Source: Bacteroidota bacterium
GTDB lineage: Bacteria > Bacteroidota > Bacteroidia > Bacteroidales > JAIOZK01
Direction of reading: 5' to 3'
NCBI GenBank assembly: GCA_034521425.1
Contig: JAXHMP010000001.1
Location: 2,779,182 to 2,843,181, forward strand
DNA: 64,000 nt
Position numbers and translations under genes: made by a program. Shown in pieces: positions 1-64,000 of this stretch. The first letter of the stretch is position 1. Each line of letters opens with the position of its first letter. Below the pieces are notes generated by a model. It was not told the DNA's origin. It saw only the letters and a program-made list of their open reading frames with translations, and made no database searches.

Positions 1-2
1 TG

Positions 3-110
3 GAAAACAAGCTTATAGCATATAACAGATCTTTGTTAAACAAACTTAAATCAAATGATCAGTGGCATGATGACTACATTGCCCGAGAAGATGAACCAAT
101 TTATGATTAA
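3..110 (+). CDS. 3' end of an upstream ORF (partial, hypothetical)
   Basis: Open frame from the window edge (..ENKLIAYNRSLLNKLKSNDQWHDDYIAREDEPIYD*) ending TAA at 108-110. No family recognised. Confidence 0.25.
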   Translation, partial: ENKLIAYNRSLLNKLKSNDQWHDDYIAREDEPIYD

Positions 111-245
111 TACCATACAATCATACAATCATACAATCATACAATCAACCAACCATACAATCCCGTCTCACCTCAGGCGAGACGAGGATCCTCGACTACA
201 AGTCGGGACCATACAATCATAAAACCATACAATCATTCAATAGCA
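111..245. repeat. CATACAAT-type STR flanking a ~48-bp double hairpin
   Basis: catacaat units on both sides of cccgtctcacctcaggcgagacgaggatcctcgactacaagtcgggacc (cgtctc/gagacg and ctcgact/agtcggg stems). Near-identical module at 8568-8690. Confidence 0.8.
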
Positions 246-247
246 CC

Positions 248-2032
248 GTGACCCTAGACCAAGCCATCGTCATCCTCGTCATCCTCTTCATCATCCTCTC
301 CCTCTATTTCAACTGGGTGGGGCCGGGATTTACGTTTACCATCGGCGTGATCGTGCTGGGGATCTTCGGGGTGCTGACACCGGGGGAGATCCTGAGCGGT
401 TTCTCCAACGAACAGATCGCCGTGATCGTGATCCTGTTAATTATTGGTGATACCATCCGGCGATCGGCCATGCTGGATGCGGTTTTCGGGAAATATTTCA
501 AAGACAGGCTCTCCTTCAGGTCCTATCTCTTCAGGATGACCACCCTGGTAGCCGGCTTCTCTGCTTTCCTCAACAACACCCCCCTGGTGGCCATCCTCAT
601 GCCCAATGTGCATGCCTGGGGAAAAAAGAACAATATTTCACCATCGAAACTACTGATACCCCTGTCCTTTGCAGCCATACTGGGCGGATGCCTCACCCTC
701 ATCGGCACCTCCACCAACTTGGTGGTAAACGGACTGGTAGCCGAGCAGGATATCTTCCCGGAATTCAAGTCGCTGAACATTTTTGATTTTACCTGGGTGG
801 GACTGCCCATGGCTGTGATCGGCATCCTCTACCTGATCCTTTTCAGCAACAAACTCCTGCCCGACAAAGAAGACGTGCTGGAAGACTTCTCCAAAAAACA
901 ACGCGAATACATGGTGGAAGTGAGGGTGAAGTCCTCATCCAAACTTTCGGGTAAAAGCATCGAAGAAGCCGGATTGCGGAACCTGCCCGGCCTCTTCCTG
1001 GTGGAGATCCGCAGGAACGAGCTGACCCTGCCGGCAGTTTCGCCCTACACGAAGATCTTTGAAAATGATGTGATGTATTTCGCCGGGGAAACCGAAACCA
1101 TTGCCGAACTGGTAAGAGAAAAAAACGGACTGCAGCTTTCACAAATGGGCATGTATGCTAAAAAAGATCATACCGAACTTTTGGAAGTGGTGGTATCTTA
1201 CAACTCCACCCTCGTCGGCAAGGTCGTGCGGGAATCCAACTTCCGGGCCCGTTTTGATGCGGCCATCATTGCCATCCACCGCAACGGGGAAAAGATCAGC
1301 GGCAAGATCGGGGATGTGAAGCTCATGGCCGGGGATGTTTTATTGCTGTTAGCCGGGGATGATTTCAAAAACCATTACAAAGAAACCAACGAATTTTACC
1401 TGATCAGCAAGGTGAAGGAATTCAACAAACCCAATGTGTTCAACAATTACTTTTTGATCGGGGGCACCATTCTGGCCATCCTGGTGGCTGCCTTCAAGCT
1501 CACCAGCCTCTTCATCTCCCTCACCATATTGCTGTCGCTCATCATGATATTGAAGATCAATTCACCCAAAAATATTGCCCGCAGCATCGACTTCAACCTC
1601 ATCATCGTGATCGCTCTGGCCCTGGCCCTGGGCACGGCCATGATCAAGACCGGCGTGGCGGCCGACCTGGCCCATTTTACCTTTGGTGTGCTGAAACCTT
1701 TCGGCATCATCGGCATCATGGCAGGGGTATACCTCATCACCACCCTGCTGGGCGCCCTGGTCACCAACAAAGCCGCCGTGGCCCTCATCCTGCCGGTGGC
1801 CCTCACCCTGGCCCTGGAAATAGGAGCCGACCCGCGCCCCTTTGCCCTGCTGGTCGCCTTCGCCGGCGCCGCCAGCTTCCTCACCCCCATCGGCTACCAG
1901 ACCAACCTCATGGTCTACGGCCCGGGAGGCTACAACTTCAAAGACTTCCTGCGCATCGGAACACCGCTCACCCTGATTTATTTGGTGGGGACGGTTTTGA
2001 TTCTGGTTTGGCAGTTTGGGCTGCATCTGTGA
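248..2032 (+). CDS. SLC13/DASS-family permease with two central TrkA-C (RCK_C) domains; possible sulfate/anion symporter
   Basis: 594-aa intact ORF (GTG start). Hydrophobic N- and C-terminal halves around two TrkA-C-like segments (VRVKSSSKLSGKSIEEAGLR.., VVVSYNSTLVGKVVRESNFRARFDAAIIAIHRNGE..). Lies next to cysC. GC-rich codon usage. Confidence 0.85.
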   Translation: MTLDQAIVILVILFIILSLYFNWVGPGFTFTIGVIVLGIFGVLTPGEILSGFSNEQIAVIVILLIIGDTIRRSAMLDAVFGKYFKDRLSFRSYLFRMTTLVAGFSAFLNNTPLVAILMPNVHAWGKKNNISPSKLLIPLSFAAILGGCLTLIGTSTNLVVNGLVAEQDIFPEFKSLNIFDFTWVGLPMAVIGILYLILFSNKLLPDKEDVLEDFSKKQREYMVEVRVKSSSKLSGKSIEEAGLRNLPGLFLVEIRRNELTLPAVSPYTKIFENDVMYFAGETETIAELVREKNGLQLSQMGMYAKKDHTELLEVVVSYNSTLVGKVVRESNFRARFDAAIIAIHRNGEKISGKIGDVKLMAGDVLLLLAGDDFKNHYKETNEFYLISKVKEFNKPNVFNNYFLIGGTILAILVAAFKLTSLFISLTILLSLIMILKINSPKNIARSIDFNLIIVIALALALGTAMIKTGVAADLAHFTFGVLKPFGIIGIMAGVYLITTLLGALVTNKAAVALILPVALTLALEIGADPRPFALLVAFAGAASFLTPIGYQTNLMVYGPGGYNFKDFLRIGTPLTLIYLVGTVLILVWQFGLHL

Positions 2033-2033
2033 T

Positions 2034-2134
2034 GATTTCGGATTCTGGATTTCGGATTTCGGATTGGCCTTTGCTTAAGTTACTGATTTTATCTAATACC
2101 TTAGTGTCACCCTGAGCGAAGTCGAAGGGTCGGG
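2034..2134. repeat. Left arm of ~100-bp inverted repeat (GGATTTC STR + gtcaccctgagcgaagtcgaagggtcgg)
   Basis: The reverse complement of 2603-2704 aligns with this arm along its length: GGATTYCGG units, ggattggccYttgcttaa.., ttagtcaccctgagcgaagtcgaagggtcgg. Confidence 0.85.
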
Positions 2135-2190
2135 TTTCGGATTTCGGATTTTTATACATAGCAACTTAGCAAGCATAGCACCTAGAAAAC

Positions 2191-2580
2191 ATGAAAATAA
2201 ATAATTTTGAAGATTTGGAGGTCTGGCAGTTAGCCAGGGATTTAAGCAAAACAATTTATAAATATTCCTCATCAAGCCCCTTTAATAAAGATTTTAGATT
2301 CAGAAGTCAAATTTTAAGTTCATCGGGATCGATAATGGATAATATTGCGGAAGGTTTTGAAAGGGATGGCAACAAAGAGTTCATTCAATTCTTAAGCATA
2401 TCGAAAGGCTCTTGCGGTGAAACCCGTTCCCAAAGCTACAGAGCTTTCGATTTTAAATATATTAATCAGGATCAACTCAACGAACTCCTTACGAAAACAA
2501 AACAATTAAGCAATTCTCTGGGAGGGTTTATTAAGTATCTAAAAAGCAGCGAAATAAAAGGAAAAAAATTTAAAAATTAA
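2191..2580 (+). CDS. Four-helix-bundle protein (23S rRNA intervening-sequence protein family, PF05635/TIGR02436-like)
   Basis: 129-aa intact ORF with family hallmarks (FEDLEVWQLARDL.., IMDNIAEGFER.., ISKGSCGETRSQ). Sits in the loop between inverted arms 2034-2134 and 2603-2704. Confidence 0.85.
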   Translation: MKINNFEDLEVWQLARDLSKTIYKYSSSSPFNKDFRFRSQILSSSGSIMDNIAEGFERDGNKEFIQFLSISKGSCGETRSQSYRAFDFKYINQDQLNELLTKTKQLSNSLGGFIKYLKSSEIKGKKFKN

Positions 2581-2602
2581 ACTAAGTTACAATTTGCGAT
2601 GA

Positions 2603-2704
2603 GCCAATCCGACCCTTCGACTTCGCTCAGGGTGACTAAGGAGTAAGTTAAATTTAGTAATTTAAGCAAGGGCCAATCCGGAATTCGGAATCCGGAATCC
2701 GAAA
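2603..2704. repeat. Right arm of the inverted repeat around the four-helix-bundle ORF
   Basis: ccaatccgacccttcgacttcgctcagggtgactaagg...ggccaatccggaattcggaatccggaatccgaaac is the reverse complement of the left arm. Confidence 0.85.
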
Positions 2705-2739
2705 CATCAAATAAAGTTTACCTCACGATTCACAAACAT

Positions 2740-3341
2740 ATGAGTAAGCCAACAAACATCCACCCCGTATTCCACCAGATCCTCACCCGCGCCGACAAGG
2801 AGAAGTTCCTCAGGCAGCGCTCCTGTGTGATCTGGATGACGGGGCTGAGCGGCAGCGGCAAAACCACCATTGCCCGCCACATCGAAATTGAACTGAACAA
2901 AAGAGGTCACCTCACCCAGGTGCTCGACGGCGACAACATCCGCACCGGCATCAACAACAACCTGGGCTTTACCGAGGAGGACCGCATCGAGAACATCCGG
3001 CGCATCGCCGAAGTCTCCAAACTCTTCGTCGACTGCGGGGTGATCTGCATCAACAGCTTCATCAGTCCTACGAAGGAGATCCGACACCTGGCCATGGACA
3101 TCATCGGCAGGGAAGACTTCATCGAGGTATTCGTAAACGCCCCCTGGAAGTCTGCGAGCAGCGTGATGTAAAAGGCCTGTACAAAAAAGCCCGGGAAGGG
3201 AAAATTAAGAATTTTACGGGCATTGACGCCCCCTTCGAAAAACCCGAAAAAGCACAAATCGAACTCCTGACCGGAAAACAAAGCATCGCAGAAAGCATGG
3301 AAGTGGCCCTGGAATACATCATTCCACGGGTGACTTATTGA
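2740..3341 (+). pseudogene. cysC: Adenylyl-sulfate (APS) kinase with one apparent frameshift
   Basis: P-loop GLSGSGKTT plus LDGDNIR, FISP motifs. The frame breaks at a C5 run (3140-3144). With one more C the ORF reads ..[40 protein letters not shown] ending at 3341. This could be a sequencing error or a recombination scar. Confidence 0.85.
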
Positions 3342-3586
3342 ATTCCTGTCTGCCGACAGGCAGGAATCCCGATGAGGCCGAATCGGGACAACAACACAAA
3401 ACAACAAACCAATTAGATCAATTAGATTAATTCGATGACAAAAAAATCCGATGATCATCATCTAATTCAACGAATTAAACGCCGCACACATCGTAATGAA
3501 ATGAAGATAGGGAATGAATGATTGGATGGATGGATGGATGGATGAATGGATGGATGGATGAATGAATGGATGGATGAATGAATGAA
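3338..3586. repeat. Composite spacer module, copy 1 (hairpins + AACAAAC + 'aattagatcaattagattaattcgatgac' block + GGATGRATG STR)
   Basis: Direct repeat of 4542-4873: ttgaattcctgtctgccgacaggcaggaatcccgatgaggccgaatcgggac...cgaattaaacgcc...ggatggatgaatg array. Confidence 0.85.
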
Positions 3587-3652
3587 AAAGTGCCTAACAA
3601 TCACACAATCCCGGGCTGATCATTTTTATTATCTTTGAATAAAGCCTTAGAA

Positions 3653-3914
3653 ATGAAAACCATAAAATACATAGTTTATAAAGATGGAAAACACTACGTT
3701 TCGCAAAGCTTAAACGTGGATATTTCAAGTTTCGGGAATACGATTGAAGAAGCAACATGAATTCTACTTTAAAAGCCAAAGAGGAAGCCATCAAAAATAT
3801 GTGAACAACAGCAAAACTGTGATTGTTCCCGCAAACAAAAAAGAGATACCCCTTGGCACATTGAATTCAATCAGCCGAAGTACAGACCATACCGACTTGC
3901 AAAAACACAAATAA
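3653..3914 (+). pseudogene. HicB/HicA-like toxin-antitoxin remnant
   Basis: MKTIKYIVYKDGKHYVSQSLNVDISSFGNTIEEAT* is HicB-N-like. It is followed by FYFKSQRGSHQKYVNNSKTVIVPANKKEIPLGTLNSISR (HicA-like core). Both parts are truncated or fused. Confidence 0.4.
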
Positions 3915-3927
3915 CTTATTAACTTTG
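3897..3927 (+). promoter_or_regulatory. Bacteroidetes-type promoter (TTG - 20 nt - TAACTTTG)
   Basis: TTG at 3897-3899 and TAACTTTG at 3920-3927, about 37 nt upstream of the DUF4160 start. The same TAACTTTG module occurs before three other cassettes. Confidence 0.5.
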
Positions 3928-3963
3928 TTAAAAGCAGATGTTTTAATAAATTACTTAAAAACT

Positions 3964-4200
3964 ATGCCTGAGATTTTTCGGAAATTTGGATTTGTTTTTT
4001 TCTTTTACTCAAATGAAGGACAAGAACCCATGCATGTGCATGTGAGAAAGGCTGGTGGTTTTGCAAAATTCTGGATCGAACCGATAGAACTGGAATTTTC
4101 CCAGGGAATGAAAGTTGGGGATATTAAAAAGGCTGAAGAACTCGTTTACGAGTATACAGAACTTATAAAAGATAAGTGGAATGAAGTACATGGTAGCTGA
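3964..4200 (+). CDS. DUF4160-family small protein
   Basis: MPEIFRKFGFVFFFYSNEGQEPMHVHVRKAGGFAKFWIEP.. matches the DUF4160 pattern. Overlaps its DUF2442 partner. The ORF-track start at 3925 is probably too early. Confidence 0.7.
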   Translation: MPEIFRKFGFVFFFYSNEGQEPMHVHVRKAGGFAKFWIEPIELEFSQGMKVGDIKKAEELVYEYTELIKDKWNEVHGS

Positions 4201-4435
4201 ACTAATGTTTAAGGCAGTGGAAGCCTGGTATGAAAAGGGTAAAATATGTATCATGTTATCTGATAATAAAGAAATCAGGTTTCCGGTTACTTTAAATAAA
4301 GAATTACGAAATGCTCCTGTTGATAAGCTGGCAAATATTGAATTAATTTGTGATGGTACAGGACTGCATTGGCCTGATCTGGATGAGGATTTATCAGTTA
4401 CGGGAATAATTGAAGGAAGATATGGCAAAGCTTGA
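4181..4435 (+). CDS. DUF2442-family small protein (partner of DUF4160)
   Basis: ..GLHWPDLDEDLSVTGIIEG.. is the typical DUF2442 C-terminus. Overlapping gene pair. Confidence 0.7.
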   Translation: MKYMVAELMFKAVEAWYEKGKICIMLSDNKEIRFPVTLNKELRNAPVDKLANIELICDGTGLHWPDLDEDLSVTGIIEGRYGKA

Positions 4436-4541
4436 GGCTGTCTTTTATTCTTAAACCTGTTCAGTGTTCAGGCACAACACCAAATTCAATGAAACCCGTC
4501 TTTCAGAAGACGACGCCAGGAGGTGAACTGAAAGTCGTTGG

Positions 4542-4873
4542 TTGAATTCCTGTCTGCCGACAGGCAGGAATCCCGATGAGGCCGAATCGGGACAACAACA
4601 CAAAACAACAAACCAATTAGATCAATTAGATTAATTAGATGACAAAAAAATCCGATGATCATCATCTAATTCAACGAATTAAACGCCACACCAATCCTAA
4701 TGAAATGAAGATAGGGAATGAATGATTGGATGGATGAATGAATGGATGAATGATTGGATGGATGAATGAATGGATGAATGATTGGATGAATGGATGGATG
4801 GATGGATGATTGGATGAATGGATGGATGGATGGATGATTGGATGAATGGATGGATGGATGGATGAATGGATGA
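4542..4873. repeat. Composite spacer module, copy 2 (longer GGATGRATG STR)
   Basis: Same module as 3338-3586, with a ~160-bp ggatgaatg/ggatggatg array at 4716-4873. Confidence 0.85.
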
Positions 4874-4880
4874 AGGGACT

Positions 4881-5250
4881 AAATTAATTTGAAAATGAGA
4901 AAATTTGAAAATTTGAAAATTAAAACCGCTACGCGGGAAATTCACCAATACCGCTTATCGTGGAAATAAGACATAAGCTTTTGGAAATAGATTTCAATAA
5001 CCAGGGTGTTTTTGCGGTGTAGAAAACGAACAACATGTTGGGTAGTTTTGTAGCCTAAGCGCCTAAATTAATTTGAAAATTTGAAAATGAGAAAATTTGA
5101 AAATTAAAACCGCTACGCGGGAAATTCACCAATACCGCTTATCGTGGAAATAAGACATAAGCTTTTGGAAGTAGATTTCAATAACCAGGGTGTTTTTGCG
5201 GTGTAAAAAACGAACAACATGTTGGGTAGTTTTGTAGCCTAAGCGCCTAA
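4881..5250. repeat. Tandem duplication of a ~185-bp unit
   Basis: 4881-5064 and 5065-5250 are near-identical (aaattaatttgaaaat..accgctacgcgggaaattcaccaataccgcttatcgtgg..tagcctaagcgcctaa). No convincing ORF. Confidence 0.85.
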
Positions 5251-5448
5251 TTATACAAACATACAGTATAGCCCCAACACAAAACATTTACACTGAGTCA
5301 TTCGACAGGCTCATGATAAACTCTGCCGAAGTGACAAACAAATTAGATCAATTAGATTAATTCGATCAATTCGATGATAAAAATCATCTGATGACAAAAA
5401 AAACTGATTAATGTTTAGTGTCTTTAACTTAAGATGAATACCAAACAC

Positions 5449-5479
5449 TTGCAAACACACATTTTACACATTAACTTTG
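5449..5479 (+). promoter_or_regulatory. Portable promoter module (TTG - 20 nt - TAACTTTG)
   Basis: gatgaataccaaacacTTGcaaacacacattttacacatTAACTTTGtaatgaattaaaaa. Near-identical to the 6875-6905 module upstream of an unrelated cassette. Confidence 0.55.
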
Positions 5480-5502
5480 TAATGAATTAAAAATAACTGA
5501 AA

Positions 5503-5709
5503 ATGTTTGATTTATCCATATTACCGAAAAAAGCTCAGGATGAGTTATTTTCTTATTATCAATACCTGGTTGAGAAGTATAGTCGTAAAAAATCAACCAA
5601 TATTCATAAGGAGAAGTCAAGAATAAAAGAAATAAACTCCTTTTTCGACAAGTATAACCTTGATTTCAAAGGATTTTCATTTAACAGGGACGAAATTTAT
5701 GAATCCTGA
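5503..5709 (+). CDS. Putative antitoxin of PIN toxin
   Basis: 68-aa ORF overlapping the PIN gene by 11 nt. No family recognised. Confidence 0.5.
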   Translation: MFDLSILPKKAQDELFSYYQYLVEKYSRKKSTNIHKEKSRIKEINSFFDKYNLDFKGFSFNRDEIYES

Positions 5710-6103
5710 AATTACTATTGACAGCAATGTTCTTGTTTATGCCTTTAGCAGCCAGGACAATACAAAAAAGTCAATTTCGAAAAAGATATTATCGGATTGT
5801 GTAAAGATTAGCATACAGTCTATTAATGAAACATTGTATGTTCTGTATCGAAAGTTTGATTTCAAAGCAGGAGAATTACTCAAAATACATAAGTTTTTTG
5901 AAGAAACATTTATCATAAAAAATCTGGACATTACAACAATTACAAAAGGTTTGGAAATTTTAAACACTTACAACTATAGTTACTGGGACAGTATGATGCT
6001 TGCTGCTGCAATTGAGTGTGATTGTAAAATCATATACTCGGAAGATATGCATCACAAACACCTCATCGAAGAAAAACTGGAGATAATAAATCCGTTCATT
6101 TGA
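5699..6103 (+). CDS. PIN-domain (VapC-like) ribonuclease toxin
   Basis: MNPEITIDSNVLVYAF (N-terminal acidic D) and ..YWDSMMLAAAIECDCKIIYSEDM.. (C-terminal acidic residues). Typical size and operon position. Confidence 0.7.
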   Translation: MNPEITIDSNVLVYAFSSQDNTKKSISKKILSDCVKISIQSINETLYVLYRKFDFKAGELLKIHKFFEETFIIKNLDITTITKGLEILNTYNYSYWDSMMLAAAIECDCKIIYSEDMHHKHLIEEKLEIINPFI

Positions 6104-6150
6104 ATGTAATTATTGGGTATTCAGCCTAATCCAAAACCCAACAATTTATA

Positions 6151-6290
6151 CTGAGTCTGCCGAAGGGCCTGTCCTGAGCCTGCCGAAGGGCCTGTCCTGA
6201 GCCTGCCGAAGGGCCTGTCCTGAGCCTGCCGAAGGGCCTGTCCTGAGCCTGCCGAAGGGCTCATGATAAACTTTGCCGAAGTAACAAACA
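6151..6290. repeat. 21-bp tandem repeat ctgagcctgccgaagggcctgtc (x5) ending in ..gctcatgataaactttgccgaagtaac
   Basis: Five head-to-tail copies. Shorter versions at 5285-5335, 14928-14965 and 24270-24335. Confidence 0.9.
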
Positions 6291-6648
6291 ACAAACACAG
6301 AAGCCGAAGACACATTCAAAACCAATGATAACTTTGCGACTCTGCGTGAAATAATTCGTGTAAATCCCTGCCTGCCGGTAGGCACGGTGTGTAATTCCCC
6401 GCTTATTGCGGGACAGGCGTGGACAAAAAATTAGATCAATTAGATTAATTCGATGACAAAAAAATCATCCGATGATCCATCATCTAATTTATCGAATTAA
6501 ACCCTGTGTAATTGTCGATATCATAGATCAAGTTGAATAGTTCAGGATTTATTACACAGGGTAAACGAATTAAACGCCGTGGCCGTCATAATGAATGGAA
6601 GAAAGGAAATATTTCACGCAAAGCCGCAAAGACGCGAAGTTTTGACGG

Positions 6649-6817
6649 AATGAACTACCCCGAGGCAAGCCTGCGGGGTATCATTATGAAACATTCATTT
6701 GATTCGCCCCAAGGGGCGGGGAATATTACCCACGAGATCCCTCGACAAGCTCGGGATCAGTTCGACTTTGCTTTTTCAGTTCGCTATCGCTCCTAAAAAA
6801 TCAGTCTCACTGATTTA
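6649..6817. mobile_element. 169-bp MITE, copy 1 (IS3-family derivative)
   Basis: aatgaactaccccgaggcaagcctgcggggtatcattatg...cagtctcactgattta. Copies also at 54156-54324 and 63114-63282. Its ends resemble those of the IS3-family element at 44970-46197. Confidence 0.75.
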
Positions 6818-6874
6818 ACGCCGCACCCGTCGTAATGAAATGTAGATAGGTAAAAACTGATGAATACCAAACAC

Positions 6875-6905
6875 TTGCAAACACACATTTTACACATTAA
6901 CTTTG
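6875..6905 (+). promoter_or_regulatory. Portable promoter module (TTG - 20 nt - TAACTTTG)
   Basis: Same ~70-bp leader as 5425-5502, here upstream of the UPF0175 gene. Confidence 0.55.
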
Positions 6906-6931
6906 TATTGAATTAAAAACAACTGAAAACA

Positions 6932-7183
6932 ATGAGTTACCGAATAACATTAGAAATACCGGATAGAGCTTTTTCCGTCTTGCGTGATAATCCGAATAAA
7001 TTTGCAAGAGAGTTATTGGAAGCAGCTTTATGTAAATGGTATGAGCAGGGTAAAATATCCCAATCTAAAGCTAGCGAAATTGCTGAAATCTCCAGGTACG
7101 AATTCCTTGAGATATTAAAAAAGCATGACGTAAATCCTTTTCAGTACACACCTTCCGACCTGGATGCAGAGATTAAACTTTAA
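6932..7183 (+). CDS. UPF0175-family antitoxin-like protein
   Basis: ..ELLEAALCKWYEQGKISQSKASEIAEISRYEFLEILKKH.. is the typical UPF0175 signature. Followed by a DUF3368 (PIN-like) gene. Confidence 0.7.
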   Translation: MSYRITLEIPDRAFSVLRDNPNKFARELLEAALCKWYEQGKISQSKASEIAEISRYEFLEILKKHDVNPFQYTPSDLDAEIKL

Positions 7184-7189
7184 CAAGGC

Positions 7190-7489
7190 ATGAAAATCAT
7201 ACTGAATGTCTTCTCCGGCAATCTTCCTGGCTAAAATCGAATTAATTGATTCGTTGCCAATGTTTTGTGATCAGCTTATCATTCCGGATGGTGTAATTAA
7301 TGAAATACAGAAACATCACGATGAAGCATCACGATGGCTTAAACAGAATGAATAATTTTAAAAATGCAACAGGCTAAATTAATCAATGACGCAACTGCCC
7401 CACTTACCAGGCTTCGTGAAAAAGGATTCAGAATAGATGATGCTTTATTTCAGCACGCTTTAAAAATAGCACATAACAACTTACACTGA
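7190..7489 (+). pseudogene. DUF3368 (PIN-like) toxin, decayed
   Basis: Starts MKIILNV.. and ends ..LREKGFRIDDALFQHALKIAH. Multiple stops and frameshifts in between. Confidence 0.55.
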
Positions 7490-7514
7490 ACACCAAACAC
7501 CAAACACCAAGCAC

Positions 7515-7748
7515 ATGCTAATATCAAAATTTTCAAAATACCTCTTCTGGTCATACCGGAAGAATGCCGACCTTCCTGAAGAAATTGTTATTCAACGGGT
7601 GTTGGCTTTTGGCGAGATAGCTGATTTGATTTTCTTAAATGATTTGGTTCCGGGAAGTAAGATTGAAGAGGTGCTGAAAAACTGGAAAGAAAAAGAGAAA
7701 TACAAGAGGCGGATTAACTTTTACAACAAAGTAATCAATCAGGCATGA
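7515..7748 (+). CDS. Small conserved protein upstream of AbiEii-type nucleotidyltransferase (antitoxin candidate)
   Basis: 77 aa with a 4-nt overlap onto the nucleotidyltransferase. A second related pair lies at 61825-62809. Confidence 0.5.
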   Translation: MLISKFSKYLFWSYRKNADLPEEIVIQRVLAFGEIADLIFLNDLVPGSKIEEVLKNWKEKEKYKRRINFYNKVINQA

Positions 7749-8410
7749 AACATCAGATAAACCTTGCGTTTATGCCCCAAAAAACTGCGCGGGTATTTAA
7801 TGTGCTTGCTCAGCAGTCTTTCATTTCAAAATATACCCTCGTAGGGGGAACAGCCCTGTCTTTGCAAGTCGGACACCGGCTCTCGGAAGACTTGGATTTT
7901 GTGATGGATGAGGAGCAAATCAATGCAAATACCATTAAGCGAAATATTGCAAAGCTGTTCCCCGGTTTCAGGATTATCAGGCAGGACAATGGGTGGCAGA
8001 TTGATTTTGTTGTTGAAGAAGTAAAACTGACGTTTTTTAGTGCAGGTGCCGTTGGGATTAATTTCGATGTACAGAAGCATGCATTTGCTTATCAAAAAAT
8101 GAGGATATGTGATATTGAAACCATTGCCAGCCTGAAGATGGCTACCATAGCACAGCGCAATACCATCAGAGATTATTACGACCTTTATATCATTGTAAAG
8201 AACCATGTGTTTTTAAAGGATATAATTGGCAAAACAAAATCCCTGATGCCGGAATTGTCACCCATTACCTACACCGAAACACTTGTTTATGCCAACGATA
8301 TAGAGGAAGAAAGTATCGCTATGCATTTGTCCCCCGCTGAAATTGTAACAAAAAACCAAATTGCCGACTTTTTCATCAGGGAACTGCGGAAGATAAAAAA
8401 TGAAATATAG
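7745..8410 (+). CDS. Nucleotidyltransferase AbiEii/AbiGii toxin family
   Basis: YTLVGGTALSLQVGHRLSEDLDF motif. 221 aa, intact. Confidence 0.75.
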   Translation: MKHQINLAFMPQKTARVFNVLAQQSFISKYTLVGGTALSLQVGHRLSEDLDFVMDEEQINANTIKRNIAKLFPGFRIIRQDNGWQIDFVVEEVKLTFFSAGAVGINFDVQKHAFAYQKMRICDIETIASLKMATIAQRNTIRDYYDLYIIVKNHVFLKDIIGKTKSLMPELSPITYTETLVYANDIEEESIAMHLSPAEIVTKNQIADFFIRELRKIKNEI

Positions 8411-8536
8411 AACCCCAAATTGACCGCCAGCAGACTGCCCCGATCATTCGGGGAAATCCCGGGAGCGCAGCGATTCGGAACACAAAACACCAAAAAAATT
8501 AGATCAATTAGATTAATTAGATGACAAAAAAATTGG

Positions 8537-8700
8537 ATGGATGATTGGATGGATGGATGTGGTAGAATCATACAATCATACAATCATACAATCCCGTCTC
8601 ACCTCAGGCGAGACGAGGATCCTCGACTAAAAGTCGGGACCATACAACCATACAACCAACCAATCATACAACCATACAACCATACAAACCTTCAATTCGT
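8537..8700. repeat. GGATGGATG STR + CATACAAT STR + double hairpin (second copy of the 111-245 module)
   Basis: cccgtctcacctcaggcgagacgaggatcctcgactaaaagtcgggacc at 8593-8641, flanked by catacaa(t/c)c units. Confidence 0.8.
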
Positions 8701-8810
8701 GACATTTGTGCAATTCCCCGCTTATTGCGAAACAGGCGTGGATAAAAAAATTAGATTAATTAGATGAAAAAAAAAATTAGATGACAAAAAAAATCCGATG
8801 AAAAAAAAAT

Positions 8811-9138
8811 TTAACACCCGCTTAACTTGACAAACCCCCATAAATGAGTAAATTTGTTACTCAATATTGATTGAAAGGGTATGGATAAAGAAGCACAAAT
8901 AACAATCGGTATTACTCAATCTTTATCCAACCTGCTGATACATCATCTTTCAGCAAGCATTGTTAGCCCCCTGTGGGAGTGAGAGGGCGGAGCTGTGATG
9001 TTGGTGCTCAGTGTTTACGACTGCCGAAACTACAAACACTTGTGTTCATTTGTGGATGAAAAAAAAGGAGAGGGGAGAAAGGAGAACAGTTAATCAATGA
9101 ACTGGGTAAGAGCAGTTATGGTAAGTATTTGCAAAAAA
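8811..9138 (+). repeat. ~320-bp conserved promoter + leader, copy 1 (upstream of AlbA_2 ATPase gene)
   Basis: TTG (8827-8829) - 19 nt - TAAATTTG (8849-8856), followed by a conserved untranslated stretch. Copies at 10931-11234 and 14750-14873. Confidence 0.7.
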
Positions 9139-9273
9139 TAATGGACAGGTAGTGAATTAAAAATAAAGTTACACAATATACATTTTGAAACTCGTAGAGG
9201 GCGCCGGCTCCATAGGCCAGATTGTTATAAAATAGAATACCAAATACCAAACACATAACACCAACCATAACCA

Positions 9274-10608
9274 TTGCTTACAGAAAACGCAAATAGTGAA
9301 TTAAAGGAAATCTGGAAGGATGATTATCTGAAGGTAATTGCAGCTTTTGCCAATACCAATGGAGGTGCGCTGTATATAGGAATCAGTAATGATGGTTGTA
9401 TTGTAGGTGTCGATAATTATAAAAAGCTACTAGAAGATATCCCCAACAAAGTTGTTCAATTTTTAGGTATAACGGTTGAACTTGATCTGATTGAAAAGGA
9501 AGGAAAACATATTCTTAAATTAGTTGTTGAACCAAGTTCGGTTCCAATTTCTTATCATGGAAAATATTATATGAGGAGTGGAAGTACGGTCCAGGAACTC
9601 CACGGGCATGAATTACGTGATTTTATTCTGAGGAAGGATAACATCACATGGGATGAAATTACAATTCCATCAGCAAAATTGGGGGAACTTGATGAAAAAC
9701 TGATACGTCGCTTCTTAATAAAAGCCGTCAATGAACAAAGGTTGTATCAGGATGCACTAAACGATGATTTTAAGGGTTCACTCGAAAACCTGGATTTAAT
9801 CAAAAATAATGGACAACTAACACGGGCAGCTATTTTGCTTTTTGGTAAACGACCTAACAAATATATCAGGACTGCAACTGTCAAAATAGGTAGGTTTGGG
9901 AAATCTGATACCGATCTGATTAGCCAGGATGTTATAGATGGTAGTATCTTGGAAATGCCCGATAAAATTATCGATATCCTAAGGACTAAATACTTGCATT
10001 CACCGATTACTTACGAAGGCATTGAGCGCAAGGAGCGACTTGAATATCCGGAAAAGGCAGTTAGAGAAGCTGTATTGAATTCCATTGTGCACAGAGACTA
10101 TACCGAACAAACAGATATTACTATCAGGCTGTACAACGACAGAATCGTCTTTTGGAATAGTGGAATACTGATTGCTCCTTTGAGTGTTGAAATGTTAAAA
10201 CAAAAACATCCCTCAAAAAGAAGAAATCCACTTATTGCTGGAATTTTTTTCAGAATTGGTTATATTGAAGCATGGGGAAGGGGAATTCAGTTAATAACAG
10301 AAGAAATGAATAATGCAGGTATGCCAGATCCGATTATTGAAGAATACGCTGGAGGATTTCAAATGACATTTCTCAATGGAGATTCTAATGGTGTGGAGAA
10401 AAGTGTGGAGAAAAGTGTGGAGAAAAGTGTGGAGAAAATAGTTGCTTTAATTAAGAACAATCCAAATATTACACAAAAAGTGTTGGCCAATCAAACAGGA
10501 CTATCAAGACGTGGCGTAGAAAAAAATATTAGCATTTTGAAAAAGAAGGGAATAATCAAACGCATTGGCCCCGCAAAAGGAGGGCATTGGGAGGTAATTG
10601 ATGAATGA
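9274..10608 (+). CDS. AlbA_2 (Schlafen-like) DNA-binding + HATPase_c_4-like + C-terminal wHTH protein (often mis-annotated 'RecG-like')
   Basis: 444-aa intact ORF (TTG start). N-terminal ELKEIW..VIAAFANTNGGALYIGI, central ..AVLNSIVHRDY.., C-terminal wHTH ..TGLSRRGVEKNISILKKKGIIKRIGPAKGGHWEV. Has an internal VEKS x3 tandem linker. Confidence 0.75.
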   Translation: MLTENANSELKEIWKDDYLKVIAAFANTNGGALYIGISNDGCIVGVDNYKKLLEDIPNKVVQFLGITVELDLIEKEGKHILKLVVEPSSVPISYHGKYYMRSGSTVQELHGHELRDFILRKDNITWDEITIPSAKLGELDEKLIRRFLIKAVNEQRLYQDALNDDFKGSLENLDLIKNNGQLTRAAILLFGKRPNKYIRTATVKIGRFGKSDTDLISQDVIDGSILEMPDKIIDILRTKYLHSPITYEGIERKERLEYPEKAVREAVLNSIVHRDYTEQTDITIRLYNDRIVFWNSGILIAPLSVEMLKQKHPSKRRNPLIAGIFFRIGYIEAWGRGIQLITEEMNNAGMPDPIIEEYAGGFQMTFLNGDSNGVEKSVEKSVEKSVEKIVALIKNNPNITQKVLANQTGLSRRGVEKNISILKKKGIIKRIGPAKGGHWEVIDE

Positions 10609-10930
10609 AAGCATAAATAGCAAGGTTGTGGGTCCAAAAGTTACACAGTGTACCACAACTTGTCCCGCCCTGGCGGGAGAGTACAGCACAGAGTAAAACC
10701 AAACACTGTGAAACTCTGTGAAAAACACCGTGTAACTCTCCCGACAATACGGGACAAGTTGTGCAACTAAAACACTGTGAAACTAAAAACAACAAACACC
10801 CCCTTGAAATATGCTTTTTCCACGAATTTCAGGAGGGAGACCCAACACCAAACAACAACCAAATTAGATCAATTAGATTAATTAGATGACAAAAAAAATT
10901 AGTTGAAAAAAAATCCGATGAAAAAAAAAT

Positions 10931-11234
10931 TTAACACCCGCTTAACTTGACAAACCCACATAAATGAGTAAATTTGTTACTCAATATTGATTGAAAGGGT
11001 ATGGATAAAGAAGCACAAATAACAATCGGTATTACTCAATATTGATTAAAAGTTTATGTTAGCCCCCTGTGGGAGTGAGAGGGCGGAGCTGTGATGATGG
11101 TGCTCAGTGTTTACGACTGCCGAAACTACAAACACTTGTGTTCATTTGTGGATGAAAAAAAAGGAGAGGGGAGAAAGGAGAACAGTTAATCAATGAACTG
11201 GGTAAGAGCAGTTATGGTAAGTATTTGCAAAAAG
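10931..11234 (+). repeat. Conserved promoter + leader, copy 2
   Basis: TTG 10947-10949 and TAAATTTG 10969-10976. Homologous to 8811-9138 with an internal deletion. Confidence 0.7.
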
Positions 11235-11337
11235 TAATCATAAGCTAAGCCAACTATATCTGATGAACTGTCAAATAGCACCCCCTAAACCCAAACTCTA
11301 AACATTTATAAAATCAACTGAATATCAAAAATTCAGA

Positions 11338-12037
11338 ATGCCAACCAACTCCACAAAAAGTATTAACAAGCTTAAATCTCAAATTCAGGACATTGCTCAT
11401 AATTGTGATCCTTCAATTTTAATTGATCTTACAGAAATGGATTCTTTATTGGCAATTGAAATTCCTGAAGGTAAAAACAAGCCTTATTCCTGTTCAACAG
11501 GTTTTTATATGCGTATGGGAGCTAATTTCCAAAAAATGAAAAGGAATGAAATATTGTCGCTTGCTATTAAATCAGGAAAAGTTAGGTTTGACGAACAAAG
11601 GTGAATTACTTTTTCCGAAAAGTGAGTTTGGCAAAAAGAGCGAAGCCAGAAATCGTTTATTGGTTGATTTACTTGCAAGAACGGATTTTATGGAAAAAGC
11701 AGGAACAGGAATTAAGCGGGTTACCAATGCGTGTATTGAAAATGGCAATGAGGTTAGTTTCGAATTCTCCGATTCTTTTTGGGTAACAATGTATTCAAGT
11801 CAGCATGTTACTGAAAATGTTACTGAAGATGTTACCAAAAATGTTACCGAAAGCAGATTGACGCTGATCATGAACGAGATGAAATTGAATCCGAAGATTT
11901 CTTACAACCAGCTTAGTAAAATTCTGAATGTAGCCCGGATGACAGTTTTTCGCGATATTGAAAGACTGAAAGAAGATGGTAGGATTAAACGCATCGGCCC
12001 CGCCAAAGGCGGCCACTGGGAAATCATTCAAGAATAA
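11338..12037 (+). pseudogene. Truncated/frameshifted paralogue of the AlbA_2-ATPase-wHTH gene
   Basis: Retains the ..KPYSCSTGFYMRMGAN.. and ..MEKAGTGIKRV.. segments and the wHTH tail (RIKRIGPAKGGHWEI). Large internal deletions and one frameshift near 11600. Confidence 0.7.
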
Positions 12038-12290
12038 CGGTCTACCTTATTCAGGCATTGTCAACTCCAAACCGAGAACACAGAACACAAAACACAGAAT
12101 ACCCCGTTGAAATATGCTCGTACCTTTATCCCGTGAAATTTTAATATTTTATTTCACTGGGATCGCATTTCACGGTTTACCCTGTGAAATCTTTTTAAAA
12201 TAATTTCAACAGGGGGTAAACAACAAACACCCCGTTGAAATATGCTCGTGCCTCGCATTTCACGGGGTAAACCAAACAACAAACAACAAA

Positions 12291-12400
12291 CATTTACCCT
12301 GTTTACCCCGCCTGTCCCATGAAACCTCATCTCACTGGATTGATCTCTTCACAATCAACCGGGTGGAATCACGAAGTGAATATTCCATCAGGGACAAACA
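12291..12400. repeat. ~115-125-bp structured repeat, copy a
   Basis: catttaccctgtttaccccgcctgtccc(g/a)tgaaac..gtttcactggg..ggaatcacgaagtgaatattccatcagggacaaac. Nested stems: gtccc/gggac, gtgaaac/gtttcac, ggaat/attcc. Confidence 0.8.
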
Positions 12401-12417
12401 ACAAACAAAAGAAACCA

Positions 12418-13551
12418 TTGCAACAAAACCCATTCAAATTCGGTAGCGTAGTAGGAGGAGAGTACTTCTACAATCGTGAGAAAGAGTTGCTAAGGATTAA
12501 GCAAACCCTTTCAGGAGGAAACGATATTACATTATATGCTCCCCGGAGATATGGTAAGTCCTCTCTGGTTAAAAAAGCACTGGATGAACTGCAGAAAGAA
12601 GGCTTTATTACGGTTTATGTTGATTTCATGAGTATTTATTCAAGAGAAACCTTTATTAAAAACTACTCCTCTGCAATAGCAAAAAATGAGCCTGCATCAT
12701 TGGAAAAGACAGTCAGCAAGCTTGCGGGGCTTATTTCAGGTATTGTTCCTTCGGTTAGTTTTGACAGTGCGGGCGTGCCATCATTTTCGTTTTCCTGGGT
12801 TGAAGGACAAAACAAAGAACAAACCCTGAATGACGTAATCGACTTGCCAAAAAAACTTTCCACCGAGAAGAAAAAATGGATTGTGGCTTTTGATGAATTT
12901 CAAGAGGTAGTGAAGCTGAATGGTGATAATTTTGAAAAAGTTGCTCAGAAGCTGCATTCAACATCATAACAATGTTTCCTATCTTTTTTTGGGAAGCAAA
13001 ACTCATCTGTTGAAGGATATGTTTAACAATAAAAACAGGGCTTTTTATCATTCGGCATCCATGATGGTGATCGGGAAGATCGACCAGAAGCAGATCACAG
13101 ACCTGGTTGAAATCCAGATTTACCGCCTCAGGAATTAAAATCAGGGATGAGGTTGCTGTACAAATCCTTGAAACAGCTGAGAATATACCCTATTTTATAC
13201 AATTCATCGCACACGAGATATGGCAGTCGGCTGTTCTTAATCAACAAACAGGAAATACAAGCTCAGCATGTATCCGAAGCAGTTGATAACATTCTTGTAC
13301 TCAAAGCGGATTATTACTGGGAGTTGATCAATAAGCAAACCGCTTACCGGAAAAAAGTACTGCATACCCTCTCACAAGTAAAGCGTGGTCTTTTCTCGGA
13401 TGAGATTGCCAGAAAATATAATCTGGGTGCAGCATCAAGCACACAAAAGGCCCTCGATAGTTTCATTGAAGAAGGAATCATTGAACGAAACAATGCAGTA
13501 TACGAATTTTCAGATCCTTTCTTCAAAAAGTTTATTCAGAACAATATTTGA
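12418..13551 (+). pseudogene. AAA ATPase (archaeal-ATPase/PF01637-like), two frameshifts
   Basis: NPFKFGSVVGGEYFYNREKEL...LYAPRRYGKSSLV (Walker A), ..WIVAFDEFQEV (Walker B). Frame breaks near 12965 and 13140. The ORF-track start at 12319 reads through the upstream repeat. Confidence 0.7.
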
Positions 13552-13676
13552 TTACGCCCACAAGCGTAACTCCGGGAGGCGTAGTAGGTGTTTGGTACTT
13601 CGGCATGAGCCCTTCAGGCTTGCCCAGCCTTCCGGCAAGCTCAGGACAGGCCTGTCGAATGGCTCGAGTATAAATT

Positions 13677-13732
13677 GTTCGGTGTTCGGTGTTCGGTGTT
13701 CGGTGTTCGGTGTTCGGTGTTCAGTGTTCGGT
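13677..13732. repeat. GTGTTCG heptamer STR
   Basis: About 8 tandem units. The same heptamer occurs at 15743-15838 and 17690-17740, and as its complement (CGAACAC/CAAACAC) at 7490-7513 and 14885-14920. Confidence 0.9.
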
Positions 13733-13794
13733 GCAGCATAACACAAAACAACAAAAACTGTAATTTTACCTAAGTATTAGCAAAAGGCGAAATC

Positions 13795-14199
13795 ATGCGA
13801 TTGAGCTCTCAAAAAATTCAATTCATTAAAAACGGTCTTAAAAACCTGGCACCCGAATCTGAAGTTTACATTTTTGGTTCCAGGGCAGATGATCAAGCCA
13901 AAGGGGAGATATCGACATATTGTGGCTGACAAAAGAAAAGATACCACAACAAAATACCAGAAAATTTAAAGTTGAGTTTTACAAGAATTTCGGATGGCAA
14001 AAAATAGATATCGTAAACTTCACTTTTAAGCAGGAAAACACTTTCAAAGATATAGCCTTAAGCCAGGCAGTGGAATTATGAATACATCCCTGAAGCTATA
14101 CAGGAGCTTGTCCCGGATGTTATAATGCTAACGGAAAGACTCGAAGAAAATATCAATACATGCCGTGAATTCCTGTTGGCTCGCAACTGGATAAATTAA
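13795..14199 (+). pseudogene. MNT nucleotidyltransferase + HEPN-like cassette, deletion derivative of the 23003-23898 cassette
   Basis: MNT ..VYIFGSRADDQAKG(fs)DIDILWL.. has a G4-versus-G5 frameshift. The second gene is reduced to ATGAATACA|TCCCTGAAGC..ARNWIN*, an internal deletion relative to 23443-23898. Confidence 0.7.
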
Positions 14200-14220
14200 T
14201 TGTTTGGTACTTCGGCAAAA

Positions 14221-14340
14221 CATTTACCCTGTTTACCCCGCCTGTCCCGCTGAAACCCTCTTCTCGTTTCACTGGGATTGATTCTCTTCACAATCAACCG
14301 GGGTGGAATCACGAAGTGAATATTCCATCAGGGACAAACA
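14221..14340. repeat. Structured ~120-bp repeat, copy b
   Basis: Same element as 12291-12400. Confidence 0.8.
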
Positions 14341-14354
14341 ACAAACAATAACCA

Positions 14355-14750
14355 AATTAGATCAATTCGATTAATTCGATGATAAAAATTAGATGACAAA
14401 AAAATCATCCGATGATCCATCATCTAATCTATCGAATTAAACGAATTAAAATTTGCTGATAATCCATGAGCCTTACCATTGACAGGATCCGCAGCAATAA
14501 CAAAAAGACCAAAGAACCTGGCAGCAAAAAATTAGATCAATTAGATTAATTCGATAATAAAAAAATAAATGACAAAAAAATCATCCAATGATCATCATCT
14601 AATTTATCGAATTAAACGAATTAAAATTTATAATAATCCATGAGCCTGACAATTGACAAGAACCAAAGCAATACGGACAAAAACCAGCCAGCAAAAAAGT
14701 AGATCAATTAGATTAATTAGATGACAAAAAAATTAGTTGACAAAAAAAAT
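14355..14750. repeat. Tandem ~170-bp units built on the 'aattagatcaattagattaattcgat..atcgaattaaacg' block
   Basis: Units at 14355-14529, 14530-14697 and a partial one at 14698-14750. Single copies of the block occur at about 3412, 4612, 5340, 6428, 8493, 8750, 10862, 16493, 17231 and 24347. Confidence 0.8.
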
Positions 14751-14873
14751 TAACAACCGCTTAACTTGACAAACCCGCATAAATGAGTAAATTTGCTACT
14801 CAATATTTGATTAAAAGTATATGTTAGCCCCCTGTGGAGTGAGCGGGCGGAGCTGTGATGTTGGTGCTCAGTG
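14750..14873 (+). repeat. Conserved promoter + leader, copy 3 (orphan, truncated)
   Basis: TTG 14766-14768 and TAAATTTG 14788-14795. Homology to 8811-9138 ends at ..ggtgctcagtgt. No AlbA_2 gene follows. Confidence 0.65.
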
Positions 14874-15013
14874 TAAGGCACAAACCCTGAACACCAAACA
14901 CCAAACACCGAACACCAAACAATTTATCCTGAGCCTGCCGAAGGGCTCATGACAGGCTCATGCCGAAGAAAAAAGAATCTGACTTATCCCTTAACTAGTA
15001 TTAATTTTAACCC

Positions 15014-15276
15014 ATGCGCCTTACAGAAGAAGAAAAAAATATCATTAAAAACACCATCGCTAATTTTATCGGAGCCCAGGTGCGCTTGTTCGGATCCAGA
15101 ACGAAGGACTAGGCCCGGGCGCAGACATTGACCTGTTGATCATCAGCAAATATTTAAAATACAAAGACAAACTGCTGATCAGGGCGGCATTGAAGGCTTG
15201 GAAATCAAAATTGATATTATCATTACCACAAAACCCGATACTGCCTTTACACGGCATGCCTATAAACAAAGCCTGA
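15014..15276 (+). pseudogene. MNT-type nucleotidyltransferase, decayed
   Basis: MRLTEEEKNIIKNTIANFIGAQVRLFGSR.. followed by multiple frameshifts. Confidence 0.6.
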
Positions 15277-15280
15277 TTTT

Positions 15281-15732
15281 ATGAGTCACAGGGATCACAT
15301 CGAAATCCTGCAAGAACACACAGAATCATTGCAAAATGCGCTTAAAAAAATGGTTGAAGCGATCATTGGAGATTTGTAAACAGCATCCCATTGACAACCT
15401 CAGTCCGGAGCAATGGATGCATACGAAGGCTTAACGAGTCGTTTTGCACGTGTATGCGATATCCTTTTTAGCAAGCTCTTCCGAACTATCTTCTTCTTAG
15501 AGCAAGGGGAAGCAGGAACATGGCTAGATGTGCTTCTGTTTATGGAAGAAAATGTCATTGACAATACGAAAGAGGCAAGGCTTCTCAAAGAACTCAGAAA
15601 TGACATTGTGCATGAGTATGCTGAACTATGAACATAATTTTCAGGGAAGTGATGGATCAAGCCCTTTTTGCTCCAATACGCAAAGGAAGCACTTCTCAAA
15701 GTTCAGAACTAAACGAAAAATTGAAAAGTTAA
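15281..15732 (+). pseudogene. HEPN-like partner of MNT, decayed
   Basis: ..AYEGLTSRFARVCDILFSKLFRTIF..RNDIVHEY (R-x4-H HEPN motif). Related to 23443-23898. Frameshifts near 15400 and 15630. Confidence 0.6.
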
Positions 15733-15742
15733 GTTACGGATT

Positions 15743-15838
15743 GTTCGGTGTTCGGTGTTCGGTGTTCGGTGTTGTGTTCGGTGTTCGGTGTTCGGTGTTC
15801 GGTGTTCGGTGTTCGGTGTTCGGTGTTAGTGCTCGGTG
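15743..15838. repeat. GTGTTCG heptamer STR
   Basis: About 13 units. Confidence 0.9.
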
Positions 15839-15872
15839 CAGCATAACACAAAACAACAAACAATTCACTATC

Positions 15873-15903
15873 TTTGAAATAAAGCTTATGCCAATTAACT
15901 TTG
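15873..15903 (+). promoter_or_regulatory. Bacteroidetes-type promoter (TTTG - 19 nt - TAACTTTG)
   Basis: TTTG 15873-15876 and TAACTTTG 15896-15903, 17 nt upstream of the ATG at 15920. Confidence 0.5.
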
Positions 15904-15919
15904 ATTAAAAACAAGGACA

Positions 15920-16141
15920 ATGAACAAAAAAGATGAAATACTTAAAGAGTTGTTGATGTTGAGTCCACAAGAAAAAGCTTTAATTATTGAAGAGCTATTG
16001 AAGAACCTCGATGAGCCTGATGCGGAGATTGATAAGTTGTGGAAACAAGAATCTGAGGCCAGAATTGATGCTTATGAAAAGGGGCAATTAAAATCTGTGT
16101 CAGCAGCTGAAGTTTTTTCAAAATATAAGAAGACCCGTTAA
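15920..16141 (+). CDS. Addiction-module antidote component (TIGR02574-like)
   Basis: ..LSPQEKALIIEELLKNLDEPDAEIDKLWKQESEARIDAYEKGQ.. is the classic family pattern. Confidence 0.7.
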   Translation: MNKKDEILKELLMLSPQEKALIIEELLKNLDEPDAEIDKLWKQESEARIDAYEKGQLKSVSAAEVFSKYKKTR

Positions 16142-16269
16142 TGAATGTCAGGTTTTTAAAAACTGCGCAGATAGAACTTGATGCAACTTTTTATTATTAT
16201 AATGAAATATTGATCATTGCAATAGCACATTTGCATCGAAAGCCCGGCTATTGGAAGAACAGAATATGA
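16141..16269 (+). pseudogene. RelE/ParE-type toxin remnant (internal deletion)
   Basis: MNVRFLKTAQIELDATFYYYNE|ILIIAIAHLHRKPGYWKNR*. N- and C-terminal ends are fused, leaving about 42 aa instead of about 100. Confidence 0.55.
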
Positions 16270-16343
16270 TTTCATTGCTCCTTGTTTTGTGTTCAGTGTT
16301 TCGTGTTCATAGTTAAGTGTTCAATGTAAGACTAAACAACAAA

Positions 16344-16466
16344 CATTTACCCGTGTTTACCCTGCCTGTCCCGTGAAACCTCTTCTTGTTTCACTGGGAT
16401 TGATTCTCTTCCCAAATCAGACCGGGGCTGGAATCTCCAGAAGTGAATATTCCATCAGGGACAAAC
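16344..16466. repeat. Structured ~120-bp repeat, copy c
   Basis: Same element as 12291-12400. A 46-bp deletion variant lies at 17161-17206. Confidence 0.8.
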
Positions 16467-16716
16467 AACAAACAACAAACAAAAAACAAATTAGATCAAT
16501 TAGATTAATTCGATGACTAAAATTATCCGATGATCATCATCAAATTTATCGAATTAAACGCCGTGCCTGCCGGCAGGCAGGAATTAATTGCCGCATCCAT
16601 CGTAATGAAATGAAGATAAGTAATTATCGTTAAACTTGTGAAGTACAGAGCAATAAATCAATGCATACGAAAGTTTTGTATCTTTGATACTACAATAGTT
16701 TAGGACTGAAAAAAAA

Positions 16717-16967
16717 ATGAGTTACCGAATAACTTTAGAAATACCGGATAAAGCTTTTTCCATTTTGCGTAATAGGCCCGATAAATTTGCAAGAGAATTA
16801 TTGGAGGCTGCCTTGTGTAAGTGGTATGAACAGGGTAAAATCTCTCAGTCAAAAGCAGCCGAAATAGCCGAATATCCAGGGACGAATTCCTTGAGATATT
16901 AAAAAAGCATGACGTAAATCCTTTTCAGTACACACCTTCCGACCTGGATGCAGAGATTAAACTTTAA
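16717..16967 (+). pseudogene. UPF0175 antitoxin-like gene, frameshifted duplicate of 6932-7183
   Basis: Near-identical N-terminus (MSYRITLEIPDKAFSILRNRPDKFARELLEAALCKWYEQGKISQSKAAEIAE). Frameshift near 16875. Confidence 0.7.
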
Positions 16968-16973
16968 CAAGGC

Positions 16974-17101
16974 ATGAAAATCATAGGCTAAATTAATCAA
17001 TGACGCAACTGCCCCACTTACCAGGCTTCGCGAAAGGATTCAGAATAGATGATGCTTTATTTCAGCACGCTTTAAAAATAGCACATAACAACTTACACTG
17101 A
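16974..17101 (+). pseudogene. DUF3368 remnant (larger deletion than 7190-7489)
   Basis: ATGAAAATCATA|GGCTAAATTAATCAATGACGC.. joins the start of the gene directly to its last ~100 bp. Confidence 0.6.
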
Positions 17102-17282
17102 ACACCAAACCCCGATGAGCTACGAATCGGGACACAAAACAACAAACACCAAACACCAAACATTTACCCTGTGGAATCACGAAGTGAATATTCCATCAGG
17201 GACAAACACAAAACAACAAACAACAAACAAATTAGATCAATTAGATTAATTCGATGACAAAAAAAATCATCCGATGATCAAA

Positions 17283-17411
17283 ATGAAATATAAGTACTCA
17301 TCACACAGCCTTGAGCAACTGCAAAGAAGACAGATAAGCAAAAAAAATGTCGATGAGGTACTTAATAATCCCGATCAGATAAAAGTTATTGAGAAATGTA
17401 CAAAAGATTGA
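17283..17411 (+). pseudogene. DUF4258-like toxin fragment
   Basis: MKYKYSSHSLEQLQRRQISKKNVDEVLNNPDQI.. is truncated at 42 aa. The family call is tentative. Confidence 0.35.
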
Positions 17412-17414
17412 GAG

Positions 17415-17602
17415 ATGAAGATAAAATACGATAAAGAATCGGATATTGTATATATCAAATTCTCCAACAGCGAAATAATCGAAAGTGACGAAAACAAACC
17501 CGGTATCATCATCCATTACTAAGAAGAGGGAATATTACAGGTATTGAAGTATTAAACGCTTCCTCAAAAATGTTACAACCGGATAGTATCATCTACGAAT
17601 AA
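17415..17602 (+). pseudogene. DUF2283-like small protein, frameshifted
   Basis: MKIKYDKESDIVYIKFSNSEIIESDE.. followed after a frameshift by ..GNITGIEVLNASSKM. Confidence 0.45.
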
Positions 17603-17852
17603 GTAGAGTCATTGGCCGTGTTTCATCATCGATCATCGCCTTGCCTGCCGGCAGGCAGGAGGTAATGTTTCGTGTTCCAGTGTTCGGGTGTTTTCATGTT
17701 CAGTGTTTCGTGTTTCGTGTTCGGTGTTCGGTGTTCGGAGCAGCATAACACAAAACAACAAACAACAAACAACAAACAATTTATACTGAGCTTGCCGAAG
17801 TACCAAACACAAAACAGAAATAACATTTGAGTAATTTGAGGACAAAAAATCA

Positions 17853-17934
17853 GTGGACAAAAAACTATAGTCCTTTTGCCAAATAGACTAAAATATTTGG
17901 AATGGACAGACCGATACGATATATTTCCTGTTTT
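17853..17934. repeat. Left copy of ~80-bp direct repeat flanking the IS (long target duplication)
   Basis: gtggacaaaaaactatagtccttttgccaaatagactaaaatatttggaatg.. matches 19561-19643, including a degenerate copy of the darT start. Confidence 0.8.
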
Positions 17935-19560
17935 CCGCATTTTTTTGGGACACCCTCTGAAACCCTTGTTAATATTGGATTTTATATTTAACTTGGGTGT
18001 CCCAAAATGTCGCTCATGTTTATTCGCAAGAAACCCAATCCTTCGGGAAGCACTTCTGTACAATTGATTCAGAAGATCAAGGGCAAGTATAAGGTGGTAA
18101 AAACGATCGGTTGCGCCACTACGTTGCGCGAAATTGAAACATTGGAACACATTGCTCGTCAGGATATTGAGTTACTGACTGCCCAGACTGAACTTTTTTA
18201 TAGCAAAGAGGATACGCTGATCGAAAATCTTGTTGCCTCGATCAGTAATGATGACATCCAAACCCTGGGCCCGGAACTCGTGTTCGGTAGGATTTATGAT
18301 AGTATTGGGTTTGATGCCATCAAGGAAGAAATGTTTCGTCACCTGGTCATAGCAAGATTGGCCTATCCTTTGAGCAAACTGAAAACCGTTGATTACTTGT
18401 ATCGTTATCAGCGGGTTTTATTGGATAGTGATGCTATATATCGCTTCCTGGACAAATTGAGCAGTAAGTTAAAGCCACAGATAGAGCAGATCGCCTTCAA
18501 GAACACGATGAAAGTTCTTCGGGGAAAAGTCAATATTGTTTTTTACGATATGACAACGCTTTACTTTGAGGCCAGTGATGAAGATGATTTGCGAAAAACG
18601 GGCTTCAGCAAGGACGGCAAGCATCAAAACCCACAAGTTTTCATTGGTCTTTTGGTAGGACTGAATGGATACCCGATTGGGTACGACATTTTTAAAGGAA
18701 ACACATTTGAAGGACACACCCTGATCCCATTCATTGAGAAGATGGCTAAGAAGTTCAACCTGGGAAAACCAGTGGTTGTGGCAGATGCTGGGTTGTTATC
18801 AAAAAGCAATATTGAGGCATTAGAGAACAAGGGATACGAGTACATTCTTGGTGCCAGGTTAAAAAACGAAACGGATCAACTTAAACTACAAATTCTTGAA
18901 TCGAAATTTGAAGACGCAACGATTCAAAGCTTCAAGCGAAAGGATAAATCAAGACTCATTGTTCATTACGCTTCAAGCAGAGCAAAAAAGGATGAGTATA
19001 ACCGCAAAAGAGGCCTGCGACGCTTAGAAAAGCGAATAAAAGCAGGCAGGTTGACCAAATCCAGTATTAACAACAGGGGCTACAATAAATATTTAAAACT
19101 GAGTGGCGAAGTAAGTATTGAAATTGACTACGACAAATTTGAAAAGGACGATCAATGGGACGGTCTGAAGGGTTATATCTCCAACACGAAAATGACAAAT
19201 CAACAAGTATTAGACAATTATAAACATCTTTGGCAAATCGAGAAAGCCTTCCGCATGTCAAAAACAGATTTGAGAATACGACCTGTTTACCACAGATTGC
19301 AAAATAGAATCGAAGCCCATATTTGCATTGTGTTTACAGCATACAGTATTTACAAGGAGCTTGAGAGGGCTTTGTATGAAGCAAATTCAACACTTTCCTT
19401 AAAGAAAGCAGCTGAGATAACACATAGGATTTATCAGATCACCTATACTTTACCGAGCGCTAAGCAAAGGAAATCCAGGTTGCTGAAAATGGACAAAAGC
19501 CAGGCGGAGTTGGTCAGAATCATCAACGAAAAATTTTAGGGTGTCCCAAAGCGGTATAAA
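17935..19560 (+). mobile_element. IS1634-family insertion sequence
   Basis: Terminal inverted repeat ccgcatttttttgggacaccct (17935-17956) versus agggtgtcccaaagcgg (19538-19554). One 510-aa transposase ORF. Long flanking direct repeats are a known trait of IS1634. Confidence 0.8.
18007..19539 (+). CDS. IS1634-family (IS4-related DDE) transposase
   Basis: Intact 510 aa. The N-terminus MFIRKKPNPSGSTSVQLIQKIKGKYKVVKTIG is characteristic of the family. Also has ..VVADAGLLS.. and ..YKHLWQIEKAFRMSKTDL..RPVYH. Confidence 0.85.
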   Translation: MSLMFIRKKPNPSGSTSVQLIQKIKGKYKVVKTIGCATTLREIETLEHIARQDIELLTAQTELFYSKEDTLIENLVASISNDDIQTLGPELVFGRIYDSIGFDAIKEEMFRHLVIARLAYPLSKLKTVDYLYRYQRVLLDSDAIYRFLDKLSSKLKPQIEQIAFKNTMKVLRGKVNIVFYDMTTLYFEASDEDDLRKTGFSKDGKHQNPQVFIGLLVGLNGYPIGYDIFKGNTFEGHTLIPFIEKMAKKFNLGKPVVVADAGLLSKSNIEALENKGYEYILGARLKNETDQLKLQILESKFEDATIQSFKRKDKSRLIVHYASSRAKKDEYNRKRGLRRLEKRIKAGRLTKSSINNRGYNKYLKLSGEVSIEIDYDKFEKDDQWDGLKGYISNTKMTNQQVLDNYKHLWQIEKAFRMSKTDLRIRPVYHRLQNRIEAHICIVFTAYSIYKELERALYEANSTLSLKKAAEITHRIYQITYTLPSAKQRKSRLLKMDKSQAELVRIINEKF

Positions 19561-19643
19561 GTGGACAAAAAACTATAGTCCTTTTGCCAAAATAGACTAA
19601 AATATTTGGAATGAGTATACCCGATACCATATATTTATTTCGC
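19561..19643. repeat. Right copy of the IS-flanking direct repeat
   Basis: See 17853-17934. Confidence 0.8.
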
Positions 19644-20245
19644 TTAATACATGTAGATAACCTTGAATACGTTCTAACCAAAGGGTTTTTAACGTGTCCC
19701 AATCATCATGCAAGGGATGAAAATTATATTAATATCGGTGATCAAACATTAATTGAAAGTCGAAATAAAAAGCAAATACCTGTTGAGCCCAGCGGATACT
19801 TTCATAACTATGTTGCGTTTTATTTTGGAGTCAGGCCACCAATGCTGTACGAAATACAAAAAGGTTTAACAAGGTTCTTAAACGACATCCCGGTGAAATC
19901 ATTTATCTGGTAACAACCTTTGATGCAGTGAAAGATGCCGGATTATCATATGTTTTTACGGATGGTCATGCTTATGATAATTTTACCCGGTTTTTTAATC
20001 ATGAAAGCGAGCTAAAACATGTAGACTGGAATGCGGTTAAGCTTAAAAGATGGAATGAAACAGAAGAAGATCCTGACCGTAAACGCAGGAAGCAGGCTGA
20101 ATTGTTGATTTATAATGAATTACCGTTAGAGATTATTAAGGCTTTTATCGCTTATGATGATACGGCTAAGAATAAAATTTTAAGTATCTTTGAAAAATAC
20201 ACTTTTAAATGTCACGTACTTGTAAAGCCACAATGGTATTACTGA
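19611..20245 (+). pseudogene. darT: DarT-like (DUF4433) ssDNA ADP-ribosyltransferase toxin, frameshifted
   Basis: YLFRLIHVDNLEYVLTKG..NIGDQTLIESR..YVAFYFGVRPPMLYEI and ..FTDGHAY..KRRKQAELLIY lie in two frames (break near 19900). The IS is inserted at its 5' end. Confidence 0.75.
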
Positions 20246-20246
20246 A

Positions 20247-21278
20247 ATGATTGAATTCAGAAAAGGAAACATAGTAAAAGCTGATGCCGAAGCCCTTGTT
20301 AATACAGAAATACTTTAGGTATTATGGGTAAGGTATTGCATTAGCATTTAAAAAGGCTTTTCCGGAAAATTATAAGCGTTACAAAGTAGCCTGTGACAAC
20401 AAAGAATTTACTATTGGAGAAATCCTCATTACGGAAACCGGAAGAATTACACCGAAATACATCATCAATTTTCCAACGAAAGCCCATTGGAAAGAAAAGT
20501 CGAAATTAGCGTATATCGAAAAGGGAATGAAAAGACTGGTGCAGGTGATTCAGGATTATGAAATCCAGTCAATAGCCATACCCCCTTTGGGATGCGGCAA
20601 TGGCAGATTAAACTGGGCAGGATGTCAAAAAAGTGATGCTTAGCGAGCTGGAGCGCTTACAGGAAAATATAGATATCATTATTTTTGAACCCGGATATAA
20701 TGACCAGACCACCGAAACCCAAAAAACCAATAACCTCACCCCGGCACGCGCGATGACTAACAGCTTTAAAGATTATCAGGTCTTAGGATATAGCATCAAT
20801 TTGCTGGTTGCTCAAAAGTTGGCCTACTTCATGCAACGCTTAGGAGAACCCTTAAGTCTGGAATATGAGAAAGGGATTAATGCCCGTATTCGCATCGCTT
20901 ACAGCATCTGCTCAAATATTTAAATGGCTCTTTTTGCAATTTCGGAACGAACAAACAAAACCCGGAACAAAAGTAACTCAATTATACGGAACAAGCCATC
21001 CATTATACACAAAACCAATTGAGCACTGAACAACAAAACCGGCTTGAAGAATTAAAGCAACTCACAGAAGGCTTTGAGTCACCCTATGGATTATAGAACT
21101 CTGGCAACGGTAGACTTTATCTACCAAAAAACAGGCATGATTGATAAGGACAAAGTTTCACAGGAAATTGGAAATGACCCACAGAAAAAGAGAATTAATG
21201 AAACCCTACCATATTGAAGTAGCCATTAATAGACTCATGGAATTTTACCAGCGCAAGCAGCTAACCCATACAGCATAA
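20247..21278 (+). pseudogene. darG: DarG-like macrodomain antitoxin, multiple frameshifts/stops
   Basis: MIEFRKGNIVKADAEALVNT..GIALAFKKAFPENY..IAIPPLGCGNGRLNW is a macro domain. The C-terminal DarT-binding part is fragmented. Confidence 0.7.
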
Positions 21279-21443
21279 TGGTTTATTGGTGATTCGCTGA
21301 TCAGTGAATAGTAGGAAGTAGTTAGTAAATAGTAGATAATAAGCAGAGTAATCCGAATTATTGCGAATGGTTTGTTCTTGTTTAGTGTTCCTTGGTGCTG
21401 ATTAGACCAAACACAGAATAAAAAACACAAAACAAAAACAAAA

Positions 21444-21788
21444 ATGACCACCTGGAAAACCTTTGAAGAAATCGAATGCTGGCAACTAGCCAGGAGCTTC
21501 TGTACAGAGATATATAAAAATATCACGCAGTATAAAGGCTTGAATACTGACTATGCATTAAAAAGATCAAATCGAATCGGTCCTCTGGTAGCATCATGGA
21601 TAACATCGCAGAAGGATACGGATGGAGGCGGCACCAAAGAATTATTAGCATCCAGCATAGCAAAAGGCAGCGCAAGCGAATCTCGTTCTCAACTATACAG
21701 GGTTCTTGACCGGCAATACATTGATCAAGAGAAACATCAAGAACTACAGGAAAAAACACGCGAACTAATTAACAAAATCGTGGACTGA
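21444..21788 (+). pseudogene. Four-helix-bundle (23S rRNA IVS protein family) gene, frameshifted
   Basis: TFEEIECWQLARSFCTEIYK.. and ..KGSASESRSQLYRVLDRQYIDQE.. The middle segment (expected ..SIMDNIAEGY..) is out of frame. Flanked by GTTTGTT/AACAAAC arrays. Confidence 0.7.
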
Positions 21789-21880
21789 TTAGCTATCTTG
21801 GAAATCTGGTATAAAAGGAACCAAATACAAATAGATTCTGTTTGTTGTTCGGTGTTTCAGTGTTTGGTGTGGCGGTAGGC

Positions 21881-22106
21881 AACAACAAACAACAAACAAA
21901 AAACAAACAAACAAAACTACAACAAACAAACAAACAGAAACAAACAAACCAAACCAAACAAACAACAAACAACAAACAACAAACAAACAAACAAACAAAC
22001 AACAAACAACAAACAAACAAACAAACAAACAAACAAACAACAAACAAACAAACAAACAAACAAACAAACAAACAAACAAACAAACAAACAAACAAACAAC
22101 AAACAA
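21881..22106. repeat. AACAAAC heptamer STR (~225 bp)
   Basis: The longest array of a heptamer that recurs in dozens of spacers. It creates spurious 100-aa ORFs on both strands. Confidence 0.95.
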
Positions 22107-22188
22107 ATGTCCAATCACGGCATATCCCAAATACTCTTATCAACTGATCATTGAAACATTAAGCAATGAGGAGCAGATACTCCAGGCA

Positions 22189-22461
22189 GTGCTATATGGT
22201 TCACGGGCTATTGGAAACGCCAGAAAAGGTTCGGATATCGACATTGCTATCAAGGCATCTACCATCAGTTATGAACTGATCAATACCCTGAGTACAAAGC
22301 TTAACCAGGAACTTCCTATACCCTATCATGTAGATGTGCAGCATTACGATACCATAAAAAATGAAGCATTGAAAAAACACATTGATGATTACGGTCAGAT
22401 TATTTACCAAAAACAACAAACACCAAACAACCAACACAAAACAACAAACACCAAACACTAA
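22189..22461 (+). CDS. MNT-type nucleotidyltransferase (minimal NTase) with STR-derived C-terminal tail
   Basis: LYGSRAIGNARKGSDIDIAI motif. The true start is probably further upstream, near 22130 at the STR edge. The last ~17 codons (QKQQTPNNQHKTTNTKH) are AACAAAC-type repeat. Confidence 0.7.
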   Translation: MLYGSRAIGNARKGSDIDIAIKASTISYELINTLSTKLNQELPIPYHVDVQHYDTIKNEALKKHIDDYGQIIYQKQQTPNNQHKTTNTKH

Positions 22462-22470
22462 AACAAAGAA

Positions 22471-22881
22471 ATGAACAGCAAAGAAATCCGCTGGAAACAA
22501 CGTTTTGATAACTTCAATAAGGCATATCTCAAATTAAAAGAAGCCATTGAAGATTTTGAAAATCTTGATCTCTTATCCAAAGAAGGATTGATCCAGCGTT
22601 TTGAATATTCCTATGAGCTGGCCTGGAAAACATTAAAGGACTTTCTTGAAAGCAGGCAGGTAGAAACAGGATTCCCCAGGGATGTCATTAAACAGGCCTT
22701 TGCATATGATATTATCGATGATGGGGAAATTTGGCTGAACATGCATAATCAGCGAAATTTATTAAGCCATACCTACGACGAAGAAAACTTTCACAAGGCC
22801 CTGGAATTAATCCGAAAACAGTATTACGAACAACTGAGTAAACTTCATCATTATTTGCAACTGCAAGTAGATAATGATTAG
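22471..22881 (+). CDS. HEPN nucleotidyltransferase-substrate-binding protein (HI0074 family)
   Basis: RWKQRFDNFNKAY..RFEYSYELAWKTLKDFL..RNLLSHTYDEE (HEPN R-x4-H). Intact, 136 aa. Confidence 0.8.
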   Translation: MNSKEIRWKQRFDNFNKAYLKLKEAIEDFENLDLLSKEGLIQRFEYSYELAWKTLKDFLESRQVETGFPRDVIKQAFAYDIIDDGEIWLNMHNQRNLLSHTYDEENFHKALELIRKQYYEQLSKLHHYLQLQVDND

Positions 22882-23002
22882 TTTTTTGTTCAGTACTTCG
22901 ACAAGCTAGTTAAACTGTTCGGTGTTCAGTGTTCCAGTACTTCGACGGGCTGAGTCTAATTTTTAATTAATTTTACCTAAGTATTAGCAAAAGGCGAAAT
23001 CT

Positions 23003-23446
23003 ATGATTTAGCTTTAAAAAATTCAAATTCATTAAAACGGCTCTAACTGCATTATTCATAAAATAGCTTAATGTACTCAAATAATGCAGGTTAACCCCGG
23101 CTTAAAAAGCTTGCAATTTGAAAACGAAGTGCATCAAATTGGTAGCTTTCTCAGTCGTGGATGAATTCAGCGTTTCACCTTTTAGGCTTATGAATTATCC
23201 GGGTTAAAAACCTGGCACCGAATCTGAAGTTTACATTTTTGGTTCCAGGGCAGATGATCAAGCCAAAGGGGGAGATATCGACATATTGTGGCTGACAAAA
23301 GAAAAGATACCACAACAAAATACCAGAAAATTTAAAGTTGAGTTTTACAAGAATTTCGGATGGCAAAAAATAGATATCGTAAACTTCACTTTTAAGCAGA
23401 AAACACTTTCAAAGATATAGCCTTAAGCCAGGCAGTGGAATTATGA
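23003..23446 (+). pseudogene. MNT nucleotidyltransferase, disrupted by a ~150-bp insertion near its 5' end
   Basis: Same gene as 13795-14081 (..VYIFGSRADDQAKGGDIDILWLTKEK..), but the 5' part is interrupted. Confidence 0.65.
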
Positions 23447-23898
23447 ATACAAATAACAGCAATCATATAGAATTACTTGCAGATAATTGGGAATTGCTGC
23501 AAACAGCTTGAAAACCTTGAAGAGATCCGTCGAAAAAGCGCAATCAATTGGTCAAAAGGAAGAATACACATTTGAAGAAATGGAAGCCTTTGATTCACTG
23601 ACATCAAAATTTAGCCGAAGCTCCGATATTTTTCTGCAGAAAATTATGCGAACGCTGTGGGAGCTTTTACATGAAGATAGAATGCCCCTGATCGATATGC
23701 TCAACAAAGCCGAAAAGCTGCACATAATTCACTCGGCAGATGCTTTGCTGGAAGTTCGTGATATACGACAGGATCTACCATGAATAGTCCCTGAAGCTAT
23801 ACAGGAGCTATCCCGGATGTTATAATGCTAACGGAAAGACTCGAAGAAAATATCAATACATGCCGTGAATTCCTGTTGGCTCGCAACTGGATAAATTA
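23443..23898 (+). pseudogene. HEPN-like partner, frameshifted (full-length version of the 14079-14199 remnant)
   Basis: ..EEMEAFDSLTSKFSRSSDIFLQKIMRTLW.. with frame breaks near 23487 and 23783. Ends ..ARNWIN*. Confidence 0.6.
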
Positions 23899-23920
23899 AT
23901 TGTTTGGTACTTCGGCAAAA

Positions 23921-24036
23921 CATTTACCCTGTTTACCCCGCCTGTCCCGTGAAACCTCTTCTTGTTTCACTGGGATTGATTCTCTTCACAATCAACCGGG
24001 GTAAAATCACGAAGTGAATATTCCATCAGGGACAAA
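23921..24036. repeat. Structured ~120-bp repeat, copy d
   Basis: Same element as 12291-12400. Confidence 0.8.
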
Positions 24037-24391
24037 CAACAAACAACAAACAACAAACATTTTTACAAGTGAACATAAAAACTTACAGAAAACACTCGAA
24101 CTAATCAACAAAATCGGAGGATTAATAGCCTATCTGAAGAAATCAAACTACAAAGGAACAAAGTTCAAATAAAACACTGAACAACAATCACCCCGTTGAA
24201 ATATGCTCGTACCTCGCATTTCACGGGGTAAACCAAACAACAAACAACAAACAACGAACAACAAACAATTTATCCTGAGCCTGCCGAAGGGCCTGTCCTG
24301 AGCTTGCCGAAGGGCTCATGATAAATCTTGCCGAAGTAACAAAAAAATTAGATCAATTAGATTAATTCGATGATAAAAATTAGTTGAATTA

Positions 24392-24570
24392 GTAAGCCGA
24401 TGAATAAGATGTCCCGGAATTGTTAAATGCATACCAAAAAAACTTCACCGCAATAAATGCGCCTTTGGAAAGTCCGGATTGTGCGGATTGAGTTGTTGTT
24501 TGGGGAGGAGAGTATTGGGGAGAGTATGAGAATGGCGTTGGAGTATATTTTGCCGCGGGTGACTTATTAA
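24392..24570 (+). pseudogene. cysC: Orphan, diverged 3' end of an APS kinase gene
   Basis: Reads ..DVPELLNAYQKNFTAINAPLESPDCAD(fs)ELLFGEESIGESMRMALEYILPRVTY*. Intact cysC reads ..[52 protein letters not shown]. About 60% of residues are identical by eye. Confidence 0.8.
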
Positions 24571-24574
24571 TTAC

Positions 24575-25240
24575 CATATTAGGAAGAAAATCATTGCACT
24601 TCTACCAATGAAAGGACACTCTGAGCGGGTTCCAAATAAAAACCTGAAATTGTTTCATAATAAACCTCTGTATCATCATATTTTGGAAAGTTTGATAAGA
24701 TCAAATATATTGTATAGATCTGCTATCAATACAGATAGTAGAGAAATTAAGGAAGATGTTAAAAAGAATTTCGACAAAAATCGAGTTATATTAATCGATA
24801 GACCTGAAACCATCAGAGGTGACTTTGTCTTAATGAGAAAATAATTCAGTATGATTTAGTATTTTGAATCAGTGCACCTACTTTCTTCAAACACATAGTA
24901 CTAATCCTCTATTAAAAACTGAAACTATTGATAAGGCCATAGAGAAATATTTTAGGTAACTAAAAGTCAAGAGTTTGACTCCCTGTTCAGTGTGACTAAA
25001 TATCAAACCCGGTTTTATAATGAGTCCGGGAAATCCTGTTAACCATAATCCTGATGAATTAATTCATAGGAATTTGCCACTATTATTTGAAATAAAATTC
25101 TAATTTTTATATTTTTTCACAACAATCTTTCAGGGATAACGGAATCGCAGAATAGGCAAAAAGCCTATCTGTTTGCAATAGACAAAATGGAATCAACTGA
25201 TATTGACGAACCTGATGATTTCTTAATTGCAGAAAACGAT
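24575..25240 (+). pseudogene. Acylneuraminate cytidylyltransferase-family protein, decayed
   Basis: ..IIALLPMKGHSERVPNKNLK.. and ..THSTNPLLKTETIDKAIEKY.., ..MESTDIDEPDDF.. lie in different frames. Confidence 0.6.
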
Positions 25241-25246
25241 ATTCAA

Positions 25247-26006
25247 ATGACTAGCCTAAAAGAAAAACTTAAAAATAATGAACTTACCATTGGTTCCTGG
25301 TTGACAATTGGTCACCATTCTATTGTTGAAATTATGGGTGCCAGCAGGTTTTGAATGGTTAACCATTGATATGGAGCATAGTGCAATGAGAATTAACGGA
25401 AGCTCAAAATTTAATTGCCCATATCCAGGGTAACGGTTTATGCAGGCACTGGTGCGTGTTGGAAAAAATATGATGGAGTAATAATAAAAAGAGTATTAGA
25501 TGCCGGGGCTGATGGTATACATTGTGCCTGATGGTTAATTCTGCTGAGGAGGCACAAACAAGCAATTCATTTCTCTAAATATCCTCCGGTAGGAAAGCGA
25601 GGCGTTGGACTCGCAGAAGAGAGGTTTATGGAACGAATTTCGAAGGCTATAAAAACAAGCAAAAAAATGAAATCAGAGGTCGTCGCTCAAATAGAGCATA
25701 TCGATGCTGTTAGAAACCTGGAACAAATTCTTACGGTTGATGGGATCGATGGGATAATCGCTCGGTCCATATAGACCTTTACAGGATCAAATGGGTAAAG
25801 CACAGGTAGGTTCGAGGACCAGGACTTTTTAGATGCTATTATCAAAATTAAGGATAAATGTAAGGAAATGAAAAAGCCTTCAGGGGTATCATATTATACC
25901 TCCTGATAATACGGAATTGAACAAGAAAATAAACGATGGTTTTACTTTTCTTGCCTTTAGTCTTGATTTCTTGTTTTTGGGTGACATAAGCAAGAACGGA
26001 AAATGA
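25247..26006 (+). pseudogene. HpcH/HpaI-family aldolase, decayed
   Basis: ..LTIGSWLTIGHHSIVEIMG.., ..AQIEHIDAVRNLEQILTVDGIDGI.. with many frameshifts. Confidence 0.6.
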
Positions 26007-26027
26007 AAAATGTAAAACTCGCAAGAA

Positions 26028-26935
26028 ATGAAAGCAAAGAAAATTATTGTATTTGGTGAGAGCTGGTTTTTTAGGAAGTTATGTCCTGTAAATGAGCTTT
26101 TTCGCAAAAGGTTATGATGTAAAAGCGGCAGATGTATCTATTACACAAGTTATACTGGCGAAGGATCTTTTCATTAAATGTGATATCACCAAAATGGATT
26201 CTGTTAAAAACTCAATACCAGATGACACAGACATTGTTTATAATTTTGCTGGGTTTGCAAATTTGGAAAAAGCCTCCAGGCGATCCCGTTTCAGCAATGA
26301 AACTGAATATTATGGGCAATCTCAATGTCCTTGAAGCATGCAGATTAAAAGGTGTTAAACGTTTTGCTTTTGCCAGCAGCGCATATGCAAAATGAGTAAC
26401 AAAGGTTCGTTTTATGGAATTAGTAAATTGTCATCACGAAAAAACTGTTGAAGAATATGAGAAGAAATATGATACTAACTTATACCATAATTAAGACATG
26501 GCTCAGTGCACAGTGGAAGGAAGTTTGAAAACGATTATATCTATAACCTTACTAGCAAAGCACTCGAAACAGGCGTTATTGAACATGATGGTGATGGTAC
26601 AGAAAGCAGAGAGTGTGTTCATGCGGCAGATGCAGACGAAACTATCAGTAGACATCATCGAAGATGAAAAATTTTACAATCAGCATATTATTTTTAACTG
26701 GCGCGGGAAAAAGTGGAGAAGAGGATAGAGTTGTTTCATATGGTTAATGAAATTCTTGGAAATAAGCTTAAAATAAAACTAAACAAATCTGGATATGAGA
26801 ACGCATTATATGACAACCCCATCTGCATTTGAGCCTCTCAGTTAGTGAAAAGCTCATTAACAAGTCCATACATTGACATGGGGCAGGGGAATATTGGAGT
26901 GTATTAAACAAATAAGCAATGGCAATACGGAATAA
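26028..26935 (+). pseudogene. NAD-dependent epimerase/dehydratase, decayed
   Basis: MKAKKIIVFG..(GxxGxxG region broken), ..NIMGNLNVLEACRLKGVKRFAFASSAYA.. Several frames. Confidence 0.6.
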
Positions 26936-27627
26936 TTGGATTTTCCCTGTCTTACGTGCTTTCAGATGACCTATCTGCTTATGCTAATGGTGATAGGATT
27001 GAAATTAAAATATTGCGGGATCAGAAGAAAAGGAGATACTTCCACAAACGGCGTGATTTTCTTTTCACCTTCCCATTTTGGAACACACATAGATTTTCCG
27101 CAAAACACATTCATTATTGAAGGGAAAAGTATTAATGATTATGAAGCTGAGGATTTTATCTTTAATGAAATAACCATAATAGATATTAGTCACTTAAGCC
27201 CCAAAGATTATCTAATCAAAATAAATGATCTAGAATTTCTTGAGGAATGAGCAATCGCAGGAATTCAGAACTTATAATATTTAAAACGGGGTTTTGTAAT
27301 GATCGTGATAGCGGGGAGATATCGGAAATATGTGGATGGGGATTTGATTTAGGTGTAGCTGAACATTTAAAAAGATTATTTCCAGGCATAAGGGCCGTTG
27401 CTTTTAGTACTCATATCACTTAATTCATTTCAACAAAGAGAAATCGGCAGAAGGGCACACGAAAGAGTTTCTTGAAGAATGCAACATCCTAATTATTGAA
27501 GATGCTGATCTAAGAGCTATTTTATTCAGAAAATACGATTATCAATCAAATAATTGTTGCTCCTTTAAGATTTGATGAAGCAGAAGGTACACCAGTAATT
27601 TTACTAGCCAATATTAACAAATCCTAA
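26936..27627 (+). pseudogene. Putative cyclase-family (kynurenine-formamidase-like) protein, decayed
   Basis: ..SPSHFGTHIDFP.. (HxGTHxDxP-like). Fragmented on both sides. Confidence 0.4.
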
Positions 27628-28258
27628 ATGATTAAAAACATTTTTTTTGATTCCGGCGGTGTGATTGCCGACTCAGGTAAATGTTAAAACCGAGGCATTT
27701 TATACAATCTATAAGCCGTTTCGGAGAATCCGTCGCTTCAGAAGGTTGTAGAGCATCACAAAAGCCAATGGCGGCATGTCCAGATTTGAAAAATTTGAAT
27801 TATCCCCACCAAAGAGTTTCTAGATTTGGATTTAAATCAAAACGAAATTGAAGAATTATCAAAAATGTTTTCGAGGAAGATTGTTTTGAATGGCGTCATA
27901 CAAGCACCAGAAGTAAAAGGCTCCCATGATTTCTTAAAGAATAAGGACCTGTATAAAATGCTTGGTGTAATTACCGGAACTCCTCACCGCTGAATCCAAA
28001 GAAATCTGTAAGGCAAGGGTATTTTTGATTGTTTTATTGGAATATATGGCTCACCCGATAAAAAGGATTTCTGGTGTAATTATCTTATAAATAAACATAA
28101 TTTAAATCCAGATGAAGACCGTTTTTATTGGGTATGCACTGGCTGATTACAATGCAGCTACTGAAAATGGATTAGAATTCTACTTTAAGAAGAATGACTA
28201 CGAAAACCTTGCCCTATTTGGAAAAATTGAAAATATTAATCGTTTTTCAAAACTTTAA
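27628..28258 (+). pseudogene. HAD-superfamily hydrolase, decayed
   Basis: MIKNIFFDSGGVIADS (DxDG-type motif I), followed by multiple frame breaks. Confidence 0.5.
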
Positions 28259-28288
28259 TGATTTTGAAAAATTAATCAGAAAGAATAA

Positions 28289-29269
28289 ATGAGAATATTA
28301 CTTACGAGCAACTTCGTTTCGAGATTGCCCTGGCAAACACCATGATAAGTTGAAAGAAACAGGGTTTACTCATTGATACACTCCGGGGGGCCAGTCAAAA
28401 GAAGATGTGCTTCTCCCGCTTAGTGCTAAATGTGATGGGAAGTTGTCGGAGAGTGATGAATTCAGTCGCAAAGTGATAAAGAAAAAGGTAAAGAGAGGGA
28501 AGCTTAAAGTAATCTCTAAATATGGTGTTGGAGCTTGATAAGATAGATCTTGAAGCTTGCAAAAGAATTTGGTGCTCCAGTATTTAATACACCCGGTATT
28601 AACCAGGTTTCCTGTTGCAGAGCATACACTTAGCTTTAATTTTGTCATACCTTAAAAATATCCCTGAAGAGCTATCATTAACAAAGTCCGGCCTATGGAA
28701 AAGGAAAAGTTGGAAAGGACGTTAAATAACAAAAAGATTGGTGTTTTCGGTTTAGGAAAAATTGGCAAAGAATTAGTTAAACGGCTTTGAGGGTTTAATG
28801 TTAAAATATTTGCTTATGATCAATTTTATGACCCATTCATTTAATCAAGAATATAAAATAATCCTTACTGATTCATTGCATGAACTTATAAGTAATGTTG
28901 ATATATTAAGCATTCATGTCCCTTTGACGCAAGAAACGAACAGAATTATAAAATTTTGAAATGCTCAAAGGAATTAATGGTGAGTTAAAGTAATAATAAA
29001 TACCTACAAGAGCAAATATATGTTGATCAGTAAGCATTAATCTGGGCACTTAAAAGTTGAAAGGATTGCAGCATAGTGTTACGGATGTAATGGATATAGA
29101 ACCTATGCCACGCAAGCATCCTCTGGTGAGTTTCGACAATGTATATATTACACCACACGTTGCTTCAAGAACTTACGAAAATGTTGAGAAACAAGGATTA
29201 TTAGCGATACAAAACCTAATCGACTATCTGAAAGATATTTCTCATTGTAGACGAAATGAACAGATTTAA
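28289..29269 (+). pseudogene. D-isomer-specific 2-hydroxyacid dehydrogenase, decayed
   Basis: ..FGAPVFNTPGIN.., ..DILSIHVPLTQETN.., ..DNVYITPHVASRT.. are spread over three frames. Confidence 0.6.
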
Positions 29270-29305
29270 AGAGTATTACTGCTTCATTATTACATATAAC
29301 AAATT

Positions 29306-30313
29306 ATGAACACTTCTTTAAAAAGTAAGGTACTAGTCATCGTGGCGCCGATGGTTTCATCGGATCGCCACCTGACCGAAGCATTAGTAGAAAAAGGTTA
29401 CCAGGTAAGGGCTTTATCTTATTACAATTCCTTTAATTATTGGGGGCTGGCTGGAAGACATACCTGAAAATGATCAACTGGAAATTGTAACAGGTGATGT
29501 ACGTGATCCCGACTTACTGCGAAGAAATCGTTAAAGGAGTTGATGTAATATTCCATTTGGCAGCACTTATTGCTATTCCTTACTCGTATGTTGCCCCAGA
29601 CGCATACGTGGATACCAACGTGAAAGGCACCCTGAACATATGCCAGGCAGCGAGGGAAAATGGAAATATAAGAGTTATTCATACCTCCACCTTTGAAGTA
29701 TACGGCACTGCTCAATACGTGCCCATTGACCAAAAGCACCCCAAACAACCACAATCCCCTTACAGTGCCAGTAAAATAGGTGCCAGACATGATGGCCATG
29801 AGTTTTTACAATGCTTTTGGATTACCGGTGACCATTGCACGACCTTTTAACACTTACGGTCCCCGGCAGTCTGCCAGGGCGATCATTCCAACCATCATCA
29901 CCCAGATAGCCAGCGGAATGAAGAGATCAAATTCAGGAGATCTAACACCCACCAGGGATTTCAATTATGTGAAAGATACCTGCACAAGGTTTCATTGCAC
30001 TGGCTGAATACTGAAAGTACATTGTAAGGAAAATAGATCAATGTTGCCTCTAATTTTGAAATTTCCATGCAAAGATACCCTGGAACCTAATCAAGCAAAT
30101 CATGAATTCCGATGTTAAATTTGTTACGGAAGAACAAAGGATCCGGCCGGAAAACTCTGAGGTATTTCGCTTGTGGGGAGTAATCAATTGATCAGGGAAC
30201 TGACAGGATTCAGGCCTGAATACAAAATTGAAGACGGTCTCAGGGAAACCATTAAATGGTTCCAGGACAAGAAAAACCTGGAAAAATACAAAGCCGGGAT
30301 TTATAACCTGTAA
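29306..30313 (+). pseudogene. NAD-dependent sugar-nucleotide 4,6-dehydratase (LegB/PseB/RfbB-like), decayed
   Basis: ..VDVIFHLAALIAIPYSY.., ..SPYSASKIG.. (YxxxK region), ..PVTIARPFNTYGPRQS.., ..DGLRETIKWFQD.. Confidence 0.6.
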
Positions 30314-30316
30314 ACT

Positions 30317-31545
30317 GTGGAAGAGCAATTTTCTCAAATCCGTTAGTTCATCAGAGAACTCTATAACCAACCGGAGGGAGTCATCCCTTTGCACGCACCT
30401 GTATTTCTGGGAAATGAAAAGAAGTACGTGAACGAATGTATTGACTCTACTTTTGTCTCAAGTGTAGGTAAGTTTGTAGATCGTTTTGAAGAAATGGTAG
30501 CCGAGTACACAGGTGCCAAAAGAGCCATTGTAACAGTAAACGGAACAAACGCACTTCATCTGGCTTTGTTAATGGCCGGTGTAAAAAGGGATACAGAAGT
30601 AATCACACAACCTCTAACCTTTATTGCAACAGCCAATGCCATTTCGTATTGCGGTGCAAAGCCCGTCTTCCTGGATGTTGACCTGGATACCATGGGTTTA
30701 TCCCCTGCAAAGCTTCATGATTGGCTAAAAGAAACACACATACGTAACATTAATACTGAGCGAAGCCAAGTAACAAACAACAAACAATTAACAAATCAAC
30801 CAAGTAAACCTATCACCGCCTGCGTTCCAATGCACACCTTCGGCCATCCCTGCCGCATTGATGAGATCGTTGAGATATGCGATTCATATAACATCCCGGT
30901 TGTTGAAGATGCCGCCGAAAGCCTTGGAAGTCTTTATAAAGGGAAGGCATACTGGAACTTTTGGAAATTCGGCATCTTAAGTTTTAATGGTAACAAAACC
31001 CTAACAACAGGCGGGGGCGGAATGATCCTGACCAATGATAGGGATTTGGGGAATCACATCGAACATTTAACAACCCAGGCCAAGGTTTCACATCCCTGGG
31101 AAATACGTGCATGATCATGTTGGATATAATTACCGGATGCCCAATATTAATGCTGCTTTGGGTGTTGCTCAAATGGAGACGCAATTGAAGAAATCATCGC
31201 AAACAAGCGTAAAACAGCCCAGTCTTATACGTTTTTCTTAAATGAAGGCAAGCTTTATAACAACGAACAACAAACAATAAACAACAAACAAATAAAACAC
31301 TACACTGAACCTCCCAACTCACGCTCCAACTATTGGCTCAACGCCATATTACTAAACAACAAACAGGAACGCGACGAATTTTTAAAATACACCAACGAAA
31401 ACAGCATCATGACCCGCCCGGTGTGGGATGCAATTGAATAAACTGGAAACGTTTAGAAGAATGCCCAAACCGGAAATCGGAGAATGCGGAATGGCTGGCC
31501 GATAGCGGTAGGTACAATTTGCCAGTAGTAGTATTCAGAAATTAA
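30317..31545 (+). pseudogene. DegT/DnrJ/EryC1 (LegC-type) PLP aminotransferase with in-frame stop, frameshifts and STR insertions
   Basis: ..PLHAPVFLGNEKKYVNECIDSTFVSSVG.., ..SFNGNKTLTTGGGGMIL.. (PLP-Lys), ..YNYRMPNINAALG.. TAG at 30344-30346 is in-frame. AACAAAC-type modules at 30755-30812 and 31255-31300. Confidence 0.7.
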
Positions 31546-31558
31546 TACAATAATTATA

Positions 31559-32244
31559 ATGAAAGTATTAGCTGTATCCAAGTTTCATCCTGATGAGCGA
31601 AACACTACGCAGGTACGCGGTGGGTCTTTATTAAAGCATCAAGTAAAATGGCGATGATATCGATTGTGTTTTTGTTACTGATGGGAACTGATTTCACAGC
31701 CAAAACCCATTTGAAAAACTCCGGTGAATCGTATGCTTTGATTAATCAGTTATCGATTAGGCTTTCCTCGAGCTAAAGCTGTATAATCTCCTTGAAATGA
31801 GTTAGTACCGGCGTTACGCCAATGTAATTCATCAAGTTCAACCCGAGCTACTTCTATATATCCAAATGCTGAAAGTAGATGTTCACTCTGACCATAGAAG
31901 AACATTTGAAGCGCTCAGTGGCGAGTTGACAAAATCATTTAGATTTCCTTTTATTCAAGAAAATTTTGATGTGCGAGGTGATTTCAGAAACGGATTTTGC
32001 TCCGGCACTTACAGAAAATGTTTTTCAACCCAATGTTTTTAATGATATTTCTAACTTTTTCGAAAAGAAATTGGATATACTTAAAATATTTGAATCAGAG
32101 CTTTTCGATTCACCTTATACCCGCAGCATAAAAGGCTGTCAAAAAGCACACAATCAATATCGAGGGTCATCAGATTGCATGCTTCATTGTGCTGAGGCGT
32201 TTTATGTTATTAAAAGAAATAAACAGATAAAATGGATAAGCTGA
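31559..32244 (+). pseudogene. PIG-L/LmbE-family deacetylase, decayed
   Basis: MKVLAVS.(F)HPDE.. and the C-terminal ..RGSSDCMLHCAEAFYVIK pattern. Confidence 0.5.
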
Positions 32245-33095
32245 AAAGTTATATTTATTGGAAGGATTAACCAACGGAAGCATTGTTTACAAATACCTGG
32301 AAAAAAATAAATTTGTTGATTTGTCATTGGTTATAACTTATCCTGATAATACCCATAAGCCCAGGTTTGTAACATTTCCTGATAATGATAATGTTATCAA
32401 AACAGATTCTGCTAATAAGTACATTGAAAAAGTTAAGCAAATAAATCCGGATTTGATTTTTGTGGCCGGTTGGTCAGAACTTTTGAGCCATGAATCTAGT
32501 AGCTATACCAAATAAAGGCGCTATCGGTTTTCATCCTTTTTCGAAACTTACCTTATGATAGAGGCAGGTCGAGCTTCAGCCTGGCAGATTGAAGATGGTT
32601 CTACAGAATCTGCGTTAACAATGTTGTGCCGACGATGAATTGCCCGATGGAGGAGATATGATTGCCTCAGAAAGGTTTTTTATAGAAGAAAATGATTACA
32701 TAAAACGATGTTTTGAATAAAGTAGATGATTAAGCTTGTCGTAGCCTAATTGAGTTCCTACTTTCCATTAATCAGACAAAACCAAGCACCGCGCGTAAAA
32801 CAAGATGTTAATGAGGGCAACTTCAGAAGGTTACGAAAAGAACGTGATTCATGGATTGATTGGAATAAAAAACTCCGAAGTTATTTTTAATAAAGTCAGG
32901 GCGATATACTAATCCATATCCGGGAGCGAAAAGCCAAGGTAAATGGAGAAGAAATAAAAGTTTTAGAAGCTGAAGTCGTTAATTTTGAATATATTGGGTT
33001 AGAGGCACAACCGGGTACAGTTGTTGCCAAAATTGTTTGATAACAGGTTAATCATAAAAACAAAGGATTCATTCCTGAAGATCAACAGATATGAA
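32231..33095 (+). pseudogene. Formyltransferase-family protein, decayed
   Basis: ..INPDLIFVAGWSELLS.. and ..GAIGFHP.. in shifted frames. Confidence 0.5.
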
Positions 33096-33775
33096 AAATA
33101 ATAGTAAAGATATAGTTATCATAGGCGGTGGCGGCCATGCAAAAGTGCTATATTCTTTTATTTAAATCGAATACTAATTTAAATTATTTAGGTTATGCCG
33201 ATATATATGATAAAGGCGTTATACCTAATTATATTGGAAATGATGATTTTCTGACTAACTAATAGTGCACAATATAAATATTTAGCATTAGGAATAAAGT
33301 TATGTGAATAAGGATCCAAGATAATATAAGAAGAAATATTATCAGACAAGTATTACAAAAATTGATGCCTTTAATAGCTTTCCTGTAATAAAATCGAACA
33401 ACTGTTATGTGTAGATTGAAGAGTGTAACCATAGGAGATGGAACTGTGATGGTAATGAATGGGTGTACAATCAATCACAGGCTCTAAGGAATATTAGTGA
33501 TTTTTGTGTAATAAAATACCAATTCAAGTATCGACCGACTGATTGTATAATCGGTTTCAATACCCAAATTTCACCCGGAGCAATATTGTCAGGAAATGTC
33601 AGTGTTGGTAAAAATGTGTTTATCCAAGGTGCAGGTACAACTATCTTAGACGATATAAATATCCGATTGGTATAATATTATCGTAGGTGCGGGTTGGTTA
33701 GTAGCTGAAGATTTGACTAAACCTGGTGTATATTTTACGGGTTGGCCCGATTTACAAAAAACTATCAGAAGAAAT
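33091..33775 (+). pseudogene. NeuD/PglB-family sugar acetyltransferase (LbH), decayed
   Basis: MKNNSKDIVIIGGGGHAKV.. and hexapeptide segments ..ISPGAILSGNVSVGKNVFIQGAG.. Confidence 0.6.
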
Positions 33776-33779
33776 AGCG

Positions 33780-34973
33780 TAATTTTGCAATTAAAACTAG
33801 CTATCTTTACTGGCCTTACCCGTGCTGAATCTGGACTTTTTTCTCCCTTGCTTAACCAAATTGGAGAAAGACGAATCATTTTGAATATGCCCTGTTTGTT
33901 GGAGGAACACATTTGGAAAAAGGAATATGGCAGGACGGTTGAAGAGATCGAAAGAAAGGATATCAAATAACAGCGACTTTTGATTATCTGTCAGTAAGAT
34001 AAGACTGCTGCAGGATTGACACAATCTTTGGCCCGGGAAACAGAACAACTCTGAATGTGATTTTTCAAAAGAAGCATTTGATTATGTATGTGCGTGTTTC
34101 AGGCGACCGCTATGAGTTATTACCTATTGTTCAGGCTGCCATAATCTATCATAAACCCATTATCCATATTCATGGAGGGGAAGCAACGCAGGGAGCGATT
34201 GACGAACAAATAAGACATATGATCACCAAAGCAGCGCATATTCATTTTGCTTCTTGCGAAGAATACGCCCAAAACATCAGAAAAATGGGGGAAGAATCTT
34301 GGCGGGTTTTTAATACAGGAGCTTTGGCGGTTGAGAATATGCAAGAAATTTCAAGCCTATACGGATAAAGCAAATCTAAGTTTAGAACGGATTGGGCTAG
34401 ATCGAAACAAGAAGACCTTGCATTGATGACCTTACGTCCACCCAGTCACGCCTGATGCCTTCCATAACACCCACTGAACTAATTGACAATGTATTTAATG
34501 CATTAAAATCTTACGAAGGACAGGTATTGGTTACCGCCCCGAACGTAGATGAAGGAGTGGCAGGAAATCGTTGAAGCAATCCAAAAGCACGTGGACGGCA
34601 AGTATGTTTTTTACGTGGAATCTCTGGGCGCCAAGCGATACTTAGGGATGCTGAAATACGTTTGATTCCGGTATCGGCAATTCATCCAGCGGGCTGCTCG
34701 GAAAGGCGCCGATTTTAGAACAGTCCCACCATTAATATTGGTAAACGCCAGCAGGGAAGGATAAGGCATCAAAGTGTTATAGATACCGGATATTCAGTGG
34801 ATGAAATCGATGATGCGATACAAAAAGCACAGAGAACTGACTTTAGAGAGCAATTACAGAATATGACCTATAAATTTGGAGATGGAAAAGCTTCAACAAA
34901 AATGCTGGAAGCGCTGAAAAAAGTTCAGAGTCATAAAGAGTTATTAATCAAAAAACTGGATTTTCCATGCTAA
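33780..34973 (+). pseudogene. neuC: Hydrolysing UDP-sugar 2-epimerase (NeuC/LegG-like), decayed
   Basis: ..LAIFTG(T)RAE.GL.., ..SGDRYELLPIVQAAIIYHKPIIHIHGGE.. Many frame breaks. Its stop overlaps the neuB start. Confidence 0.65.
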
Positions 34974-35996
34974 CCAACCATACTTTTATTATCGCTGAAG
35001 CCGGTGTTAACCATGACGGTGACATGAACAAAGCCAAAAAGTTGATTGATGCTGCCGTGGAAGCCGGAGTGGATGCTGTAAAGTTTCAGAGTTTTAAGGC
35101 CGATACAACCGTATCAAAATCTGCTGATAAGGCTGCGTATCAAAAGAAGACCACAGAAGCGGGCGAAACGCAATACGAAATGATTAAACGGCTGGAATTA
35201 AGTGTCGGAGGATCATTAGTATACTGATAAGATTATTGCAACTGAAAGGGAATCAAATTCTTATCATCTCCTTTTGATATAGACAGCATTCAATTGTTAG
35301 ATCAACTTGGTTTGGATACCTTTAAAATCCCTTCCGGCGAAATAGTCAATTTACCTTATCTTGAGGCCATAGGGAAATTAAATAAGCAAGTCATAATGTC
35401 CACCGGAATGGCTAATTTGGGAGAAATAGAAGATGCCTTAAGCGTTTTAATGCATGCCGGAACAAACAAAGAAAATATAACCGTGCTGCATGTTAATACT
35501 GAATACCCTACGCCAATGCAAGATGTAAACTTGCTGGCGATGAACACTATCCGTAATGCCTTTCAGGTTAATGTTGGGTATTCCGACCATACCCTCGGTA
35601 TTGAAATCCCCATAGCAGCAGTTGCATCAGGAGCCACAGTGATTGAGAAACACTTTACGCTGGATAAAACGGCTAAAGGCCCCGACCATAAGGCATCACT
35701 TGAACCGGATGAATTGAGGCAAATGGTGCTTGCCATTAGAAATATCGAAGAAGCCGAGGGGATGGTTTAAAACAGCCTCGAATACCTGGAACAAACCCAA
35801 TAAGCCATTGGTACGAAAAAGTATTGTTGTGCAGCAGAATAATATCAGAAGGAGAGAAATTTACGACCGAGAATCTGGGCTGTTAAACGACCTGGAAACG
35901 GAATTATCGCCCATGAGATGGATGAAGTTGCTGGGCAAAACAGCAATCCAGGATTTTGAAAAGAAGATGAACTTATTGAATTATAGAATGTCATGA
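34967..35996 (+). pseudogene. neuB: Nonulosonic acid synthase (NeuB/LegI/PseI family), decayed
   Basis: FIIAEAGVNHDGDMNKAKKLIDAAVEAGVDAVKFQ.., ..FKIPSGE.., ..GYSDHTLG.. An in-frame TAG and at least 2 frameshifts near 35215-35290 and 35760. Confidence 0.75.
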
Positions 35997-37052
35997 AGAA
36001 ATATCAAGACCCATATTATTCATCAGACACGCTCCCATGATAAAAGCATTGGAGCAATTAAATAATTTACCTGAAAACGCTTACGCTTTTTGTGGTGAAT
36101 GAGAACAAGCAATTAGTAGGAACATTGTTACTGATGGCGATATCGCAGAGAGGTTTCTTAATGGAAGAACCTGGACGACAAAGTAGGTCGCTTTTACCAT
36201 GGAAGTTTTCATTATCTGGACAATGGGATTGATGTTAAAAAGTAAGAAATTACGTGAACAAGGGCATACGGCTATTGCCTGTATTGAATGAAATAAGCAA
36301 ATTGAGAAAGTGTATGATCTGCATTACGCTGAATTCCGTCTTGCCTTTAGATGCTGTCATTATGGCAGGGGGCCTTGGTCAAAGACGGCTAAACCCATTA
36401 ACGATAATCCTCGAAACCCATGTTTAAGTTGGGAAGCAAGCCCATCATAGAGCATACCATTGACCGGTTGATTTCTTATGGTAGTTGAAAATATTTATAT
36501 TCGCGTAAATTATTTGAAAGAACAGATCATCGAGTATTTCGGCGACGGTGCATCAAAAGGAATAAATATCCAATACATCGAAGGAAGACAAGCCACTTGG
36601 CACGGCCGGAGCCTTATCGTTAGTTAGATGATTTTGAAAGTGATATACTTCTGACCAACTCTGATTTGTTTACCAATATTGATTATGAAGACTTCTACCT
36701 GGCCTTTTTAAGAGCAACAAGCCGATATGGCCAGTTGCTTCGATTCCCTACACAGTGAATATTCCCTACGGCTGTTCTGGAGGAAGAAGAAGGGAACGAT
36801 CGAAAGAGCTTTAAAGAAAAACCAACGCAGACGCATTTATGCGAATGCGGGAATTTACCCTAGATTTAAAAAGTAATGATTAAGGCCATACCCAAAAATG
36901 AATTTTATAATACGACGGACTTATTACAGGAAATGATTAACTCCAGGAAAAAGTAATCCACAATTCTTTAATAGGGTATTGGATTGATATCGGGAAACAT
37001 GAGGATTTAAGGGCAGAGGAAGATTGTAGAAGCATATCTAGAAATGATGTGA
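35993..37052 (+). pseudogene. CBS-domain + sugar-phosphate nucleotidyltransferase, decayed
   Basis: ..DAVIMAGGLGQR(L).., ..EDKPLGTAGAL.. Heavily fragmented. Confidence 0.5.
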
Positions 37053-37770
37053 ACAAAATTCAAACAGATATTTTTTGTAATACCCGCCAGAGGAGGTTCC
37101 AAAGGTTTACCGACGGAAAAACATCCTGCCTTTAAACGGTAAACCTACTGATACATTAGACAATCGACGCTGCAAGAGGCGTCACCGATGATGAAAATAT
37201 TTGTGTGAGCACCGACGATGAAGAAATAAAGCAGGTAGTGGAAGACCTATGGGTTGAAAAGTCCCATTTATTCGCCCTGCCGAATTACAACGGATACGGC
37301 CGGATCAAGAGAAGTACTCCTTCACGCCATCATTGGATTTTTATCAAAATGAACTCAATGGCAGCTTTAAGAAGGTCTGTCTTTTGCAGGCAACCAGTCC
37401 TTTTGCGTACTGCTCAGCATATAATTGAAGCGCATCAGCTTTGGCAAGATGATTTGGAAATGGTGGTTTCGGTGAAAGAGACTAAACCGAATCCTTATTT
37501 TAGCTTGTTTGAAGAGAATAAGCAAGGCTATATTGAAAAATCAAAAAAAGGAAATTTTACCAGAAGGCAAGATTGCCCGAAAGCGTGGGAGTTTAATGGA
37601 GCAATTTATTTTATAAATATACAGACCTTAAGAAAAGCGGATAATTGCACAATTTGAAAAGGTGAAAAATTTGTGATGTGTGACGCAAGTTCGGTGGATG
37701 TGGATAATTGATGGACTTAGAATTAGTGAAGTCCTCTTAATGAGAATCTAGAGTTCAAATTCTGAATGAG
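37047..37770 (+). pseudogene. neuA: CMP-nonulosonic acid synthetase (NeuA/LegF-like), frameshifted at the 5' end
   Basis: ..PARGGSKGLP.. (shifted), then ..CVSTDDEEI.. and ..LQATSPLRT-like.., ..RRQDCPKAWEFNGAIYFINI.. Confidence 0.65.
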
Positions 37771-39185
37771 CAAAATCCTCAAATACAGCCTATTACACAA
37801 TTGGCATTTTACCTCTAAAGCTGTAAATTTTTTATTGCTGCCTTTATATACCAGCTATCTCACACCCGATGAGTACGGCATTGTAAACTCCATGCAGGTA
37901 TTTTCGAAATATCCTGCTCATATTTTTCACATTGGGGCTTGAAAGAGCTATTTACCGCTTATACCATGATTACAAAACAGAAAAGGGACAAAAGGATTTT
38001 CTGGGAACCGTTTCAATTAGTATCGCGGTTATATCGCTTTTGGTTGGAGGAATTTTGTTCTTGTTAAATAGCCCGATTGTAAAATTTATAAATCAATCGA
38101 ATTTCATCCTATTACACATACGCCATTCTAACCACATTTTCATGACTTATGAGCTGGTTCCTAAAATCAGTTTTCAGGTGAAAGAACAAGCCGAATAAAT
38201 TCCTTGTTCTTTCTCTGGTAATTTTAGCGTTCAGGGTACTCGCCGGTTATCTGGCAGGTAGTTTACCTTGAAGCGGGTGCGGCTGGGGATGTTAAAAGGG
38301 GCAATGACTGGAGAATGCGGCTACTATTAATATTTATCATTCCGTTAACTTTAAAGCAGATTAACCTTCGTGTTGATTTTCAAATATTAAAAAACACGCT
38401 AAAATATTGCCTTCCTTTTAATTCCTATGATTGTTTCAGCGTGGGTAGTAAACATGTCGGATCGTATTTTTATTGAGCGTTATTTTTCTACTTACGATGT
38501 AGGCATTTATTCATTGGGCTATAAAATTGGCCAATTGGTTCAGTTTCTTTCAGTTTCAATACTGATGGCCTATAACCCTTATTTCTACAAACTGGCCAAT
38601 TCTAACCATCAGGTTACAGCCAAAAAAAAATTATACAAAGTAAACAATGCAAGCATTGTTTTTTTAATGTTTATTAGCTTTCTTGGTTGCTTTTTTTTCC
38701 AAGGATATCATACATCTTATTTTTTAATGAAAAATACCACGAAACTATAAAATCATACCAATTATTGTATTAGGTATTTCTTTATACAGCTAATATCATT
38801 ACAAAACGTTCTTTTTATCAAGAAAAAAAAACAACATAAATGATGTCAATAAACATAATAGGAGCGACAATTAATATCACATTAAATTTTTTACTGATAT
38901 CTAAAGTTTCATTTGAGAGCACCATTCATCGTCGACATTAATAACCCAACTAATATTATTTCTAATAATGTATAATCAATCAACAAAATATTATTTTATA
39001 CCTTACAACTGGAAATTACTACTACCTATATTATTTTTATCTGTTGTATTTGTAAGTATATGCATTCTTTATATCCTGTCAATACAAATATATTTACAAT
39101 AAAATTTATTTTTACTGTAAGTATTATTATTTTAATATCTCTCCTTTATAGGAAAAAAGTTAAATCCATTTTCTATAAAAACTGA
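37766..39185 (+). pseudogene. Polysaccharide flippase (Wzx/MOP family), decayed
   Basis: MSKILKYSLLHNW..LLLPLYTSYLTPDEYGIVNS.. and hydrophobic segments over several frames. Confidence 0.55.
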
Positions 39186-39187
39186 AA

Positions 39188-40175
39188 ATGCTGATATTTT
39201 GTATTTCTAATCTGTTCATACCTACAACTATATCTCTAATTAGCAACTTCAAAGAAAAGAGAATACTTACAATATATACTGACCAAATCGGGATATGTAA
39301 TTTTTTCAAAGAGATTAATTTTGAAAATGTTGAGATTTATTATCGGGAACAAATAGCTCTTAATTTAAATCCTATTCACGATTTAGTTACATTTTAAAAA
39401 GAAATAAAACATTAATTGAAATTAAAAAAAATACCATTTAGTGAAATATTTTTTTTTCACAGGGCATTTGGTCTTTTTGAAAAATGGTTAATTTCAAAAC
39501 TTTACTTCGATAAAAATATTTACTGCCCTGTTACAAGTCCGCTTAAATTTAAAAAAAGATACCTTTAAATCATTTACATTAAGAACAATTGCTAAATTAT
39601 TCATAACACCGAAGTTATTTCATTATGGAACGGTGAAAAGATATATTAATTCTTTATCTGATGATTTTATTCAAAAAATAAATGCAGATAAAACAAATAT
39701 TGTTATAAATAAAAAATTAATAAATTCATTAATAAAAAAATAAATTCAAAATCAAAGCTCATACAAATATGTGCTTCTAACAGGCTCAGTGGTTAAACTT
39801 AATCAAGTACAAATAAATGATTATACGCAAAAAAATGACGAATTAATAGAAACGCTAGGAATAAATAATACTGTTATTAAACCACATCCAAGATTCCCAG
39901 ATAAATTTTCGAAAGAAAACGAGCTTAATCAATAATGGATTTTATCCCTGCAAATGTTCTTTTTTCAAAATATAATACGTTTATTGGTTATAGCAGCACG
40001 GTTTTATCAGAAGCTGCAAACGAAGGTTTAACATTGTATTGCATTATTAGTATCACTATATGAATATTTACTGAACGAAGAAAAAAATACAAGGAATATT
40101 TATTATCAAACCTTAAACATGGCACAATTCATTTTCCAGATATTAATCAAATAAAACAACTATTAAATATTTGAC
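39188..40175 (+). pseudogene. Hypothetical glycan-locus protein, decayed (family not recognised)
   Basis: A 69-aa opening ORF followed by broken frames. Very AT-rich. A sialyltransferase-like role is only a positional guess. Confidence 0.25.
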
Positions 40176-40177
40176 CA

Positions 40178-40855
40178 ATGAGAAAATTAAAAGTTTTAAT
40201 AAGATACAGAATATTAAAATCGTTGGTTTTTCAGCTTTAAAATGCTTCCATTGAACAAGCTAAAAAATTACCAATATTGTTTATTAATAAAACCAGGTTT
40301 ATTCATCTTAAAGGAAAAAATTGAGAAATGGGCCAATTAAAAGAGGAATGATTATGATTGGCAGCTATTTATTTGAGATGTTCACACCAATGTATAATAC
40401 AATTGACCTTAAAGGTAAAATAATCTTTAATGGTTCCATTAAAATTGGCTGTGGCGTTTTACTGAGAACCGAAGATAATGGCACAATTACATTTGGGAAA
40501 CAAAATGTTATTGGAGCCAATTGTAAAATTTTCAGCGAAAAAAAAATAACCATAGGTGATTACACACGAATTGGCTGGGAAACTCAAAATATTCGACACT
40601 AATTTTCATTATTTGCGGGATACATCTACCAACAACATTTTACCAAAAGTTAATGCAGTATCAATAGGGAAGTATAACTGGATAGGAAATCGCACAACAA
40701 TTATGAAAGGTATGAAAACTAATGATTACACCATTGTTTCTAATAGTTTTACGAATAAAGACTATACTAATATTTATAAACCAGAAAGCATAATTGGGGG
40801 TACACCAGCAAAATTAATTTCTATTAACAAAATAAGAATCTTTGATAAAAACTAG
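40178..40855 (+). pseudogene. Left-handed beta-helix acyl/acetyltransferase, decayed
   Basis: ..GANCKIFSEKKITIGDYTRIGWE.., ..IGKYNWIGNRTTIMKG.. hexapeptide repeats across two frames. Confidence 0.55.
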
Positions 40856-40884
40856 ATCAAAAATTGACGAAAAATCTATGTAAA

Positions 40885-41046
40885 ATGAATCATGTAGCCG
40901 TATTAATTACGTGTTTTAACAGAGTAAAAACTACAGTCGAATGTTTGACAAATCTTCTAAAGGCAGACCTTCCAGATAACATTTCTTTCGAAATCTTTCT
41001 TTTAGATGATAATTCTCCTGACAATACGGAGAGAAAAACTTCGTAA
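40885..41046 (+). pseudogene. Glycosyltransferase family 2, orphan 5' fragment
   Basis: MNHVAVLITCFNRVKTTVECLTNLLKADLPDNISFEIFLLDDNSPDNT.. then truncated by an IS3-family remnant. Confidence 0.65.
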
Positions 41047-41074
41047 CGCATGTTTCCTAGCATCAATAACCTAC

Positions 41075-41515
41075 ATCCCAATGCAGATGGTTTTATGTAC
41101 CTGGGTCGCCATTATCGACCTTTATAGCCGCTTTGCGGCAGCCGGTGCATCCAATTTGCTTTAAAATAGATTTTTGTATAGATGCTGAAAAACAGGCCAT
41201 CAAATTAATATGGGAAGCCTGATATTTTCAACACCGATCAAGGGTTCAATTTACCTGTGAGGAATTCATTGAAGTGCTTAAAAAGAATGAGATCCAGATC
41301 AGATGGATGGTAAGGGCCGGGCAATAGATAAAGTATTTCATTGAATGATTATGGCGCAGTGTAAAATATAAAGACGTATATTTACATGCCTATAAAGATG
41401 GCTTGGATTTATACCAGGTATGAAAAAGTACTTTGGCTTTTACAACTATCACCGGGTTTCACCAGGGAATTGATTACCTGATTCCGGAAGAACTGCTCCA
41501 GAAAGCGGCTTGAGT
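41075..41515 (+). mobile_element. IS3-family transposase (OrfB, rve) C-terminal remnant
   Basis: ..IFNTDQG(S)QFTCEEFIEVLKKNEIQIS(M)DGKGRAID..YKDGLDLYQ..FYNYHR.HQGIDY.. with frameshifts. Confidence 0.65.
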
Positions 41516-41791
41516 TATGAACATATTAACAGATATGAACAAAGAAAAGTAATAAGCAAAACAAGAAAAGGCTTCATCCGAGAATAACTCTTTGAGTTAT
41601 TTCCCGTCTAAAGCCCGTTAAACAACAACTGTCTTTAACTTTCCTGTTCTAAGAAAAGGGAGTACTATATACTATACATCAGTCCAGAATGTATAACAGG
41701 AGGTACACCGCTGGAAGCTTATTGCAGAAAATAAATTAGAATATTTGTTTAGAATGTTGAATTAGAACTTGATGAAAAATTTAAATTAAGA

Positions 41792-42535
41792 ATGCAATCC
41801 ATAGCTGTTTTTAACGAAATGTCAATAGAGTAGCCACTTCTATTAAGTGCCTGGATCATTGATTTAAAGCCGACATGCCTAGGATTTTTCACTTGATGTA
41901 TTCCTTGTAGATGACAATCCGCCTGACAATACTGGAAAGAGAATTAATGTAGATATCCCCAAATAAATGTAATTAAAGGAGCCGGTAATTTATATTGGAG
42001 TGGAGGTATGAGGTTAGCTTGGAGTCAGGCTATTATCAATAAGCCGTACGATTTTTATTTATGGTTAAATGATGATACCTTTATTAAGAAGAATGCAATA
42101 ATTCAAATGTTTAAAGACTATAATTACTTAGGTAAAGCTTGTATTTTAACTGGATCGTGTTGTTTGCCAAGTAAATAAGTTTTCATATGGTGGCAAAACG
42201 AATACGGGACCTGTTTTACCAGATGGAAAACCAAACAAATGTGAAGTTATTAATGGTAATTTGTACCGAATTCTGAAACAAGTATATCAATACGTTGGTA
42301 ATATTTCGTCAATTTTTACTCATTCTTTAGGTGATTATGATTATGCCATGAAGCTCAAAATCCTGTCTTTTCTTTCTTTTACTACTTCCTATTATGTTGC
42401 TGAGTGCAATATTAATCCCACTCCAGCATGGAGGAATACGAAAATTCCATTAAAAGAAAGACTGAATCAGTTACATAACCCTAATGGATTACTATTAAGC
42501 GAATTACTATTATACATGAAAACAGATCCATAAAG
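41792..42535 (+). pseudogene. Glycosyltransferase family 2 (second, diverged 5' end + body), decayed
   Basis: ..VFLVDDN(S/P)PDNTGKR.., ..GNLYWSGGMRLAW.., ..WLNDDT.. (DxD region), ..GDYDYAMK.. Confidence 0.6.
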
Positions 42536-42640
42536 GTAAAATAGCTGGGCAAGGGAAAGTACATGGTTTCTTATATATTTTCGAGTTTTATTTCCAAATA
42601 CATTTTCAATAATTAAAAATAAATTAACTAATTTAAAATA

Positions 42641-43891
42641 ATGCTATTACTACAAAGTTCAGCTTTTAATAAAAATAGTAGTAAATCAAGAATAGCTGTT
42701 TTCTCATTTTACAGTATATTGTCAATCTCTATACCCAGCAGAGTGCTATTCGGATACTCAAAGGAACTTACCTCCTTACTCATCCTAATTATTATATTAC
42801 TCACATATTACTATATATACAATAATCAAACATTAAATCAAGTATGCTCATATTATTAATGCTGATATCAATAATTATGGGATATTTAAACAGTTTGAAT
42901 TGGGATGGATTAAATTTTATAGAAAAAATAAAAATAAATATTTTATGGCCAAGTATTCATTACCTCTATATTTCTACTGTCAATTACTAAGCAAGAAAGA
43001 TATAATAATATATGTAAGATTCTTTTTCCCATTTATTATGCTTGTTTTAGTCATTGGGGCATGGGTGGCATTTTTTATCATAGAGCATTAGGTGGGTCAC
43101 CAACTTTTCTCGCTTTTAAAGGTGATAGTAGCACTGCTTACTATTTTTTTCGTAAGTAGTTTTGTTAAATATTATTGGGGGCAATTATATATCAGACCAA
43201 GTGCAAATATTTGATGAACCTGGTACATTCTCCTTTATCATATGTTTTATTGCATTAGTGAGACATTTGTTAAACATGGATAAAAAGTTGACATGGATTC
43301 TTTTAGAGCTTAGGATTTATAACATTTTCATTAGCACATTTAATTTATTCAATTTTTCATTTGCTAAGTGAAAAACGCAGAAATATTATTGCTACTTCGA
43401 TTGCTATTCTATCTCTATATTTGTCCTGGTTAGTATTTTTGAAAATAAACTTTATTATGGATTTAATGATTTGCTTTTCCATAGGTTTGAGCAAAAACAA
43501 GGGAAAAAAATAAACTATTAATTTCTGGGGATAATCGAAGTCTGACCTCCCGTTATTGCGGCTAATAATGTAAGTTTTAATTCAATAATTTATGGTAAAA
43601 AATTGGATTTGCGCTATAAATAAACCAGCATGCAACGCTAAATATGGGAATATGGGAGAGTATCCTCTTTGGCCTATTGTAAGTAAAGGAATACTTGTAT
43701 CATGGCCATACTACTTTTTTCTATCTCTAATTTTTTTCCTAGGAATAAAATCAAAGAAAAATATTGTATTTATTGGTTTTATGGCTTTATTAATACAGAG
43801 GCCATATATACTGGACTTGGGTTATTCATTTATGTCCATTCTCCCCCTTTACTATTATTATAATGAAAATGTTAAAAGACTAAGCTCTTGA
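42641..43891 (+). pseudogene. O-antigen polymerase (Wzy)-like membrane protein, decayed
   Basis: A series of hydrophobic ORF fragments in different frames. The call rests on position and composition only. Confidence 0.35.
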
Positions 43892-44017
43892 AAACGTTAA
43901 TTAAAACTCTAACTTAATAATTATTCTAATTGTAAATTTAATACTACATTAATAATTTGGTTATTTAAATTACAAATTTTTAATTTAAAAATAATTTTTT
44001 TTAAACATTTAATATTA

Positions 44018-44935
44018 ATGAGTTTAAACATAATTATACCAACACATAATAGAACGAATGAACTAGAAAATGCATTAAACAGCTTGAATAATCAAACTCG
44101 AGCTTCCTATACTGAGGTTATTATTGTTGATGATGGATCTACCAAACCTGTAGCGGAGGACGTTTTGGTAAAAACGTTTCAAAAACTAAAGTTAAAAGTG
44201 ATCAGAAATGATAAACCACTTGGAGCAAATAATGCAAGAAATCAAGGAATTTTAGAGGCAAAAAGTGATTGGATTGCTTTCCCTGATGATGATGATGAAC
44301 TAATCAAGAATACAGAGTACAAAGAATAAATTCAATCATTAAAGAAAAAAGGAAATTTATTAGATGTGATTTATCATCCTGCGGAATATAATATGGTTAA
44401 TGAGAATATAACTTATTATACAAAACCAAGGCAAATAAATAACAATAAAAACACTTTTAAACAGCTGCTAAACAAAAACTATATTGGTGCATCATCAATG
44501 GTTATTGTAAAAAAATCAAAACTTTTAAAAGTTAAATCTTTTGATGACAATTCACCTGCAGTTCAGGATTATGGGGCTTTGGCTTAGACTGGCCGAAAAC
44601 AAAGCTTATTTTTATTTTGTTAATGAGACTCTTTTTCAAGGTATAACTGCATCACAAATAAAAATAGTATTTCAAAATACAGTTAATAAAATGACTTCGG
44701 CAATGGAGTAGATAGAGAATAAGTATAAGGATAGACTTTTTAAGCTTAACAAGAAAGAAAGAAAGAATTGGGAGCAGTTAAAAATGGAATGATAATTCAT
44801 AAAGCTTATTTAAATAATAAAATTTCCCTAGCTATTAAACTTAATTTGATATCATTTATACGATTTAAAAAAGTCAAATATCTATTTGCTGCTATCGTTT
44901 CGGTGTTTCGGAAAATAGACTAATCTTTTATACTA
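44018..44935 (+). pseudogene. Glycosyltransferase family 2, decayed
   Basis: MSLNIIIPTHNRTNELENALNSLNNQT..VIIVDDGS.., ..FPDDDDEL.. (DxD), then frameshifts. Confidence 0.65.
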
Positions 44936-44969
44936 AGGAAGGATTTTTGGAATACCGAGATAATTGTTT

Positions 44970-46197
44970 TGAATGGACTCTCCCCGCCGCAGAGCCGCGG
45001 GGTATTTTAAATGGAATATTTAGAAAGCACTCTCAGGGCGGGGAATTAACTTTTGTCCGTGTGCCTCAGGCGGATTAAAACAGGCAGAGACGGGAACAAA
45101 AATTTGAAGAGGTCTGCAGGAAAATGGGAGTTCGCGAGGCAACGTTTTACAACTGGAAGAAAAGATATGGTGGTAAAGGTGTGTCTGAACTAAGAAAATT
45201 AAAGCAACTGGAGGAAGAAAACTTCAAGTTAAAACAGATTGTAGGAGATTTGACCCTGGACAAGCATATGCTACAGGATGTGATCAAAAAAAGCTCTGAA
45301 GGCCGGCTCAGCGCGAAGAGTTTAGCAGAAGATACTTATGGAAAGTTATAGAGCTTCGGTACGCAGATGTCGCAGAATGGCAATGTTATCCCATTCTGTA
45401 TGGTATTATAAGTCAGTCAGCCAAGGATGATTCTATATTGCGAATGAGGATCAGGGAAATAGCAAATATTGAGGATCCGTTATGGATTCTGGCGGATATT
45501 TATCCTACTCCTTCGAAGAGAAAGGGCTGGCGTGATAACCGTAAACGAGTTTGCAGGCTTTATAAGGAAGAAGGTTTAAACCTAAGAAACAAACGGCCCC
45601 GCAGGAATAAATCTGCTGCACATCCGAATGGAAAGACCAGCAGATTTCTTATATTCATCAATGTTGGAGCATGGATTTTGTGTGTGATCCAGCTTTTTGC
45701 GATGGTAGCCGGTTCCGTGCCTTACTATCAGTGGGATACTCTTCTGTGGAAAATGCCTGGCCATTTTCCCTGGAAAGTCCATCCCGGGGACAAGATGTTG
45801 TTGAAGTTATTAATGAGGTAGTTCAAAAAGAAAACACATTACCTGAAAGAAATCCAGAGTAGGTGATGGGAGCGAGTTTATTTCCAAAGCCTTAGACAAA
45901 TGGGCTTATGATAATAAAGTAACATTGAATTTCGTCAAGAACCATGAAAGCCAACAGATAATCCATATATTGAATCGTTTAATGAAAGTTTCCGGGATGA
46001 GTGTTTAAATACAAATTGGTTTCTATCTTTGTTGGTCGCAAGAGAAAAAATTGAACTATGGAGGAAGGAATATAATGAGTTCCGACCTCATAGTTCTTTA
46101 AATTATCTAACACCTTCTCAGGTGCATGAAAATATGAAAAGATCAGTTCCGATTTCTCTACTTTGACACTTCTGTCGGTTGATGGGAGGAGGTCACA
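44970..46197 (+). mobile_element. IS3-family insertion sequence, decayed
   Basis: IRL TGAATGGACTCTCCCC. OrfA ..ATFYNWKKRYGG..LEEENFKLKQIV.. with an A7 slippery run near 45287. OrfB ..DNPYIESFN(G)[18 protein letters not shown].. is fragmented. The right end is approximate. Confidence 0.7.
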
Positions 46198-46259
46198 GCT
46201 TCTGCCAATATTAAAGTGTAGTTGCGTTGGTATTGGAATGGATTACATATATTTGTTAC

Positions 46260-47490
46260 TTTGCAATTCAAAATAGCATATTAATAATGAGAGCAATATT
46301 TTTCGACTCCCAGCGCAACTATGCTTGCCAAAAATCATTTGCCGATATCGCGGATATGTTTTTAAGTAAAATTAAGGATTTTGAAGCAATTTTTATTTCA
46401 GCAGAGGTTTCAAGCAATTTAGACAAAGGATGTTGAAAGGAAATCGCAGCATAAAAATTGTTGCGAATACGTCGTACACCTTTATGGAACTAAATACCTT
46501 CGATAGAAAACAAATTGAAAAAATAATTAGTAAATCAAACCGGATTCTTTTTTTATTTTTAGGTGCATATAGATTTTATGATCAGCTTTGGACGGCAATT
46601 TCAAAAAATAACAATATAAAGGTTTATAAGCTTCAACATGGTTTTGAGATTGACTCTGTGTTTTATAAACCACTTGCTGTGATATCAAAACTTATTAAGA
46701 GTACACGGCTAATATTTGCTGCATATAACCTTGCAAAAGGTGACAAAATCCAATGTTACATTAGATCCTGGTCTGCCGAATACTCTTCAGATACATGTTT
46801 AAAGGAACAAGACTTAAAGATACTTTATTGGACAACCATCTTGCTCATCCTTCTAAAACTTTTGTATATTACAAAATACTATATCGAATTCTGGCACAAT
46901 AAATTCGGAATAGATAAGTCTTCGATGTCGATAATCACACCTCAAGATTTTTTATTAATTAGTGACGCGTTGAAAAAGGAAAAAATATCGATGGTTGCTG
47001 TTATTTATCTCGAGACTTTGGTTGAAGACAGAAGAATGTCAGTTAACGATTTTAATAAAATGCTTGATGGTTATGAAAATCTCAGTAAAAGCTGTAAATA
47101 AATTTATTTTATCAAATCGCATCGTCGTGCTAATGCAATTCACTATCGACGTTTTCTAGAATATGAAAATGTAGAAATAACCCGAGAGCTCCCAAACTGT
47201 AAATATTATCTAACACACTATTCATCAATGAGATATGCTGCTGCTTTTTTTTCTAATATATTAATTATTCATGGACTTGATGGACACCCTACTCATGAAA
47301 TATTTGAATCACTGTTGCATCTGATATTGTTCATGATACAAACGATATAGTAAGAATACCTTGAGAGAAAACAAGATGTAGTGATACCTCCTTTTGAAGA
47401 ATTAAAGAAAAAGATTGAATATTTTGCAAGCTTTAAGAATAATCAACCATACAATATTATATATCAGAAAATTATTGCTGATTTAAATTA
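46260..47490 (+). pseudogene. Hypothetical glycan-locus protein(s), partly decayed
   Basis: ORF 46430-47101 (223 aa) plus broken extensions. No family recognised. Confidence 0.25.
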
Positions 47491-47641
47491 GTCCTAGATA
47501 TTTTCATGTGTCTCTATACGAAAACTTAAATTACAAATCAAAGAACGTATTGATCTTTTATTGTTCGTATTATGCTTTCAGAAAAATTAGTGTTGCTTTT
47601 TTCGCATCGCGACTATTTTTAATTTATACAAATTAACATCA

Positions 47642-47781
47642 ATGAATAAGATTGCACTAATTACAGGAATAACCGGTCAGGACGGCGCCTACCTAGCCGA
47701 ATACCTGATCAAAAAAGGATACATTGTCCATGGGATCAAAAAGAAGAGCTTCCCTGTTCAGATACCGACAGGATGGATCAT
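47642..47781 (+). pseudogene. gmd: GDP-mannose 4,6-dehydratase 5' fragment, copy 1 (most diverged)
   Basis: [34 protein letters not shown].. breaks at ..ggatcat|gaggtaacgaagc. Confidence 0.85.
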
Positions 47782-48419
47782 GAGGTAACGAAGCTATGAG
47801 AGGTGAGAGGTGAGAGGTGAGAAGTGAGAGGTGAGAGGTGAGAGGTGAGAAGTGAGAGGTGAGAGGTGAGAGGGTGAGAGGTGAGCCTGCTAACTTCATA
47901 ATTTAAAGTACTAACACCATGAGTCAACTTGGAGATAGCGATGAGAGATGAGTGGTGAGAGGTGAGACTGCTAACTTCATAATTTAAAATACTAACACCA
48001 TGAGTTCAAATTGGAGATAGCGATGGAGATGAGGGTGAGAGGTGAGACTGCTAACTTCATAATTTAAAATACTAACACCATGAGTCAGAAATGGAAATAG
48101 CAGTGAGAGATGAGAGGTGAGAGATGAGATTTGAGAGATGAGAGGTGAGAAATGAGCTAGCCAAGTTCAATATGTAAAACATCAACACCATGAGTTAGAA
48201 TGGAAATAGCGGTGAGAGATGAGCGGTGAGAGATGAGATCTAGACTAAGCGTGCAGATAGATATAAACATCAAACCGCCCCTGTCCGAATACGAGAGATG
48301 AGAGGTGAGAATGATTGAAGATGAGCTCACGAGAGAATGCAGTAAGTGACCGACATATGTCAAACTCTCATTCTGCCAGTTTCACCACTCATGAAAGATC
48401 GCTCATAACTTAAAAAACC
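47782..48419. repeat. GAGAGGT STR interleaved with ~60-bp core units that each contain the four-helix-bundle gene start
   Basis: Four units of ..ctgctaacttcataatttaaaatactaacaccATGAGTCAGAA..ggaaatagcg + (gagaggt/gagagat)n. Confidence 0.85.
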
Positions 48420-48794
48420 ATGAGTCAGATTAACAGTTTTAGGGATTTGATTGTATTTAAAAAAGCCTATGAAGTCGGAATGGAAATTTTTGAGATAACA
48501 AAGAACTTTCCCAAGGAAGAAAAGTATTCGCTTACAGATCAGATTCGAAGGTCTTCAAGATCTGTCACATCAAACATAGCCGAAGCCTGGGCTAAAAGGA
48601 TATATGTCAAATCTTTTGTCAGCAAGCTGAGTGATTCACTCGGCGAGAGAATACGAATCAGAGGTCTGGTTGGACTATTCCAGAGATTGCCGATCATTAA
48701 TACAGAAACCTACAATTCACTGATAAACAAATACAACGAAGTCAGGAAAATGCTAATCGCAATGATCAATAGTCCAGAAAAATTCTGCAAGTGA
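48420..48794 (+). CDS. Four-helix-bundle protein (IVS-protein family) with a compensated double frameshift
   Basis: 124 aa, about 90% identical to 50555-50929. The exception is 17 codons (ERIRIRGLVGLFQRLPII versus EEYESEVWLDYSRDCQYI) caused by +1 (near 48647) and -1 (near 48692) indels. Possibly non-functional. Confidence 0.65.
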   Translation: MSQINSFRDLIVFKKAYEVGMEIFEITKNFPKEEKYSLTDQIRRSSRSVTSNIAEAWAKRIYVKSFVSKLSDSLGERIRIRGLVGLFQRLPIINTETYNSLINKYNEVRKMLIAMINSPEKFCK

Positions 48795-48822
48795 GTACAT
48801 CTTAAAAATAAACGACCCCCTA

Positions 48823-48868
48823 ACTCACTACTCACCTCTCACTACTCATCTCTCATCTCTCAAATCTC
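48823..48868. repeat. Inverted STR (CTCACYW / ACCTCTC)
   Basis: Complement orientation of the GAGAGGT family, immediately 3' of the ORF. Confidence 0.85.
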
Positions 48869-49100
48869 AATAACCTCAAACATTGCTGAAGCCTGGGCGA
48901 AGAAAATATATGTCAAATCTTTTGTCAGCAAGCTGAGCGATTCACTCGGCGAGGAATACGAATCAGAAGTCTGGCTGGACTATTCCAGAGATTGCCAATA
49001 CATTAATACAGAAACCTACAATTCACTGATAAACAAATACAACGAAGTCAGAAAAATGCTAATCGCCATGATGAACAACCCAGAAAAGTTCTGCAAATAG
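48869..49100 (+). pseudogene. Four-helix-bundle gene, 3' two-thirds fragment
   Basis: ..SNIAEAWAKKIYVKSFVSKLSDSLGEEYESEVWLDYSRDCQYINTETYNSLINKYNEVRKMLIAMMNNPEKFCK* has no 5' end. Confidence 0.8.
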
Positions 49101-49104
49101 CAAA

Positions 49105-49158
49105 ACTCACCTCTCATCTCTCATCTCTCATCGCTCACCTCTCACCGCTCACCGCTCA
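49105..49158. repeat. Inverted STR (CTCAYCK)
   Basis: ctcacctctcatctctcatctctcatcgctcacctctcaccgctcaccgctc. Confidence 0.85.
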
Positions 49159-49232
49159 AATCTTTTCATCATTGTCCAAAAATATGTACATTTGATATTA
49201 CGTTAGTTCAGAAGTAAATAAAGCCGATAATA

Positions 49233-49460
49233 ATGGAAACACTAAGGATACATCCCGAAAATAATGAACAAATGAAGGCAATTAAAGCTGTGTTGAAAGC
49301 TTTAAAAATTCCATACGACGAAAAAGAAAGTCCGTATAATCCCGAATTTGTTAAAAAGCTTTACGATGCCGAGAAAGACAGCAAGGGTGCTTCAGTCCTG
49401 AACAGCGATGAGGATATAGACAATTATTTCAAGAATCTTGAAAGTGATGTACAAGATTGA
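49233..49460 (+). CDS. Antitoxin partner of YoeB-like toxin
   Basis: 75 aa, overlaps the toxin gene. The family is not firmly recognised. Confidence 0.55.
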   Translation: METLRIHPENNEQMKAIKAVLKALKIPYDEKESPYNPEFVKKLYDAEKDSKGASVLNSDEDIDNYFKNLESDVQD

Positions 49461-49713
49461 GGTTTTACCACAAGCTGATAAGGATATACGATCTTATCAA
49501 AAGGCTGGAAACAAAGCTGCATTTAAAAAAATTCAGGATATATTCAAAGAACTCAGGAATCATCCTACCTCAGGAATAGGGAAACCGGAGCAACTTAAAT
49601 ATGAACTCACAGGATACTGGAGCCGACGGATTGATAAAAAGAACAGAATGATCTATAGAATTGAAAAAGAAAGGGATGCCGTAGTAGTAGTTTCGGCCTC
49701 AGGACACTATTAG
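49447..49713 (+). CDS. Txe/YoeB-family toxin
   Basis: ..HPTSGIGKPEQLKYELTGYWSRRIDKKNRMIYRIE..VVVVSASGHY* is the YoeB signature. ATG at 49447 is preferred over the ORF-track TTG at 49438. Confidence 0.8.
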   Translation: MYKIEVLPQADKDIRSYQKAGNKAAFKKIQDIFKELRNHPTSGIGKPEQLKYELTGYWSRRIDKKNRMIYRIEKERDAVVVVSASGHY

Positions 49714-49760
49714 AAAATGCTAATATACATGAGCAACAACCCAAACAACTTCTGCAAATA
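49714..49760 (+). pseudogene. Last ~15 codons of another four-helix-bundle gene
   Basis: KMLIYMSNNPNNFCK* versus [15 protein letters not shown]. This suggests the TA pair displaced most of that gene. Confidence 0.6.
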
Positions 49761-49823
49761 GCAATCCTTTTTCCCTTTTCCCTTTTCCTTTCTCCCTACT
49801 TTGCTTTTAAAAAAGAAAATTAA

Positions 49824-50554
<731 letters not shown>

Positions 50555-50929
50555 ATGAGTCAGATTAATAGTTTTAGGGATTTGATTGTATTTAAAAAAG
50601 CCTATGAAGTCGGAATGGAAATTTTTGAAATAACCAAACATTTTCCAAAAGAAGAAAAATATTCGTTAACCGATCAAATTCGAAGATCATCCAGATCAGT
50701 AAGCTCAAACATAGCCGAAGCTTGGGCCAAAAGGATTTATGTCAAATCTTTTGTCAGCAAGCTGAGTGATTCACTCGGCGAAGAATACGAATCAGAGGTC
50801 TGGCTGGACTATTCCAGAGATTGCCAATATATTAATACCGATACCTACAATTCATTGATAAACAAATATGACGAAGTCAGAAAAATGCTAATCGCTATGA
50901 TCAATAGTCCAGAAAAATTCTGCAAGTAA
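50555..50929 (+). CDS. Four-helix-bundle protein (23S rRNA IVS protein family)
   Basis: Intact 124 aa: FRDLIVFKKAYEVGMEIFEITKHFPKEEKYSLTDQIRRSSRSVSSNIAEAWAKR.. Confidence 0.85.
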   Translation: MSQINSFRDLIVFKKAYEVGMEIFEITKHFPKEEKYSLTDQIRRSSRSVSSNIAEAWAKRIYVKSFVSKLSDSLGEEYESEVWLDYSRDCQYINTDTYNSLINKYDEVRKMLIAMINSPEKFCK

Positions 50930-50956
50930 GAACATCTAAGAACAAACGATCCCCTA

Positions 50957-51073
50957 ACTCATAACTCATCTCTCACCACTCACCACTCACCGCTCACTAC
51001 TCATCTCTCACCTCTCATCTCTCACTACTCACTACTCACTACTCACCGCTCACCTCTCACCGCTCACCTCTCA
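50957..51073. repeat. Inverted STR (CTCAYYR heptamers)
   Basis: ctcataactcatctctcaccactcaccactcaccgctcactactcatctctc... is the complement of the left-arm heptamers. Confidence 0.9.
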
Positions 51074-51138
51074 ATATCTAAAAGCTTTAACTCAATTAAC
51101 AAGATAAACGATATTAACAAAAACACAAACTCAACAAC

Positions 51139-52366
51139 ATGCAAAAAACCGCACTAATAACCGGCATCACCGGCCAGGATGGCGCCTACCTCGCCGAGTA
51201 CCTGATCAAAAAAGGATACATTGTCCATGGGATCAAAAGAAGAGCTTCTCTGTTCAACACAGACAGGATCGACCACCTTTACCAGGATCCACATGTGGAG
51301 GACCGGAACTTCATCCTGCATTACGGCGACATGACCGACAGCATGAACCTCACCCGCATCATACAGGAAGTGCAGCCGGATGAGATCTATAACCTGGCTG
51401 CACAAAGCCATGTAGGCGTGAGTTTTGAAACGGCAGAGTATACGGCCAATGCAGATGGTGTGGGTACGCTCAGGATATTGGAAGCAGTCCGTTTGCTTGA
51501 TTTAACGAAGAAAACCAGGATCTACCAGGCTTCTACTTCCGAGCTCTATGGCATGGTGCAGGAGGTGCCACAAAGCGAGAAAACGCCTTTTTATCCAAGA
51601 TCGCCTTACGGGGTGGCCAAGATGTATGCCTACTGGATCACGGTCAACTACCGGGAGGCCTATGGCATGCATGCCAGCAATGGCATCCTGTTCAATCATG
51701 AGTCGCCCATACGGGGCGAAACCTTCGTCACCCGCAAGATCACCCGGGCCATCGCCAGGATCGCCCTGGGCATGCAGGAAAAGCTCTACCTCGGCAACCT
51801 CTCCGCCCAACGCGACTGGGGCCACGCCAAGGATTATGTCAAAGCCATGTACCTCATCCTCCAGCAAGACGAGCCGGATGATTATGTCATCGCCACCGGC
51901 ATCACCACACCGGTCAGAGACTTTGTGCGGAAAGCCTGTGCAAACCTGGGAATAGAGGTCTCTTTCGGAGAAGGAAAGGAGGAAAAGGGCTACATCACCG
52001 CCATCGATGAAACAACATTCAAAGAAAAAGTCGGGAGCAAGTATCTAGAAAAAATCAGATCCCATATCGCCCCTTCGCCCAGTCGCCCCATCGCCCCATC
52101 GCCCAGTCGCCCCATCGCCCCCTCGCCCCCTCGCCCCCTCGCCCCTTCGCAAGCTATTGTTGCGGTGGATCCACGCGTATTTCCGTCCAACAGAAGTGGA
52201 ACTCCTCATCGGAGACCCGACCAAAGCCAATACCAAACTGGGCTGGAAACCGGAATACGACCTGGATGGCTTGATCAAGGACATGATGCAATCGGATATT
52301 GAGTTGATGAAAAGGGATAGTTATTTGCGGGATGGGGGGTATCGGGTGATGAATTACTTTGAATAG
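51139..52366 (+). pseudogene. gmd: GDP-mannose 4,6-dehydratase, full length but with a repeat insertion and one frameshift
   Basis: Canonical GMD sequence throughout (..[32 protein letters not shown]..). An extra G near 52177 splits ..AVDPR|[17 protein letters not shown].. into two frames. This may be a sequencing error. Confidence 0.85.
52066..52150. repeat. TCGCCCC(N) STR inside gmd, in frame ([27 protein letters not shown])
   Basis: About 11 units. Located in the variable loop just before the conserved ..IVAVDPRYFRP.. segment. Confidence 0.85.
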
Positions 52367-52410
52367 TCGCTAATTATTGCGAATTTTATGCGAATTTATG
52401 CGAAGTTTTT

Positions 52411-52806
52411 ATGGCTGAGATTGTATATAAAGAAGAAAGTTACAGAATCATTGGTGTATGCATGAAGGTTCATAAGACCCTTGGTGAGGAGTTTCTTGAG
52501 GCAGTTTATCAAGAAGCATTGGAAAAAGAGTTCAGGGAGCAGCAAATACCATTTGAGAGTCAGAAAAAGCTATCATTGTTTTATGATGGTCAGCAACTCA
52601 AAAAATATTACAAAGCAGACTTTCTTTGTTTTGATAAAATTATTGTTGAAATAAAGTCAGTGAGTTTTTTGAACAATGATTTCAGAAGGACTTTGTTCAA
52701 CTATCTTAAAGCTACTCAATTAAAACTTGGATTATTGATCAACTTTGGGAATAAATCTCTTGAATATAAACGCATCCTCAATCCAAGCGTCCCCCCTTCG
52801 CATTAA
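52411..52806 (+). CDS. GxxExxY protein (PD-(D/E)xK nuclease-like, TIGR04256-type)
   Basis: ..IGVCMKVHKTLGEEFLEAVYQEALEKEF.. contains the GxxExxY signature, plus ..DFLCFDKIIVEIKS.. Flanked by inverted GCGAATT-type repeats (52368-52405 and 52795-52842). Confidence 0.8.
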   Translation: MAEIVYKEESYRIIGVCMKVHKTLGEEFLEAVYQEALEKEFREQQIPFESQKKLSLFYDGQQLKKYYKADFLCFDKIIVEIKSVSFLNNDFRRTLFNYLKATQLKLGLLINFGNKSLEYKRILNPSVPPSH

Positions 52807-52855
52807 TTCGCCTTAAATTCGCTTTAATTTGTATAAATATTAAAATTACAATATC

Positions 52856-54041
52856 ATGCAAAAAAACAGCAAAATATACGTCGCCGGCCATACCGGCCTT
52901 GTAGGAAGCGCCCTTGTAAAAGCCCTGCAAAGAAGAGGCTATTCAGAACATCATAGGTAAAACAATCAATGAACTGGATTTAAGAAATCCCTATATCGGT
53001 AAGTAACTTTTTTCGAATCATTCGAAACCCGAATACATCTTCCTGGCAGCGGCCAAAGTAGGTGGCATCGTCGCCAACAACATCTACCGCGCCGAGTTCA
53101 TTTACGACAACCTGATGATACAGAACAACATCATCAATGCAGCCTATGAATCAGGGGCCAAAAAACTCCTCTTCCTGGGCAGTACCTGCATCTACCCCCG
53201 CGAATGTCCCCAGCCCATGAAAGAGGAATATCTGTTAACGGATGTATTGGAGTACACCAACGAACCCTATGCCATCGCCAAGATCGCCGGCATCAAAATG
53301 GTCGAAAGCTATAACCTGCAATACGGCACCAATTTCATTTCCGTCATGCCCACCAACCTCTACGGTCCCAACGACAACTTCGACCTGGAAAAATCTCATG
53401 TATTGCCGGCATTGATCCGGAAAATTCATCTCGGCAAATGCCTCGAAGAAAACAACTGGGAAGCAATAAGAATAGACTTAAATAAACGTCCAATAGAAGG
53501 AATTAGTGGTGAGGCATCACAGCAAGACCTACTTAATATTCTTGATAAATATTCAATACGTCAGGTTAAAAGAGACGGTGTCATACTGAGCGAAGTCGAA
53601 GTATGGGGAAGTGGCGCTCCCATGCGCGAATTCCTCTGGAGCGAAGAAATGGCCGATGCATGTGTTTTCCTGATGGAAAATGTGGATTTCAAAGATTTGA
53701 TACAAAGTCAAATGTCAAAGGTTGAAAGTCACAAGTCGAAAGTCAAAAGTCAAAAGTCAGATACTGACCTTCGACCTTCGACCTTAGACCTTGGACATTC
53801 GACTGAAATAAGAAACACCCATATCAACATCGGTACCGGCAAAGAAATTTCCATAAAAGACCTGGCCCATCTGATCAAAGAAAGCATCGGCTTCCGGGGC
53901 GACCTGGTCTTCAACACCGAAAAACCGGACGGCACCATGCGCAAACTCACCGACCCCTCCAAACTGCATGAGCTGGGCTGGCATCATAAGATTGAGATAG
54001 ACGAAGGAATAGAGAAGATGTATGAGTGGTATCTGTCTTAG
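52856..54041 (+). pseudogene. fcl: GDP-L-fucose synthase, 5' end frameshifted, palindromic STR inserted in frame
   Basis: [21 protein letters not shown].. At least 3 frame breaks in 52940-53040, then an intact 308-aa ORF (..LGSTCIYP..EPYAIAKIAG..PTNLYGPNDNF..). Confidence 0.85.
53706..53804. repeat. Palindromic STR inside fcl (AGTCRAA xN / TTCGACC xN), in frame
   Basis: agtcaaatgtcaaaggttgaaagtcacaagtcgaaagtcaaaagtcaaaagtcagatactgaccttcgaccttcgaccttagaccttggacattcgact encodes SQMSKVESHKSKVKSQKSDTDLRPSTLDLGHST. Confidence 0.85.
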
Positions 54042-54155
54042 GAAGCGGTGAGAGGTGAGACTGCTAACTTCATAATTTAAAATACTAACACCATGAGTCA
54101 GAATTGAAATAGCGATGAGAGATGAGTGGTGAGAGGTGAGACTGCTAAATTCATA
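54042..54155. repeat. GAGAGGT STR + core units (left arm of the next four-helix-bundle cassette)
   Basis: Starts 6 nt after the fcl stop: gcggtgagaggtgagactgctaacttcataatttaaaatactaacaccatgagtcagaattg.. Confidence 0.85.
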
Positions 54156-54324
54156 AATGAACTACCCAGAGGCAACCCTGCGGGGTATCATTATGAAACA
54201 TTCATTTGATTCGCCCCAAGGGGCGGGGAATATTACCCACGAGATCCCTCGACAAGCTCGGGATCAGTTCGACTTTGCTTTTTCAGTTCGCTATCGCTCC
54301 TAAAAAATCAGTCTCACTGATTTA
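54156..54324. mobile_element. 169-bp MITE, copy 2, inserted inside a core unit
   Basis: Splits ..ttcataa|tttaaaatactaacacc.. The uninterrupted version occurs more than 8 times elsewhere. No target duplication is evident. Confidence 0.8.
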
Positions 54325-54463
54325 AAATACTAACACCATGAGTCAGATTAATAGTTTTAGGGATTTGATTGTGTTTCAGAAAGCCTATGAAGTTTCGATG
54401 GAAATATTTGAAGTAACCAAGAAATTCCCAAAAGAAGAAAAATATTCCTTAACTGATCAAATT

Positions 54464-54718
54464 CACCCTGTCAAATAATTCAATATTATTATGGATTTTT
54501 ATTACGTATATATTCTTCAAAGTGAACTTGATAATAAATTTTATACAGGTTATACTAAAAATATTGAATTAAGATTTGAGCAACATCAAAAAGGGCAAGT
54601 TCACCCTGTGAAATAAAATTAAAAATTTTAATGCGTAGCATTATTTCACAGGGTAAAAAACTCATTATGGGAAAATGTTTATTAAAAACAGGCTCAAATC
54701 TTATTTGACAGGGTAAAG
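54464..54718. mobile_element. 255-bp element with 13-bp terminal inverted repeats (ACCCTGTCAAATA) carrying a truncated GIY-YIG ORF and a nested mini-hairpin element
   Basis: caccctgtcaaata...tatttgacagggt. The inner accctgtgaaata..tatttcacagggt element lies at 54602-54657. A related left end occurs at 63011. Confidence 0.75.
54491..54615 (+). pseudogene. GIY-YIG nuclease-family gene, N-terminal 37 codons only
   Basis: MDFYYVYILQSELDNKFYTGYTKNIELRFEQHQKG.. contains the YVYIL..FYTGYT (GIY..YIG) motif. Truncated by the nested hairpin element. Confidence 0.7.
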
Positions 54719-54989
54719 CAGATCATCCAGGTCAATAACCTCAAACATTGCTGAAGCCTGGGCGAAGAAAATATATGTCAAATCTTTTGTCAGCAAGCTG
54801 AGTGATTCACTCGGCGAGGAATACGAATCAGAGGTCTGGCTGGACTATTCCAGGGATTGCCAATATATTAATTCCGATACCTACAATTCATTGATAAACA
54901 AATATGACGAAGTCAGAAAGATGCTCATCGCAATGATCAATAGCCCCGAAAAATTCTGCAAGTAAGAACATCTAAGAACAAACGATCCC

Positions 54990-55178
54990 TAACTCACTAC
55001 TCACCGCTCATCTCTCATCTCTCACCGCTCATCTCTCATCTCTCATCTCTCACCGCTCATCTCTCATCTCTCATCTCTCACCGCTCATCTCTCATCTCTC
55101 ATCTCTCACCGCTCATCTCTCATCTCTCATCTCTCACCGCTCATCTCTCATCTCTCACCGCTCATCTCTCATCTCTCA
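54990..55178. repeat. Higher-order STR (28-bp = 4 x 7: ctcaccg ctcatct ctcatct ctcatct)
   Basis: About 6.5 units. Inverse orientation to the GAGMGRT array at 56666-56757 on the other side of the ATPase gene. Confidence 0.9.
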
Positions 55179-55324
55179 AAAAAACCCCCAATAATAAAAC
55201 CAAAAACCACCCACCCTTACTCAATGTCGCCAAAACCGGAAGTAAAAAGACGCCAAAACCAGAAGTAAAAGTTTGCCATTATCGGAAGTTATAGTATATT
55301 TACAATACGAAAGCGGTTATCAAA

Positions 55325-56593
55325 ATGAATAAAAAGCCCTACATGCCACGAATATGTGATGCTGATTTGCAGCTTGCACTGCAATCATCAGGGGCGGTAT
55401 TAATAGAAGGAGCTAAATGGTGTGGGAAAACAAGTACATCAATGAATGCCTCGCGCAGTGTGTTGTTTATGCAGGATCCGGATAAAACAAGCGCATACCT
55501 GGCTATGGCAGACACAAAACCATCATTACTGCTTAAGGGAGATACTCCACGATTGATAGATGAGTGGCAAATGGCTCCGGTATTATGGGATGCTGTCAGG
55601 TTTGAAGTTGATAAAAGAGCAGAAATGGGGCAGTTTATTTTAACCGGGTCTGCTGTTCCCTCCGACAATGTTACTGCTCACACAGGTACAGGCAGGATAT
55701 CCCGTTTGCTGTTGCGCCCTATGAGTCTTTTTGAATCGGGGGAATCAAATGGAGAAATATCCTTGCGTGCTTTGTTCAATGGTGATCTTACAGTAGAGGC
55801 CATTTCAGATTTAAGCATAGAAGACATTGCTTTTGTTCTGTGCAGAGGAGGATGGCCGGCAAGTGTTCAGCAGAAAAAGGCAGCAGCTTTACGAATGGCA
55901 GTGGATTATGTGGAAGCTGTGATCAATCATGATGTGTCGAGGGTTGATGATGTTGAGAAGAATCCTGAAAGGGTTCGTATGTTGTTACGGTCATTGGCAC
56001 GTAACATTTCGACAATTGCCACTTATCAGACGATTAAAGATGATATGGAAGCAACCGATATAACTATATCCGATAAAACAATAAGTTCGTATATGAATGC
56101 GCTGCGCAGGATTTTTTTAGTTGAAGATTTGCCGGCATGGGCACCATCATTGCGCTCAAAAACAGCTATTCGAACTTCCCCCAAAAGGCATTTTGTAGAT
56201 CCATCCATTGCTACAGCTGTATTAAGGTCGAATCCGGAAGGAATATTAAACGATTTTCAATATTTTGGGTTCCTGTTTGAATCCTTGTGTACACGCGACA
56301 TCAGGGTGTATGCACAAACAAACGATGGCGATGTTTTTCATTATCGTGATAAAAGTGGTCTGGAAGCTGATTTAATTATACAACTCCACAATGGCAGATG
56401 GGCTGCAATTGAGATAAAACTGGGTCAAAAACAAATAGACTATGCCGCTGAAAATCTTTTAAAGCTTAAAAGCCAGATTGATAAGGATAAAATGGGTAAA
56501 CCATCTTTTTTGATGGTTCTTACAGGCGGGGAATACGCTTACCGGCGTGAAGATGGTGTTTTAGTTGTGCCCATTGCATGTTTGAAACCATAA
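55325..56593 (+). CDS. AAA ATPase with DUF4143-type C-terminal domain
   Basis: Intact 422 aa. Walker [10 protein letters not shown], ..RLIDEWQ.. (Walker B-like). Architecture typical of orphan Bacteroidetes ATP-binding proteins. Confidence 0.7.
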
Positions 56594-56665
56594 AGTATAC
56601 TGAATAATATAGGTTTATACTATTACTCCTTAAAAATTTCCAGGAGATGAAAAGTATGTTTTGAT

Positions 56666-56757
<92 letters not shown>

Positions 56758-57186
56758 AGGTAAAAGGAAAAGGGAAAAAGGAAAAAGGAGGGGAACGTCA
56801 TCGTTGAATTTTTGAATCAATGTTCATTTAGATATTTCCGGCGCAATTCACCCGGTGACTAAAGAAAAACGGGCATAGCTCAAAGTCACCGGGTGAATAA
56901 TCCGTCACATTAAGCTTGATATGACACTATTTTGTTTACGTTCTCCTGAGTTGAGGCGATACTGCAATACCCCAAAAATCGCTAAATCCTGCCTGCCGGC
57001 AGGCACGGCTTTCAATCGCGCAATTAAAAAAGATGTAACGATTGAGCGATGTAGCGATATAACGATATTCGAAGTAGGTAGCAATTCCCTTTTTCCATTT
57101 TCCTTTTTACTTTTTCCCTCCATGACCAACAATCCCGAAAATTCTGCTAACAACTCACCGCTCATCCCTCTCCCTATCTCCCTCAC

Positions 57187-58515
57187 TTAAAAAACATCCT
57201 CCAACGAAAAGCCTCTGTAGCTGATTTGAAAAGCGGATAGTTCGTGATCAAGAACACTGGCTTTAGCCTTGAGTTTCCTGATATTTATTTTTTCATTATT
57301 TCTTTTTACTTCGGCGATCAGGCCCTTTTTCCCCATCTGGTTTACAGCAACAATATCCATTTCCTTTTCGCCTTTCCTGTCCCAGTATCTTCCAATAATA
57401 TTGTATTCCTTCCGCTCAGACAATACCTGCCTGAAATATTTTTCAAGATACGGGCCGCTGTATGTTTCAAAGTCACGTTGAACGATCTGCTTAACATAGT
57501 CAAGATTGTTGATCTCTACGGCAGAACGGTACTTATAAATAAACCTGAACCAAAAAGCCAGGAAGTTATCGGCAATCATATATTTTAAAAGTCTGCCACC
57601 CGCTTTGGCAAAGACAGGACGGATGGATTCAATGATGTTGTATTCTTTCTCCAGACGATTGAGATATCCTCCAATGTCCTTTTCAAGAATGCTTTCTACC
57701 TCTCCCCGGGATGTTTTTCCTGAAGCAATGAGGGCAAGTATTGAAAAGTAGGTCAAATAGTCCTTTCCAAATTCTTCAATAAGAATGTTCCTGCCTTCCT
57801 CCAGCAGTAATGAATTGGGCCGTAATATTTCATCCAGCATGTCCTCCAGGCTAAAGCACTTTTTATCAACAAAGATCTCTACATATTTTGCCACGCCCCC
57901 TGTTATGGTGTAAAAAGCAATGAAATTTTCAGCTGTTACAACTTCAGCATAGTCTGTATAGATACTCTTCAAAACATCTGCAGTGAATGGCTGCAAGTGG
58001 ATTTTTTCATTGGCTCTTCCAAACAAAGGTTCCCGTGCATTTTCAAAGATCCTTTTCATCAGGCTGTATACCGACCCGCATAATACCAGGTTCATTTTTG
58101 AAATTTCCTGATCCCGACCCATTGTATACCGGTCCCACAGTTTTTGCATGTCACTGTATACGGAGGGATTGGATTGGTAAAACTCCTGAAATTCATCTAT
58201 AATCAGTGTAATGGCTTCCTCTTTCGACCGTTCCAGCAAAAACTCGAAGAGTTTGGCAAAAAACCGAAATTCTCCCAGGACCTTTTTCTCAAAAACCCGC
58301 TCTATTTCTTCCTTAAATTCAATGCATAAAAGAGATTCATTTTTCCGGGCAATAAAGAAATAAAGGAACTTCTGCTGCTGAAATGCTTTCAGTACCAAAC
58401 TGGTTTTCCCGATTCGCCTTCTGCCAACAACAAATGACATCCTGGGTTTTTCAAGCGAAATTTTTCTTGTTTTCTCGAGTAATTTCAATTCCTCCTGACG
58501 ATTGTAAAATTTCAT
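57187..58515 (-). CDS. AAA ATPase with DUF234-type C-terminal domain
   Basis: MKFYNRQEELKLLE...GRRRIGKTSLV (Walker A), ..LIIDEFQEF.. (Walker B), C-terminal ..MDIVAVN..LIAEVKRN.. The start was moved to M37 of the ORF-track model. This is the only credible minus-strand gene in the window. Confidence 0.75.
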   Translation of the reverse strand: MKFYNRQEELKLLEKTRKISLEKPRMSFVVGRRRIGKTSLVLKAFQQQKFLYFFIARKNESLLCIEFKEEIERVFEKKVLGEFRFFAKLFEFLLERSKEEAITLIIDEFQEFYQSNPSVYSDMQKLWDRYTMGRDQEISKMNLVLCGSVYSLMKRIFENAREPLFGRANEKIHLQPFTADVLKSIYTDYAEVVTAENFIAFYTITGGVAKYVEIFVDKKCFSLEDMLDEILRPNSLLLEEGRNILIEEFGKDYLTYFSILALIASGKTSRGEVESILEKDIGGYLNRLEKEYNIIESIRPVFAKAGGRLLKYMIADNFLAFWFRFIYKYRSAVEINNLDYVKQIVQRDFETYSGPYLEKYFRQVLSERKEYNIIGRYWDRKGEKEMDIVAVNQMGKKGLIAEVKRNNEKINIRKLKAKASVLDHELSAFQISYRGFSLEDVF

Positions 58516-59836
58516 AATCTTCAAATTTTTTGTAAACTTACGAATTATTGTAACAATGGTTACAGTAATGGCTGTTACTTTTAACCGATCAAATACGCAG
58601 ATCATCCAGGTCAATAACCTCAATTATTGCCGAGACCTGGGCTACCACACCCGTCAGGCTGAACACCCCACCCGTCAGGCTGAGCGAAGTCGAAGCCCCA
58701 TAACTTGCTCACCAACAACGCATCTCGACTGCGCTCGATGTGACTGAGAGACAGACAATCAAAAAAATGATGTAACGATTGAGGGATTGCACGATATAAC
58801 GATATTCGAAGTAGGGCCCGAGCAAATCGCTAAGTCGTTAAATCGCCCAATCGATCAATCGCGCAATAAAAAAATGTTTTGCGAAAAGGCTGAGCACCTC
58901 ACCCGTCAGGCTGAGCACCCCACCCGTCAGGCTGAACACCCCTCCCGTCAGGCTGAGCACCGCGCCCGTCAGGCTGAGCGGAGTCGAAGCCCCGTAAATA
59001 CCTCACCAACAGCGCATCTCGACTGCGCTCGATGTGACTGACAGACAGACAATCAAAAAAAAATGATGTAACGATTGAGGGATTGCACGATATAACGATA
59101 TTCGAAGTACGGCCCGAGCAAACCGCTAAGTCGTTAAATCGCCCAATCGATCAATCGCGCAATAAAAAAATGTTTTGCGAAAAGGCTGAGCACCCCGCCC
59201 GTCAGGCTGAGCGAAGTCGAAGCCCCGTAACTTGCTCACTAACAGCGCATCTCGACTGCGCTCGATGTGACTGACAGACCGCATTCACCAACAAAAAAAC
59301 GGCTGCAACGATTCAGTATTCAGGCATGTAACGAGTACCTCAACAGTCAGGCTGAGCACACCACCCGTCAGGCTGAGCACCGCACCCGTCAGGCTGAGCG
59401 AAGTCGAAGCCCCGTAACTTGCTCACCAACAGCGCATCTCGACTGCGCTCGATGTGACTGAGAGACAGACAATCTGATGTAACGATTGAGGGATTGCACG
59501 AATAACGATATTCGAAGAGCCCGAGCAAATCGCTAAGTCGTTAAATCGCCCAATCGATCAATCGCGTAAAAAATGTTTTGCGAGCAGCACCGTCAGGCTG
59601 AGCACCGCCCCCGTCAGGCTGAGCACCGCTCCCGTCAGGCTGAGCGGAGTCGAAGCCCCGTAAATACCTCACCAACAGCGCATCTCGACTGCGCTCGATG
59701 TGACTGAGAGACAGACAATCAAAAAAATGATGTAACGATTGAGGGATTGCACGATATAACGATATTCGAATTGGGTACGAGCCATGATAGCAAAATGCAT
59801 TAACTATCTTTGTAAAATAGCTATTGAAAATGCGTA

Positions 59837-60001
59837 ATGACAATTAAAAAAGGCACAGAAAAGGATCAAATAAAAGCTATACTTGAGAAAATCAGGAGAA
59901 AAAGGGTAAGAAGAAAAACTGATTTAAGCAAATATTGCGGTGTATTATCGTTGAACGAAGACCCTTTGGAATTACAAAAAAAGTGGAGAGATGAATGGTG
60001 A
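59837..60001 (+). CDS. Putative antitoxin of PIN toxin
   Basis: 54 aa (MTIKKGTEKDQIKAILEKIRR...DPLELQKKWRDEW*). Overlaps the PIN start by 11 nt. Confidence 0.5.
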   Translation: MTIKKGTEKDQIKAILEKIRRKRVRRKTDLSKYCGVLSLNEDPLELQKKWRDEW

Positions 60002-60372
60002 TCAGCTTTTTCTTGATACGAATATCATTCTGTATTTTCTGAATGGTGATAAATCGCTATTGCCAAATTTAGAAGAAAAGCAATTATTCATTTCTTTTAT
60101 CACTCAGATGGAGTTGTTGAGTTTTAAAGAAATAACTAAAAAGGAAATAAATTTAATAGAGGGTTTCCTTACAAATTGTCTGATTATTGAAATGTCTTTA
60201 CGGATTAAAGAAAATGCAATTTTTGTTCGCAGGAAATATGGTTTAAAGTTGCCTGATGCCATTATTGCCGGGTCTTCAATATGTCCTGAACGTTCCACTA
60301 TTTTCTGCTGATAAAGCAATGTCCAGAATTTCAGAAATTGATCTAATTTATTATCAGTTTGATACAGAATGA
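59991..60372 (+). pseudogene. PIN-domain toxin, C-terminal frameshift
   Basis: MNGDQLFLDTNIILYFL.. (N-terminal D), ..SFITQMELLSF.., ..LKLPDAIIAG.. The frame shifts near 60275 and then reads ..NVPLFSADKAMSRISEIDLIYYQF. Confidence 0.65.
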
Positions 60373-61824
60373 GGGAAAGGAAAAATCCGGAATCCGAATA
60401 GCTCAAAGTCACCGAGTGAATAATCCGTCACATTAAGCTTGATATGACACTATTTTGTTTACGTTCTCCTGAGTTGAGGCGATATTACAATACCCCAAAA
60501 ATCGCTAAATTGCTATGTCGTGCAATCGCCCAATCGATCAATCGCGCAATAAAAAAATGTTTTGCGAAAAGGCTGAGCACCGCACCCGTCAAACTGAACA
60601 CCGCCCCCGTCAGGCTGAGCACCCCACCCGTCAGGCTGAGCGGAGTCGAAGCCCCGTAAATACCTAACCAACAGCGCATCTCGACTGCGCTCGATGTGAC
60701 TGAGAGACAAGGTTCACCAACATCAAAAACGCTAATAAGCCATTGTCAACCACCAACCACCAACCACCAACCACCAACCACCAACTACCAACCACCAACT
60801 ACTCATCTCAAATTCTGCGATCATCTGCGCAAAATAACATCCTTTTGCGACTTTGCGGCTTTGCGTGAAAAATTACAAGACACGCCTTGCAAACACACGC
60901 CAGCTGAGCACCGCACCCGTCAGGCTGAGCACCCCACCCGTCAGGCTGAGCGGAGTCGAAGCCCCGTAAACACCTCACCAACAGCGCATCTCGACTGCGC
61001 TCGATGTGACTGAGAGACAGACAATCAAAAAAATGATGTAACGATTGAGGGATTGCACGATATAACGATATTCGAAGTACGGCCCGAGCAAACCGCTAAG
61101 TCGTTAAATCGCCCAATCGATCAATCGCGCAATAAAAAAATGTTTTGCGAAAAGGCTGAGCACCCCGCCCGTCAGGCTGAACACCGCTCCCGTCAGGCTG
61201 AGCGTAGTCGAAGCCCCGTAACTTGCTCACCAACAGCGCATCTCGACTGCGCTCGATGTGACTGAGAGACAAGGTTCACCAACATCAAAAACGCTAATAA
61301 GCCATTGCCAACCACCAACCACCAACCACCAACTACCAACCACCAACTACTCATCTCAAATTCTGCGATCATCTGTGCAAAATAACATCCTTATGCGACT
61401 TTGCGGCTTTGCGTGAAAAATTACAAGACACGCCTTGCAAACACACGCCAGCTGAGCACCGCACCCGTCAGGCTGATCACCCCTCCCGTCAGGCTGAGCG
61501 GAGTCGAAGCCCAGTAAATAGCTCACCAACAGCGCATCTCGACTGCGCTCGATGTGACTGAGAGACAAGGTTCACCAACATCAAAAACGCTAATAAGCCA
61601 TTGTCAACCACCAACCACCAACTACCAACCACCAACTACTCATCTCAAATTCTGCGATCATCTGTGCAAAATAACATCCTTATGCGACTTTGCGGCTTTG
61701 CGTGAAAAATTACACACCCAAAATCGCTAAATCCTGCCTGCCGGCAGGCAAGGCGCTATGTCGTGCAATCTTTCAATCGAACAATCAAAAAAAATGATGT
61801 ATCTTTGAATAAGCAACTTAAGTT

Positions 61825-62127
61825 ATGGGTAGTACAAACACAAAACAAATGGATAAGCTATTGGAACAGATCAGTTGGGATTATAACCTATCTGTTGACG
61901 ATGCCCGTGCTTTGGTTGAAGGTAAGAGTGACCGTGCAGGCCATTATACCAGGCAGGCATTCTTTAAAAAGCTTCTGGAGTCCTATCCATGGTTTAGTGT
62001 TTTAAAAATTCTTCCTGCTACTGAGATCAAAAAATTACTGACAAGTGAAGTAATTAATAGTTTACGATCCCCTTCCTTAAAACAAAAGTATGAGTTCATC
62101 AGCCGCCGACTTAACGAAGTTATATAA
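61825..62127 (+). CDS. Small conserved protein upstream of AbiEii-type nucleotidyltransferase (antitoxin candidate)
   Basis: 100 aa. Same genomic pairing as 7515-7748 / 7745-8410. Confidence 0.5.
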   Translation: MGSTNTKQMDKLLEQISWDYNLSVDDARALVEGKSDRAGHYTRQAFFKKLLESYPWFSVLKILPATEIKKLLTSEVINSLRSPSLKQKYEFISRRLNEVI

Positions 62128-62809
62128 ACTGCAGGATCGCTTCCTGGAATGGTTTGTGACATTGAAACTACCTTTTTATCTTACGGGAGGCACAGCATTG
62201 GGCCGGTTTTATCTGAATCACCGTTATAGCAATGATCTGGACTTCTTTGTGAATGATGATTCCGAATTTCAGCTTCATGTTCAACAAATCAACAAAACGA
62301 TCAGAGAACATTTTATGGTAAACAATCAGCAAAGTCTTTTCTCAGAAGACTTTTCCAGGATTTTTATTGAAGATCGTGAAATTGCTTTAAAAATAGAATT
62401 CGTGAATGAAGTGAAATACCGGGCAGGAAACCCAATTGAATTCAGGTATGGCCTCCTTGATACACCGGAAAACATTCTATCCAATAAAATTTCTGCAATT
62501 TTAGGAAGAGACGAACCCAAGGATATTTTCGATATTATCTGCATGGCTGAAAAATACTCCTTTAACTGGGAGGAAATGTTTTATCACACCAAGAACAAGG
62601 CAGTTATCAATGAAGTGGATGTTGAAAGAAGACTGATTGAATTTCCGGTGGAGTGGATAAAAGATTTGCATTGGTTAAAAGAGCCTCCGGATATCAAGGA
62701 GCTCAAAAAGCATCTTAATACCATTGCCAATGATTTCCTCCTGGGAAAAGACAATTCTTTGGCAGAAAATAAAAAACCCATACAAAAAGCCAGGCCCTTA
62801 AAGATTTAA
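62090..62809 (+). CDS. Nucleotidyltransferase AbiEii/AbiGii toxin family
   Basis: ..FYLTGGTALGRFYLNHRYSNDLDFF.. motif. 239 aa, intact. The start codon is uncertain. Confidence 0.75.
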   Translation: MSSSAADLTKLYKLQDRFLEWFVTLKLPFYLTGGTALGRFYLNHRYSNDLDFFVNDDSEFQLHVQQINKTIREHFMVNNQQSLFSEDFSRIFIEDREIALKIEFVNEVKYRAGNPIEFRYGLLDTPENILSNKISAILGRDEPKDIFDIICMAEKYSFNWEEMFYHTKNKAVINEVDVERRLIEFPVEWIKDLHWLKEPPDIKELKKHLNTIANDFLLGKDNSLAENKKPIQKARPLKI

Positions 62810-62908
62810 GAAATAATAATCCACAGATGTTCACAAATACTGACACAGATTTTCACAGATAAAAATTTGTGACCATCTGTGTGAATCTGTGGATAAAAAT
62901 AACATACC

Positions 62909-63010
62909 ATGAAAACAAATTACATCTTCAAAGAAGAATGCTCCCGCATTATAGGTGCATGTTATGAAGTACACAATCAATTAGGTCATGGCTTCCTCGA
63001 AACAGTTTAC
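62909..63010 (+). pseudogene. GxxExxY protein gene, 5' 34 codons, truncated by element insertion
   Basis: MKTNYIFKEECSRIIGACYEVHNQLGHGFLETVY| then cctgttaaataattc.. (element end). Preceded by an inverted CACAGAT-type repeat at 62820-62895. Confidence 0.75.
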
Positions 63011-63113
63011 CCTGTTAAATAATTCAATATGAAGCATGTTTAAGTCAACAAGATGCGACTCATAGAGAAAAATATTCACGGTAAAATGTTTCTAAGAAAC
63101 AGGCTCAAATCTT
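63011..63113. mobile_element. Left part of an ACCCTGT(C/T)AAATA-IR element (relative of 54464-54718)
   Basis: The segment ..ggtaaaatgtttctaagaaacaggctcaaatctta matches 54668-54703 of the other copy. Its right end is replaced by MITE copy 3. Confidence 0.6.
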
Positions 63114-63282
63114 AATGAACTACCCCGAGGCAAGCCTGCGGGGTATCATTATGAAACATTCATTTGATTCGCCCCAAGGGGCGGGGAATATTACCCACGA
63201 GATCCCTCGACAAGCTCGGGATCAGTTCGACTTTGCTTTTTCAGTTCGCTATCGCTCCTAAAAAATCAGTCTCACTGATTTA
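63114..63282. mobile_element. 169-bp MITE, copy 3
   Basis: Near-identical to 6649-6817 and 54156-54324. Confidence 0.8.
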
Positions 63283-63348
63283 AAAAATGATTGACCATTC
63301 CAGCTCAAAAATCAAATTTGTATATTTGTACACAGAAAATGAAATTTT

Positions 63349-63555
63349 ATGAAGTATTCAATTACAATAGACGATAATACCAAAACCGGTGCGGGGCTTT
63401 TAGAAGTTGCAAGGAGTATTGCAAAAAAATATAAATCAGTTAAAGTAATACCGGTAAGCGACGAAGATGAATGGCTGGCTGCAGAAATTGAAAAATCGAA
63501 AAAATCCGGCAAAGCAGACAAACAAAAGATATTGGATCGCTTTAATATTCAATAA
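63349..63555 (+). CDS. Putative antitoxin of RelE/ParE toxin
   Basis: 68 aa, directly abutting the toxin gene (stop TAA, then ATG). Confidence 0.5.
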   Translation: MKYSITIDDNTKTGAGLLEVARSIAKKYKSVKVIPVSDEDEWLAAEIEKSKKSGKADKQKILDRFNIQ

Positions 63556-63825
63556 ATGAAGGTTGAATTTTCCAAATCATTTGACAAACAAACTTCGCGG
63601 ATTAAGGATAAAAAACTTCTACATAAAGTGAGGGAAGTTATCAGAAAAGTGATAGAATGTGATTCACTTGCAGAATTAACAAATATTAAACCTTTAACCG
63701 GTTATCCGGGATATTATCGCATCCGGTTGGGAAATTATAGAATTGGTATTTCACTTGAAGGAGATACAGTTTGGTTTCACTTCTTTGGTAAACGGGATGA
63801 ATCAACTTACAAGAATTTTCCGTAA
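63556..63825 (+). CDS. RelE/ParE-family toxin
   Basis: ..IKPLTGYPGYYRIRLGNYRIGISLEGDTVWFHFFGKRDESTY is the classic RelE/ParE C-terminal pattern. Confidence 0.75.
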   Translation: MKVEFSKSFDKQTSRIKDKKLLHKVREVIRKVIECDSLAELTNIKPLTGYPGYYRIRLGNYRIGISLEGDTVWFHFFGKRDESTYKNFP

Positions 63826-64000
63826 TAATTACCTGGTTATACCGTTGCCACCTCCGCTGGCGCAAATTTGTAATGTGTGCTTCTTTTGTCTAAAGGACTC
63901 CAATGGAGAACAAAAGAAAATCGGTTCACCGCCAAAAAACTCTGGATCAAGGTCTGCCACATAGAAGCCGGATTACGATCAGGCGACCTTCATATGCCCG

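Follow-up and report, generated by a model that had tools for sequence, protein, structure and literature searches.

The DNA analysed here is a stretch of 64,000 nt from a Bacteroidota genome (hereafter, the window), in which a four-helix-bundle (4HB) gene of the PF05635/TIGR02436 type is interrupted by a block of 253 nt, ACCCTGTCAAATAA...TTATTTGACAGGGTAAA, inserted 3' of TTC and inside codon 43 (Table 1). The perfect 13-nt termini of this insert (54465–54477, ACCCTGTCAAATA, and 54702–54714, TATTTGACAGGGT) had been recognized in a first-pass annotation of the window, which placed the boundaries one nucleotide too far out on each side, at 54464–54718. When exactly 54465–54717 is excised in silico, the host reads LTDQIRRSSRSI, matching the intact paralog at 50555, and a 124-aa ORF (...YSLTDQIRRSSRSITSNIAEAWAK...) is recovered that is 93.5% identical to that paralog (50555–50926). 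The restored protein matches both PF05635 (E = 1e-34, 119.4 bits, cut-off 33.8, residues 8–113) and TIGR02436 (E = 1.7e-32, 111.9 bits, cut-off 24). The proposed interruption of a 4HB reading frame is thus borne out by the removal of 253 nt, and not by that of the 255 nt initially delimited, which does not bring the host back into frame. Blocks of 250 or 256 nt also restore the frame, yielding the non-canonical DQIQSRSS and DQSRSS, and the 253-nt block is preferred because it alone agrees with the paralogs. At the DNA level, the uninterrupted paralogous sites at 50555, 48420 and 58584 read CAAAT(T/A)CG(A/C)AGATCA; since these three sites show the empty sequence, the window junction can be assigned as ATTC/.../GCAGATCA (here and below, a slash within a site marks the element boundary), without target duplication. 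The interrupted 4HB gene has been inactivated by this insertion.

A second copy of the element truncates a GxxExxY gene in the same window, the target being ...ACAGTTT/ and the ORF ending after ...GFLETVY. The remaining 34-aa fragment matches PF13366 (E = 1.2e-6, 29.3 bits, cut-off 22), and the intact paralog at 52411, which reads GCAGTTTATCAAGAA, scores 136.7 bits against TIGR04256. This truncation had been noticed in the first-pass annotation, with a start at 63011 that is now moved to 63009. The second copy keeps its left terminus, ACCCTGTTAAATAA, a portion of the 5'UTR and GIY-YIG codons ~52–66 (EACLSQQDATHREKY) and ~72–82 (GKMFLRNRLKS), and has lost the 3' strand of stem B, the 5' strand of stem C and the right terminus. 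Its right end has indeed given way, as suggested earlier, to the third copy of an unrelated MITE-like repeat of 170 nt, whose other copies lie at 6649–6818 and 54156–54325, the three being 99–100% identical. As for the related hairpins reported in the spacers of the window, those at 12.1–12.3 kb and 24.19 kb were found again, the one at 10.8 kb is no more than a weak variant, and a further one was located at 6501–6565.

Table 1. Features of the two element copies, their host genes and related hairpins (window coordinates).
Feature	Position	Strand	Evidence
Host 4HB gene, 5' part (codons 1–42 and first base of codon 43; ends ...GATCAAATTC)	54338–54464	+	ORF listing, profile matches, paralog comparison
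Inserted element, decayed non-autonomous 253-nt copy of the ~290-nt GIY-YIG three-way-junction element	54465–54717	+	Excision restores host; aligns from end to end with the full-length L003 and L006 elements
Stem A, 5' strand, left terminus ACCCTGTCAAATAA	54465–54478	+	Inverted repeat, fold; homologous to element-alignment columns 9–22
Stem B, 5' strand, 5'UTR TTCAATATT	54479–54487	+	Inverted repeat I5, single-sequence minimum-free-energy fold, covariation
GIY-YIG pseudogene, codons 1–37 (MDFYYVYILQSELDNKFYTGYTKNIELRFEQHQKGQV)	54491–54601	+	ORF listing, tblastn
Stem B, 3' strand AATATTGAA, codons N-I-E	54560–54568	+	Inverted repeat, fold, alignment
Stem C, 5' strand TTAAGATTTGAGC, codons L-R-F-E	54569–54581	+	Inverted repeat I7, fold, covariation
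Nested ORF-less mini-element, arms ACCCTGTGAAATAA / TTATTTCACAGGGT	54603–54657 (54603–54654 + AAA)	+	Inverted repeats, fold, L003 homology
GIY-YIG pseudogene, codons 68–86 (KTHYGKMFIKNRLKSYLTG) and stop TAA (54714–54716)	54657–54716	+	tblastn
Stem C, 3' strand GCTCAAATCTTA, codons R-L-K-S-Y	54692–54703	+	Inverted repeat, fold, covariation
Stem A, 3' strand, right terminus TTATTTGACAGGGT and terminal AAA	54701–54717	+	Inverted repeat, flank profile
Host 4HB gene, 3' part (rest of codon 43 to stop)	54718–54965	+	In-silico excision
GxxExxY / PDDEXK_3 gene, N-terminal 33 codons + 1 nt, truncated by second copy	62909–63008	+	Profile match, paralog at 52411
Remnant of second element copy	63009–63113	+	Motif match, tblastn, alignment
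170-nt repeat, unrelated, replacing right end of second copy	63114–63283	+	Direct-repeat family D16
Related hairpin element (ACCCTGTGTAAT...ATTACACAGGGTAAA)	6501–6565	+	Hairpin search, fold
Cluster of mutually nested related hairpins (ACCCCGTTGAAAT...; ATCCCGTGAAAT...; ACCCTGTGAAATC...; ACCCCGTTGAAAT...ATTTCACGGGGTAAA)	12101–12271	+	Hairpin search
Short related hairpin (ACCCCGTTGAAAT...ATTTCACGGGGTAAA)	24190–24232	+	Hairpin search, fold

The insert in the 4HB gene carries a GIY-YIG pseudogene in two pieces, of which codons 68–86 show 100% identity to the family consensus (tblastn) and lie in another frame than codons 1–37. The two pieces are separated by a nested mini-element with two small internal hairpins, whose terminal AAA merges into a run of A. 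A mini-element of the same family inside the GIY-YIG ORF had been correctly perceived before, although it was thought to cut the gene after codon 37. In locus L003, the intact 104-aa homologue P0036 carries a mini-element in frame at codon 66/67, a 54-nt copy that adds 18 residues while the ORF stays open, and the nested mini-element of the window is homologous to positions 3201–3252 of that locus, with a compensatory change in its stem. As judged from this homology, the window copy descends from an allele with the mini-element at codon 66/67, from which ~90 nt (codons 38–66) were deleted later. Since this deletion followed the insertion, the left junction of the nested mini-element is a deletion junction and not an insertion site. 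For the same reason, CAAGTTC/ACCC was rejected as a second TTY insertion site, the L003 alignment showing a ~90-nt deletion that ends at the original left flank of the hairpin. Despite the loss of codons 38–66, all three stems described below are retained in the window copy, and its single-sequence fold recovers the same three stems (z = -7.6).

The notion of a mobile element with a GIY-YIG fragment is corroborated by homologues in other genomes. Among 79 genomic copies analysed, 74 consist of an 86-aa GIY-YIG gene bracketed by TTY/ACCCYGTNAAATAA...TTATTTNACRGGGTRAA/, which also confirms that other copies share the termini. These copies come from Bacteroidota, Patescibacteria, Proteobacteria, Bdellovibrionales, Cloacimonadota, Nanoarchaeota and Bathyarchaeia. 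The full-length element measures ~285–295 nt, the GIY-YIG gene is its only ORF, and conservation across the bracketed copies drops sharply at positions -4 and +4. Intact full-length copies, which the first-pass annotation had expected to encode 90–100 aa, do exist (L001/L004, L003 and L006), with an ORF of 86 aa. No identical copies were seen at different sites, the closest pairs being 86–88% identical, and no relatives of the nuclease were found on viral contigs. A metagenome scan for a GIY-YIG/hairpin junction returned two loci, neither with that junction, one of which is a nest of hairpins. Within the incomplete coverage of a full-text literature search, no published description was found, and the ~290-bp GIY-YIG element is apparently undescribed so far.

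The encoded protein is a minimal Slx1/UPF0213-like GIY-YIG nuclease. The full-length homologue P0002 matches PF01541 with E = 9.1e-16 (58.4 bits, cut-off 22.6), and the 86 residues are nuclease domain throughout, without a linked C-terminal DNA-binding domain. Protein identity between family members of different phyla ranges from 75 to 100%, with a mean column identity of 86% across phyla, and Y5, Y7, Y18, G20, R28, H32, E52 and E64 are invariant in the alignment. They include the conserved Tyr/Tyr/Arg/His/Glu positions of the superfamily, and the residues that we assign from the alignment as presumably catalytic are all invariant. Sequence matches in the PDB are UPF0213 entries (1zg2, E = 1.4e-6; 1ywl, E = 3e-5). 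Furthermore, an AF2 model of the 86-aa protein (pLDDT 90.7) retrieves with Foldseek 1zg2 first, followed by the Slx1 entries 7cq2/7cq3/4xm5/6sei/6seh (TM 0.60–0.65), with UvrC (0.52) and I-TevI (0.47) at lower ranks. The TIGR01453 score of the protein, 20.3 bits, lies under the cut-off of 56. Prokaryotic Slx1-like proteins have been described as a single-domain 'minimal' form (PMC1564403), and there is precedent for minimal or SLX1-lineage GIY-YIG enzymes that cut junctions and cruciforms (PMC9071465, PMC10287932, PMC7610144).

The first-pass annotation regarded the element as a simple inverted repeat. Its termini do pair, but they are part of a three-way junction, which is the decisive cis feature. 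This junction has no unpaired junction bases, and the 5'UTR and two segments of the coding sequence contribute to it together with the termini. In stem A, the two termini are paired with each other, and the right one, previously perceived just as an inverted match, is in fact coding sequence for the C-terminus (...KSYLTG, with ...SYLTG and the stop codon in the stem). Stem B pairs the 5'UTR with codons ~24–27, and stem C pairs codons ~27–31 with codons ~79–83, so that coding sequence provides three of the six stem strands, and compensatory changes occur between UTR and codons. RNAalifold recovered the three-way junction unaided from 66 elements. In the stems, 98.5% of cells are paired, as compared with at most 52% in slid controls, and changes on both sides (compensatory) occur in 14 of 30 pairs (87 cells), none of 500 shuffles being as good. 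Moreover, synonymous variation is suppressed in stem codons, with a relative synonymous-codon entropy of 0.21 as opposed to 0.80 elsewhere (p = 8e-8). G-U pairs (~14) and A-C mismatches (~13) are about equally frequent in the stems and, therefore, a DNA-level constraint on both strands is weakly favoured over a structure of the sense RNA; the three-way junction could equally act in the transcript. At the gathering threshold, Rfam yielded no family in the window and, in eight loci that contain complete elements or mini-elements, three tRNA genes only, none of them at an element; an E-value scan of 54100–54800 gave chance-level miRNA and RAGATH-22 matches only. Thus, no Rfam intron family corresponds to the element in these scans of window and loci.

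ORF-less mini-elements accompany the full-length family. In these derivatives, stem A is kept, stems B and C are replaced by two short hairpins, and the Y shape is retained. They share the TTY and RAA flanks of the full element and are found in spacers, inside each other and inside the nuclease gene. The DNA fold of the window mini-element is Y-shaped (-15.4 kcal/mol, z = -5.8), as in 7 of the 11 mini-elements folded, these seven being from as many different sources, one of them the window; the remaining four form a single or interrupted stem.

Comparison of the insertion sites reveals a consensus TTY immediately 5' of the element, at positions -3 to -1 in ~68–70 of the 74 copies, with the element ending in RAA. 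The IVS-type 4HB genes, proposed earlier as the target, are a recurrent one and by no means the sole one, since 21 of the 79 copies lie in or beside such genes, at several sites. The DQI/RRS site is occupied in divergent 4HB paralogs (window, L001, L003, L005 and L006), and the same excision rule recovers intact 4HB ORFs in L006, L044 and L046. Most sites outside 4HB genes have only TTY in common. Elsewhere, operons are the usual location, and the element often immediately precedes a start codon, that of the following gene lying within a few nucleotides of the element end in ~24 of 74 copies. In addition, ~85% of copies are co-oriented with the flanking genes, and in 24 copies the left arm supplies the stop codon of the upstream ORF. 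No target-site duplication was detected at the window, L006 or L046. The relation TTY:RAA is only partly base-pair-like, because no covariation is seen between positions -1 and +1 (C.A in 27 copies, T.G in 13), and L001 and L003 have T at -1 of the DQI site where the host codon requires C. Derivation of the terminal RAA from a palindromic TTY^RAA target is not a general rule, being rejected for the window, L006, L046, L001 and L003A, while host-derived AAA fits better for one lineage (the 'IA.KEA' site; L044, L054, L068 and L074).

The reading that we favour, with a probability of roughly 0.6, is that the window insert is a dead copy of a tiny selfish element whose nuclease acts on its own branched DNA. 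The nuclease would recognize and cut branched DNA, as its structural relative Slx1 does, and its substrate would be the Y structure extruded by the element, be it in single-stranded form or as a cruciform. Excision or copying would start with cuts at the base of stem A (TTY/ACCC and RAA/). Since GIY-YIG nucleases form no covalent intermediate, strand joining must come from the host, whose ligation or repair would complete the move. Mini-elements would be mobilized in trans by the nuclease, and spread among paralogous 4HB genes may also make use of homology-dependent repair (homing). Several observations count against this reading, namely the lack of identical copies at different sites, the missing covariation at -1/+1, junctions that differ between lineages, the T at -1 of two DQI-site copies and the possibility that the structure acts in the transcript. 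More tentatively, and with our doubts outweighing our confidence, the family could represent a new class of prokaryotic transposable element, in which an Slx1-like nuclease and a self-encoded, partly coding Y-shaped DNA are combined, the junction base is cut, ORF-less derivatives are mobilized in trans, and bacterial and archaeal phyla have been crossed. At ~290 bp, the unit would then possibly be the smallest autonomous prokaryotic transposable element.

The strongest competitor, which we nevertheless consider unlikely, is a free-standing homing endonuclease gene, with empty targets being cut, the gene being copied from an occupied paralog by double-strand-break repair, and the junction acting in the transcript as an IVS-like stem. 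At the RNA level, this junction could loop out or insulate the insert, permit RNase III processing of the kind known for rRNA intervening sequences, or regulate how the nuclease and the downstream gene are translated. The repeated occupation of one DQI/RRS site in divergent 4HB paralogs speaks for homing, as do the T at -1 in L001 and L003, suggestive of flank co-conversion, and the occurrence of GIY-YIG and 23S_rRNA_IVP ORFs in non-intron insertions of CPR rRNA genes (PMC11270868); the co-orientation with flanking genes, the proximity of the next start codon and the upstream stop codons provided by the left arm point in the same direction. However, ORF-less mini-elements occur at unrelated sites without flanking homology, and the Y structure alone therefore suffices as a cis mobility signal. 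The absence of the DNA-binding domain that gives homing endonucleases long recognition sites, the TIGR01453 score below cut-off, the lack of preference for G-U over A-C in the stems and the fact that non-4HB sites mostly share TTY alone further argue against homing.

It is rather improbable that the hairpins are REP- or MITE-like repeats moved by another enzyme (e.g., an IS200/IS605-type or RAYT Y1 transposase encoded elsewhere), with the GIY-YIG gene as a trapped passenger or hairpin-processing factor. The geometry of insertion (3' of a short target, without duplication and dependent on a hairpin) does resemble that of IS200/IS605 and REP/RAYT, and many hairpin variants of the window (12.1–12.3 kb, 24.19 kb and 6.5 kb) have no nuclease gene nearby. 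Nevertheless, ORF and structure are interwoven, with constrained synonymous sites and compensatory changes between UTR and codons, which makes a passenger role unlikely; the gene-plus-structure unit is conserved across phyla, and no Y1 transposase was met in an unsystematic look at the loci examined. A last alternative does without any mobile element and sees in the insert an inverted repeat that arose by chance, or a locally rearranged stretch of a repeat-rich genome. In its favour, the window is saturated with repeats, and one perfect 13-bp inverted repeat spanning up to 250 nt would be no great surprise, with ~0.2 expected in 64 kb by arithmetic. Against this, the terminus motif is over-represented in the window (7 matches at ≤2 mismatches versus 2.06 expected, with 0 of 100 shuffles reaching 7), and homology to more than 70 bracketed copies elsewhere removes the doubt about the insert being an element. 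Owing to the exact restoration of the host ORF, the 74 bracketed homologues in many phyla and the strong covariation, such a chance origin can be regarded as already refuted.

Several known systems share features with the element. Slx1/UPF0213 (YhbQ-like) proteins, including At-HIGLE and ANKLE1, are alike in fold and in conserved active-site residues, as assigned here, and relatives of this group cleave branched DNA, Y-junctions and cruciforms (PMC9071465, PMC10287932). Whereas these proteins are regarded as cellular enzymes of repair or recombination, the gene is here the sole cargo of a bounded, multi-copy unit that has spread horizontally and itself folds into branched DNA, and junction cleavage by its product is predicted. 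The GIY-YIG homing endonucleases (I-TevI, I-BmoI and T4 Seg proteins) resemble it as selfish nuclease genes in conserved genes, without target duplication and with one site recurring per gene family. However, they comprise ~200–250 aa with a DNA-binding domain, as opposed to 86 aa without one, and the element protein is structurally nearer to Slx1 (TM 0.65) than to I-TevI; moreover, the element matches no Rfam intron family, its terminal pairing is conserved, and its ORF-less derivatives spread without homology. Intervening sequences (IVSs) of rRNA are also short inserts with ends paired into a stem, are not self-splicing and may hold a small ORF for a GIY-YIG or 4HB protein. The 23S IVS of Leptospira encodes a 4HB protein, and CPR rRNA genes contain the insertions with GIY-YIG ORFs mentioned above. 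Nevertheless, IVSs reside in rRNA genes, from which RNase III removes them without religation, whereas the window copies lie in protein-coding genes and others also at operon junctions, and the conserved structure of the element is a three-way junction that takes in coding sequence.

Further likenesses concern DNA secondary structure. Like the element, IS200/IS605 and REP/RAYT insert 3' of a short sequence without duplication and show strand or orientation bias and many hairpin-only derivatives. However, the IS200/IS605 enzyme is an HUH Y1 transposase (TnpA) rather than a GIY-YIG hydrolase, each end forms its own subterminal hairpin instead of pairing with the other, and the whole unit is here merely ~290 nt. 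Classical MITEs and DDE-type insertion sequences have similar inverted termini, in contrast to which the element lacks direct target-site duplications (window, L006 and L046). The T-shaped hairpin of parvoviruses (AAV ITR) consists of a long stem and two short palindromes at a three-way junction and serves as cis signal for a nuclease. This likeness is one of shape only, since the viral telomere is cut by an HUH Rep protein and there is no sequence or evolutionary relation. Rickettsia palindromic elements and Correia elements are also small palindromic repeats that lie inside ORFs without destroying them, but the mini-elements differ in sequence, lack a TA duplication and have a candidate cognate nuclease.

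To our knowledge, bacterial and archaeal GIY-YIG proteins of the standalone Slx1-like kind have been assigned no role beyond a guess of 'repair'. If the favoured reading is true, at least this Slx1-like subfamily would serve to drive a selfish element, and a structure-specific hydrolase acting with three-way-junction DNA would join the known modes of DNA mobility. Such elements could also account for the insertions with GIY-YIG ORFs, other than introns, in CPR rRNA genes. Moreover, they offer a case of compact dual coding, in which one stretch specifies both a protein and a nucleic-acid structure. At present, they are annotated as 'GIY-YIG nuclease family protein' genes, with their host genes split into fragments, and the conserved 17-nt ends together with the Y shape provide a simple annotation signature for the elements and their hairpin derivatives. 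Finally, an 86-aa putative junction-specific nuclease with a candidate natural substrate could serve as a reagent.

The insert that splits a four-helix-bundle (4HB) gene of the window reads ...GATCAAATTC|ACCCTGTCAAATAATTCAATATTATTATG...CTCAAATCTTATTTGACAGGGTAAA|GCAGATCATCC... across 54460-54720, and the perfect 13-nt termini described in the first-pass annotation are present at 54465-54477 and 54702-54714. That annotation was right about the insert and slightly off in its bounds, as removing its 255 nt (54464-54718) leaves the host out of frame. The in silico removal of 54465-54717 (253 nt) restores the ORF, as it had anticipated, generating a 124-aa protein with ...LTDQIRRSSRSI... that shares 93.5% identity with the intact paralog (50555-50926) and matches PF05635 (119 bits) and TIGR02436 (112 bits) over its full length. 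Three paralogous sites that lack an insert read GATCAAATTCGAAGATCA, GATCAGATTCGAAGGTCT and GATCAAATACGCAGATCA, which places the insertion between ATTC and GCAGA; against these empty sites, target duplication is absent and the boundaries are not shiftable.

The insert contains a GIY-YIG pseudogene in two parts, separated by a nested palindrome or mini-element, an ORF-less hairpin of the same family. Since full-length relatives have 86 aa and end in ...NRLKSYLTG, the right terminus TATTTGACAGGGT encodes S-Y-L-T-G, includes the T of the stop codon, and is complementary to the left terminus, which lies in the 5'UTR. The palindrome had been thought to cut the gene after codon 37, a reading refuted by alignment with the related loci L003 and L006: the window and L003 palindromes have the right junction in common and, to the left, the window copy lacks the ~90 nt of codons 38-66. 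Therefore, the palindrome did not land at codon 37 and was brought there by deletion. P0036 (L003 3001-3315, on a 2.1-Mb contig) is an intact 104-aa GIY-YIG ORF with a 54-nt homologous Y-shaped mini-element in frame, which adds SPCGIKSMILMRSIIPQG between Y66 and K68 and shows a compensatory stem change (GGAAT/ATTCC vs GAAAT/ATTTC). This nested pair of ORF and mini-element may still be functional and move as one unit.

The second copy starts at 63009 with the left terminus ACCCTGTTAAATAATTCAATAT, directly 3' of ...GGCTTCCTCGAAACAGTTT, and truncates a GxxExxY/PDDEXK_3 gene after GFLETVY, as annotated. Since the sequence of the intact paralog (52411) is GCAGTTTATCAAGAA, this insertion likewise occurred 3' of TTT. 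Only codons ~52-66 and 72-82 are left, and at 63068-63082 the codon 66/67 site, exactly the position of the mini-element in the first copy, reads AAATATTCAC|GGTAAAATG, which looks like the footprint of an imprecise loss of the same palindrome. The right end is indeed replaced by a 170-nt repeat, which begins (A)ATGAACTACCCCGAGGCAAGCCTGCGGGG, ends ...CAGTCTCACTGATTTAA and contains several internal G+C hairpins, with neither obvious inverted termini nor an Rfam match. Another copy of this repeat lies in the leader of the interrupted 4HB gene, with an empty site, TTCATAATTTAAAATAC, at 54078-54094.

Features of the element, its derivatives and neighbouring repeats (window positions unless columns or loci are indicated)
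Feature	Position	Remarks
Host 4HB gene, upstream ORF	from 54338	encodes MSQINSFRDLIVFQKAYEVSMEIFEVTKKFPKEEKYSLTDQI, then enters insert
Host 4HB gene, downstream frame	3' of insert	encodes RSSRSITSNIAEAWAKK...FCK
GIY-YIG pseudogene, N-terminal part	54491-54601	first 37 residues
GIY-YIG pseudogene, C-terminal part	54657-54713	encodes KTHYGKMFIKNRLKSYLTG, then TAA 54714-54716
Nested palindrome (mini-element)	54603-54654 (+AAA)	52 nt, between the coding fragments; arms ACCCTGTGAAATAA / TTATTTCACAGGGT
Hairpins with stem A and TTY/RAA flanks	6501; 12101-12271 (nested); 24190; 54603	
170-nt repeat	6649-6818, 54156-54325, 63114-63283	three copies, 99-100% identical
Heptamer pairs around 4HB genes	47764-47900 with 48810-48881; 50137-50436 with 50923-51108; 54047-54150 with 54979-55185	
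Tandem arrays of 7-8 nt	104-250, 3490-3610, 4690-4900, 8559-8696, 13660-13735, 15726-15834, 17688-17750, 21870-22120	
Truncated 4HB gene fragments	48849-49097; 58584-58643	
Helix A	columns 10-20 with 290-300	two termini pair
Helix B	columns 21-29 with 114-122	5'UTR pairs codons K-N-(L/I)-(K/E)-L
Helix C	columns 123-131 with 281-289	codons L-R-F-E pair R-L-K-S-Y
Stop/start abutment	L008, L011, L012, L017, L026, L029, L036, L042, L043, L049, L050, L052, L057, L062, L075, L078, L081 and others	

The proteins nearest to the window GIY-YIG come from Prolixibacteraceae and Bacteroidales MAGs, and full-length copies with an intact ORF, which the first-pass annotation had proposed seeking, exist in other genomes: L001 (GCA_041821245.1) and L003 carry intact 86-aa or 104-aa genes with the termini of the window copy. 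In both, the element lies 3' of a 46-aa fragment of a different 4HB paralog that ends ...DQI, and is thus inserted at the site used in the window. A protein-alignment scan of one genome per species yielded 408 relatives; the best 80 of the 408 loci, retained here, encode proteins of 74-100% identity in Bacteroidota, many Patescibacteria/CPR lineages, Gammaproteobacteria, Bdellovibrionales, Cloacimonadota, Desulfitobacteriaceae, Izemoplasmatales, Nanoarchaeota and Bathyarchaeia. Both termini were located in 79 copies, 74 of them well anchored, and in every one of these 74 the ORF lies between TTY|ACCCYGTNAAATAA and TTATTTNACRGGGTRAA|, 278-301 nt apart. Information content drops sharply at -4 (left side) and +4 (right side); the left flank has T at -3 (68/74) and -2 (70/74) and Y at -1, and RAA occupies +1 to +3 at the right end. 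Insertion is precise, 3' of TTY and without duplication. Even the most similar copies share only 86-88% identity, junction details vary between lineages, and a search of viral contigs found no relatives of the nuclease.

The proposed targeting of 4HB genes holds for 21 of the 79 copies, which lie in or beside such a gene, 20 of them co-oriented with it (the exception is L028), at the sites DQI|RRS, NIA|EG, IA.KEA, NIAEGRRF|ES or just before the start codon; in silico removal gives intact ORFs in L006, L044 and L046. Elsewhere, the element mostly resides within operons; the nearest flanking ORF is co-directional in 59/70 cases upstream and 61/71 downstream. The next gene's start codon lies -2 to +7 nt from RAA in ~24/74 copies, and a long open frame runs into the left arm in 35/74, ending at the arm's own TAA in 24 of these. 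In CPR and other genomes, the element stop abuts or overlaps the next start (GGGTAAATG, GGGTAAATATG, GGGTGAATATG), and the left-arm TAA often terminates the upstream ORF. Thus, the insert brings a stop, an ORF of its own and a restart. At L003, the order is AbiEii toxin, split 4HB gene, AAA_14/DUF4143 ATPase (1750-5127); in the window (53115-56593 and 62090-62809), an AAA_14/DUF4143 gene likewise follows the split gene and an AbiEii gene precedes the second copy. This local gene order suggests that ERZ1757541 contig_6669 (L003) belongs to a relative of the window's genome.

The element folds into a three-way junction under nucleotide-level selection. For 66 non-identical elements, RNAalifold predicts three contiguous helices (stems A, B and C) with zero unpaired junction bases, in which 98.5% of 1978 cells are paired and 14/30 pairs show changes on both sides (87 cells). 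None of 500 shuffles reaches any of these values, and sliding the partners by 1-3 columns lowers pairing to 21-52%. The variable arm base covaries (T-A 36, C-G 17, G-C 2, T-G 1), helix B pairs UTR TTTTAAATT with AATTTAAAA in CPR copies vs TTCAATATT with AATATTGAA in Bacteroidales copies, and Arg AGA->CGA always occurs together with Ser TCT->TCG (6/6). Moreover, stem codons have far lower synonymous variation than the others (relative entropy 0.21 vs 0.80, Mann-Whitney p = 8e-8), Leu80 being CTC in 62/63 copies and Lys81 AAA in 66/66. The window copy keeps all three stems despite its destroyed ORF (inverted repeats I1, I5 and I7) and folds singly into the same junction (-72.7 kcal/mol, z = -7.6), with the codon 38-66 deletion and the nested palindrome both within the stem C loop.

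Hairpins that share stem A and the TTY/RAA flanks also occur in other phyla, in the element flanks of L003, L014, L030, L037, L038, L053, L071 and L072. Seven of 11 folded hairpins form a Y, composed of stem A capped by two short hairpins of unrelated sequence with zero unpaired junction bases (z-scores -5.8 to -8.6); a single or interrupted stem was obtained for the remaining four (L037, L038 and, in the window, 6501 and 24190), of which L037 holds a further nested insert. Because such hairpins are found within each other (window 12.1 kb, L037, L085), the Y-shaped structure by itself behaves like a mobile unit, and sequence comparison indicates that these ORF-less derivatives have moved. At L085 (AGBJ01000193.1, 4065-4400), at least four family hairpins are inserted into one another directly 3' of a gene's stop codon, the outermost having the loop sequence AAAATCGTAGATTTTAATGC of the window mini-element.

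Other repeats abound in the window. Each 4HB gene has tandem heptamers (GGTGAGA / GATGAGA)n upstream and the reverse complement (TCTCACC / TCTCATC)n downstream, so that each cassette is enclosed by a long inverted repeat of short tandem units. The window is saturated with 7-8-nt tandem arrays (ATGGATGA, TGTTCGG, AACAAAC, ATCATACA), several mutually reverse-complementary (TGTTCGGTGTT vs AACACCGAACA-type), and has few long ORFs. In one truncated 4HB fragment, the N-terminal third is replaced by a heptamer array (…SLISQI/SITSNIAEAW…), and the other comprises just 20 codons, TDQIRRSSRSITSIIAETWA. The stretch 58638-61646 holds some nine copies, in tandem or dispersed, of a unit of 195-292 nt with 63-95% identity (repeat families D3, D8 and D11), and a further family of hairpins whose arms are related (ACCCTGTGGAAT-CACGAAGTGAAT-ATTCCATCAGGGA) marks edges of repeated spacer units at 14306, 16440, 17166-17210 and 24011.

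The element is a bounded unit with an Slx1-like nuclease as its only gene. The full-length homologue P0002 matches PF01541, and its sole sequence relatives in the PDB are the UPF0213 proteins 1zg2 and 1ywl, both assigned to the prokaryotic Slx1-like 'minimal' group (Dunin-Horkawicz et al., PMC1564403); NCBIfam has no model specific to this nuclease. The AlphaFold model (pLDDT 90.7) has 1zg2 as its best match, followed by eight Slx1 chains (TM 0.60-0.65, rmsd 2.3-5.3 A), with UvrC (0.52) and I-TevI (0.47) ranking below. The putative catalytic residues, assigned from alignment, are invariant and synonymous change is abundant in the ORF outside the stems; therefore, the protein is under selection.

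SLX1-lineage and other GIY-YIG enzymes cleave junctions, Y-structures and cruciforms (PMC9071465, PMC10287932, PMC7610144). Branched DNA formed by the element is probably the substrate that the nuclease recognises, with cleavage at the stem A base; TTY|ACCC on one stem strand and RAA| on the other are offset by 3 nt, which would reflect the geometry of a staggered duplex cut, and host functions would complete joining. The main rival, a homing-type gene whose IVS-like stem acts at the RNA level, is unlikely, at about one chance in four, and is compatible with the branched-DNA model. It is favoured by the repeated use of one 4HB site, the T at -1 of L001 and L003 in place of the C required by the host codon, the tight coupling to operons and the non-intron GIY-YIG insertions of CPR rRNA genes (PMC11270868). 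G-U (~14) and A-C (~13) are about equally frequent in the stems, which weakly favours a constraint acting on the two strands of the DNA over a fold of the sense RNA.

Rfam scans at gathering threshold found no family in the window, nor anything at any element of eight loci with full or mini-elements, where three tRNA genes were the sole hits. Within the incomplete coverage of the full-text literature searched, no description of the paired termini, junction or hairpin derivatives was found, the nearest published statement, on the GIY-YIG ORFs carried by rRNA insertions of CPR, calling them 'not similar to either intron' (PMC11270868). In kind, the element would be filed on the known side as a selfish nuclease gene or intervening sequence, and there is a substantial chance that it may represent a new class of transposon.
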